The notes under the pieces: model-generated | Database searches by the model: none | Told to the model about the DNA's origin: nothing | The model's input: the letters and a program-made list of their open reading frames with translations, nothing else | Position numbers and translations under genes: made by a program | In this document: positions 1 through 35,345 of the stretch, piece after piece | How positions within the stretch are numbered: the stretch's first letter is position 1 | Layout: the number at the start of each line of letters is the position of its first letter | Virus record (IMG/VR): IMGVR_UViG_3300017716_001911 | Coordinates: 1-35,345 of that record | Direction: 5' to 3' (one strand) | From: a virus | Taxonomy: Duplodnaviria; Caudoviricetes | Length of the DNA stretch: 35,345 nt

Positions 1-123
1 AAATTATTAGGAAAACCTAAATTAGACCCAATTACAAATGAAACTACTTCTTAAACCTAACGACATACCACGAATAACTTCTTTATCGGGTAACATTGAT
101 ATTGATAGTTTAAAACCACATAT
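1..123. repeat. Terminal direct repeat, copy 1 (assembly overlap of a circular/permuted genome)
   Basis: 1-123 is identical to 35223-35345; the portal ORF end overlaps the start of the ORF seen at 38. Confidence 0.97.
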
Positions 124-496
124 TTTCACGGCTCAAGTAACCGACATTAAACGCATTTTAGGTAAGGATTTATACAATAAAATGTTAGATGATACTTTAG
201 TAGATGAGTATTTGACTATTTACGATGATTATTTAATTTACATTTTATCCTATTACGCAACCGCTTACTTTATTGATTTTGCTGGTGTGAAAGTGGTTAA
301 TAATGGTGTGGTTAAAATGACAATTGAAAACGCAGAAAATGCGGATTTAAAACAAACTCAAATACTTGCCGAAAAATATCGTAAATTAGCAATTAATTTT
401 GAGGGGCAGCTATTGGCATATTTAAAAACAATTACGATTCCTGAATACACAATCGAAAACGTAGTAAAGAAAAAACCTTTTAACACTTGGTACTAA
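38..496 (+). CDS. Putative head-tail adaptor/connector protein
   Basis: 152 aa; directly follows the portal across the circular junction; function from synteny. Confidence 0.55.
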   Translation: MKLLLKPNDIPRITSLSGNIDIDSLKPHIFTAQVTDIKRILGKDLYNKMLDDTLVDEYLTIYDDYLIYILSYYATAYFIDFAGVKVVNNGVVKMTIENAENADLKQTQILAEKYRKLAINFEGQLLAYLKTITIPEYTIENVVKKKPFNTWY

Positions 497-1528
497 ATGG
501 CACAAATCATACATAATACTTCAATGCCTGATGATGGATTAGGCGATGAGTTAAGAACCGCTTTTAATAATCAAAATTCAATGAACACCGAACTTTACAC
601 AACGAAAGTTGATAAAGTTACGGGTAAAGAATTAAGTTCAAATGATTACACTGATGCCGAGGTAGTAAAACTTGCGGGAATTGAATCGGGGGCAGAAGTA
701 AACGTTCAACCTGATTGGAATCAAGCCGATAACACGCAAGACGATTTTATTCAAAATAAACCTACATTATTATCGCAATTTACAAACGATACCGAGTTTA
801 TAACTATTGCAGATGCTTTACCTATTCGTGAGGTTAAACTTATTGAAGCATCTGAACCTTATACGATAGTACAAGAGGATACAAAAAAATTCGTAGTTTT
901 AACTCAAGATTTTGATGTAGTACTTCCTTTAGGGTTAGATGACAATTCAGAGTTTTATATAAAAAACATTAGCTCAAGTACAAGAGAAATAACCTTTGAT
1001 GTAAGCATTGAGTTTTTAGGTTCACCAATGATACCAGTAAACGGACTTTGTATTTTAAAGAAAGTCTTAGTAGATGGTGGTGCTGAAAAATGGAGTGTGA
1101 ATTTTATTAGTGAGGGCGATTTTGTTTTAAAGTCAGGCGATACAATGAGTGGTGATTTAAGAATGCCTTTCGATTCAGGCTATGGTTTGGTTTACGAAGA
1201 TGCAGACAAAAGAATTGGTTTTGTAATTGGCGACCAAGCTAAGATGATTAACTATGATTTAAACACCTCTAATTCAACTGAGTTAATAGTCACTGAAAGC
1301 AATATAACTGTAAATGGAACACTACCTACTTTTAAAGGTTTAGAGGGTCAAAATGACTATACTGATAACCTAACAGATTTATGTTACCCACAAAAGATTT
1401 ATGTTGATACTAAAATAGCAAAAGACAACGGTACAACTTACGATACTAATTTTATTAAGACCGTAACACAAGCGGAATATGATGCAATAACAACACCCGA
1501 CGCTACAACTTTATATTTTATAGTATAA
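497..1528 (+). CDS. Tail fibre / baseplate-attached structural protein
   Basis: N-terminal DDGLGDELRTAF and KVDKVTGKELSSNDYT...KLAGIE...NVQPDW...FIQNKP motifs typical of phage fibre proteins. Confidence 0.65.
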   Translation: MAQIIHNTSMPDDGLGDELRTAFNNQNSMNTELYTTKVDKVTGKELSSNDYTDAEVVKLAGIESGAEVNVQPDWNQADNTQDDFIQNKPTLLSQFTNDTEFITIADALPIREVKLIEASEPYTIVQEDTKKFVVLTQDFDVVLPLGLDDNSEFYIKNISSSTREITFDVSIEFLGSPMIPVNGLCILKKVLVDGGAEKWSVNFISEGDFVLKSGDTMSGDLRMPFDSGYGLVYEDADKRIGFVIGDQAKMINYDLNTSNSTELIVTESNITVNGTLPTFKGLEGQNDYTDNLTDLCYPQKIYVDTKIAKDNGTTYDTNFIKTVTQAEYDAITTPDATTLYFIV

Positions 1529-2421
1529 TGAAAATAGGAAGTACAGATATAATTGATTGTAAAATTGGAAGTACTCAAGTAAATAAAGTTTATTTGGGTA
1601 GTAATTTGGTGTGGGAAAAAGATACCAGTTACGATGCAGATGCACAAGCATTTTTAACGGCAACTGGGATTCCTAATGATGGAACTATATTTTTTGCAGG
1701 GACACCACAAGAAATTACAGGACAAAATCTTTCTAATGCGGTTAATCAATTAGTTTTAGATTTGAAAGGTTATGGTCTTTGGAATAAAATGCACGCTATT
1801 TATCCATTTGTTGGCGGTACGTCTTTTACCCATAAATTCAATCTAAAAGACCCGAGAGATTTAGATGTAGCTTTTAGAATAGCTTTTAATGGAACTTTTA
1901 CACATTCGTCAAATGGAATCGCTGGTAATGGAAGCAATGCTTTTGCAAATACTTTTTTTGTGCCAAGTGCTAATTTAAGTACTACATCGCAACATATCTC
2001 AATTTATAGTAGGACAAATTCAGCTCAAGCGGTTAGGGATTGCGGTTCTTATTCAGTTAGTTCGGACGCTATGGTAATGGCTTGTAGATGGAGTGATAGC
2101 AATGGTTATTTTGATATCGGGAGTAATTTTGTAGCTAATTTTATGACTGACTCTTTAGGTCATTATTTAGTTAGAAAAAACACAACAAATCAAACATCAA
2201 TTTTAAAAAATGGTGTATTAATTAACACTGCTACTTCGGGAGATACAATTTCAAATAGAAATATATATTTATCAGCTTTGAATAATAATAACACTGCAAC
2301 CGCATTTTCAAATAGACAATATGCATTTGTATCAATTGGAGATGGATTAACAGACGCAGAAGTATTAAATAGTTACATTTTAGTACAAGCATTTCAAACA
2401 ACATTAAGTAGAAATGTATAA
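1528..2421 (+). CDS. Putative receptor-binding/tail-associated protein with beta-rich (lectin-like) C-terminus
   Basis: 297 aa, S/N/T/G-rich, coupled to the fibre gene by a TAATG overlap. Confidence 0.5.
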   Translation: MKIGSTDIIDCKIGSTQVNKVYLGSNLVWEKDTSYDADAQAFLTATGIPNDGTIFFAGTPQEITGQNLSNAVNQLVLDLKGYGLWNKMHAIYPFVGGTSFTHKFNLKDPRDLDVAFRIAFNGTFTHSSNGIAGNGSNAFANTFFVPSANLSTTSQHISIYSRTNSAQAVRDCGSYSVSSDAMVMACRWSDSNGYFDIGSNFVANFMTDSLGHYLVRKNTTNQTSILKNGVLINTATSGDTISNRNIYLSALNNNNTATAFSNRQYAFVSIGDGLTDAEVLNSYILVQAFQTTLSRNV

Positions 2422-2437
2422 ATAAAACAAATATAAA

Positions 2438-2581
2438 ATGACAGAAGAACAACTTATTATTGTTTCCTTTGACAAGGAAGCAACACCAGAGCAAATGAAA
2501 TTAGCTCAGCAATTAGTCGAAGTGATGACTAATGAAAAAACAAAAGTATTAATCGTTGGGGGTCGTCCAAATGATAGGTAA
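2438..2581 (+). CDS. Small hypothetical protein (47 aa, MTEEQLII...GGRPNDR)
   Basis: Read by eye, not in ORF track; A-rich leader, fills the intergenic gap. Confidence 0.55.
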   Translation: MTEEQLIIVSFDKEATPEQMKLAQQLVEVMTNEKTKVLIVGGRPNDR

Positions 2582-2885
2582 AACCAAAATATTAAACGCA
2601 ATTTTAATTTTCGCACTGATGCTTTCGGTATCAGTGCGTAATTTTGCGTTTGTATTTCCTAAACATTTTTATTATATTTCAGAAAGTGTTTTAATTTTTG
2701 TTGTAAGTTTGTATTTGTATTCTTATATCAAAAATTTTTGTACGTTTTTAATTTTTGGATTGAGTATAAATAATTTACTTGATGAATTATTTTTCAATCC
2801 TTTAGTTTTAGGAATAAATGAAATTGTTTTTGCAATAGTATTAATATTAATATCAGTATTTCGTTATGTTAGGAGAAAACCATAA
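2571..2885 (+). CDS. Multi-TM membrane protein (holin/antiholin candidate)
   Basis: About four hydrophobic segments and a basic C-terminus, in lysis region; ATG 2571 preferred over TTG 2556. Confidence 0.5.
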   Translation: MIGKTKILNAILIFALMLSVSVRNFAFVFPKHFYYISESVLIFVVSLYLYSYIKNFCTFLIFGLSINNLLDELFFNPLVLGINEIVFAIVLILISVFRYVRRKP

Positions 2886-3219
2886 TTTTTTAGAGCAATT
2901 ATATGAATTTTTTTGTAAAATATTTTTTCCTGCATTTAGCGGAGTATCAATAAAATTAGCTACAATGATGAGTAAAGAAAAAATAACACCTTTGAGAGCT
3001 ATTTTAAGCTATGTTGTAGGTATAGGAATAACATATTTGGTTTATCCTTTAGTATTAGAATATTCAAGTGAAAATATGATACCTATGTTTATAGCTATTA
3101 TAGCGATGTCTGGGGAAAAAATAAGTGAATTTTTAATATATAAATGGAATATAGATACATTTTTAACTTCTATTTTAGATGCTTTTAAAGACACTTTAAT
3201 TAAGCTTATAAATAAATAA
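2866..3219 (+). CDS. Putative holin
   Basis: 117 aa with 2-3 TM segments, immediately upstream of the endolysin. Confidence 0.6.
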   Translation: MLGENHNFLEQLYEFFCKIFFPAFSGVSIKLATMMSKEKITPLRAILSYVVGIGITYLVYPLVLEYSSENMIPMFIAIIAMSGEKISEFLIYKWNIDTFLTSILDAFKDTLIKLINK

Positions 3220-3226
3220 TAGAATT

Positions 3227-3691
3227 ATGATAACAACAACACAAGCTACTAATAAATACGGAATACCGAGTAAAAACCCGAACTATTTAGTCACTTTACA
3301 ATTACCTTATCCAATGCGTTTAAGTTGGGATAAAAATGTAAAAGTAAATAAAATGCAATGTCACAAATTAGTACACGATAAATTTAAGTCGGTATTTACG
3401 GAACTTTTAGAAGTTTACGGATATGAAAAGATAGTTGAATTAGGAATTGATTTATTTGGTGGGTGTTTTAATTTTCGTGCAATGCGTGGCGGAACTGCAC
3501 CAAGCCGTCACTCGTGGGGAATAGCAATCGACCTTGACCCTGAGCGAAACCAATTAAAAACACAATGGTCAAACGCTCAATTTTCTAAACCCGAATATAA
3601 ACCTATGATTGATATATTCTATAAAAACGGATTTGTAAGTTTAGGAAAAGAAAAGGGGTTTGACGCAATGCATTTTGAAGTAAAAGAATAA
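3227..3691 (+). CDS. Endolysin, peptidase M15 family (L-Ala-D-Glu peptidase-like)
   Basis: SRHSWGIAIDLDP (SxHxxGxAxD) and DAMHFE zinc-ligand motifs. Confidence 0.88.
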   Translation: MITTTQATNKYGIPSKNPNYLVTLQLPYPMRLSWDKNVKVNKMQCHKLVHDKFKSVFTELLEVYGYEKIVELGIDLFGGCFNFRAMRGGTAPSRHSWGIAIDLDPERNQLKTQWSNAQFSKPEYKPMIDIFYKNGFVSLGKEKGFDAMHFEVKE

Positions 3692-3730
3692 CGTACTTTA
3701 TGTATGTTCCTTTTGTCACGCCAGACACTA

Positions 3731-3756
3731 ACCACTTCTAACGAGGTGGTTTTTTT
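3731..3756 (+). terminator. Intrinsic terminator after endolysin
   Basis: ACCACTTC-TAAC-GAGGTGGT followed by T run. Confidence 0.8.
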
Positions 3757-3819
3757 GTCGCAAATATTAACTACAATTGCGACAATATTTATTTAAAATC
3801 ATTATAAATTACTTACATT

Positions 3820-3851
3820 TTTGTAATATAAAGTTTAATTTATTAGTTTTG
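3820..3851 (+). promoter_or_regulatory. Bacteroidota housekeeping-sigma promoter (-33 TTTG, -7 TAGTTTTG)
   Basis: TTTG-N20-TAnnTTTG upstream of ORF 3873. Confidence 0.6.
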
Positions 3852-3872
3852 GGTAACTTAAACAAATAAATT

Positions 3873-5054
3873 ATGAAAATTGAACGTAGATTAACACATC
3901 TTGAGGCTATTGCTTTAGGTTTTGAAGTGAAACAAAAGTATAAAGAGGGCAACCCGAAATATAGTTTGTCACCCGACGAAATTAACCAACTCGGAAAACT
4001 AAGGGAACTACACAAAACACAATTTAAAGAGGTTAAACGTACTTTAAACGAAAATGGAAAAGTAATATCTACAATCGAAAAACTAAGCCCTAAAGAGTTA
4101 ATCGATATTCCTTTAAACCACGAAATTAAAAGAGTTTCTACAAATGTTTCAACCCAGCAACAATGGGTAATTACTGAGCCTATAAAAGGAGAAACTAAAA
4201 AAGATATAGAAGAATTAAAAACATTACTTTTAAGCGATTTAAAGCAATATTCTCCAAAATACAACACTTATATTAGAGAAGAAGTAAACGAGGCTCATTT
4301 ATTAGTTATTGATCCAGCAGATATACATATCGGCAAATTATGTAGTGCGTTTGAAGTTGGTGAAAATTATAACAATCAAATAGCAGTACAAAGAGTTCTA
4401 AATGGTGTTAATGGAATTTTAAACAAAGTTAGTAGTTTAAATATTGATAAAATATTATTCGTAATCGGTAACGATGTTTTACATATTGACAACCCAAAAC
4501 GAACTACAACAAGCGGAACACCACAAGATACGGACGGAATGTGGCACTCTAATTTTTTAATAGCTAAACAATTGTATGTAGATATTATTGAAAAATTAAT
4601 ATCTGTTGCTGATGTTGATGTTGTTTTTAATCCGTCAAACCACGATTATACAAATGGTTTCTTTTTAGCACAATTAATAGAAACGCATTTTAGAAATTGT
4701 GATAATGTAAAATTTGATTGTGCAATTTCACATAGAAAATATTTTCAATATTATAATAACCTTGTTGGAACTACTCACGGAGATGGAGCAAAAATGTTAG
4801 ATTTACCAATGTTAATGGCTACAGAAGCACCGAAAGAATGGAGCGAAAGTAAACATCGTTATATTTATGTGCATCATTTACATCATAAATGGAGTAAAGA
4901 CGTAATGAGCGTATGTGTTGAGGGTTTACGCTCTCCAAGTGGTACAGATAGTTGGCATCATAGAAACGGCTACGAACACGCACCAAAAGCAGTTGAGGGT
5001 TTTGTTCACCATAAAGAACACGGACAAATTATGCGAATTACACATATTTTTTAA
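3873..5054 (+). CDS. Calcineurin-like metallophosphoesterase
   Basis: DIHIG, GNDVLH, NHD, HGD and HHLHH motifs in canonical order. Confidence 0.82.
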   Translation: MKIERRLTHLEAIALGFEVKQKYKEGNPKYSLSPDEINQLGKLRELHKTQFKEVKRTLNENGKVISTIEKLSPKELIDIPLNHEIKRVSTNVSTQQQWVITEPIKGETKKDIEELKTLLLSDLKQYSPKYNTYIREEVNEAHLLVIDPADIHIGKLCSAFEVGENYNNQIAVQRVLNGVNGILNKVSSLNIDKILFVIGNDVLHIDNPKRTTTSGTPQDTDGMWHSNFLIAKQLYVDIIEKLISVADVDVVFNPSNHDYTNGFFLAQLIETHFRNCDNVKFDCAISHRKYFQYYNNLVGTTHGDGAKMLDLPMLMATEAPKEWSESKHRYIYVHHLHHKWSKDVMSVCVEGLRSPSGTDSWHHRNGYEHAPKAVEGFVHHKEHGQIMRITHIF

Positions 5055-5100
5055 CCTAAAAAGGCTATAAACTAACTTTATACATTAAAAAGGCTATATT

Positions 5101-5274
5101 ATGCAAACACCTTACCAACGAATAAAAAAAGTTATTAATTTCTACTATAGTAGAGGCGTAAATTCTGAAAGAGTAAACGAGTTACATAGAAAAATAATAG
5201 CACCAAAATTTAAAAATAGTACGTACTACGAAAATCAATTTAAACCTAAAGATTATGGAAATCACAAAATGTAG
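5101..5274 (+). CDS. Small hypothetical protein (57 aa, MQTPYQRIKK...)
   Basis: Read by eye, not in ORF track. Confidence 0.5.
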   Translation: MQTPYQRIKKVINFYYSRGVNSERVNELHRKIIAPKFKNSTYYENQFKPKDYGNHKM

Positions 5275-5452
5275 CGGAAAAAATTGCAACTTAAAAGATA
5301 CTTGTTACAGATATACGGCAAAGTCAGAAAGCGAATTGCAATCGTATTTTGTTGAGGCACCAATTAAAGAAGGAAAATGTGATATGTATTGGGGAGAAGA
5401 AAGCACAAGAATATTAAACGATGTTAAAAACATTTTAAACGGAAAATTATGA
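5255..5452 (+). CDS. Small Cys-rich hypothetical protein
   Basis: ITKC-x4-C-x4-CYRY...C pattern. Confidence 0.7.
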   Translation: MEITKCSGKNCNLKDTCYRYTAKSESELQSYFVEAPIKEGKCDMYWGEESTRILNDVKNILNGKL

Positions 5453-5610
5453 AAATAAGCATTGAAGCACACGACAAAACACACACAACCGAAACCGATT
5501 TTTATAGTTTAACTACTGATGAAGTAGCGGAAATTGTAACTAATTTATTAGTTTGCGTAGGTTATACAAAAGAGTCAATTATTAATGCATTTAAAGAAAT
5601 AGAATTATGA
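5449..5610 (+). CDS. Small hypothetical protein (53 aa, MKISIEAH...)
   Basis: ATGA overlaps with both neighbours. Confidence 0.6.
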   Translation: MKISIEAHDKTHTTETDFYSLTTDEVAEIVTNLLVCVGYTKESIINAFKEIEL

Positions 5611-6104
5611 TTGCACATACAATAAATAATTACATAAGATTAGGGTGGCGGTTATTCTTTGTTGTTCTACTAATTGCTTTGGGTTGTTCTTGTGCATCTC
5701 GAAAAACAAATACCGAGAAAGTCAAAGAAGTTCAGAAAATAGAAGTAAGCGAAATTATTACCGATAAAACCGAAATTGAAACGAATGTGAAAGTAATTGA
5801 TTGCACCGACATTCAAGAGCAAATAATAGAACCAATTGACAACACTAAAGAAATAGTTATAAATGGCAAAGTTTACAAAAACGTTCGATTTAAGACGCTG
5901 AAAAAGAAAAATAATATTACTACCGATGCAAAGGAAGTTGTTCAAAATAACGTCGTTAAAAAAGCAAATGTAAAGACAGAAACAAAGATTGATAAAAAGA
6001 TAAAAGAAACCGAGCGTAAAAGTTCGTACTGGTGGCTACTTTGGTTTTTATTAATTATTCCGATTTATTTTTTTTATAAGAAATATTTTGGTAAATCGAT
6101 TTAA
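5607..6104 (+). CDS. Lipoprotein with C-terminal TM helix (unimolecular spanin-like)
   Basis: Hydrophobic signal plus LGCSC lipobox-like motif; C-terminal YWWLLWFLLIIPIYFF. Confidence 0.6.
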   Translation: MIAHTINNYIRLGWRLFFVVLLIALGCSCASRKTNTEKVKEVQKIEVSEIITDKTEIETNVKVIDCTDIQEQIIEPIDNTKEIVINGKVYKNVRFKTLKKKNNITTDAKEVVQNNVVKKANVKTETKIDKKIKETERKSSYWWLLWFLLIIPIYFFYKKYFGKSI

Positions 6105-6109
6105 TTGTT

Positions 6110-6231
6110 TAAGTTTGTTACTGACTATTGATATTGGATTGAGGCGTCCTCGGTCGATTAGTAGTTTTTTCATAATTAAGTTTTTTTGGTTTAGGTTAGT
6201 TAAAGCGGTGTAGAAATACATCGCTTTTTTT
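6110..6231 (+). ncRNA. Candidate small RNA (about 110 nt) with its promoter and terminator
   Basis: TAAGTTTG box at 6110, hairpin GATTGAGG/CCTCGGTC, no sense ORF, terminator 6202-6231. Confidence 0.5.
6202..6231 (+). terminator. Intrinsic terminator
   Basis: AAAGCGGTGTA-GAAA-TACATCGC followed by T7. Confidence 0.85.
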
Positions 6232-6303
6232 GTACCTTATTTAGAATGATTAAAAATATTGATTATTTAATTCAAATTATTTTAATTAATCAATTTAATT
6301 AAT

Positions 6304-6311
6304 TACATTTG
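6304..6311 (+). promoter_or_regulatory. Bacteroidota -7 promoter box
   Basis: TACATTTG upstream of ORF 6336. Confidence 0.6.
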
Positions 6312-6335
6312 CTTATTAATTTTAAATAACCAATT

Positions 6336-6482
6336 ATGAAAACAGAAAAAAAGAAAGTCGGAGCAAAACCAAAGTACAAAGAAAATGTAATTACAGAAAC
6401 TTTACATGTACTTATTCCAAGTGAAAAAAAAGAGGATTGTTTAAAAGCTATTGCTCGTATTGTTTATCCTTATAAATATTAA
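6336..6482 (+). CDS. Small basic protein, possible ribbon-helix-helix DNA-binding protein (48 aa)
   Basis: Read by eye: MKTEKKKVGAKPKYKE...LHVLIP; first gene after the promoter. Confidence 0.55.
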   Translation: MKTEKKKVGAKPKYKENVITETLHVLIPSEKKEDCLKAIARIVYPYKY

Positions 6483-6485
6483 ATT

Positions 6486-6932
6486 ATGGTAGGAATTTAT
6501 AAAATAACTAATCCAAAAGGTAAAGTTTATATTGGGCAAAGTACCAATATTGAAAGGAGATTTAGACAATATTATAATATCAAAAGTAGCAAACTACAAT
6601 TAAAATTACATTATTCTTTTTTAAAATATGGAATTGAAAACCATAATTTTGAGATAATATGCCTATGTGATTTAAAGGATTTGAATATTACAGAAAGATA
6701 TTACCAAGAAACTTATAACGCAGTTTATAATGGTTTAAATTGTGTTTTTACTACTGAGTCAGAAAATAAAGAGTATGTAGCTGGCAGACCACAAGATAAT
6801 AGGGATATTTTAAAAGTATCTCTATTATCTAAAACAAACAAATCCATAAACTACTCTATCCGCTTAAAAGATGGAGTTTCAATTGCAGATGGGTTGCAAG
6901 AAATTATTAAACAATTAAAAAAAAATAAATAA
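6486..6932 (+). CDS. GIY-YIG endonuclease (homing-endonuclease-like)
   Basis: GIYKITNPKGKVYIGQS...RFRQY...ERYY...LN motifs. Confidence 0.9.
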   Translation: MVGIYKITNPKGKVYIGQSTNIERRFRQYYNIKSSKLQLKLHYSFLKYGIENHNFEIICLCDLKDLNITERYYQETYNAVYNGLNCVFTTESENKEYVAGRPQDNRDILKVSLLSKTNKSINYSIRLKDGVSIADGLQEIIKQLKKNK

Positions 6933-6934
6933 AG

Positions 6935-7195
6935 ATGAGTAGAGAAGATTTAGATTTTCTAAACCCAAACGAGATTGAGGGTATAGAACCAAACGAACCG
7001 CAAACGCTACAAGAGTGTTTAGACTTTGCAAGAGAGTTCGATGATTACGAACCTTTAGAAAATGCGATTTACGAAACCGAGAAAAAGATTGAATTAGCAC
7101 AAGAATTGCTTAAACAATATATTGACGAATGCGCACAAATGACAAACGGAATTGTCAAAAGTAGATTTACTAAAATTTTAAATGTATTGAAATGA
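6935..7195 (+). CDS. Hypothetical protein
   Basis: ORF in tightly packed operon. Confidence 0.7.
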   Translation: MSREDLDFLNPNEIEGIEPNEPQTLQECLDFAREFDDYEPLENAIYETEKKIELAQELLKQYIDECAQMTNGIVKSRFTKILNVLK

Positions 7196-7443
7196 AACCA
7201 ACACTTTTTTTAATCGGAATGATTTTATCCGCTCTCGGGATATTAACTGGTATATTTTACGACACGCACTATTTTATATTTCTATTTATCGGACTTATTT
7301 TGATACTGATAAAAGGAACGACAAACACTAACGATTTTACGTGTAAGTTTGCCGAATGGTATCTACACGAACTTATAATCAATAAATCAAAACTAACAAC
7401 AAAGGAATTATTAAACAAATTTAAAAATGAATATTATGAGTAA
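7192..7443 (+). CDS. Two-TM membrane protein with C-terminal FAEW-type domain
   Basis: Two hydrophobic helices then KFAEW...TTKELLNKF. Confidence 0.7.
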   Translation: MKPTLFLIGMILSALGILTGIFYDTHYFIFLFIGLILILIKGTTNTNDFTCKFAEWYLHELIINKSKLTTKELLNKFKNEYYE

Positions 7444-8179
7444 ACCAACATTACAAGAAGTAAAAGAGTATTTTAAAAATGCTAAAGAGGTAATATGCAA
7501 TGAGAATAAAAAACTAGGTGAAATTTTTGAAATTGACACAACCTCAATTAAGTATCTAAACAAGTATTCAAGTCGAATTGTTTGTAATTCTATTAAAAAT
7601 GATACCTCTTACGTTTCTTTATTTCATAATGGACAATACGCCGAAATAATATCTTACAAAGAACCACTTTACCAACTAACCGCAAAAGAGATTAAACACG
7701 CTTACGAAAATCCGCAATGGTTAAAAGATACTTTTAAAGAGTGTTTTAAAACGGAGTTGGAAGTTGGGAAATGGTATAAAAGAAAAGGTGAGTTATTAGT
7801 TTGGAATGGAGGTAAGGATACTTACGGATTTACCCAAAATGGTTTTTTTAGCAATACTATGGCTTGTACTTATATAGATAATAATGAACCAGCCCCAAAA
7901 AAAGAAGTAGAAGAGGCACTTGTTAAAGAGGCTATTAAGAGGGGGTTTAAAGAGGGTGTTCATATTCATAGACCTTTTTGGAACGATTTAAAAGATTGCA
8001 TTATTGATAAAGATAATTTTCCAGAAGACATGGACTATTTTTATGACTTTAGAAAAGACTATTTAGAAGTAAAGGGTTTTGTAGTTTACTCAAAAGGTCA
8101 ATGGGCAGAAATACTAACGCCCACCTACACAATAGCCGAAGCAGAATCTAAGTTTAACATTAAAATCAAAGCCGTTTAA
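7436..8179 (+). CDS. Hypothetical protein
   Basis: About 250 aa; start at 7436 or 7427. Confidence 0.75.
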   Translation: MSKPTLQEVKEYFKNAKEVICNENKKLGEIFEIDTTSIKYLNKYSSRIVCNSIKNDTSYVSLFHNGQYAEIISYKEPLYQLTAKEIKHAYENPQWLKDTFKECFKTELEVGKWYKRKGELLVWNGGKDTYGFTQNGFFSNTMACTYIDNNEPAPKKEVEEALVKEAIKRGFKEGVHIHRPFWNDLKDCIIDKDNFPEDMDYFYDFRKDYLEVKGFVVYSKGQWAEILTPTYTIAEAESKFNIKIKAV

Positions 8180-8191
8180 TTACGGCTTTTT
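8168..8191 (+). terminator. Intrinsic terminator
   Basis: AAAGCCGT-TTAATT-ACGGCTTTTT. Confidence 0.75.
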
Positions 8192-8265
8192 ATTTAGAAT
8201 GAATTTAAATAAGATAATAACTTTAAAAAAACTATTAAAAAGTTTTTAAATGTAAAAAAGGGTTG

Positions 8266-8273
8266 TATATTTG
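8266..8273 (+). promoter_or_regulatory. Bacteroidota -7 promoter box; likely drives the operon running through array 1
   Basis: TATATTTG after a terminator, before ATG 8308. Confidence 0.65.
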
Positions 8274-8307
8274 TACTCAGATAATAACAATTAAAAAAAT
8301 AGAAATT

Positions 8308-8523
8308 ATGACAACTAAAGAAAAATTAAACAAAATGTTAGAATGCGCTTATAATGAATTAAGCGTTGTTTTTAATAGTGATGGCAATGTTTTAACAAAA
8401 AAAGAATTAAAGCCTTTTGCAATCAGAATTGTTTTAAATAAAATAAATTTTGCGATACAAGTATGTCAAGATAAGAAAATAGAATATAATAATTTATCAG
8501 AAATAAAAAACTTAATTTATTAA
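8308..8523 (+). CDS. Hypothetical protein
   Basis: ATG 8308 with aaatt leader preferred over TTG 8263. Confidence 0.65.
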   Translation: MTTKEKLNKMLECAYNELSVVFNSDGNVLTKKELKPFAIRIVLNKINFAIQVCQDKKIEYNNLSEIKNLIY

Positions 8524-8524
8524 T

Positions 8525-8680
8525 ATGAAAAAAAGAGGCAGAACAGAAGTAGACCCTAACGAGAAAATAACACTCGTTAGGTTGTGGGTTAAGAAATTAA
8601 CCATAAACACATTAGGCGAGGAAAACATAAAACAAGAGTGCGCCAAAACAATCGAAACAATGTTAAACAATTTAAATTAA
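8525..8680 (+). CDS. Small basic protein, possible RHH-type regulator (51 aa)
   Basis: Read by eye: MKKRGRTEVDPNEKITLVRLWVK... Confidence 0.55.
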   Translation: MKKRGRTEVDPNEKITLVRLWVKKLTINTLGEENIKQECAKTIETMLNNLN

Positions 8681-8686
8681 AAAGTT

Positions 8687-8836
8687 ATGCCAACAAAAAA
8701 ATACGAAATACTTTTAGATAATAAAGTAATTGACACATCTTATTCTTATTTATCTTTTTGTAGTGTATTAGATTACTATACAAGAATATATTCAGAATTA
8801 GGTAGAGTAACAACTAAAATAACTGACTTAGTATGA
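8687..8836 (+). CDS. Small hypothetical protein (49 aa)
   Basis: Read by eye; ATGA overlap with the next ORF. Confidence 0.55.
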   Translation: MPTKKYEILLDNKVIDTSYSYLSFCSVLDYYTRIYSELGRVTTKITDLV

Positions 8837-8982
8837 CACCACCAAAAACACCAAAAGAAGTTATTTTAAGCGAACACTACAAAGAAGTATTATCTTACTA
8901 CGAAATCGTTCCACAAGTGATAATAGACGCTTTTAAACGTGACGTAGAAGAGATACGAAAAGAAAACCCGATTTATCAATAA
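8833..8982 (+). CDS. Small hypothetical protein (49 aa); its stop codon is the TAA of the first array TAAC
   Basis: Read by eye: MTPPKTPKEV...NPIYQ*. Confidence 0.6.
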   Translation: MTPPKTPKEVILSEHYKEVLSYYEIVPQVIIDAFKRDVEEIRKENPIYQ

Positions 8983-9051
8983 CGTTTCGGTGCTTGTAGA
9001 TGCCAGCCTACACGCATTGTATTTTCGGCTGGTAGCTACAAACACCTGTTA
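8980..9051. repeat. attC-like hairpin 1 (72 bp)
   Basis: TAAC gtttc GGTG c TTGTAG a TGCCAGCC ... GGCTGGTA g CTACAA a CACC t GTTA. Confidence 0.8.
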
Positions 9052-9083
9052 TAAGAAGTAGCGGGTAATTAAAACTAAATATT

Positions 9084-9299
9084 ATGAAATTAAAAGATAA
9101 GTTTGAAAAAGTACTAAAAAATTGTAAACCTCATTTTTTAAAATTTGACACAAATGATTGTATAGAAATTTGCGATAATTTTGCCATTAATTTTGCAGAA
9201 TGGTTAGTAATTCAATATAATGAAGATACAATATATGCCGAATATAACACTAAAGAGTTATTAGAAATATTCAAAAAATCTTATGAAAACGAATCGTAG
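9084..9299 (+). CDS. Cassette 1 cargo, FAEW-type hypothetical protein
   Basis: Flanked by GTTATAAGAAGTAGC (9048) and GCTATTTCTTATAAC (9299-9313). Confidence 0.75.
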   Translation: MKLKDKFEKVLKNCKPHFLKFDTNDCIEICDNFAINFAEWLVIQYNEDTIYAEYNTKELLEIFKKSYENES

Positions 9300-9309
9300 C
9301 TATTTCTTA

Positions 9310-9434
9310 TAACGCTTTGCCACTTGGTGCGGTTGGGGCTAAATAAGCCAAATTTTTAACTACAAAAACAATAATTATGACACAAAATAATAATCAAATT
9401 AAACCTGATGCCCAATCGCTCCAAATGGCTGTTA
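9310..9434. repeat. attC-like hairpin 2 (125 bp)
   Basis: TAAC gcttt GCCA c TTGG t GCGGTTGGG ... CCCAATCGC t CCAA a TGGC t GTTA. Confidence 0.8.
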
Positions 9435-9946
9435 TGCAACGTTGCCCTAGTTTTGTCGATGATAACAAAACTCATTATGTTATTTATGTTGAATATATAA
9501 ATAAACGTCCTCATTTAGTAAATTCTGTTTCATATATACCAAATGCTGTAAATGGTGCTTATTGGAGATTATACCATTGGGATTTTGAAATAAATGATAA
9601 TGATTCAAAAGATTTAATTGCATACAATAGTGGCTCTGGAGGTTGTGAAAAAGAAATTATAGCACCAAATTTTATTAAAAATAAAAATGTAGCAGAAATA
9701 TGGATTGCTAATGGAATTGAGTTGCAAGGTAAAGGAGCGAATTTTACTTTAATCAATGAATTGATAGAAATAGAAAACTATTTTAAAAAAAGCAAAAATC
9801 CTTTTGAAATTGCTGAAATAGTAGATAATATCGAATATTGTCCAAAATGCAAATCTTATTCTCGAGATTTTTGTGATACGCATTTATATTATCACGATGA
9901 TGGAACTATCCGATATAAAGGTAATCATAAGCACGTTGTGTACTAA
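9377..9946 (+). CDS. Cassette 2 cargo, hypothetical protein with C-terminal CxxC...C-x2-H zinc motif; starts inside the hairpin loop
   Basis: CPKCKSYSRDFCDTH; inverted repeat GTTATGCAACGTT (9431) / AATGTTGCATAAC (9945-9957). Confidence 0.75.
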   Translation: MTQNNNQIKPDAQSLQMAVMQRCPSFVDDNKTHYVIYVEYINKRPHLVNSVSYIPNAVNGAYWRLYHWDFEINDNDSKDLIAYNSGSGGCEKEIIAPNFIKNKNVAEIWIANGIELQGKGANFTLINELIEIENYFKKSKNPFEIAEIVDNIEYCPKCKSYSRDFCDTHLYYHDDGTIRYKGNHKHVVY

Positions 9947-9953
9947 TGTTGCA

Positions 9954-10080
9954 TAACGCATGTGGCTTTGTCTTGTTGCCGAAAAATAAGACCTAATCTT
10001 TAAATTAAAAACAAAAAATGGAAAGTACAAAACCAACATTAAATGAAGCCGAAAACGGCAATAAGTCAAAACCGATGTTA
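9954..10080. repeat. attC-like hairpin 3 (127 bp)
   Basis: TAAC gcatg TGG c TTTG t CTTGTTGCCG ... CGGCAATAAG t CAAA a CCG at GTTA. Confidence 0.8.
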
Positions 10081-10095
10081 TAAGTAGCTTTTATT

Positions 10096-10332
10096 ATGGG
10101 ATTACAAACGGAAGAAAACAAAGAATTGAGTGAAAAATTAGGAAAAATAGTTTCTAAAAATCCTAGTAAATGGATAAAAGAAAGTAATGAAAGGTCTCGA
10201 ATTAAACAGATTGAAAAAGATAAAGAAATGATAGATTTTGGCTTATGGTTAACAAAAAAAGGAAATTATAATATTAATAATTGGAATAAAACAATGTCCG
10301 AAATGTTAGAAACTTATAAAAAAGAGAAATAA
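10096..10332 (+). CDS. Cassette 3 cargo gene A, hypothetical
   Basis: Inside GTTATAAGTAGCTTT (10077) / AAAGTTACTTATAAC (10567-10581). Confidence 0.7.
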   Translation: MGLQTEENKELSEKLGKIVSKNPSKWIKESNERSRIKQIEKDKEMIDFGLWLTKKGNYNINNWNKTMSEMLETYKKEK

Positions 10333-10334
10333 TT

Positions 10335-10556
10335 ATGACACAAACAATTGAATGTAAATGCGGTAAAACTTTTGCTGCATCAAGTGTGCCTTATTGCTAT
10401 GAAAGCGAAGATTGGCAAGAAAGTTTAAGAGAATACGTAAAACAAGGATGTACCGTCTCTTTAAAAGAAGATAACGATGTGAAATTTGAACAGTGTACTT
10501 GTGACGAATTAGACGAACTTAAAGATATTTTTGATACCGTTATTCTTTTGGAGTAG
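10335..10556 (+). CDS. Cassette 3 cargo gene B, small Cys-rich protein
   Basis: CKCGK...C...CTC. Confidence 0.7.
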   Translation: MTQTIECKCGKTFAASSVPYCYESEDWQESLREYVKQGCTVSLKEDNDVKFEQCTCDELDELKDIFDTVILLE

Positions 10557-10577
10557 CGGTTGTCCTAAAGTTACTTA

Positions 10578-10610
10578 TAACTATAGTATAACACTTACTA
10601 ACTTATGCAA
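10578..10610. other. Array-terminal attI-like site 1
   Basis: TAACTATAGTATAACACTTACTAACTTATGCAA; 26/33 identical to 21278-21310. Confidence 0.65.
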
Positions 10611-10811
10611 CTATCTGTATTATACACGTTTAAAATATATCCTTACATAGTTTGCTTAAGTGACGGATTGCTTTACCAATTAGAACACTGCCCACACAAA
10701 AGAACAAAAGTATTTAGAAAATTAACTTACAACGAAAAAAGAAACGCATATTACATTAATGGTCAATTAGTGACTAAAAAAAGATTACAAACTTTAAAAC
10801 AAAAATTATGA
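10605..10811 (+). CDS. Hypothetical basic protein
   Basis: ATG lies in the terminal site. Confidence 0.65.
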   Translation: MQLSVLYTFKIYPYIVCLSDGLLYQLEHCPHKRTKVFRKLTYNEKRNAYYINGQLVTKKRLQTLKQKL

Positions 10812-11326
10812 AAAAATTATTATTATTATCGCTTTTTGCATTACAAGTTAATGCGCAACACGTTTATTTCTCAGCTGGGTTCGACCCACGAAACGCAATA
10901 ATTGGAAGTTCACCGACTAACGACAAACCCGAATTAAATTATATGTTAGAGTTTAAAATGGTGGGTAACAATAACGTTGAAATTGGAATTGGATTTGAAG
11001 AGTTTAACCGAATTGATTTTAACAGAATGTATGGAACAATCGGTTATAGATTTGAGGCGTTAGGAATGGTTTTAACACCTACAATCGAACCTACTTTAAT
11101 TAATAGATACGACAATTGGGGTGGTGGAATTAACTACGATATGAAACAATCATTTATGACTATTGGAATAGGAACAAATTTAGAAGTTCCGATAAATGAT
11201 AAATTCGGTTTACAATTTTATTGCGGAGCGTTGCCTCGTCCTGATATAAAAATGATGTACGGAAATGATAAAATAGTAGTAAGCGGACAAATTAAATTAA
11301 TTTATAAAATACACTTAAACAAATAA
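10808..11326 (+). CDS. Exported protein, probable outer-membrane beta-barrel
   Basis: Sec signal MKKLLLLSLFALQVNA/Q; alternating amphipathic strands; terminal strand IKLIYKI. Confidence 0.65.
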   Translation: MKKLLLLSLFALQVNAQHVYFSAGFDPRNAIIGSSPTNDKPELNYMLEFKMVGNNNVEIGIGFEEFNRIDFNRMYGTIGYRFEALGMVLTPTIEPTLINRYDNWGGGINYDMKQSFMTIGIGTNLEVPINDKFGLQFYCGALPRPDIKMMYGNDKIVVSGQIKLIYKIHLNK

Positions 11327-11330
11327 CATT

Positions 11331-11510
11331 ATGAGCGAATTATATACAATAGACAGAACACCTCAAACTGATTTAGAAAAATTCCAAGCGTTAAGAATTG
11401 AGGCTTTAGAACGTGAACTTTTAAAACATAAAGAGTTCTTAGCAAAAATACAAGAAGAGTTCGAATTACACTCTTTAGAATTAGCAAAAGGAATCGAAGT
11501 AATATTATGA
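11331..11510 (+). CDS. Small coiled-coil hypothetical protein (59 aa)
   Basis: Read by eye: MSELYTIDRTP...; ATGA overlap with 11507. Confidence 0.6.
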   Translation: MSELYTIDRTPQTDLEKFQALRIEALERELLKHKEFLAKIQEEFELHSLELAKGIEVIL

Positions 11511-11767
11511 AAACATACACACTCCAACAAATAGCAAAAGAGAATAATATAAAAATTCCAACTTTAGAACGTAGGCGTTATGCTTTAAAATTAGAGCCAA
11601 TAGGACAATCAAAAAATTCAAAGGCTAAATTATACAACGAATCACAAGCACGAAAATTGATTAACTACGAAAAGCAAGAACCGATTAAAATTCCCGAAGT
11701 AATACGAATAACTGAAACTTTTTATATTTACCCATCAAAAATGAACTATGACACCGCAACACTATAA
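11507..11767 (+). CDS. Putative HTH DNA-binding protein
   Basis: YTLQQIAKENNIKIPTLERR HTH-like pattern. Confidence 0.55.
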   Translation: MKTYTLQQIAKENNIKIPTLERRRYALKLEPIGQSKNSKAKLYNESQARKLINYEKQEPIKIPEVIRITETFYIYPSKMNYDTATL

Positions 11768-11942
11768 CAACGAAAAAGGAAGTATCTACAAATTTTGTGA
11801 CGACCAAGAACTTAATTCATACGAATTCGATTTGATTAAAAGAATTGTAAGGTGCAGAAAAAAAGGTAATTTCATCGAAGACTTAGAAAAAACAAAACAT
11901 TTAATCGATTTATATTTAAAAGAGTATGAACATAACAGATAA
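11748..11942 (+). CDS. DUF3310/SaV-like phage protein
   Basis: PQHY...RCRKKG..EDLEKT..LIDL motif. Confidence 0.65.
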   Translation: MTPQHYNNEKGSIYKFCDDQELNSYEFDLIKRIVRCRKKGNFIEDLEKTKHLIDLYLKEYEHNR

Positions 11943-12300
11943 ACTTGAACAATTAATCGGAAACACTTATTTATACGAAAATCAACAGATTAAAATACAA
12001 AAAGTAAAGAAAGTAAGTGCAACTTTTGTTGTAATAACAGACAAACGTACGTTCAATATGTACGAATCCGAAGCAATAGAATTTATAACAAAACTAAAAC
12101 AACTTAATACTTTTAAAAATATGAGCACAGATATAACAGAAATACCAAAAGAGGATAAAATGCAACAAATTATTTTTGATGCAATTGCAAGGGTGAAAAA
12201 TGACAAAGAGTACATTCAACAAGCTAATGCAATAAGTAATTTGACTACTCAATTAATTAATATTAAAAAGTTAGAATTACAAATGTTGAATAAAAAATAA
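11926..12300 (+). CDS. Hypothetical protein
   Basis: 124-aa ORF in operon. Confidence 0.7.
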   Translation: MNITDKLEQLIGNTYLYENQQIKIQKVKKVSATFVVITDKRTFNMYESEAIEFITKLKQLNTFKNMSTDITEIPKEDKMQQIIFDAIARVKNDKEYIQQANAISNLTTQLINIKKLELQMLNKK

Positions 12301-12302
12301 AG

Positions 12303-12373
12303 TTAGGAAAATTTTACTAAATTTTTAAAGTGTATTGTTGTGGAAATTGCACACTTTAGGAAAATTTTACTAA
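12303..12373. repeat. Two identical 18-bp near-palindromes TTAGGAAAATTTTACTAA (operator-like)
   Basis: Copies at 12303-12320 and 12356-12373. Confidence 0.75.
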
Positions 12374-12477
12374 CAATACTTAACTAAAAAAACATTGTAT
12401 TGATACATTTTTTAATAGTTAAACCCAATAAAATCAATAAAAACACTAATTGTAAACTAACATTAAATTTAAAAATA

Positions 12478-12672
12478 ATGACAGCACAAAATAATGACAG
12501 ATCTAATGAAATACACGCGATTGAATTTGCAAAATGGTGCTTAAGAAATATTAAAAAAGCGCCTAGTGGTAAAAAGTATGTTTTTAAACATCAAAACAAA
12601 GTTGTTGCAGATGAACATACGATTGGAGAGCTTTACAAAGTTTTTATAATTGATAAAAACTACAACTTTTAA
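12478..12672 (+). CDS. FAKW-type hypothetical protein
   Basis: ATG 12478 preferred over TTG 12400. Confidence 0.65.
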   Translation: MTAQNNDRSNEIHAIEFAKWCLRNIKKAPSGKKYVFKHQNKVVADEHTIGELYKVFIIDKNYNF

Positions 12673-12710
12673 CCAAAATTATATACAATAATCTTTAAAA
12701 ATTATATATT

Positions 12711-12992
12711 ATGACACTATTAAAATCAGAAAGACAAGTATTAATTATCAATGAATTTACAAAACTAAAATTTGTATTTACAGATAAAGACGGAGACCCA
12801 ATAGAAGAAAGCGACAGATACGGAGTGGACCACGTTCAAAATTTAATAAACCTTTTAGCTGGTATGATTAAAAATAAATTATACCCAATTAAAGGCGATA
12901 TTTTAGACGAGGGTACGGATAGAATGATAGTATTAAATAGATACTTTGAAATGAAAAACGATGTTTTATGGATAATTTATGATATTTATTAA
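12711..12992 (+). CDS. Hypothetical protein
   Basis: 93-aa ORF. Confidence 0.7.
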   Translation: MTLLKSERQVLIINEFTKLKFVFTDKDGDPIEESDRYGVDHVQNLINLLAGMIKNKLYPIKGDILDEGTDRMIVLNRYFEMKNDVLWIIYDIY

Positions 12993-12997
12993 AATAA

Positions 12998-13426
12998 ATG
13001 AAAACGTGCGCAAAGTGTAATCTAACTTTTGAATTAGCAAATTTCTACTTTTTAAAACGCAAAGGAAAAAGTTATTGTGATAACTATTGTAAAGAGTGTA
13101 GAAAGTTAGATTGGAAAATCAAAAGACTTGAAAAAGAAAAAAGAGTAAAAGAAAACGGATTTACTTCTTTACATAATTATCGAGTTACAACAAGCGAAAA
13201 ATATAAAGCCTATACTAAAACACAAAAAAGACTTTACGACAAAGAAAACGACTTTATACGAAAGAAAAAAGGAATTGATTTAGCTTCCGACTATTACATT
13301 AGACAACTAATAAAAAAAGACAAATCAATGATAGGTGTGCAAATTCCAAAAGAATTAATAGAACTTTACAGAAATAATTTACTACTTAAAAGAGAAGTTA
13401 AAAATGAATTACAAAAAAGAAATTGA
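12998..13426 (+). CDS. Basic protein with N-terminal CxxC...CxxC zinc finger
   Basis: KTCAKC...F...YCKEC. Confidence 0.7.
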   Translation: MKTCAKCNLTFELANFYFLKRKGKSYCDNYCKECRKLDWKIKRLEKEKRVKENGFTSLHNYRVTTSEKYKAYTKTQKRLYDKENDFIRKKKGIDLASDYYIRQLIKKDKSMIGVQIPKELIELYRNNLLLKREVKNELQKRN

Positions 13427-13694
13427 AAATATAGATAAAGTTTTAAATGAACTTAAACTATTAAAAAGAGAATTAATAGCTACAGAAAATAAAAGTGAAA
13501 AATCTTTTAAGGCAAACGGGAGTATTAAACAAAGACAAAAAGCAAGTGTAGATTTAAATTGGCAATGTATGGCATTAGATAAACAAAGAAAATCAACTTG
13601 GAAAACTATTTTAGAAGCGGATTTAAAAGTATCCTTAGATGACTGCGAATACAATCCAAGCGGTTTTCATTCTTATAAACACGTTGTTAAATAA
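13404..13694 (+). CDS. Hypothetical protein
   Basis: 96-aa ORF. Confidence 0.7.
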   Translation: MNYKKEIENIDKVLNELKLLKRELIATENKSEKSFKANGSIKQRQKASVDLNWQCMALDKQRKSTWKTILEADLKVSLDDCEYNPSGFHSYKHVVK

Positions 13695-13743
13695 GTTGTC
13701 TATAATTTAGAACCATTCCACGTTCTAATTAAAAAACTTTTAC

Positions 13744-13751
13744 TAAATTTG
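13744..13751 (+). promoter_or_regulatory. Bacteroidota -7 promoter box
   Basis: TAAATTTG just before kissing-loop leader 1. Confidence 0.6.
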
Positions 13752-13758
13752 TAAAAAA

Positions 13759-13845
13759 TAAGTTAGGTCAGTAACTTACAAAAAATTAATAACGCCTCGA
13801 ATAATGCTTAATTCTGACCGATTAAGATTTTTATTTGAGGTTTTT
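13759..13845 (+). ncRNA. Kissing-loop leader RNA 1
   Basis: Hairpin loop GGTCAG (13766) complements second hairpin loop CTGACC (13814); T tract follows. Confidence 0.65.
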
Positions 13846-13858
13846 ATTTTATAAAATT

Positions 13859-14038
13859 ATGGAAAATCAATTTAATTTCATTTTTGTATTTATAGGTTTT
13901 GTTATTACAATTCCTTTTATCTTTTTATGTTATAAATTCCATCAATTAAACCAATACAAAAATATAAATAGCATTTTAAAAATGTTAAGTTGGTTTTTAG
14001 TGATGGTTTTGTATTGGTTTATATATTTAAATAGATAA
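13859..14038 (+). CDS. Small two-TM membrane protein
   Basis: ATG 13859; two hydrophobic segments. Confidence 0.6.
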   Translation: MENQFNFIFVFIGFVITIPFIFLCYKFHQLNQYKNINSILKMLSWFLVMVLYWFIYLNR

Positions 14039-14047
14039 TAACCCTTT

Positions 14048-14132
14048 TTTAACGAAGTAGTGAGCGTTAAACAAAAAATATCGAGCCATTGAATTAAGAC
14101 ACTCACTACAATAGTCTTTTTTCGGTGGCTTT
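14048..14132 (+). ncRNA. Kissing-loop leader RNA 2
   Basis: Loop GTAGTGAG (14057) complements loop CTCACTAC (14102). Confidence 0.65.
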
Positions 14133-14151
14133 AATTTTAAACAAAAAAATT

Positions 14152-14352
14152 ATGAGTGAAACAATTTATTTTCAACCTCCAAATATTAATCCTAAATTTT
14201 GTGAAATAGGAATTATTTTAGAAAGCGACAAAGATTATATTTATTATTTAGATGAGCCTTGCAAAATATTAATTAGTGAGGTTAAAATTATAAATAAAGA
14301 AAGTGTAATTTATAATAAAAAAAGTAGATTATATTATATTAAAAAACAATAA
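14152..14352 (+). CDS. Hypothetical protein
   Basis: ATG 14152 preferred over GTG 14125. Confidence 0.65.
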   Translation: MSETIYFQPPNINPKFCEIGIILESDKDYIYYLDEPCKILISEVKIINKESVIYNKKSRLYYIKKQ

Positions 14353-14356
14353 ACTT

Positions 14357-14569
14357 ATGTCAAAAGAATATTTCTTAAAACTATCGGAGCAAATTTACAA
14401 CGATTTGCCAAACGATGAAAAGCTATACTTAAATAATTTAGGTATGGAAGTAAGACAACTACCAACGGAAAAAGACTACGACGATGAAAACTATAAGAAA
14501 ATTAGAAAACATCGAATTGACGCTTGGAATGAGGAACAACAATATTTATTTAAAAAAAGAAATACATAA
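14357..14569 (+). CDS. Hypothetical protein
   Basis: 70-aa ORF. Confidence 0.7.
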   Translation: MSKEYFLKLSEQIYNDLPNDEKLYLNNLGMEVRQLPTEKDYDDENYKKIRKHRIDAWNEEQQYLFKKRNT

Positions 14570-14572
14570 ATT

Positions 14573-15184
14573 ATGGAAAATACTAACTTAGATCTTTGGA
14601 ATAAAGTCGAAAAGACAAATCCAAAATACACAAAAAAAGCAAACGTAGGAGGTAATAATATAACTTCTATTGCGCCACAATATCAAATTAAAAATGTTAC
14701 TGAGCAGTTCGGTATTTATGGTAAAACTTGGGGGTTTAAACAATTAAATTTTGATTACACTTTAGCAAGTGAATTTGATTTGGTTATTTTAGATGCTATT
14801 TTCTTTTTCCCTGATGGCGAGTTCCCAATAAAAAACGCTCAAAAGTTATTTATGGATAATGCAAAAACTAAAATAGATGACAATTTTGCAAAGAAACTTG
14901 AAACAGACACTTTGACAAAAGCAATATCAAAACTTGGTTTTAATGCTGATATATTTTTAGGTTTATTTGATGACGTTAAATATTTAGCTGATGTAACAAA
15001 AGAATTTGCAGAAAAACCAGCACCAATAAAATTAAGCGATAAAGCTATTACGGATTTAATGGCAAAAGGAAGTCAAGAAGTTGAGAAATATTTAAATTTA
15101 CATAAAGAAAATAAAGTTTTGTTATCTGAAACACAAATAGAAACATTAACTTTAGCATTAACTGAAAAGCCGACAACAGTTTAA
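14573..15184 (+). CDS. Rad52/Sak-like single-strand annealing protein
   Basis: TEQFGIYGKTWG and KKLETDTLTKAISKLGFNADIFLG motifs; adjacent to SSB. Confidence 0.7.
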   Translation: MENTNLDLWNKVEKTNPKYTKKANVGGNNITSIAPQYQIKNVTEQFGIYGKTWGFKQLNFDYTLASEFDLVILDAIFFFPDGEFPIKNAQKLFMDNAKTKIDDNFAKKLETDTLTKAISKLGFNADIFLGLFDDVKYLADVTKEFAEKPAPIKLSDKAITDLMAKGSQEVEKYLNLHKENKVLLSETQIETLTLALTEKPTTV

Positions 15185-15215
15185 AAAGGTAGGCTAAATT
15201 AATACATTTTATAAA

Positions 15216-15596
15216 ATGGCAAGATTACAATCTTACGCATTGAGCGTGGCGTTAACAAAAATGAAACATTCAATTATTACTGCTAAAAGCGGTCAGAAAT
15301 GTTTAGTATTACCAATTGATGACAACTATTTAACTTCAATTGAAAAAGATGGTGTGCATTCAGTTTATATGCAAACTGATGTTGTTACAATGGATTCAGA
15401 AGATACCAACGGAAATTGGGGTTTTCAAGTTCAAAAACTTTCAAGTGAAAAATACAAAGAACTTGGAGCAGATAAAGCAAAAGAAGTTCCATTGCCTTAC
15501 TTGGGAAATTTAAAAGTTTTTACTAAAAAGTCAAGTGATGCATCTGAACCAGTAAGTATTGAGTTAGAGGAGGAGCACGACGATTTACCCTTTTAA
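15216..15596 (+). CDS. Single-stranded DNA-binding protein
   Basis: Acidic tail ending DDLPF; follows the annealase. Confidence 0.75.
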   Translation: MARLQSYALSVALTKMKHSIITAKSGQKCLVLPIDDNYLTSIEKDGVHSVYMQTDVVTMDSEDTNGNWGFQVQKLSSEKYKELGADKAKEVPLPYLGNLKVFTKKSSDASEPVSIELEEEHDDLPF

Positions 15597-15640
15597 ATAT
15601 CAAATGCTTAAATTATTAATATCTACATTTGATTTAATAG

Positions 15641-16054
15641 ATGAAACTCACGTTAATAAAACAATTTAACAATACTTTTAAGCTGGCTTATAATTCCGAT
15701 TATGAGCTGGCTAAAAAAGTACCTTTAAACGAGCCTATTGAATTTGAGTTCACAAAGAAAAGAAACTTAAAATTTCATAAAAAGTTTTTTGCTTTATTAA
15801 ATATGGTTTATGAAAACCAAGAACAATATAACAACATTGAACACTTACGTAAAGACTTAACTATTTCGGCTGGATATTACGATTTAAGGTTTAATATTGA
15901 GGGCGTTGAAGTCAAAGAAGCTAAAAGTATTTCGTTCGCTAAAATGGACGATACAGAGTTTTCAGAGTTCTACAATAGAATAGTTGATGTAGTTGTTAAA
16001 TGGTTAGGAATAGATAAGCAAGAAATAATTGAAAACATAGAGCAATATTTTTAA
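15641..16054 (+). CDS. DUF1367/NinB-like protein
   Basis: RNLKFHKKFFALL...AGYY...KSISFAKMDDTEF motif. Confidence 0.75.
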   Translation: MKLTLIKQFNNTFKLAYNSDYELAKKVPLNEPIEFEFTKKRNLKFHKKFFALLNMVYENQEQYNNIEHLRKDLTISAGYYDLRFNIEGVEVKEAKSISFAKMDDTEFSEFYNRIVDVVVKWLGIDKQEIIENIEQYF

Positions 16055-16084
16055 TTAAATTGTTTTTTATATTGAAATAATTAC

Positions 16085-16092
16085 TATATTTG
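16085..16092 (+). promoter_or_regulatory. Bacteroidota -7 promoter box for the replication operon
   Basis: TATATTTG. Confidence 0.65.
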
Positions 16093-16094
16093 TC

Positions 16095-16187
16095 ATGTAG
16101 TTGGCGTCTCACAACATACCAACGTTAGTATTATACATTGTCCTACAATGAAACCGAAGTGAGACGCGGTGGAATTGTGGGACTTTT
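16095..16187 (+). ncRNA. Kissing-loop leader RNA 3
   Basis: Loop CGTCTCAC (16105) complements loop GTGAGACG (16159); outer stem GTCCTACAAT/ATTGTGGGAC then TTTT. Confidence 0.65.
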
Positions 16188-16199
16188 GCATTTAAAATT

Positions 16200-17015
16200 A
16201 TGGATTACTTTAAGTTAATACGAGATTGGTGGGACTTTGCATTTGAGAATCCTGAAAAGGTAAAATCAAATCATTCCGCTTTATATTTATTTATTTTAGA
16301 ACATTGCAATCGTTTAGGTTGGAAAACTAAATTTGGGTTACCTACAACTATGGCAAAAGATGCTATTGGTATAAGAAGTTATAATACTTATATTATAACT
16401 TTAAATGATTTAATAGATTTTGGTTTTATAGAATTGATTGAAAAATCAAAAAATCAATACTCAAGTAATATAGTTGCTATATCATATTTTGATAAAGCAC
16501 TTGATAAAGCACTTGATAAAGCATTTATAAAGCATGATATAAAGCAAAGTGAAAGCAATATAGAAAGCATTGATAGTATAAATACACAATATACCAATAT
16601 ACCAATTAACAATATACAAAATACAAAAGAGAGTTTTAGTGAAATTGAAATTTTACCAATAAACAACCAAGAACAAAAAAGAAAAAAAGTTGCGCCAAAA
16701 AAAGAAATAAATTTACCTAATGAATTTATAGAAATTTGGGATTTGTGGATTGAATACCGAACTGCAAAAAAAATAAAGAATTATGCGAATGATAAATTTG
16801 AACAAATGGCAATTGACAAACTATTAAAGTTTTCAAATAACAATCCAATAATTGCAAAACAAATAATTGAAGAATCAATAACAAACTCTTGGACTGGGTT
16901 CTTTGAATTAAAAAATAAAATAGTTGAACCAATTGTAGCTGGTAGACAAACACTCTCAACTATTCAAAGTAATTCAGATTGGAGTATGATTGAAAACCCT
17001 TATGTAAAAAAGTAA
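16200..17015 (+). CDS. Replication initiator protein (lambda O / DnaD-like organisation)
   Basis: N-terminal wHTH-like region, central repeat linker, C-terminal W..W.EYR...IEESI.NSW.G domain. Confidence 0.75.
   Translation: MDYFKLIRDWWDFAFENPEKVKSNHSALYLFILEHCNRLGWKTKFGLPTTMAKDAIGIRSYNTYIITLNDLIDFGFIELIEKSKNQYSSNIVAISYFDKALDKALDKAFIKHDIKQSESNIESIDSINTQYTNIPINNIQNTKESFSEIEILPINNQEQKRKKVAPKKEINLPNEFIEIWDLWIEYRTAKKIKNYANDKFEQMAIDKLLKFSNNNPIIAKQIIEESITNSWTGFFELKNKIVEPIVAGRQTLSTIQSNSDWSMIENPYVKK
16489..16569. repeat. Iteron-like tandem repeats (putative origin) within the initiator gene
   Basis: TTGATAAAGCA(C) x3, then four degenerate AAAGCA units at 11-12 bp period. Confidence 0.7.
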
Positions 17016-17018
17016 ATT

Positions 17019-17870
17019 ATGAGTAACATACAATTATCAAACGAAGAAAACTACTACATTGTAAAACGTGATGAAATAAACGATGTTTTAAAGTTACCAA
17101 TAAAATCATATTTACAAAGTAGCTACGATTTTAAAAAAATATCAGTTTTAAAGAATGAGCCTAACTTTGTTATGTTAATTGCTGGTTGGTGTGTTCAAAC
17201 CTCTACACTAATGCAAATTAAAAAACCAATAGACCAATTTGTTAAAAAAGATATTTTTACAATGCTAACGGGTTACTGGTCTATTTTAAGTTTTGAAGAG
17301 TTAATAAAGGCTTTTGAATTAGAACGTTTTGGATTGTATAAAGAGAAAACAGAACATTACCAGCTATTTGATTGTAATTATATTTCACAAGTTCTTAAAA
17401 AATACCAGCAATGGAAAAGAGAAAACAAAATGGAATTAAAAATCGAACCATTAAAAAATGAAATTAAAATGAGCGATGCAGAAAAACAAAAAATAATGAT
17501 TGCGGCGGTTAATAAAAAATATTCAGAGTATTTAACTACAAATGAAATCGAAGAGCCGTTTAATCATATTTTCAAAGAATTAATCGAAATAGGCAGAATT
17601 AAGATGCCAACACCTGAAACACCAAAACTTGAAATGTATTATCAAAATAAATTAACTGAGGCACACGCACAAGTTTTAAGAGAGTACGGAATGAAAAAAT
17701 CAATTGATGCAATCGAAAGAAATAAAATAAAAGAAATTATGAACGCATTAATTAACAACACCGAAAACCAAGATGCAAAAAGTAAAATTGAAGTAAGAGC
17801 AAAGAAACTTGTTTTAATAGATTTCTTTAACTCACAAAAACAAAAAGGTTTAACTAAAATTATTGAGTAA
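17019..17870 (+). CDS. Hypothetical protein, possible helicase loader/replication partner
   Basis: Directly downstream of the initiator; synteny only. Confidence 0.45.
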   Translation: MSNIQLSNEENYYIVKRDEINDVLKLPIKSYLQSSYDFKKISVLKNEPNFVMLIAGWCVQTSTLMQIKKPIDQFVKKDIFTMLTGYWSILSFEELIKAFELERFGLYKEKTEHYQLFDCNYISQVLKKYQQWKRENKMELKIEPLKNEIKMSDAEKQKIMIAAVNKKYSEYLTTNEIEEPFNHIFKELIEIGRIKMPTPETPKLEMYYQNKLTEAHAQVLREYGMKKSIDAIERNKIKEIMNALINNTENQDAKSKIEVRAKKLVLIDFFNSQKQKGLTKIIE

Positions 17871-18241
17871 TGGATGCAAGGGAAAAAAATAAAATCAAAT
17901 GTAAATTACACTACGAAAGAACAAAAGGAAATCTAACACCTGAGCAAAAAGAACGTCGAAAAGAATCAGCACGTAAAGCGCAAAGAAACTTTTACTATAA
18001 AAATAAAGAACTTTGTAGATTAAGAATATACGTTACACGTTACAGAAATGATATTAAAAAACAATTAGCAGAAAATAGATTAACTTTGTTAGATAGTTTA
18101 GTAACGAAAAAAGAAATAGATTTTATAAAATCATTAGATACTATTTCGTTAATTAAAAAAGCTCCACGACTAACAATGTGGAACAAAGTTTTAAGTCAAT
18201 GGACTTTTAAAGATTTCAATAAACTACTTAGTTTAATTTAA
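17870..18241 (+). CDS. Basic hypothetical protein
   Basis: 123-aa ORF. Confidence 0.7.
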   Translation: MDAREKNKIKCKLHYERTKGNLTPEQKERRKESARKAQRNFYYKNKELCRLRIYVTRYRNDIKKQLAENRLTLLDSLVTKKEIDFIKSLDTISLIKKAPRLTMWNKVLSQWTFKDFNKLLSLI

Positions 18242-18244
18242 AAA

Positions 18245-18568
18245 ATGAGAAAAATTAATATAAAACCTTTATCCGTTAATGAATGTTGGCAAGGGCGTAG
18301 ATTTAAAACTAAAGAATATAAGCAATATGAAAAAGATTTACTTTTAATGTTGCCAAATATAAAACTAAAAATCCAGCGTGTAAGCATTAATATTGTTTTT
18401 GGGTTCAGTAATTCACTTTGTGATATAGATAATCCTTTAAAACCATTTTTAGACGTATTACAAAAGAAGTATAACATTAATGATAGGGATATTTACAATT
18501 TAAACGTAACTAAAAAGGTTATAAAAAAAGGTGAGGAGTTTATAAAATATCAAATTAAAGAGATATGA
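18245..18568 (+). CDS. rusA: RusA-family Holliday junction resolvase
   Basis: PLSVN..W and DIDNPLKPFLDVL...NDRDI catalytic motif. Confidence 0.85.
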   Translation: MRKINIKPLSVNECWQGRRFKTKEYKQYEKDLLLMLPNIKLKIQRVSINIVFGFSNSLCDIDNPLKPFLDVLQKKYNINDRDIYNLNVTKKVIKKGEEFIKYQIKEI

Positions 18569-18702
18569 GTAAAAAACAAGAGCCTAAATACCCAATAGAC
18601 CAAAAAATAAAAGACCTACACAAAGCAATAGTTCAAGGCGATAAAGAAACTAAAGATAAATTGCAGAAATATATAGATTTCGTGTATTGGGGAATTAAGT
18701 AA
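18565..18702 (+). CDS. Small hypothetical protein (45 aa)
   Basis: Read by eye; ATGA overlap with rusA. Confidence 0.55.
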   Translation: MSKKQEPKYPIDQKIKDLHKAIVQGDKETKDKLQKYIDFVYWGIK

Positions 18703-18733
18703 AAAAATATTAGATTTATTAAAAACTTATTTA

Positions 18734-18741
18734 TATATTTG
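18734..18741 (+). promoter_or_regulatory. Bacteroidota -7 promoter box; likely drives the operon containing array 2
   Basis: TATATTTG. Confidence 0.65.
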
Positions 18742-18745
18742 CAGA

Positions 18746-18826
18746 GTAGAGTCGTAGCTACAATTAAAAACATTACAAAAATTCGCTCTACGATAAGGAC
18801 TACGACCCTTTGAATAGAGCGTTTTT
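18746..18826 (+). ncRNA. Kissing-loop leader RNA 4
   Basis: Loop GTCGTAG (18751) complements loop CTACGAC (18800); outer stem CGCTCTA/TAGAGCG then T tract. Confidence 0.65.
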
Positions 18827-18837
18827 ATTTTTAAATT

Positions 18838-19041
18838 ATGAACCAAAAAAACGAAATACTCTGGACAATTTTCAGAGAGCAAAACACAACACAAGTAAGA
18901 TTTGCAAAATTAGTCGGAATGGACAGACCTTGCAACGTAGGTAAATGGCTAAGCGGTCAACAAGAAATTAGTTATAAGAAATTAGAACACATTGCGGATT
19001 GCTTTGGGTATAAATTGAATGTAACGCTTGAGAAGAAATAA
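18838..19041 (+). CDS. Cro/CI-type (XRE) HTH regulator
   Basis: TQVRFAKLVGM...VGKWLSGQQEISYKKLEHIADCFG. Confidence 0.85.
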   Translation: MNQKNEILWTIFREQNTTQVRFAKLVGMDRPCNVGKWLSGQQEISYKKLEHIADCFGYKLNVTLEKK

Positions 19042-19056
19042 TAAGCGCATCTCGTA

Positions 19057-19182
19057 CAACGTTTCACGGCTTTAAGAAGTAGCGGAAAAGTACACAAAAA
19101 TTATTAATTAAACACAAATTAACCAAACACAAAAACAACATAAAATTAAGCCTTAAACCGCTATTTCTTAAAACCGATGTTA
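19057..19182. repeat. attC-like hairpin 4 (126 bp)
   Basis: CAAC gtttca CGG c TTTAAGAAGTAGCGG ... CCGCTATTTCTTAAA a CCG at GTTA. Confidence 0.8.
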
Positions 19183-19209
19183 GTAGCTGTGTTTTTATTC
19201 AGAAAAATT

Positions 19210-19530
19210 ATGTCATACAAAAAAAGAGAAGAACTATTCTCAAAATTAGAAGAGATTAGAATTGATATGGAAAAATACTTGAATGAGTATTTACTTCAAT
19301 TGTTAAAAAACAAAGAATTAACAGAATATGAATTAGAAATACTATTTCAACCATTCGATGAAGACGCACCCGAATTAGTAAAAGTTCATAGTGTAAATGA
19401 TAAAGGAGAATTGTTATTGACTTTTGAGTATTTTGACGGAACTATTCAAAATGAAGAAGTAGAAATGGAACAATTAAGATTTGATGCTTTATTTCAATTA
19501 ATAGAACTTCTTGAGCAGTTAGTTGAGTAA
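19210..19530 (+). CDS. Cassette 4 cargo, acidic hypothetical protein
   Basis: ATG 19210 (or 19177); flanks GTTAGTAGCTGTGTT / AACATAGCTACTAAC. Confidence 0.75.
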   Translation: MSYKKREELFSKLEEIRIDMEKYLNEYLLQLLKNKELTEYELEILFQPFDEDAPELVKVHSVNDKGELLLTFEYFDGTIQNEEVEMEQLRFDALFQLIELLEQLVE

Positions 19531-19539
19531 CATAGCTAC

Positions 19540-19669
19540 TAACGTTATCTCGCTTTGTGACTGTTACGGCACTAAGCGAACTGTAAATTTTCGGCTACCG
19601 AAAAACGTGAACGTAACAACAAAATTTAATATTAACTGAAATTGCCGTAATAGCACAAAACGAGTGTTA
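19540..19669. repeat. attC-like hairpin 5 (130 bp)
   Basis: TAAC gttatc TCG c TTTGTG a CTGTTACGGCA ... TGCCGTAATAG CACAAA a CGA gt GTTA. Confidence 0.8.
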
Positions 19670-19696
19670 GCGGTTGTTTTTTTATTCAACTAAAAA

Positions 19697-20002
19697 ATGA
19701 AAATAACAGAAAAAAGAACGGTTACAGAGTTTAAAAACGTAACTATTGGCAGAAAATGTGATGTTTGCGGAAAAACACACGAAGGAGACAGATTTCCTGA
19801 TGAATGGCATTCATTTAATCATCATCACGATGAATGGGGTAATGACAGTTGTGATTCTTATGAATATCACGAGGTGTGTTCGCCTGAATGTTATTGGACT
19901 AAATTTAAAGAATGTGTCGAAGATTTAAACGGACGGTCAAGTGCAAAAGTTGATGAGTTTGAAATTCAATTTGCACGTATGTTGCTCGAAAATAACCGCT
20001 AA
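19697..20002 (+). CDS. Cassette 5 cargo, zinc-binding hypothetical protein
   Basis: CDVCGK...VCSPEC; flanks GTTAGCGGTTGTTTT / AAAATAACCGCTAAC; stop codon is the TAA of TAAC. Confidence 0.78.
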   Translation: MKITEKRTVTEFKNVTIGRKCDVCGKTHEGDRFPDEWHSFNHHHDEWGNDSCDSYEYHEVCSPECYWTKFKECVEDLNGRSSAKVDEFEIQFARMLLENNR

Positions 20003-20127
20003 CGTTATACGGCTATACGATGGTTGGGATTAAGTAAGCCGTAATTTTTCCGATTAACACAAATTATCCCGACACAAACAAAACTTTAAATTAAACAATT
20101 AACCCAACTATTGTATAACCGTTGTTA
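20000..20127. repeat. attC-like hairpin 6 (128 bp)
   Basis: TAAC gttata CGG c TATACGATGGTTGGG ... CCCAACTATTGTATA a CCG tt GTTA. Confidence 0.8.
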
Positions 20128-20152
20128 GCAGTAGTTATAATACTCAATTAAA

Positions 20153-20416
20153 ATGGCATACACTCACGAACAATTAGAAAAATTAGGATTTAAAAAAGTT
20201 GAAGACAAAGAAACTGGAATTATTGATTTTGTAAATAAAGTTACAAGCAATGTTCATTTGGTTTTAAGCCCAATGTTAGAAGAATTATTTATTTGGGTTT
20301 TAGAAGATGGTGGCGATGAAGATTCAGATGGAACTAAAATAATTATTGATACTTCTGATTTGAAAAAAGCAATAAAATTATGTGAAATGATTGTCGGTGT
20401 TGACGATGGTTTCTAA
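20153..20416 (+). CDS. Cassette 6 cargo, hypothetical protein
   Basis: LEKLGFKK motif; flanks GTTAGCAGTAGTTAT / ATAATTACTGCTAAC. Confidence 0.75.
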   Translation: MAYTHEQLEKLGFKKVEDKETGIIDFVNKVTSNVHLVLSPMLEELFIWVLEDGGDEDSDGTKIIIDTSDLKKAIKLCEMIVGVDDGF

Positions 20417-20426
20417 TAATTACTGC

Positions 20427-20556
20427 TAACGTTTCTCGGCTTTGTCTAGTGCCGTAAATTCAAGACAGAACTTAACAAATAAATCCAAAATTATGAATTT
20501 AAAAAAGATTTTTACAAAAAAAGACCGAGCAAAGGCATTAGTCAAAACCGATGTTA
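20427..20556. repeat. attC-like hairpin 7 (130 bp)
   Basis: TAAC gtttct CGG c TTTG t CTAGTGCC ... GGCATTAG t CAAA a CCG at GTTA. Confidence 0.8.
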
Positions 20557-20768
20557 GCAGTAGTATTTTATCTGATGATGATTTTAAACAATTTGAAAAA
20601 CTATTCGATAAAATTTCAGCACATTTAGAACATCCAATGAGTATTTGTCAAGGTGTAAATGATGGTTATAGTATCGGAGTTTATGATATAAAAACAGGAG
20701 AATTGAAAGCACAGGCAATGAGTTACAACGTCAAAAATTGCGTAAATCTTATTAAGGAACGTCTTTAA
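20493..20768 (+). CDS. Cassette 7 cargo, hypothetical protein starting inside the hairpin loop
   Basis: aaaattATG at 20493 reads through GAT GTT AGC; flanks GTTAGCAGTAGTATT / AATATTACTGCTAAC. Confidence 0.7.
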   Translation: MNLKKIFTKKDRAKALVKTDVSSSILSDDDFKQFEKLFDKISAHLEHPMSICQGVNDGYSIGVYDIKTGELKAQAMSYNVKNCVNLIKERL

Positions 20769-20777
20769 TATTACTGC

Positions 20778-20902
20778 TAACGTTATGCTGGTAGGCGATG
20801 TAGCGGACTGATAAGCCAAAACTTTCAGTTCTGCCAATAATAAACAAGTATTCACAATCTTTAAATTAAGCCTTAAACCGCTATATCGTTTACCAGCGGT
20901 TA
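20778..20902. repeat. attC-like hairpin 8 (125 bp)
   Basis: TAAC gttat GCTGGTAGGCGATGTAGCGG ... CCGCTATATCGTTTACCAGC g GTTA. Confidence 0.8.
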
Positions 20903-20953
20903 TGCGTTCGGCTATTTTATCACAATATTAATCGTTAAAAAATAATAAATAAA

Positions 20954-21280
20954 ATGAAATTAGAATTATCAGAAAATGTTTTGGCTCAAATAAATGAGCA
21001 AAATGATAAAGTAAATGAATTATGTGGTTATCCATCAAATGATGTCCGCAACTGGTTTAAAGATTTACAAGAAAAAGAAACCGTAACTGTAGGCTACAGA
21101 GCTTCTTGTGGAAGCACAGATAAAACTATGAAGATTTATAGAATATGGATTAAAGTAACTAAAATACTTAAAAAAAACGGTGTCAAATTAATAGAGGAAA
21201 ATGTACCTACTATTAACAGAAGTCCCACAAGTGCGAATGGTTTTTGGAACGAGGTTCGTTTCTCCGTAGCTGACGCATAA
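20954..21280 (+). CDS. Cassette 8 cargo, hypothetical protein
   Basis: Flanks GTTATGCGTTCGGCTA / TAGCTGACGCATAAC; stop codon is the TAA of TAAC. Confidence 0.75.
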   Translation: MKLELSENVLAQINEQNDKVNELCGYPSNDVRNWFKDLQEKETVTVGYRASCGSTDKTMKIYRIWIKVTKILKKNGVKLIEENVPTINRSPTSANGFWNEVRFSVADA

Positions 21281-21310
21281 CTATTCACTAAGTCTTACTA
21301 AATTATGCAA
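21278..21310. other. Array-terminal attI-like site 2
   Basis: TAACTATTCACTAAGTCTTACTAAATTATGCAA; 26/33 identical to 10578-10610. Confidence 0.65.
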
Positions 21311-21523
21311 TCAATTAAAAATCAAAATATTATGAATAAAGAACTAACACCGATGCAAGAGTTGATACAAAAAAATAGAAAATCAATTAAACTACTTCAA
21401 GAAATAAAAAATAAAACTGAATTTGAAAGAGGAATGTTAGCTTATGCACACGCAATAGAAACTGATATAATTATTTTATCCGGCCAAAGCGAGGAGTTAA
21501 TTAAATTTTTAAATGAGTTATAA
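21305..21523 (+). CDS. Hypothetical protein
   Basis: TPMQELI motif; alternative start at 21332. Confidence 0.65.
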   Translation: MQSIKNQNIMNKELTPMQELIQKNRKSIKLLQEIKNKTEFERGMLAYAHAIETDIIILSGQSEELIKFLNEL

Positions 21524-21545
21524 CCAAGAATTAAAAATAATTTTG

Positions 21546-21553
21546 TAAGTTTG
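21546..21553 (+). promoter_or_regulatory. Bacteroidota -7 promoter box upstream of terminase
   Basis: TAAGTTTG. Confidence 0.55.
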
Positions 21554-21580
21554 TGGATACTAAACTAGTATATCAGTAGT

Positions 21581-21844
21581 ATGGCAAGACCTAAAGGAGA
21601 AGAAAAGCTAGGCGGTAGACAAAAAGGAACGCCAAATAAAACAACAACAGACGTTCGTGAGCGATTCCAATTTCTTGTTGAGGGCAACCTTGAACAATTA
21701 CAATCTGACTTTAACGAATTAAAACCAGTTGAAAGAGTAAAATATACTTTAGAAATGGCAAAATTCTGTTTACCTACTTTAAAGTCAGTTGATTATAAAG
21801 GAGAAATACAAGTATCTAAAAGACCAAAAATTGAGTTCGATTAA
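21581..21844 (+). CDS. terS: Terminase small subunit
   Basis: GGRQKGTPNK motif; directly upstream of the large subunit. Confidence 0.75.
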   Translation: MARPKGEEKLGGRQKGTPNKTTTDVRERFQFLVEGNLEQLQSDFNELKPVERVKYTLEMAKFCLPTLKSVDYKGEIQVSKRPKIEFD

Positions 21845-23108
21845 ATTTTCAAAGAAGTACGAACCATTATTTCAGTTACTAAAATCTAACGACAAATATA
21901 AAAATGTTGATACGGTTTTAGTTTCTGGAGGTCGTGACTCAGGAAAAACATTTGGCGTTGGTTGTGTTTGTGTTTTAGCAACTGCAGATTGGAATCATAG
22001 ATTATTATATACTCGTTATACGATGAGTTCAACAGATAACTCTATTACGGCAGCACTCGAAAATAGAATGGAGTTATTTGGTCTGTTAGACGAGTTCGTT
22101 TATGCAAATCACGATTATTATCATAAAAACTCAAAAGGTAAGATTTCAATCACTGGTCACAAAACAAGTTCAGGAAATCAATCCGCAAAATTAAAGTCAC
22201 TTGAAGATTATTCAATGTTTGTTACTGAGGAGGGTGAGGAGTTACCAAGTTATGAAGATTGGAAAAAGATAAAACTTTCAATTCGTGCTAAAGACGTTCA
22301 ATGTATAAATGTAATCGTATTTAATCCACCAACAAAAAAGCATTGGTTATACTCACAATTTTACGAGGGCGTTCCCGATGGTTTTAATGGAGTGATTGGA
22401 AATGTAATGTACATACACACAAACTATTTAGACTTAGGAAAGGATAACATAGCAATACAAAATTGGAATGAATACGAGCGTTTACGTTTGGTTTACGAAT
22501 ATTACTTAAGTTTATCAAAAGAAGAACGTGAGCAACTTCCAAGTAAAACAATACGAGAATACAAAGAGTATAAGAATATTGTTTTAGGAAGTTTCAGAGA
22601 TACTGCAGAGGGCGTTATATTTGATTACACAATTGGGGATTTCCCAGAAGACAATACTGGTTTGGTATTCGTAGGAGCAGACCAAGGATTTACACATCCT
22701 ACTGCATTTGTAAAAATTTGTGTTGATAGGAAAAATAAAAAGCTGTACGCTAAAGAATTGTTTTACAAAACAAATCAAACGACATCACAAATTTACGATG
22801 AGGTAAAAGAGCAATGTGGATATACTCGTGTTTGGTGTGATAGTGCTGTACCGATGTTTATAGCTGATTTAAAACGCAAAGGATTAAATATTTATAGCTG
22901 TAAGAAACCAAAAATAAATGATTCTATTAATGCTATTTTAGATTATGAGTTAATAATTGATAAAAATTCATTAAATTTACAAACAGAATTAGATAATTAT
23001 AGTTGGAGTACTAAAGATAAAGAAGTACCAATAGATGATTTTAACCACGCAATAGACGCAATGCGTTACGCATTTACAGAAGCAACATCAAAACGTTATA
23101 AAGCATAA
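21831..23108 (+). CDS. terL: Terminase large subunit (PBSX/SPP1-like); start uncertain (TTG 21831 or 21789)
   Basis: Walker A GGRDSGKT, Walker B FVTEEGEE, FNPP, nuclease GADQG and DDFNHAIDAMRY. Confidence 0.92.
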   Translation: MSSIKFSKKYEPLFQLLKSNDKYKNVDTVLVSGGRDSGKTFGVGCVCVLATADWNHRLLYTRYTMSSTDNSITAALENRMELFGLLDEFVYANHDYYHKNSKGKISITGHKTSSGNQSAKLKSLEDYSMFVTEEGEELPSYEDWKKIKLSIRAKDVQCINVIVFNPPTKKHWLYSQFYEGVPDGFNGVIGNVMYIHTNYLDLGKDNIAIQNWNEYERLRLVYEYYLSLSKEEREQLPSKTIREYKEYKNIVLGSFRDTAEGVIFDYTIGDFPEDNTGLVFVGADQGFTHPTAFVKICVDRKNKKLYAKELFYKTNQTTSQIYDEVKEQCGYTRVWCDSAVPMFIADLKRKGLNIYSCKKPKINDSINAILDYELIIDKNSLNLQTELDNYSWSTKDKEVPIDDFNHAIDAMRYAFTEATSKRYKA

Positions 23109-23112
23109 TATT

Positions 23113-23358
23113 ATGAAAGAACACTTATTACATTTTTTTCCATTCTTACACAAAGAATTTAGAAAGTTAGACGAAAAGGAATTACAAAGCGAAGAAACAT
23201 TTAAAGAATTGTTTCCGAATGAGCCGATTGAATTGTATAAACTTAGAACTATTTATGTTTATCAAAATGCGGATGAAGCAAAGGTATTTGTAACTGCTGA
23301 GCAAAAAGAAACGTTTCAAAAATTAGAACGAAAACCAAAAGGAAATGCCAAAATATAA
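23113..23358 (+). CDS. Hypothetical protein
   Basis: 81-aa ORF. Confidence 0.65.
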   Translation: MKEHLLHFFPFLHKEFRKLDEKELQSEETFKELFPNEPIELYKLRTIYVYQNADEAKVFVTAEQKETFQKLERKPKGNAKI

Positions 23359-23806
23359 ATCAACAAACGATATTCCGTATTTAAAGTTTATGGAGTTTTC
23401 GCAAGAGATTGCAGAGAAACCAAAAGATGCTGAGTTTATACTTGAAAAAACAATAGAGTATTTTTACCCAGAGGTTAAAGATAACTTTGATTTGTATATG
23501 CAAGAGTTCGCAATTGCTTTAAATACTGAAAATCCAAAATACATTCCTTATTTTGTGAGATTGTCAAAGCTAAATAAAGCGGGTGGGTTTATCGATGCTG
23601 TAACGTATGCAGACAATAAACTTTACAAAGAGTTATTTCAAAGTATTTTAAAACCTATTTATTGGTTCGGTAAAGTGGATGTTAATAAAATCACTTTGTA
23701 CGAGGGTACGAAAATAATGCAGTCTTTTATCAAAGAGTCAACGAGATTAAGAAACCTTACGAGTATCTCTATAATCCGCCACCTACGTCTTCAGTTGGCA
23801 AAGTAA
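23345..23806 (+). CDS. Putative tail assembly chaperone (short form)
   Basis: Overlapped by an open -1 frame; lies in the morphogenesis operon. Confidence 0.5.
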   Translation: MPKYKSTNDIPYLKFMEFSQEIAEKPKDAEFILEKTIEYFYPEVKDNFDLYMQEFAIALNTENPKYIPYFVRLSKLNKAGGFIDAVTYADNKLYKELFQSILKPIYWFGKVDVNKITLYEGTKIMQSFIKESTRLRNLTSISIIRHLRLQLAK

Positions 23807-23988
23807 CTGAGGGGTCGTTGGCTCGACAAGATTTTGCACGTGAGTATGGTGGATTTATGGAATTAATGTATTTACTTTGCAAGGGCGATTTCTTTAAAAT
23901 GGAATCAATAGACAAATGGGATACTTCAAAATTCCTTTATTTAGGTGAGTACTTACTACGAAAAAAGAATATAGAAAATATGCAATAA
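23689..23988 (+). CDS. -1 frame extension of the 23345 ORF (frameshift product C-terminus)
   Basis: Stop-free from 23689 to 23985 (...IKKPYEYLYNPPP...FAREYGGFMELMYLLCKGDF...NMQ*), ends in a TAATG overlap with 23988. Confidence 0.6.
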   Translation, partial: NHFVRGYENNAVFYQRVNEIKKPYEYLYNPPPTSSVGKVTEGSLARQDFAREYGGFMELMYLLCKGDFFKMESIDKWDTSKFLYLGEYLLRKKNIENMQ

Positions 23989-24437
23989 TGAACGAACTAC
24001 AAATACTTAACGACTTTGTAATTAATCACTTTGAAAGTGAGAATTTAATTAATACGATTACAATTGTACCAACTATAAATATAGATGCTAACAAAGAAAA
24101 CATTTACCCATTAGTTAACATTGATTTAATTAATACCGAAGTTTTATCTAATGCTATTATCGGTTCGTATAAATTAACTATCATTACCCAACGAGATATT
24201 CAGCCAAAAAAGACTAATAATAAATTGTTAACCGATACAAATTATTTAGATAACATAAATGAAACTCACGCAATTTGTGTTAAATTTGTAAATAATATAA
24301 CGAGATTGCATAACGATGAAAATATAATGATTGAAAACCTAACCACATTAAAAGCTTTAAAAAATTTGGGTGCTGGTGGATGCGATGGATTTCAATTTGA
24401 ATTTGATTTATCGATTCATAATAAACAAAAAGAGTAA
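23988..24437 (+). CDS. Putative tail terminator/completion protein
   Basis: 149 aa, YPLVNI motif, synteny. Confidence 0.5.
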   Translation: MNELQILNDFVINHFESENLINTITIVPTINIDANKENIYPLVNIDLINTEVLSNAIIGSYKLTIITQRDIQPKKTNNKLLTDTNYLDNINETHAICVKFVNNITRLHNDENIMIENLTTLKALKNLGAGGCDGFQFEFDLSIHNKQKE

Positions 24438-24481
24438 GCTGAAAATCTAAAGAGTAAGCATAACCATGAAAAATAAAGAAT

Positions 24482-24634
24482 ATGGTTTTATATTTTAACA
24501 AAAGAGATTTAGTAAGATTCGGAGAGTATTTACTAAGCGACAAAAGAAACGAAAGCGTTTCAGATTTAAACAAAAACAAAGTAACTCACGCAGACGTTGA
24601 AAACTTTTTGGAATCGATTAAAAAGATTGACTAA
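24482..24634 (+). CDS. Small hypothetical protein (50 aa, MVLYFNKRDLVRFGEYLLS...VTHADVENF)
   Basis: Read by eye; stop abuts ATG 24635. Confidence 0.65.
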   Translation: MVLYFNKRDLVRFGEYLLSDKRNESVSDLNKNKVTHADVENFLESIKKID

Positions 24635-25018
24635 ATGACAGAAGAACAAGTAAGAGCAATTGCGCAATCAATAGTAACGAAAGCCAAAGCAACTGCAAGA
24701 GTTGACCAAGGCACTTTAAAGCGTTCAATTGCTTTTACTTACATTAAAGGCGAGGTAATATTTAGGCAGATATACTGGGGACAATACGGAGATAACTCGC
24801 AGTTAGAGAAATTAGCCTCGCAATTTATGCCTTATGGCATTCCTTATAAAATTATATTAACTGAGTTAGGCGGTGGAACATTCGAAAAAGGTAAAACCAA
24901 ACAAGGTCGTACAAGTCAAAAGAAATCATTAGCATCAACTACTAAAACAATGACTCAAAAATATATAGCATCAATACTGAAAAAACGAAAAAAGGAAGAT
25001 GGCAAAGAGGAGGAGTAA
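24635..25018 (+). CDS. HK97 gp10-like neck/tail completion protein
   Basis: ARVDQGTLKRSI motif. Confidence 0.55.
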   Translation: MTEEQVRAIAQSIVTKAKATARVDQGTLKRSIAFTYIKGEVIFRQIYWGQYGDNSQLEKLASQFMPYGIPYKIILTELGGGTFEKGKTKQGRTSQKKSLASTTKTMTQKYIASILKKRKKEDGKEEE

Positions 25019-25319
25019 AGGACAATTAAAAGCGGATAAAATAATTAGAGAAGAACTTTTAAAAGTTGGTGATTTGATTATTGATGAGGCACGTCCAACA
25101 CTTCGCCGTGATACTGGTAGATTACAAGATGAGGTTAATTTTAGATTGAAAAGCGATACAGAACTTAATCTTTATCAATTGTACTACGGAGCGTTTAATT
25201 ATCCAAGAGGCGTAAACTCAGGCGAAAAAAACGCTTTATGGATTAAAACAAAAGAACTTATTCCAGAAGCAACAAAGAATATAATTAAAAATATTAATGA
25301 CCAAATAATTAAGAAATAA
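24999..25319 (+). CDS. Second HK97 gp10-like protein
   Basis: LRRDTGRLQDEV motif. Confidence 0.5.
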   Translation: MAKRRSKGQLKADKIIREELLKVGDLIIDEARPTLRRDTGRLQDEVNFRLKSDTELNLYQLYYGAFNYPRGVNSGEKNALWIKTKELIPEATKNIIKNINDQIIKK

Positions 25320-26645
25320 ATGGCAAGTGTTACAATTGACAATTACAATCCTATAAGCGGTTGCATTGATTTTACTATTGTGGGTTCGTCTACGTTAGTA
25401 ATATTAGACCGAAGTACAAACAACTTTCTAACGTACACGAGTGACTTAACACTTACTTTAGTTTCACCAGTTTGTGGTAAGTACTTTGAGGCTAATGAAC
25501 AATTTAGATTGCGTTTGTTTCCGGGTCAAGAAGTAAGTAATGTTATTACAACAGAATCGGGAGTAACACCAATTGAAAGTATTGAAGATATTTCATTTGT
25601 TAATTCACCGATACATATTCGACTTGAAAAATTAGGTATTACAAAAGCTACTTTAAAGTTATGGATTTGGAGAGGCGAATTAAACCAGCCGTTAGGAGCA
25701 CCAAATTACATATTCAAAAAAGACAGAGTTAGTGCAGAGGATAATTATATTAATATTGAAATTTCTGATCAAATAAAAGCGTTTATAATCGGTAAGAATA
25801 ACGAACCTAACTTTGCTTATAACGAATTAGGTTTGGCAGCCGTAAGTGGTCAGGGTGTTTTTTGGCAAGTACAAGCGGATATTGAAACCGAAACCGAAAT
25901 AGAACAGCGTAATTTTAGAACTTCATTCGCTACTTTAGGTTATCGCTACAATAACGAAGAAACTTTTACTTTACCTACTTTATGGCACGACGAACGTATT
26001 CACGACTATTTTAAACAATCATTCGATTTTACACAAAGTTTAGAAGATGCCACAAGTAGCAATATAATTTTAAAAACACCATTAACATCAACTTTAATTC
26101 GTGAGAGTTTAAACCCTTATTTAATCGCTTACTTAGATAAATATGGATTGTATCAACTATTCACACCAAACTCAAAAGTTCAAGTAGTAGAAACTATAAA
26201 GCGAGTTAACAATAATATTTCACATCGTGACCCAAGTATGGTAAATACTTCTTACGTACATAGTAAGAATGTTGCTGATATTGATAGTACGGCAACGTAC
26301 ACAATAGAAACTGGAGTGTTGACCGAAGAAATGGTAGAGGTGGTTCGTCAAATTGTTTATTCGCCAAAAGTTTATTTAATTAGATTTAAAGGCGACTTTC
26401 AAACCGATACAACAATAGGTATAACAATCGATAATACCTTTGTTACAATCGACGATACTACTATAACAATTGATAGTGAAACAATAGACACGGAATATTT
26501 AGGTTTCTTTAAATCGCACGAGCAAATACCAGTGATTTTAAAAGATACCGATTTCGAAAGAAAAAATAGGGTAAACGACAAAAACAAAATCGATTTCAAA
26601 TTAGTCTTTGAAGAAACAAATAACAAAATTCTCGACATAAGGTAA
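25320..26645 (+). CDS. Minor tail/distal tail structural protein
   Basis: 441 aa, upstream of the hub and tape measure genes. Confidence 0.55.
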   Translation: MASVTIDNYNPISGCIDFTIVGSSTLVILDRSTNNFLTYTSDLTLTLVSPVCGKYFEANEQFRLRLFPGQEVSNVITTESGVTPIESIEDISFVNSPIHIRLEKLGITKATLKLWIWRGELNQPLGAPNYIFKKDRVSAEDNYINIEISDQIKAFIIGKNNEPNFAYNELGLAAVSGQGVFWQVQADIETETEIEQRNFRTSFATLGYRYNNEETFTLPTLWHDERIHDYFKQSFDFTQSLEDATSSNIILKTPLTSTLIRESLNPYLIAYLDKYGLYQLFTPNSKVQVVETIKRVNNNISHRDPSMVNTSYVHSKNVADIDSTATYTIETGVLTEEMVEVVRQIVYSPKVYLIRFKGDFQTDTTIGITIDNTFVTIDDTTITIDSETIDTEYLGFFKSHEQIPVILKDTDFERKNRVNDKNKIDFKLVFEETNNKILDIR

Positions 26646-28789
26646 TGACTATAATCACAGAAATTTACGTATCAATTGATAATCTAACTTTTACTAAGTT
26701 GGATTTGTATAAAGATGAAAGTATATCTTTAAAACTTAGTAAAAAAGATTTACAAGATATTACGAAAGTCTTTGCGCCGTTTAGTCAAAATTTTTCAATC
26801 CCAGCAACCGACAAAAACAAAAAAGCATTGGATTTTTTCGGTAATACTGAGCTACAAAAAAACATTACCGACAATAAACTTAAATGCAAAATCTATACTA
26901 ATGGAATTTTAAACCAACAAGGGATTTTGAAAATAGAGGGCGTTAAGTATAAAAATGATAAAGCCGATAGTTTTACGGCAAGTTTTAATACTGAATTTCT
27001 AAGTTTAAAAGATAGGATAGGAGACGATACGATTAGTAATTTAAGTAATAATAATGAGGTAAGTTGGAAACCTGATAACGTTTACAATCGTTTAAAATCT
27101 ACTTCTATTGTTAACGGTATTCGTTACTATATTCCTTTATGGTCAAACAACAGAGTTTGGACAAGGGTAGAGGGCGAGGACAGTGTAAATAATATTGATA
27201 ATATTATTTACAACGCAAGTAACAACCCTAACAAAGACCGAGTTATTAACATTGACGAGTTACGCCCGAGTATTGATGTGGTTTCAATTATCAATCTAAT
27301 TAAAACAAAATATAATCTTAATATCGATATTCCATTAGCTACAAAAGACGAGTTAAAAGAGTTGTTTGTTTGGTGCAATGGCAACAATTTAGCAAGTTTA
27401 CAATCAAAGAAACTCATCATAAATAAACAATTTGTAAACGATAAACCTATAGACTTAGGTAAAGCGGTTGCGAACTTTACAGATAGTTCGGTAAAAATAA
27501 CCAAGAACGCATCGGTTAATTTTTGTGAGTTTGGAATTAAATTAAAAGACGTAGTTTGTGGCGATGAAAATTCAACTGCAACTATAACCGTAGATTTTGT
27601 ACGAAAGTCTGATAATATTTCTATTATAAGCTACGATATTGAAGTTAAGAATGGCGACAATGATTTCAGACCTGATATTCCTATTGTGTTTTTTGATGGG
27701 GATGAGTTCGAATTTTATGTTTATTTCAGAGTTTCAAAACCTATATTTTGGAAGTCAATGGATACAAGGATTTTTTATAGACGTCCTTTTTCAAATCCGT
27801 CAACACCAACAACGGCAACAAGCAGTTATACTAATTCAATCAATAGCGATGCTACTGGTTGCCACCTTGCGAACTTAATAACGTCTTTACCAAATGTTAA
27901 AGTGATTGATTTCTTAACATCATTTTTAAAAACCTTTAATTTATCTATTTACGACTCAAGCCCAAGTGATGAAAATCTTTTATTTTTATCGCCTGACGAT
28001 ATTAGCACACCGAATAAAATATATTCGAAATTAGAAAGTGACTATACACTTTATGCCGATAAAAAAGAAGTTCCAAAAAGCGTAAATAATCCTTATAACT
28101 ACTATAATTTCAAACACAAAACAAGTAATTATAGAAGTAATAGAGATTTCAAAAAGCAGTTTAACGTCGAATACGGACAAATTTATTATCCATTAGTAAA
28201 ACCAACGAAACCAAATGAGTTTAAAGTTGAAACAGAATTTAGTATAGTTCCACCTATTTACATAAACGGCTCACAAATTTATACTTCTTATGGTTTCACT
28301 TCTGAAAATCCATCAATAGTAGACAATGACAAGGTAAGATATTCACCAAATTTAGACGAATTAACTCTTATGTACTATCACGGAGCGGAAACTATACCCG
28401 CTTTAAGTTGTCAGAATGTAAGTAGTTCGGATGTATTAATTAATTCGAGTTTAACGCAATACATTAAGTCAATGCCGTATTGCAAACAAAATAATAATTC
28501 ATTAGCATTTTCAGTTTTACGAATTGAAAATGTAGATTATATCAAAAATTTATATTCTCTTTACTACTCTAAATTTATAGGTAGGCTTTTAAATATAAAT
28601 GCATTATCACAAATCTATACTTTAAATTTACCAAGCAACGAGATTTATATAAACGATGCAGAGCCTTTACGACCTAAAGGATTTCGTTTGCAAAATGATA
28701 TTGTAATTGGAGAAACACGTTTCGAAACACTTGAGGCAAATATAGACGTAACAACTGGTAAAACTAAATTAACACTTTTAAACTATTAA
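26645..28789 (+). CDS. Tail tip/baseplate hub protein
   Basis: LDLYKDESI...DITK...FSQNFSIPAT..N N-terminus typical of Bacteroidota siphophage tail proteins. Confidence 0.65.
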   Translation: MTIITEIYVSIDNLTFTKLDLYKDESISLKLSKKDLQDITKVFAPFSQNFSIPATDKNKKALDFFGNTELQKNITDNKLKCKIYTNGILNQQGILKIEGVKYKNDKADSFTASFNTEFLSLKDRIGDDTISNLSNNNEVSWKPDNVYNRLKSTSIVNGIRYYIPLWSNNRVWTRVEGEDSVNNIDNIIYNASNNPNKDRVINIDELRPSIDVVSIINLIKTKYNLNIDIPLATKDELKELFVWCNGNNLASLQSKKLIINKQFVNDKPIDLGKAVANFTDSSVKITKNASVNFCEFGIKLKDVVCGDENSTATITVDFVRKSDNISIISYDIEVKNGDNDFRPDIPIVFFDGDEFEFYVYFRVSKPIFWKSMDTRIFYRRPFSNPSTPTTATSSYTNSINSDATGCHLANLITSLPNVKVIDFLTSFLKTFNLSIYDSSPSDENLLFLSPDDISTPNKIYSKLESDYTLYADKKEVPKSVNNPYNYYNFKHKTSNYRSNRDFKKQFNVEYGQIYYPLVKPTKPNEFKVETEFSIVPPIYINGSQIYTSYGFTSENPSIVDNDKVRYSPNLDELTLMYYHGAETIPALSCQNVSSSDVLINSSLTQYIKSMPYCKQNNNSLAFSVLRIENVDYIKNLYSLYYSKFIGRLLNINALSQIYTLNLPSNEIYINDAEPLRPKGFRLQNDIVIGETRFETLEANIDVTTGKTKLTLLNY

Positions 28790-28790
28790 G

Positions 28791-30857
28791 ATGGCAGAGT
28801 TCGAAGACATTAATCAAAATATAAATCTTAAATACACAACCAACGCGGATGACACCGCTAAAGAAGTTGTAAAGTTAGACGATGCACAAGAAAGCGTTAC
28901 ACGTTCAACACAAGCCAACACGAAAGCAACAAAAGAAAATACCGAAAGTCAAAAATCTTTTAAAACTCAAATTCGTGAGGCGACGCAAGACTTGTTAAAA
29001 GTGTCACAACAATATGGCGAAACTTCAAAAGAGGCGGTTGAGGCAGCTAAAAAGGTTGCACAACTTAAGGATCAAATGGGTTTCGCAAATGATTTAGTTG
29101 AGGGCTTTAATCCTGACAGAAAGTTTCAATCTATGGCAACGGCGGTTAATGCAGCAGCAGTAGCGACTTCGGGTATTACTTCGGGAATGGCTTTATTTGG
29201 TGCAGAAAATGCAGAAACCGAAAAGACACTTTTAAAGGTACAGGCTGCAATGGCTTTCAGTGATTCAATCGGACGTATCACAGAATTAACAGACGATTTT
29301 CAAAAGTTAAAAGCACAAGTAGTAAGCACGTTCACGGCATTAGCAACTACAAAGGCGGTTGATACAACGGCAACGGAAGTTAACACGGCATCCAATATAA
29401 AGAACACTGCAGCTAAAGAGGCGGGTGCAGTTGGTAGTACATTAATGGCTGGTGGCTTTACTATTCAAACAGTTGCTACAACGGCTGCAACAATAGCCAC
29501 AAACATACTTAACGCATCATTAGCGGTTTTATTAAGTCCTATTACTTTAGTGATAGCAGCTATTGCGGGATTAGTAGCGGGTATTGCTTATTTATCGGGT
29601 GCAATTGGTGACTTTAGTGGTGAGGCAGCAGCAGCGGAAAAAGCAAATTTAAAACTATCTAAAGAAATTGATAACCTCGCAAAGTCAAGTAAAAAAGCAA
29701 ACGAAGAAACTAAATTCCACAATGAAAATCAGATTGCAATGGCTAAGGCGTCGGGCGCAAGTGCTGAGGCTATTCGTAAACTAAAAGAAGAATTAATTAA
29801 CCAAGAGGTTGCAGAAAAAAACTTAAACGTTCAAAAGGCACGTTCTATTTTTTTAGACGCTCGAAGAATTGCAAGTTCAGAAGATGCAACGGACGCACAA
29901 AAAGAAACGGCAAAACGTGCTTACGAAGAATTTAAAAATCAAAATGAAATCTACGAGGATAGTATTAAAGAACGTAGAAAATTAAACGCTCAAAATCGTA
30001 TTGAAGTAAGGCAAGAAGAAACAGACAGACGAAAAGAAGCCGAAGAAAAAGAAAAAGAACATTTAAAAAAGTTACAAGACGAAAGAGATAGGGCAGTAGA
30101 AGAAGCACGTAAAAAACGTGAAGAAGATTATAAAAAACAATTAGCGGAAAAAGCAGCGTTTGACAAAGCCGTTAACGATGCAGATACAAATCAATATTTT
30201 TTAGCACAAGAGCAAAGAGTTGAAGATGCACAAAATCAATTAAAATGGCAAACGGAATTTTCAGACCTTACAACTGAAATTGCAAACAAAGAAGCCGAAG
30301 ATAAAATAAATATTGAAAAGGCGGTTGCTGAACAAAAACAAGCTATTCAAGAAGCTCAAACAAATTTAGCGGATAAGGCAGTTGGGTTTTTAAGTGCAAT
30401 AGCTGGTAAAAATAAAGCATTACAAAAAGCGGCTATTATAGCAGAAAATGCAGTAGGTATTGGTAAAATGATTATTGCAAATAATGCGGCTAATATTGGA
30501 GCTTTAGCAACACCACAAGCGATTGCAACAAGTGGAGCAAGTGCTGCACCAGTTATAGCAGCAAATAATATTTCTACTGGTTTAGGTGTTGCAACCACAA
30601 TAGCTGCAACTGCAAAAGCATTGAGCGCATTGGGAGGTGGCGGTTCGGCTGGTGGAGGTGGAGGTCAATCCGCATCAAGTCCAAGCGCATCAGGAACACC
30701 AAGCGTAGGTTTTCAAAATAGTACCGAAAACCAAATCGCAAACCAAGTTACAAATGGAATTAATACACAAGAACCAGTTAAAGCGTTCGTAGTTTCTCAA
30801 GAAGTTACAACGGCTCAAAGTTTAGATAGAAATAAAATTGAAGCAAATAGTATTTAA
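28791..30857 (+). CDS. Tail tape measure protein
   Basis: 688 aa, Ala-rich helical/coiled-coil, hydrophobic segments, C-terminal KAFVVSQEVT. Confidence 0.85.
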   Translation: MAEFEDINQNINLKYTTNADDTAKEVVKLDDAQESVTRSTQANTKATKENTESQKSFKTQIREATQDLLKVSQQYGETSKEAVEAAKKVAQLKDQMGFANDLVEGFNPDRKFQSMATAVNAAAVATSGITSGMALFGAENAETEKTLLKVQAAMAFSDSIGRITELTDDFQKLKAQVVSTFTALATTKAVDTTATEVNTASNIKNTAAKEAGAVGSTLMAGGFTIQTVATTAATIATNILNASLAVLLSPITLVIAAIAGLVAGIAYLSGAIGDFSGEAAAAEKANLKLSKEIDNLAKSSKKANEETKFHNENQIAMAKASGASAEAIRKLKEELINQEVAEKNLNVQKARSIFLDARRIASSEDATDAQKETAKRAYEEFKNQNEIYEDSIKERRKLNAQNRIEVRQEETDRRKEAEEKEKEHLKKLQDERDRAVEEARKKREEDYKKQLAEKAAFDKAVNDADTNQYFLAQEQRVEDAQNQLKWQTEFSDLTTEIANKEAEDKINIEKAVAEQKQAIQEAQTNLADKAVGFLSAIAGKNKALQKAAIIAENAVGIGKMIIANNAANIGALATPQAIATSGASAAPVIAANNISTGLGVATTIAATAKALSALGGGGSAGGGGGQSASSPSASGTPSVGFQNSTENQIANQVTNGINTQEPVKAFVVSQEVTTAQSLDRNKIEANSI

Positions 30858-30872
30858 TTAAAAAAATTTATT

Positions 30873-30988
30873 TATATTTGTTCCAAATAATTGTGTGAAG
30901 TTGCACAAAGCAGATTAAAGGACGTGAAAAATTTTTGTTTGGTTAGTAATTTTAAAAGCTTATTCGAGTAATCGGATAGGCTTTTTTT
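30873..30988 (+). promoter_or_regulatory. Promoter plus structured leader/sRNA plus terminator before the head genes
   Basis: TATATTTG 30873; hairpin TTGTGTGA/TTGCACAA; terminator AAAAGCTTATTCGA-GTAA-TCGGATAGGC-T7 at 30954-30988. Confidence 0.6.
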
Positions 30989-31001
30989 ACATTTATAATT
31001 T

Positions 31002-31970
31002 ATGGAACACCCGATATATGAATTTATTATTAATCCAGAAAGTGAACACTTTACAACGTCTTTAGTTAAAGACCCAGCAGTTGAGAGTACGCTAATGTAT
31101 TTTAATAGTGAAACTGAAAAGCCTATATTCTTTGCAAACGAAGAAAAAAGGGTTATTTATGCCGTTGCAATGCGTCCAAATAAGTTAATATTCCGTAAAG
31201 AAACCGATAAAATACCAGCGCATTACGGCTTTTTTAGTGCTGAAAGTATTGAAAAGTTTCAAGAGAATTACGCAAAGCACAAAGGCGACAATAGAGTAAA
31301 TGTAAACCATACCGAAACACCAATAAACGGAGTTTTTAAAATAGAAAATTGGATTGTTAAAGATGCTGAAATTGATAAATCTAAGGCGTTGGGATTGTCT
31401 ACAGAAGTAGGGGATTTAATACAAGGTTTTAAGATTGAAAATGATGAGGTTTGGCAACAATGCAAGAGCGGTAATTTAGATGGTTTAAGCATTGAGGCGT
31501 CTTTAGGGCGTAAGTTAGTAAGTAATTTTAAAACAGAAATAGAAATGAGTAAAGAAAAAAATCCAGAAACTTTTTGGAATCTTTGCAAAACTTTTTTCTC
31601 TGGTGATGCAGCCGCAGAGGTTGAAGAAACCGAAGAAGAAAAAGCTGCAAGATTAGAAGCTGAGAAAATGGCAGAAGAAGAAACGCCACCAGCAGCAGAA
31701 GAAACCAAAGTTGACTACGAAGCGGAAAACGAAATGTTGAAAGCTAAAGTTGCAGACTTAGAAGCGAAATTGGCAACAATGGAAGCTGACAAAGTAAAAG
31801 AAGAGGCGGAACTTGAAACAATGAAAAAACAAGTTGAGAAAATCGAATCTGATTTTGCAAAATTCAAAAGCGAAATTCCAGCAGCTCCATCAATTGTAAA
31901 CGCACCAGTTGAGGTAGTTCAACATCCTAACAAGGCATTAGAAAAATTTAGATTACAAAAAAACAATTAA
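31002..31970 (+). CDS. XkdF-like prohead serine protease fused to an acidic coiled-coil scaffold
   Basis: SLVKDPAVE, EKRVIYAVAMRPN, WQQCKSGNLDGLSIEA; Glu/Ala-rich C-terminus; precedes the capsid gene. Confidence 0.8.
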   Translation: MEHPIYEFIINPESEHFTTSLVKDPAVESTLMYFNSETEKPIFFANEEKRVIYAVAMRPNKLIFRKETDKIPAHYGFFSAESIEKFQENYAKHKGDNRVNVNHTETPINGVFKIENWIVKDAEIDKSKALGLSTEVGDLIQGFKIENDEVWQQCKSGNLDGLSIEASLGRKLVSNFKTEIEMSKEKNPETFWNLCKTFFSGDAAAEVEETEEEKAARLEAEKMAEEETPPAAEETKVDYEAENEMLKAKVADLEAKLATMEADKVKEEAELETMKKQVEKIESDFAKFKSEIPAAPSIVNAPVEVVQHPNKALEKFRLQKNN

Positions 31971-31985
31971 TAAAATTTAAAAACA

Positions 31986-33008
31986 ATGGCAATAACTTAT
32001 AACAAAGTAGACATTAGAGGTATAGCAGCCGAGCCGATTATCGAAGAAATCTTATTCGAAAATCAAACAATAGCTAAAGGTTTAGTAACGTTTGAAACAG
32101 ACGTAAAAGCAGAAACAATTTTCACAGAGGCGAGTGCAACTGCAACTCTTCAAGAGTTTGTGTGCGGTGTTCCAACAAGTGCGGGTGAATTAAGCGCATT
32201 TGACTCAGTAGTAACACCAAAGAAAGCGATGTTCTACCAAGAATTTTGCCCAGACAATTTACGTTTCTCACGTTTTAAAAGAGATATGGCAGCGGGTGCT
32301 TGGAACAATATGAGTTCAGAATTTGAGCGTGTTGTTATCGGTGGTATCTATGCAAAGAAAATGGCTTTAGCATTAGAGAATGAATTTTGGAATGGAGCAA
32401 CGGCAGCGACTAAAACGGCAGTAGCAGCATTAACAGCTGGAACTGGTCAGAACGCAGTAGGAGCAGCAGAAAAAACAGCAGTGGCTGCATTAACTGCATC
32501 TCAAATTGATGGCGTTTTAGTTAAAATGATTTACAATGATTCTAACGCAACAGCAACAGCTGGATTAGGTACACGTATTAAAGTAGCTGGAACAACTATC
32601 ACGGCTGCAAATATTAAAGCTGAGTTTGACAAAATTTATGCTGCAATTCCAGCGGAGGTTTTGGCTAATGATGAGCAACCAATTATCTATGCACCGAAAA
32701 ACATTAAGCAATTAATCGTTGCAGCAAACAATGTAACTTCTGATTTCAACAGACCATTCGTAGTGAATGAGGCTGCGACTGAATTTAGATTCAACGGATT
32801 GTTAATTGAGTTCGTTCCGCTTCCAAATAACGCAATTATCGCAGCTTTAAAATCACACTTATTTTGGGTTACTGATTTAGCAAGTGATAACAACACAATG
32901 AAAATTGATAGAATTGCAGAAAACAGAGAGGATATGTTTATCAAATCTGTATTGTCAATTGGTGCTCACGTAGCAAATCAAAAGTTTAACGTTTTATACG
33001 TAGGATAA
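31986..33008 (+). CDS. Major capsid protein
   Basis: 340 aa after protease/scaffold, ENEFWNG motif, followed by a terminator. Confidence 0.8.
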   Translation: MAITYNKVDIRGIAAEPIIEEILFENQTIAKGLVTFETDVKAETIFTEASATATLQEFVCGVPTSAGELSAFDSVVTPKKAMFYQEFCPDNLRFSRFKRDMAAGAWNNMSSEFERVVIGGIYAKKMALALENEFWNGATAATKTAVAALTAGTGQNAVGAAEKTAVAALTASQIDGVLVKMIYNDSNATATAGLGTRIKVAGTTITAANIKAEFDKIYAAIPAEVLANDEQPIIYAPKNIKQLIVAANNVTSDFNRPFVVNEAATEFRFNGLLIEFVPLPNNAIIAALKSHLFWVTDLASDNNTMKIDRIAENREDMFIKSVLSIGAHVANQKFNVLYVG

Positions 33009-33017
33009 TAAATTAAC

Positions 33018-33041
33018 AAGGGCGTGAAATATCGCCCTTTT
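33018..33041 (+). terminator. Intrinsic terminator after capsid gene
   Basis: AAGGGCG-N8-CGCCCTTTT. Confidence 0.7.
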
Positions 33042-33056
33042 AAAACATTTTAAAAT

Positions 33057-33605
33057 ATGCCAACGACATTAACAAAATCGGTAAAATTAAAAGACCAATC
33101 TACACAAGCTGGAGTTCGTGCCATTGGTGTGGGTGCTTTTAATTCAACAAACCGAATAGTAACTACACCAACTGGAGTTACTGACTTAGCTACATATTTT
33201 CCAGCGACTTCAATCGCTCGTTTAGAGGTTAAAAATACAACTACAAATTATGTTGAAACTGGGATAAGTGGAGGCGATAATAGAAACGTAGGATATAATG
33301 GAGCGATTACGGTTTTCTTTTCAGAGCCTAAAGGTGCTGAATTAGAAATTGCAAACTTAATGACTCAATTAACGAAATACGAAAATGTAATCTTTTTAGA
33401 GTATTACGATGGGACGGTTAAGGCTATTGGTTCGCAAAATGGCGCATTAGCATCAGCACCGATTTATAATAGCGGTGGAACAATCGGAGATTTCAAAGGC
33501 GGTCAAATTACCATTAATACAATGGAGGCGGATTTATCAAGTCTTTATATCTTAACTGGTGACGCTCTTACAGATTACGCAACAGCGTTAAAAACTTACG
33601 TATAG
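33057..33605 (+). CDS. Putative major tail (tube) protein
   Basis: 182 aa, T/G-rich beta protein after the capsid gene, with its own terminator. Confidence 0.6.
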   Translation: MPTTLTKSVKLKDQSTQAGVRAIGVGAFNSTNRIVTTPTGVTDLATYFPATSIARLEVKNTTTNYVETGISGGDNRNVGYNGAITVFFSEPKGAELEIANLMTQLTKYENVIFLEYYDGTVKAIGSQNGALASAPIYNSGGTIGDFKGGQITINTMEADLSSLYILTGDALTDYATALKTYV

Positions 33606-33620
33606 TAGAACATTATTAAT

Positions 33621-33650
33621 AAAAGCCTATCAATATGGTAGGCTTTTTTT
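33621..33650 (+). terminator. Intrinsic terminator
   Basis: AAAAGCCTATCA-ATA-TGGTAGGC followed by T7. Confidence 0.8.
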
Positions 33651-33664
33651 ATACCAAAATCAAA

Positions 33665-33991
33665 ATGAAAGTACTTTTTTTAAATGAGCCGTTAACTTTT
33701 TCGTGTATTCCACGTAAATACAACTTCGAAACTCTTTCATTAACCCTACGAAATGAACTTACAGACGTAGAAATAACACCCGAAATCACATATACGATTG
33801 ACAATAAGCTAAATATTACAATCGATGAACAACCTACTGACTTTACAATACAAAATAAATACGAATTTACTCTTAAAGATGGCGATTATTTGCTATATTG
33901 TGGTAAATTAATCGTATTAAAACAAGACACTGACGTACAGAATTACGAATATAACACGCAAAAAGATGAGTATTTCCAATTCAAAGAATAA
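33665..33991 (+). CDS. Hypothetical structural protein
   Basis: ATG 33665 preferred because 33635 lies inside the terminator. Confidence 0.65.
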   Translation: MKVLFLNEPLTFSCIPRKYNFETLSLTLRNELTDVEITPEITYTIDNKLNITIDEQPTDFTIQNKYEFTLKDGDYLLYCGKLIVLKQDTDVQNYEYNTQKDEYFQFKE

Positions 33992-35276
33992 TATACATAC
34001 GTTCGAATCGTTTTCGAAGTACCAACCTATAGATATAAAACCAGTTTTCGGACGAAATTGGGTTTTAAATGGTAAGAATAACGAGAATTTTAAAATTTAT
34101 CGTGACGCTTACGACGATAGCCCTACAAACGCATCAATAATTAACTCTTACGCCTCTTATATCTTTGGCGAGGGTATTGTCGGAATTGAAAAATATTTAT
34201 CTTTAGACGACCAAGAATTAGCCGTAAAGGATTTATATAAATATGGTGGTTGCGCCTTGCAGGTAATTTGGAATAAAGAAAACCAACCTTTGAAAATGGA
34301 GTATTTACCTATTTACAAACTTGCACCAAATTACGACCAAGAAACAATAAAAGTTGATGGGTATTGGTTTAGTTATGATTGGGAGAAACAATTCAAATAC
34401 AAACCAAAATTATATCCAATTTTTACGGGTAAATGGAACGAAAATCCTTTAGAAATTATCTACATTCGTAGACCTACAGAAGAACCATTTTTCCCAATAC
34501 CTGACTATTTAAGCGGGATTCCTTGGGCTCAAATTGAGGGCGAAATTGCAAATACTGGTATTAATAAGTATCGCAACGGAATGGAGGACATAACCATTAT
34601 TAACTCTAATAATGGTATGATTGCAGACCCTAACGAGGCGAAAAAAGATGCAGACGATTTACGTTCTAAAGTTGTAGGGAGTCAAAACGCTGGTAAGGTT
34701 GTAGTTTCTCAAAATGAATCAATGGAAAACGCTCTTACTGTTGATAGAGTTGCACCACCTGAATTTGCACAACACAACGTATTCTATAGTGAGGAAGCCG
34801 AACGTAAATTAATAGTTGCTCATTCCGCTCCGAAAGTAATATTTGCTGGTTCAAATACTGGTAACGGATTTTCGAGTAATGCCGATGAAAGAGAAGTGGC
34901 ACTTAAAGACCTTTACAGGATGAAAATAAATCCTTACAGAAGAACTTTTATAAGTGGAATTTTACCATTCTTTGAGGCGATTGGAATTGAGCAATTAGAA
35001 TTTAAAGATTTTGAAACTAACGAAGAAATCCAAAACAACGACACATCAATAGTAGCGTTAGACGAAAAGACATTAGACGCACAAGCGAACTTAAAAGGTA
35101 GCGTCGGAGGTGTTCAATCACTTTTAGAAATACAAGCGAGTTATGCGCAAGGTTTAACAACTTACGACTCAGCTATAAATATGTTAGACGTAATCTTTGG
35201 ATACAATAGAGAAACGGCAGTTAAATTATTAGGAAAACCTAAATTAGACCCAATTACAAATGAAACTACTTCTTAA
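33966..35276 (+). CDS. Portal protein
   Basis: 436 aa; YDDSPTNASII...IFGEG, DLYKYGGCALQV, FPIPDY, GSQNAGK, IVAH motifs seen in Bacteroidota phage portals. Confidence 0.82.
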   Translation: MSISNSKNNIHTFESFSKYQPIDIKPVFGRNWVLNGKNNENFKIYRDAYDDSPTNASIINSYASYIFGEGIVGIEKYLSLDDQELAVKDLYKYGGCALQVIWNKENQPLKMEYLPIYKLAPNYDQETIKVDGYWFSYDWEKQFKYKPKLYPIFTGKWNENPLEIIYIRRPTEEPFFPIPDYLSGIPWAQIEGEIANTGINKYRNGMEDITIINSNNGMIADPNEAKKDADDLRSKVVGSQNAGKVVVSQNESMENALTVDRVAPPEFAQHNVFYSEEAERKLIVAHSAPKVIFAGSNTGNGFSSNADEREVALKDLYRMKINPYRRTFISGILPFFEAIGIEQLEFKDFETNEEIQNNDTSIVALDEKTLDAQANLKGSVGGVQSLLEIQASYAQGLTTYDSAINMLDVIFGYNRETAVKLLGKPKLDPITNETTS

Positions 35277-35345
35277 ACCTAACGACATACCACGAATAAC
35301 TTCTTTATCGGGTAACATTGATATTGATAGTTTAAAACCACATAT
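35223..35345. repeat. Terminal direct repeat, copy 2
   Basis: Identical to 1-123. Confidence 0.97.

What the first reader, a model, noticed from the sequence alone, without database searches (positions are those of the whole stretch)
9048..21281. Each cargo is bracketed by its own 13-16 bp inverted repeat with an invariant G.T at position 11
Seen pairs: GTTATAAGAAGTAGC/GCTATTTCTTATAAC, GTTATGCAACGTT/AATGTTGCATAAC, GTTATAAGTAGCTTT/AAAGTTACTTATAAC, GTTAGTAGCTGTGTT/AACATAGCTACTAAC, GTTAGCGGTTGTTTT/AAAATAACCGCTAAC, GTTAGCAGTAGTTAT/ATAATTACTGCTAAC, GTTAGCAGTAGTATT/AATATTACTGCTAAC, and GTTATGCGTTCGGCTA/TAGCTGACGCATAAC (one bulge). Arms co-vary within each cassette. In seven the only imperfection is G opposite T at position 11, and the eighth has it too after the bulge. 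These arms become contiguous with the hairpin only in an excised circle, extending its stem. Classical attC R boxes are about 7 bp, so this longer outer stem with a fixed wobble suggests a distinct site class, or a recombinase that reads both sides of the AAC/GTT core.
Basis: partly seen in the sequence, partly recalled or inferred. Interest (0 to 1): 0.85.

Follow-up and report, generated by a model that had tools for sequence, protein, structure and literature searches.

The report
Wobble-marked integron-like cassettes in a phage
Eight small gene units of this phage are swappable cassettes whose two ends pair over 13-15 bases with one fixed G-T mispair, a mark repeated in the neighbouring hairpin and in related sites of Bacteroidota phages and chromosomes, and it likely tells a host integron-like recombinase which folded single DNA strand to cut.

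Summary
Confirmed. All eight arm pairs exist, in two arrays of a complete 35-kb phage that lacks a tyrosine recombinase. The G.T at position 11 is also in the inner hairpin arm (8 of 8 here; 87 of 88 viral and 89 of 92 chromosomal unbiased sites), so the site is two-fold symmetric: two 15-bp arms around a 4-nt bulge. Relatives show each cassette moving with the hairpin on its left, cut within AAC, and one contig lacks cassettes 5-8 exactly. The G.T strand follows the site, not transcription (genes sense in phages, antisense in chromosomes), which favours folded DNA over RNA. At the non-hairpin insertion site position 11 becomes A (30 of 47), so the enzyme likely needs the T, and the G confines activity to one folded strand. 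Chromosomal arrays start at a tyrosine recombinase lacking the IntI insertion. The clinical veb1 cassette carries the same mark. Long arms alone are not unique (aadB pairs 12 bp). No recombination was tested. This scan has reported the same wobble and system before on other DNA; my ten paper searches found no description of the site anatomy.

The parts
8981..9050 (+). Hairpin site S1 (AAC, 8-nt spacer, inner arms with G9002.T9033, 4-nt spacer, GTT); heads cassette 1
9048..9313 (+). Cargo 1 with own arms; ORF 9084-9299
9311..9433 (+). Hairpin site S2 (G9332.T9416); the start codon of the cargo-2 gene (9377) lies in its loop
9431..9957 (+). Cargo 2 (ORF 9377-9946); unit 9310-9957 recurs at 94.8% in L177 with unrelated flanks
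9955..10079 (+). Hairpin site S3 (7-nt spacer; G9975.T10062; placed by hand, missed by the detector)
10077..10581 (+). Cargo 3, two ORFs (10096-10332, 10335-10556); L032 has the same arms and second gene but another first gene
10579..10605 (+). Terminal non-hairpin site of array 1, attI-like (inferred insertion point)
19058..19181 (+). Hairpin site S4 (G19079.T19164)
19179..19543 (+). Cargo 4 with own arms; ORF ending 19530
19541..19668 (+). Hairpin site S5 (1-nt bulge; G19563.T19651)
19666..20003 (+). Cargo 5; ORF 19697-20002
20001..20126 (+). Hairpin site S6 (G20022.T20109)
20124..20430 (+). Cargo 6; ORF 20153-20416; unit 19998-20430 recurs with other flanks in contigs of runs X3 and X4
20428..20555 (+). 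Hairpin site S7 (G20449.T20538); the cargo-7 reading frame runs through it
20553..20781 (+). Cargo 7; ORF ending 20768
20779..20901 (+). Hairpin site S8 (G20800.T20884)
20899..21281 (+). Cargo 8 (arms with one bulge); ORF 20954-21280
21279..21305 (+). Terminal non-hairpin site of array 2, attI-like; joined directly to the end of cassette 4 in one contig of run X3 and to another cassette in run X5

Best explanation
The arms are the outer half of an integron-like recombination site that bounds mobile gene cassettes, and the fixed G.T likely restricts a host tyrosine recombinase to one folded DNA strand. Shown: a cassette is AAC + hairpin + GTT arm + cargo + own arm; it moves as that unit, with the join inside the AAC; both the outer and the inner arm have G on the strand leaving the centre and T on the strand entering it at position 11. 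Inferred: each arm binds one recombinase subunit that needs the T at 11. On the window's + strand the fold gives G.T in both arms; the other strand gives A.C; unfolded double-stranded sites give G:C in one arm of each half; the double-stranded insertion site keeps A:T. So only the folded + strand and the terminal site would be substrates, the job that extrahelical bases and the I2 helix do in classical integrons. The T sits 15 nt from the G of GTT, the stacked register of the conserved extrahelical T of classical attC, so it may be flipped out. A single strand exchange at AA|C would insert a circle at the terminal site; own-arm pairing would rebuild a perfect site in the circle and pull excision forward. 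The enzyme would come from the Bacteroidota host. Phage cassettes carry genes inverted relative to host cassettes.
For: G.T at 11, inner arm, position not scored by the detector: 87 of 88 viral and 89 of 92 chromosomal non-seed sites. Outer arm: 108 + 6 after a 1-nt bulge of 118 viral, 89 + 31 of 124 chromosomal; T at 11 in 117 of 118 and 123 of 124. Positions 12-15 pair in 79-96% of 92 distinct viral arm pairs against 29-52% with permuted partners, with 3-4 pair types each. Variable mismatches in inner arms are G.T 73 vs A.C 3 (viral) and 97 vs 3 (chromosomal) on the same strand, although genes are sense in phages (111 vs 4 of 118) and antisense in chromosomes (105 vs 1 of 124). Moved units: (4 informative pairs). 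Terminal sites share L3 T (46 of 47), L7 C (31), L8 G (30), L10 A (30) with hairpin arms but have A at 11 (30 of 47; G 5) against G in 341 of 348 hairpins. Recombinase at array heads; lacks about 40 residues at the IntI insertion. IntI1 handles family members poorly: veb1 site 50-fold weaker than aadB (PMC3518468, Discussion read; membership); P12002L attC1 not recombined (PMC9892861 section 3.4 read; membership by eye).
Against: No recombination, binding or circle was observed; the enzyme link is by neighbourhood. 12 of 20 regions downstream of recombinase hits showed no such site (5 of them cut short under 3.2 kb), and G003 has none within 20 kb. Inner position 2 is a C.A mismatch on the favoured strand in 98 of 146 viral and 140 of 202 chromosomal sites, which favours the other strand locally. 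An invariant pair shows no covariation, so wobble geometry and plain base read-out cannot be told apart. A at attI-like position 11 is only 64% against a 40% background and the 47 ends are not independent. The folding advantage of the + strand (117 of 118; 118 of 124) partly restates the G.T. A related recombinase array (L237) works with shorter sites and no G.T at 11, so the mark is not universal in the enzyme family. Whole-array folding put own arms together across the cargo in only 4 of 9 cases on + and 2 of 9 on -, and cassette 6 changed with the segment.
Confidence: 0.7

Rival explanations
1. The sites are recombined as double-stranded DNA; G and T at 11 are simply conserved bases of four binding arms and never meet.
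For: The recombinase lacks the I2 insertion held to confer single-strand activity (PMC7790495 passages); the pair is invariant.
Against: Compensatory pairing through both arms, a 4-nt bulge with a co-varying 3-bp stem, and a 73:3 and 97:3 excess of G.T over A.C on one strand need a folded strand.
Confidence: 0.12
2. The stems act in RNA (G.U pairs), as regulatory leaders or as an RNA intermediate of cassette birth.
For: In phages the G.T strand is the coding strand and loops hold start codons.
Against: In chromosomes the G.T strand is the antisense strand (105 vs 1 of 124); no Rfam match; DNA units move at the AAC.
Confidence: 0.07
3. These are ordinary, long attC sites of a CALIN, served by a classical IntI; the wobble is a founder feature.
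For: AAC/GTT core, bottom-strand bias, attI-like head; aadB also has 12-bp own arms; veb1 sits in class 1 integrons.
Against: No fixed extrahelical bases, 8/4 spacer, neighbours below the IntI cut-off (166-208 vs 265 bits); G.T fixed while flanking pairs take all four types; poor or no IntI1 activity on two members (papers above).
Confidence: 0.06

Closest known systems
Classical integrons: IntI, attI, attC (Nivina 2016, PMC5027507, passages read; VchIntIA, PDB 2A3V)
   Same: Cassettes joined within an AAC/GTT triplet; hairpin sites with R and L arms; more stable non-coding strand in chromosomes; non-hairpin insertion site beside a tyrosine recombinase whose top fold match is 2A3V; conserved T in the same stacked register on the arm opposite AAC (by eye).
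   Different: 14-15-bp arms with G.T at 11 in both arms instead of T-N6-G extrahelical bases; 8/4-nt spacer with a 3-bp stem instead of a 5-6-nt unpaired spacer; enzyme lacks the IntI insertion, is usually co-directional with the cassettes and has an extra N-terminal domain; phage genes inverted.
rAID-1 clusters of Bacteroidales (Ross 2019, 10.1101/471110; Azhieh-type follow-up PMC12247911; passages read, supplementary motif figure not seen)
   Same: XerD-like recombinase followed by co-directional low-GC genes with repeated intergenic motifs called integron-like; similar prevalence (71 of 151 genomes; 226 of 423 in the paper).
   Different: The passages give no site structure, crossover, wobble or phage arrays. 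The one immunity-gene array I read (L237) has shorter sites ending ATT, without G.T at 11. Identity to the defining B. fragilis protein was not measured.
veb1 cassette attC (Aubert 2012, PMC3518468; abstract, passages and Discussion read)
   Same: Own arms 10 WC + G.T at 11 + 3 WC, 125-nt site, inner G.T.
   Different: Described as a poor, divergent attC of class 1 integrons; not recognised as member of another family in the parts read.
Phage CALINs (Qi 2023, PMC9892861; passages, section 3.4 and supplement rows read)
   Same: Integrase-less arrays in phages; Polaribacter phage P12002L attC1 has this family's layout.
   Different: Treated as canonical attC; attC1 failed with IntI1; their attC2 corresponds to the reverse complement of a cassette's terminal end, not a hairpin site.

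Membership tests
Classical integron | IntI with the I2 insertion in the catalytic domain | tested here: not met
   6 of 6 neighbours match TIGR02249 in two pieces at 166-208 bits, cut-off 265; 22 vs 64 residues between the two blocks against 2A3V
Classical integron | Crossover within the conserved AAC/GTT triplet | tested here: met
   Moved and missing units end within (T)AAC; the exact bond is not resolved
Classical integron | attC with two or three extrahelical bases (T-N6-G) | tested here: not met
   No fixed bulge in inner arms; occasional 1-nt bulge at 7-9 only; control aadB shows them
Classical integron | Unpaired central spacer of 5-6 nt on each arm | tested here: not met
   8 nt (117 of 133 sites) opposite 4 nt, with G.T, 4-nt bulge and 3-bp stem; the detector allowed only 7-9 and 4
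Classical integron | Bottom (non-coding) strand folds better | tested here: met
   118 of 124 chromosomal sites, mean -4.3 kcal/mol; computed, not measured
Classical integron | attI beside the recombinase gene at the head of the array | tested here: met
   Non-hairpin ends next to the gene in L055, L078, L101, G005, L221, L223, L241; same consensus in phages
Classical integron | Single-strand recombination of the folded site | not testable with these tools
   Needs a bench assay
CALIN | Cluster of sites without integrase in the replicon | tested here: met
   No PF00589 match in the complete phage genome; control rang in 14 of 14 genomes
CALIN | Sites are canonical attC | tested here: not met
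   See spacer and extrahelical-base rows; IntegronFinder itself was not available
rAID-1 | Recombinase over 44% identical to BF9343_RS08045 | not tested
   Reference protein not fetched
rAID-1 | Two or more co-directional downstream genes of at most 41% GC | tested here: met
   Met by host loci such as L223, L231, L236, L238; not applicable to the phage
rAID-1 | Orphan immunity cargo and the rAID intergenic motif | tested here: inconclusive
   Tdi1/GAD-like cargo in L237, whose sites differ; window cargo has no family above cut-off; published motif not seen
Rfam RNA motif (Flavo-1 or other) | Match to a curated covariance model | tested here: not met
   No match over any site in the window or in 6 array loci
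HARP-like domain in the recombinase | HARP profile or fold | tested here: inconclusive
   1 of 10 N-termini over the Pfam cut-off; best PDB sequence and Foldseek match 4O66 at E 0.14 and 0.32; VIA Z 5.1 MotA, 4.4 UvsW, 3.8 4O66

The most novel reading that the evidence does not exclude
A second, I2-independent solution to single-strand cassette recombination spread across Bacteroidota: symmetric G.T wobbles, possibly read by a HARP-like N-terminal domain, replace extrahelical bases; phages exploit the host enzyme with inverted cassettes that neither side can express from the other's array; and the same system launched blaVEB and tet(X3) towards clinical plasmids.
Probability: 0.4. Interest if true: 0.9.

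Novelty: new variant of a known kind. Interest (0 to 1): 0.75.

Why it matters
The I2 helix is held to be what lets integron enzymes recombine folded single strands (PMC7790495). A large family that lacks it and uses a mismatch code would make the origin of integrons directly testable with three point changes at one position. It would also reveal cassette arrays in a phylum and its phages that current attC models may miss, explain why the clinical veb1 site works badly with IntI1, and point to a native context for blaVEB-3 and tet(X3), which sit behind truncated relatives of this recombinase.

Tried and rejected
Rfam/Flavo-1 (recalled lead): no match. BLAST of site S4 against named phages and plasmids: none. 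A two-ended viral pattern found nothing because I wrote a 7-nt instead of an 8-nt spacer. No terminase relative in viral contigs, so no whole-genome comparison; cargo 5 gave only a weak hit. A recombinase in the phage: none. The alternative unit (hairpin to the right travels with the cargo): rejected. Self-assembly of a four-way junction in the single-stranded array: mixed, kept only as an idea. My detector missed S3, the veb1 site and P12002L attC1; these were read by hand or from the fold. Recombinase tree: no outgroup was recovered and most deep forks are open, so it supports no origin claim; the VEB-3 neighbour is unplaced. Sigma-70 promoter scan: 87 vs 76 by chance, uninformative. Weak Pfam hits of cargo proteins are below cut-off. 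A paper search for a HARP-MutS link gave nothing usable; that kinship is recalled. Array 1 was not examined in population contigs.
Full report
Setting. The window is a complete phage genome: a 123-nt terminal direct repeat, 100% complete, with terminase, portal, tape-measure and replication genes. It has no PF00589 tyrosine recombinase. Host assignment to Bacteroidota is inferred from the sites below.

Observation. All eight arm pairs are present, seven as 10 Watson-Crick pairs, G.T at 11, then 2-4 pairs, the eighth with one bulge. Seven G.T pairs of this pattern stand against a mean of 0.045 and a maximum of 1 in 200 shuffles. They form two arrays, 8981-10581 (three cassettes) and 19058-21281 (five).

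Anatomy. Between cargos lies a hairpin: AAC, 8 nt, inner arm, loop, inner arm, 4 nt, GTT (70-128 nt here). Counted from the spacer, the inner arm also has G.T at 11 in 8 of 8. The site is therefore two-fold symmetric. A detector that does not score position 11 (0-1 hits on 5 shuffled windows) found G.T at inner 11 in 87 of 88 viral sites that did not match the search pattern (54 loci) and 89 of 92 in bacterial genomes (123 stretches, nearly all titled Bacteroidota or Ignavibacteria among the 80 listed, a few not). For outer arms, 59 of 80 viral spans between adjacent sites were matched pairs (21 dropped, many spanning a missed site) with G.T in 55; chromosomal 57 of 75 with 46. In the larger set, chosen for pairing at 1-8, counts were 108 + 6 bulged of 118 and 89 + 31 of 124, with T at 11 in 117 and 123. 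Positions around 11 co-vary with three or four pair types. G and T themselves are fixed, so neighbours in the array also give G.T (75 of 80) while most other positions mismatch.

The unit. Window 9310-9957, hairpin S2 plus cargo 2, recurs at 94.8% over 648 nt in L177 between unrelated neighbours. Four other pairs behave alike. In contigs of four public runs laid on array 2, one contig of X3 joins 19539 to 21278 with a 4-letter overlap and no other differences, so cassettes 5-8 are exactly absent; cassette 6 (19998-20430) lies in other contexts in X3 and X4; in X5 another cassette end abuts 21279. Whether the X3 form is a loss or an earlier state is open. The hairpin on the left travels with the cargo and the join lies within AAC. 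Both arrays end on the right in a non-hairpin site; such ends in phages and chromosomes share one consensus. Of 51 ends I dropped 4 that looked like missed hairpins; in the other 47 the first arm matches the hairpin arm at 3, 4, 7, 8 and 10 but has A at 11 (30; G 5; background A 0.40, p = 8e-4, ends not independent) against G in 341 of 348 hairpins.

DNA or RNA. Variable mismatches in inner arms are G.T rather than A.C on the same strand of the site, 73:3 in viruses and 97:3 in chromosomes, yet cargo genes are sense to that strand in phages (111 vs 4 of 118) and antisense in chromosomes (105 vs 1 of 124). The bias follows the site, not the message. Against this, inner position 2 is usually C.A on that strand. 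No Rfam family matches.

The enzyme. Of 18 candidate ORFs near chromosomal sites, 8 matched PF00589; six strong ones lie on the terminal-site side, four co-directional with the cargo and two divergent. All six fall below the IntI cut-off in two pieces and about 40 residues are missing against VchIntIA, which is still the best fold match. The profile finds a gene at the array head in G005, near the array end in G004, and with no array within 20 kb in G003; 71 of 151 genomes of G001's order match; 8 of 20 downstream regions held sites, all G.T at 11 and in the expected orientation. L237, an immunity-gene array of rAID type, has shorter sites without the mark. 22 of 26 proteins carry a 60-residue N-terminal domain, most of them by construction of the profile; its HARP likeness is weak but recurs in four methods. 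That HARP resembles junction- and mismatch-binding domains is recalled, not from a call.

Mechanism. Shown: unit, join, symmetry, strand bias, enzyme neighbourhood. Inferred: each subunit needs T at 11 on the strand entering the centre; G opposite makes this true in both arms only for one folded strand; the duplex insertion site uses A:T. In aadB attC the extrahelical G and T lie 9 and 16 nt from the G of GTT (by eye; numbering as in PMC5027507); here T lies at 15 with no extruded base before it, the same stacked register. Own arms are about 8 kcal/mol stronger than neighbour arms, which would favour the circle. One hairpin-and-arm chassis carries nine cargos of 284-584 nt, and L032 shares cassette 3's ends and second gene but not its first, so genes are also swapped inside cassettes.

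Known relatives. The class 1 integron cassette veb1 has own arms of 10 + G.T + 3 and a 125-nt site; its attC is 50 times weaker than aadB's with IntI1 (PMC3518468). P12002L attC1 has this layout and was the one of six phage sites that IntI1 did not recombine (PMC9892861). Truncated relatives of the recombinase (48-51% identity) lie directly upstream of blaVEB-3 and tet(X3) on plasmids; both genes begin with a family-type arm (by eye; the tet(X3) arms mismatch at 5-7). Long arms alone are not diagnostic: aadB pairs 12 bp.

Literature. Ten searches found no description of this site anatomy; the library lacks most subscription papers, and the rAID supplementary motif figure could not be seen. Read: passages of 10.1101/471110, PMC12247911, PMC5027507, PMC7790495, PMC9723704, PMC2864571, PMC13616975; passages, section 3.4 and supplement rows of PMC9892861; abstract, passages and Discussion of PMC3518468. 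Earlier notes of this scan report the same system and wobble on other DNA; they gave me the rAID lead, the recombinase lead and one paper id, all checked as listed.

Verdict. Real, selected and part of an integron-like system that fails the defining tests of classical integrons but works like one. New variant of a known kind; interest 0.75; wobble-as-strand-selector confidence 0.7, untested at the bench.

Noticed in passing
L240/L243:5019-7110 and L242:6133-7754 (plasmids): Truncated recombinases of this family lie directly upstream of tet(X3) and blaVEB-3; both genes start with a family-type arm, and tet(X3) ends with a partly matching arm and half a hairpin.
   Followed up: partly
L244:6000-7080: The veb1 cassette of a class 1 integron carries the full G.T-marked site.
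   Followed up: yes
L185 (NC_028924) about 30058 and 29176-29300: The two sites tested by Qi 2023 are one family hairpin and the reverse complement of a terminal cassette end.
   Followed up: partly
L237:1890-5420: Immunity-gene array behind a related recombinase with about 55-nt sites ending ATT, about 9-bp arms and no G.T at 11: a second site subtype.
   Followed up: partly
L241:9137-16900: Chryseobacterium plasmid with an intact recombinase and array interrupted by IS110 and a group II intron.
   Followed up: no
window 9377, 10019-10082, 20442-20555: Reading frames start inside hairpin loops; in S3 a short peptide ends at the arm just before the cargo gene, which may couple translation.
   Followed up: no
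window 13762-13850, 14052-14140, 16096-16190, 18741-18830: Four intergenic stem-loops upstream of genes, two of them with a c4-antisense-like layout (recalled); folding z-scores -3.4, -2.8, -1.3, -2.5; no Rfam match.
   Followed up: partly
window 8963-8983 and 19045-19060: The leftmost arms of both arrays have no partner but keep T at 11, as expected of the original target's arm.
   Followed up: partly
window 12292-12380: A short direct repeat (about 20 nt) in an AT-rich intergenic stretch, possibly an operator or origin.
   Followed up: no
G004 (L095 and L188): Sites occur both near 3.64 Mb and near 3.97-3.98 Mb of one chromosome: one very long array or several.
   Followed up: no
window 24429-24460: Rfam DUF805b match just above its gathering score.
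   Followed up: no

Follow-up and report, generated by a model that had tools for sequence, protein, structure and literature searches.

Organization of the array and its surroundings

The window analysed here, which is the complete viral record of 35,345 nt, contains two gene arrays of the same system, and the second of them (array 2) is the subject of this study. As listed in Table 1, array 2 consists of five units, each made of a predicted hairpin followed by a gene, running from AAC to AAC over 19058-21278 with lengths of 483, 460, 427, 351 and 500 nt. An earlier sequence-only reading had described five hairpin-gene units in tandem between an HTH regulator and the terminase, and in fact all the hairpins lie where that reading had put them; the place of the array stands as well, except that an ORF of 72 aa and a small terminase gene precede the large terminase gene. 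Its finer observations are also confirmed: the first site begins with CAAC rather than TAAC, the cargo stop codons lie within or at the right inverted repeat (13, 1, 14, 13 and 1 nt before the last base of the unit), and in cargo 2 and cargo 5 the stop is the TAA of TAAC. The left flank of the first site falls below the 5th percentile of unit ends, at rank 64 of 1597 AAC sites, and the last AAC of the array (21279-21281) has no hairpin on its 3' side.

Table 1. Features of array 2 and its neighbours in the window
Feature	Position	Strand	Remark
Array 1, same system	8981..10610	+	hairpins 8981-9050, 9311-9433 and 9955-10079; bare terminal AAC 10579-10581
HTH gene	18838..19041	+	left flank, outside the array
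Hairpin site 1	19058..19181	+	AAC...GTT, 124 nt; opens unit 1 (19058-19540)
Cargo 1	19210..19530	+	106 aa, acidic; no function assigned
Hairpin site 2	19541..19668	+	opens unit 2 (19541-20000); its TAAC is the left breakpoint of the X3 deletion
Cargo 2	19697..20002	+	101 aa, rich in Cys and His, probably binds zinc; ends on the TAA of TAAC
Hairpin site 3	20001..20126	+	opens unit 3 (20001-20427); whole unit recurs in other contigs
Cargo 3	20153..20416	+	87 aa; no function assigned
Hairpin site 4	20428..20555	+	opens unit 4 (20428-20778); contains the sole upstream in-frame ATG of cargo 4
Cargo 4	20493..20768	+	91 aa from the ATG inside the hairpin
Hairpin site 5	20779..20901	+	opens unit 5 (20779-21278)
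Cargo 5	20954..21280	+	108 aa; no function assigned; ends on the TAA of TAAC
Terminal site without hairpin	21279..21310	+	AAC-T-N5-CTA..., attI-like; right breakpoint of the X3 deletion

In all five units the cargo lies between inverted GTT...AAC ends of its own, which match perfectly over 10, 10, 10, 10 and 9 nt in units 1 to 5, and in units 1-4 the perfect part is followed by one G/A mismatch and then by 4 further matches. Five such pairs of at least 9 nt are found in 19057-21310; when 450 pieces of this length from order-2 Markov shuffles were searched, the mean was 0.30 and the highest count 3. Likewise, our hairpin detector recovers 7 of the 8 hairpins in the window, against 0.1 matches per shuffled 35 kb (30 shuffles), the one missed being hairpin 2, which carries a 1-nt bulge. 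The folds are moreover supported by covariation, with changes on both sides at 16 of the 19 consensus pairs across 7 window hairpins.

No function could be assigned to the cargoes from Pfam, PHROGs or Atlas, and weak Pfam matches to HBL (cargo 1), rubredoxin-like (cargo 2) and UpxZ (cargo 4) were all below cut-off and were dropped. Cargo 1 and cargo 5 have no relative among the viral contigs scanned, and cargo 2 has a single match there of 21 residues; the nearest protein clusters of cargo 2 are unnamed and mostly viral, while for cargo 5 there are 8 relatives at 58-82%, 5 of them without a Pfam family. Cargo 3 is also found outside cassettes, as a phage gene that lacks the cassette ends. In unit 4 no in-frame ATG occurs within 75 nt after the GTT, so the frame starts inside the hairpin, at 20493. 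A TAnnTTTG at 18734, presumably a promoter-like motif, has 37 occurrences on the plus strand of the window and is therefore not evidence of a promoter alone. Among the 65 ORFs of the record no match to an integrase or recombinase family was detected, and as in a CALIN no integron integrase lies nearby.

Loss and relocation of whole units

The clearest evidence for what constitutes a unit comes from metagenome contigs. In a contig of run X3, position 19539 is joined to 21278 with TAAC alone shared and units 2-5 (1738 nt) gone, the joint having 102 and 279 nt on its two sides and no extra letters; it is supported by one contig at depth 5 in one of the 4 runs examined, which include neither X1 nor X6-X24, the latter having a share of 0.15 or less. 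A deletion of exact units, for which the sequence-only reading had proposed to search the reads, thus does occur. A second X3 joint (20600 to 21366, with a 21-nt side and 33 other letters between) was set aside, as were uncovered bins. As for relocation, contigs of runs X3 and X4 match 19998-20430 exactly, and 3 of the 7 viral homologues of unit 3 (L298, L117 and L302) carry the whole unit, ending at AAC, with new neighbours on both sides: their upstream hairpin is 93-97% identical to that of unit 3, while their left and downstream neighbours reach 40-60%, the median background identity between hairpins being 50%. Cargo homologues bearing hairpin and flanks elsewhere had been anticipated, and these three are such; of the others, two have no cassette ends and two, probably from one phage, have half a hairpin.

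Taken together, the exact deletion and the relocated unit 3 indicate that the unit is the hairpin with its following gene, cut at AAC, and they support the earlier view of the units as mobile single-gene cassettes. The crossover is placed in the AAC triplet by the TAAC at the deletion joint and by the unit-3 matches that stop at AAC, the exact bond within TAAC being ambiguous. The classical unit, that is a gene with its downstream hairpin cut at GTT, is ruled out, since the downstream element is common to the copies in none of the 7 cargo families (identical-context pairs and one self-overlap of L127 being dropped).

That the hairpin travels with its cargo is true of unit 3 but does not hold throughout, as the upstream hairpin differs in 3 of the 7 cargo families: cargo 4 recurs in L355 behind a different hairpin, in L097/L149 the cargo is 95% and the hairpin 70% identical, and L127/L141 is the third case. 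Moreover, runs X2 and X5 hold variant alleles of hairpin 1 with 8 changes confined to the hairpin and unchanged flanks. Such swaps behind unchanged cargo point to a second process that exchanges hairpins. They resemble conversion in a conserved right arm, and the window does encode a NinB/Orf mediator, exonucleases and a RusA-like resolvase, from which one could suppose that the whole array results from homologous or microhomology recombination between related hairpin linkers by phage Red-like functions, with no site-specific enzyme at all. However, the deletion shares 4 nt only and ends at a hairpin-free site, the relocated units start and end at AAC amid unrelated neighbours, and both the pairing of ends within units and the one-sided link to a recombinase described below would be left unexplained. 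We consider this explanation of the array quite unlikely; Red-like recombination probably accounts for the hairpin swaps, not for the array.

The terminal site

The removal of all units had been predicted to leave an empty site made of plain phage backbone. A fully empty site was seen neither in the 4 runs examined nor in any locus fetched, and the right half of the predicted junction appears to be an attI-like element instead of backbone. The DNA right of the last AAC has 70% identity over 54 nt to the end of array 1, and this right end resembles the attI-like site beside recombinases, which argues that it is not plain backbone. Compared with the terminal motif of other arrays, the two terminal sites of the window fit moderately, ranking 28 and 46 of 1597 AAC sites, the latter being that of array 2; the motif itself is loose, and it lies behind the recombinases of hosts and in front of those of phages. 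The site is a TAA-7 nt-nTA palindrome, a type used by tyrosine recombinases, and may resemble dif. Relatives of the locus were sought by its flanking proteins. A single-protein scan of viral contigs with the terminase returned none, and the one scan of metagenomes, made with the HTH protein, yielded a single contig, equal in length to the window; an alignment scan gave 80 terminase loci (the best 80 of 593, at 66% identity or less) in which the detector found no family hairpin, and which are thus uninformative on the empty site.

One hairpin family in hosts and viruses

The same hairpin family forms arrays in Bacteroidota chromosomes, beside one family of tyrosine recombinases. The order of gene and site, however, differs between the two settings: among 149 host units, 100 have the classical gene-then-site order and 7 are hairpin-first, whereas among 196 viral units, in which those of related phages are counted although not independent, 158 are hairpin-first and 3 have the host polarity, as expected if the sites of phages and hosts are compatible. 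A gene upstream of its own attC, with a non-coding recombining strand, is accordingly the rule in host units and is not seen in the window phage. Judged by the sequences compared, the phage layout is back to front relative to the Bacteroidota chromosomal arrays of the same little-described system. The cargo pools of viruses and hosts have no protein match in common.

With regard to the ends, at least 6 of 7 nt pair within the unit in 105 of 132 viral units, 78 of 99 host units and all 5 units of array 2, so that a core and an inverse core complement each other within one cassette as in integrons; pairing of the same quality across one hairpin is found in 9 of 129 viral cases. Of the two strands, the one with the crossover AAC gives the more stable fold at 193 of 225 viral sites and at 204 of 257 sites in hosts. 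A G/A mismatch that had played no part in the search pattern turns up at 167 of 180 viral sites and at 200 of 236 sites in hosts. No extrahelical base is conserved as it would be in attC; instead the sites have a 4-nt asymmetric bulge and fixed C/T and G/A mismatches, with ungapped pairing in 75-99% of sites at most positions, although the detector favours ungapped stems and the bulge of hairpin 2 is a single, non-conserved one. Considering that the loci were seeded with a pattern from the window and that the detector assumes a 3-4-nt offset, those features are partly built in. The detector also undercounts, as it recovered no more than 3 hairpins over 36 kb of G001.

These counts bear directly on the suggestion that the hairpins are independent repeats, either MITE-like inserts or RNA regulatory leaders, which landed between genes. 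Many MITEs are common to Bacteroidota and their phages according to a survey (PMC11602168), the best folding is on the coding strand, and in 38 of 182 viral units the sole nearby start codon lies inside the hairpin, all of which would suit such elements. Nevertheless, the matching inverted ends belong to the cargo and not to the hairpin (the 105 of 132 against 9 of 129 given above); MITEs bring their own terminal inverted repeats and a target-site duplication, whereas here the flanks are those of the cargo and coding units move. An RNA role fits poorly with the same strand being non-coding in hosts, and an Rfam search of the hairpins returned no family, only two weak unrelated matches. Relocation of whole hairpin-plus-gene units largely refutes this suggestion, which we regard as most improbable.

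The linked recombinase

Of 29 recombinase loci that were picked on the protein alone, 14 have a hairpin within 1.5 kb 3' of the recombinase in the predicted polarity (13 of the 19 with full flank), and none of the 29 has one in the opposite polarity or on the 5' side; at many of them a terminal-like site is found about 100-160 nt behind the recombinase stop. When 101 genomes were sampled from the genus to which a Flavobacterium genome belongs, the family was present in 59, and in phage contigs L087, L102 and L104 it stands at the bare-AAC end of an array. These enzymes lack the IntI-specific insertion. All 10 linked recombinases remain below the TIGR02249 (IntI) cut-off, at 141-214 against 265 bits, and the match is broken at about model positions 180-236 with about 40 residues missing; compared with VchIntIA, the query has a gap of 20 residues where the chain has 62, and the I2 helix expected between the patch regions of the catalytic domain is absent. 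None of the 5 array-bearing genomes has a TIGR02249 match over the cut-off. In a tree of 23 rows the recombinases fall with IntI2 and are separated from Flavobacterium XerC/D (support 100/99, with a long-branch warning); as the base is open and the branches are long, we claim no order of descent.

One might regard the array as an ordinary CALIN, with classical attC sites on the minus strand, a true IntI elsewhere and genes inverted in their cassettes. The grouping with IntI2 fits this, and the AAC crossover, the complementary core ends of each unit and the attI-like bare end are the grammar of integrons as set out in PMC5027507. Furthermore, Qi et al. 2023 (PMC9892861) report CALINs in virulent phages, notably Polaribacter phage P12002L, and name a site of the present family attC. 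That site, P12002L_attC1, is a short member of the hairpin family standing before a methyltransferase gene whose paired ends finish at a bare AAC, and on our reading their attC2 is the bare terminal site. There the site is treated as a classical attC with 'divergent directions', and attC1 failed with IntI1, being the only one of six sites not joined to attI1. This failure, the IntI cut-off reached neither in the 5 array-bearing genomes nor by the 10 linked enzymes, the missing 40 residues and the stems that pair without a conserved bulged base all speak against a CALIN served by IntI, which we hold to be unlikely. In the parts of the paper available, reversed polarity, host arrays and a dedicated recombinase are not described, and this partial sighting in P12002L is the only trace of the system that we found in the literature.

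It might also be supposed that host XerC/XerD recombine the sites, as with dif-integrating elements and pdif modules. The palindromic terminal site would suit them, and in CTX-phi the strand on which XerCD act is a folded one that lacks extrahelical bases (PMC4792948). Against it stands a recombinase family which the tree sets apart from Flavobacterium XerC/D and which is fixed at the end of the arrays in hosts as well as in phages, and this makes the Xer reading very unlikely.

A proposed mechanism and its closest relatives

On the evidence above, we think it likely that this five-cassette array, with its ends at AAC, is recombined by an integron-like tyrosine recombinase of Bacteroidota acting in trans, from the host or from another phage; the Bacteroidota enzyme is the likely best candidate, assigned by linkage only. 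Units are gained and lost whole at AAC, as the contigs show, and comparison shows the same site family arrayed, in Bacteroidota chromosomes and some phages, beside one recombinase family located at the bare-AAC end. The plus strand would fold as single-stranded DNA, and the fixed 4-nt bulge by the crossover AAC, together with the fixed G-T/A-C mismatches, may identify that strand, a role that the extrahelical bases play for IntI. Exchange between two hairpins would excise units as circles, the two 15-nt ends of a unit closing the outer stem, while exchange between a hairpin and the terminal site would let incoming units join the array on its terminase side (21279). Transcription of the cargo would come from phage promoters further upstream, by read-through. 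The GC skew of the window is positive, clearly so in 31 of 35 bins, and the direction of replication is tentatively read solely from this skew.

The system works like an integron and yet does not belong with IntI and attC. It shares with integrons the small cassettes in tandem, the AAC crossover, the complementary ends within a unit, imperfect hairpins with one strand stabler, a hairpin-free end site beside a tyrosine recombinase and, in the host arrays, the gene-then-site order. It differs in that the recombinase has no IntI-specific insertion and stays below the IntI cut-off, the sites have a 4-nt asymmetric spacer and fixed mismatches with no conserved extrahelical base, and in the phage the hairpin precedes the gene, the predicted recombining strand is the coding one and no recombinase gene was detected in the window. 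Like the attG sites off the platform (Loot et al., 10.1101/2022.09.11.507474), the cassettes lie at a distance from any integrase gene, and the short double-stranded site that receives them bears the same triplet; unlike attG, both window arrays end in homologous elements that resemble the recombinase-side site and not in an arbitrary GWT. Elements exploiting Xer, such as CTX-phi (PMC4792948), similarly recombine a folded single strand devoid of extrahelical bases, through an enzyme that has no I2 helix and that the phage takes from its host; there, however, XerCD integrates a whole phage at dif, while here single-gene cassettes are stacked in a phage genome.

Evolutionary and practical implications

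In integron theory the I2 helix and the extrahelical bases co-evolved, and their origin is described as a chicken-and-egg problem (PMC4792948). A natural hairpin-cassette system with neither of them makes this question testable with one enzyme and one site. The opposite gene polarity of one site family in phages and hosts contrasts with the rigid cassette orientation assumed in PMC5027507. A cargo known in cassette form and also as a free-standing phage gene, the identity stopping at the ORF boundaries, is relevant to how cassettes arise. In another Bacteroidota genus a survey with IntegronFinder detected no integrons (PMC11523902), and with the recombinase present in 59 of 101 genomes of the genus sampled here, standard tools may overlook a large gene-capture system.

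A broader scenario is conceivable, which we put forward with some reserve, as we hold it somewhat less probable than not to be right as a whole. Bacteroidota might run a phylum-wide integron without I2 helix or extrahelical bases, a living intermediate between Xer and IntI such as integron theory requires, while phages might keep a separate, mirror-image cassette pool rich in DNA methyltransferases and in very small genes without assigned function; these cassettes would derive from ordinary phage genes and revert to them, with ends exact to the ORF, and the host enzyme would shuffle them in the course of infection; the same platform might have launched tet(X3), whose surroundings have a layout that suggests clinical reach. 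The contribution of the window itself lies in the exact multi-unit deletion in a natural sample and in the counts of polarity and sites.

Structure of the array and of its site family

The sequence-only reading, which placed five hairpin-gene units in array 2 between the HTH regulator and the terminase, is confirmed, as hairpins (AAC...GTT, 123-128 nt) and complementary ends are found in all five units. The bases behind each GTT complement those ahead of the next AAC, and in four units the complementary ends extend through a G/A mismatch into four further pairs; there are 5 such end pairs in the array 2 stretch against 0.30 expected (at most 3 in 450 shuffled pieces). On the + strand the folding z-scores of the hairpins range from -2.1 to -4.1, and two-sided changes occur at 16 of the 19 consensus pairs among the seven hairpins of the window. 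Array 1 opens with a shortened hairpin of 70 nt (8981-9050) that has a second stem inside it; the TAAC of this hairpin overlaps a TAA that is in frame with coding-like sequence upstream.

Positions of the array features in the window, with unit lengths counted from AAC to AAC
Feature	Position	Strand	Unit length (nt)	Complementary ends (nt)	Basis
Hairpin 1	19058 (start)	+	483	10	hairpin search and folding
Hairpin 2	19541 (start)	+	460	10	hairpin search and folding
Hairpin 3	20001 (start)	+	427	10	hairpin search and folding
Hairpin 4	20428 (start)	+	351	10	hairpin search and folding
Hairpin 5	20779 (start)	+	500	9	hairpin search and folding
Terminal AAC, hairpin-free	21279	+			no hairpin behind it
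Array 1, three units	8981-10581	+			same hairpin search

A pattern drawn from the window matches 91 viral loci and, in about half of the genome collection, at least 126 genome loci, almost all of them Bacteroidota by title. Ends are complementary within units in 105/132 viral and 78/99 host cases, and across a hairpin in 9/129 and 7/97. The anatomy is fixed. Six bases separate AAC from the stem on the crossover arm, compared with two on the opposite arm. A C/T mismatch recurs (partly built into the search pattern), and a G/A mismatch absent from that pattern is found in 167/180 viral and 200/236 host sites. No conserved extrahelical base appears among the sites, with a detector that favours ungapped stems. 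The crossover-AAC strand folds more stably in 193/225 viral and 204/257 host sites. Moreover, the only nearby start codon lies inside the hairpin in 38/182 viral units, unit 4 among them, and therefore the hairpin is predicted from start-codon positions to supply translation starts as well.

Gain, loss and exchange of units

Contigs of four metagenome runs were aligned to window 17500-23500. An X3 contig (depth 5) joins 19539 to 21278 with TAAC alone shared, flanks of 102 and 279 nt and no extra letters; the junction deletes 1738 nt, which is units 2-5 exactly, so the exact loss of units looked for after the first reading is borne out. A 2.7-kb contig of X3 and a 27-kb contig of X4 align at 92% with 19998-20430, the exact span of unit 3, and differ from the window on both sides; an X5 contig matches from 21279 after 38 other letters. 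Phage FCL-2 has the order hairpin, gene, bare AAC, as in the window. The predicted empty site, with all five units gone, was not found among the contigs of the four runs and the fetched loci. These comparisons show that whole units are gained and lost at AAC, and the array very probably consists of mobile cassettes cut there.

The expectation that cargo homologues carry hairpin and flanks holds in part: among seven viral homologues of cargo 3, three have the whole upstream hairpin, ending at AAC among different neighbours, two (probably one phage) retain half a hairpin, and two are free genes. One free phage gene (L299, 3001-3264) lacks cassette ends and has 15 differences to cargo 3 (window 20153-20416), fewer than the 23-24 of two other cassette copies; identity stops a few bases before ATG and at the stop codon. 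This pattern points to exchange, in one direction or the other, between cassettes and ordinary genes, with ends precise to the ORF.

Counting against a strict unit model, cargo 4 recurs almost unchanged in locus L355 behind another hairpin. Two further cargo families have diverged hairpins, and runs X2 and X5 show 8 changes, all within hairpin 1. Once pairs with identical surroundings and a single self-overlap are left out, the upstream hairpin is kept in four of seven shared cargo families and not in three; the downstream element is common to none of the seven. The best explanation for such swaps is homologous exchange within the conserved arm, or rare crossover at the GTT side. An X3 contig skips window 19085-19158, which is part of hairpin 1, and has unknown letters in its place (one side is 28 nt long); it possibly has another hairpin at position 1. 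The first reading is supported overall and amended in three points: the right end bears a loose resemblance to attI, the hairpin is swappable, and the start of unit 4 lies inside its hairpin.

Gene polarity and cargo

Of 196 viral units, 158 are hairpin-first, 3 reversed and 35 ambiguous; the 149 host units comprise 100 in the reversed order, which is the classical one of integrons, 7 hairpin-first (five of these from just two short bin contigs) and 42 ambiguous. No blastp match was found between viral hairpin-first and classical host cargo, and a hydrophobic N-terminus occurs in 46/100 host versus 3/158 viral cargos. Among viral cargos, 27 of 161 fall into the largest cluster, of which all five members scanned are N6/N4 DNA methylases. 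Viral units in host polarity are seen in L104 (5002-5632, minus-oriented), L090 and L127; that of L104 adjoins the terminal site and phage recombinase, which is where a host cassette captured recently would be expected.

A recombinase linked to the terminal site

A tyrosine recombinase stands at the bare-AAC end of arrays in host loci and three phage contigs, and its family occurs in 59/101 genomes sampled from one genus. When loci were picked by protein alone (29 readable among the 30 best), 14/29 have a hairpin of predicted polarity within 1.5 kb 3' of the recombinase gene, and none of the 29 has one in the other polarity or 5' of it, showing a one-sided linkage of site family to recombinase family. 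By this linkage, the family is probably the enzyme that acts on the cassettes. All ten linked recombinases tested score below the IntI cut-off, their match splitting where IntI has its insertion, and none of five array-bearing genomes has a match over it. In a 23-row tree, in which the base is open and long branches are flagged, host and phage recombinases group with IntI2, apart from Flavobacterium XerC/D.

Array ends have the common loose motif AAC-T-N5-(A/C)TA; of 46 viral ends, 93% carry T at position 11. Both array ends in the window are a moderate match to this motif (ranks 28 and 46 of 1597), and they are homologous to one another.

In Cellulophaga phage Ingeline_1 (L351, 7150-8792), a cultured phage and possible laboratory model, a terminal-like site lies directly upstream of a relative (36%) of the phage-type recombinase, with degenerate hairpin remnants. 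A subgroup of the host recombinases (L204, L216 and others) is extended at the N-terminus, which brings these proteins to 580-610 aa; in L204 the long extension has no Pfam match. On an Acinetobacter plasmid (L352, NZ_CP078019, 3507-5630), a short member of the family is followed after 190 nt by tet(X3). This recombinase groups with those of hosts and has 52% identity to the host-type L240 over 65% of its length. A terminal-site-like element (GTT at 4344-4346) precedes tet(X3), and TAAC (5550-5553) follows it, together with apparent parts of a family hairpin (first arm, loop). The layout looks like that of a first cassette oriented as in hosts, though the cassette-like ends match at only 4/7 nt. 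The literature searched held nothing on such a link of tet(X3).

Phage setting and proposed mechanism

Direct terminal repeats (123 nt) bound the window, which is a complete virus with nearly all long ORFs on the + strand and genes for terminase, portal, endolysin, exonucleases, NinB and a RusA-like resolvase; no integrase family matched among 65 ORFs scanned. Because all 43 records matching its DNA are Flavobacterium phages, we infer a Flavobacteriia host. Long near-identical pieces occur in four freshwater runs from four studies. The intergenic stretch 18716-18831 upstream of the HTH gene shares 78% identity with unannotated sequence in Flavobacterium vB_FspS phages (31 listed records). It contains a predicted stem-loop and, at 18734, a promoter-like TAnnTTTG motif, and has no match in Rfam. 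At a gene end, 24429-24460 matches Rfam DUF805b (37.5 bits versus a gathering score of 35.6) with poor stem fit.

A single-strand mechanism seems moderately likely. The + strand would fold and be cut at AAC, exchange between hairpins would excise units as circles, the terminal site at the terminase end would admit new units, and the recombinase would be supplied in trans. Positive GC skew suggests replication co-oriented with the + strand arrays, and attC folding and excision are greater on the lagging-strand template, according to PMC5371416; given these and the mirrored layout, phage arrays might shuffle faster than host arrays.

Relation to known systems

The system works like an integron but departs from one in the IntI and extrahelical-base tests. 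According to PMC8138268, the IntI-type insertion is not fully conserved within the integron-like subgroup of that study. Further background sources are PMC8618304 and PMC4889954, PMC5027507 and PMC4792948 on integrons and Xer, the IntegronFinder survey PMC11523902, and 10.1101/2022.09.11.507474 on attG sites. No paper describing this system was found in a search that did not reach most subscription papers; the MITE lists of PMC11602168 may contain hairpins of this family. In Qi et al. 2023 (PMC9892861), a CALIN is reported in Polaribacter phage P12002L, with attC1 the one of six sites that IntI1 failed to integrate; attC1 has the anatomy of the window hairpin family and precedes a methyltransferase gene with complementary ends. 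Two arrays of P12002L (L305, 29150-29260 and 37190-37320) share an end sequence of about 65 nt behind a bare AAC, which is the element tested there as attC2.
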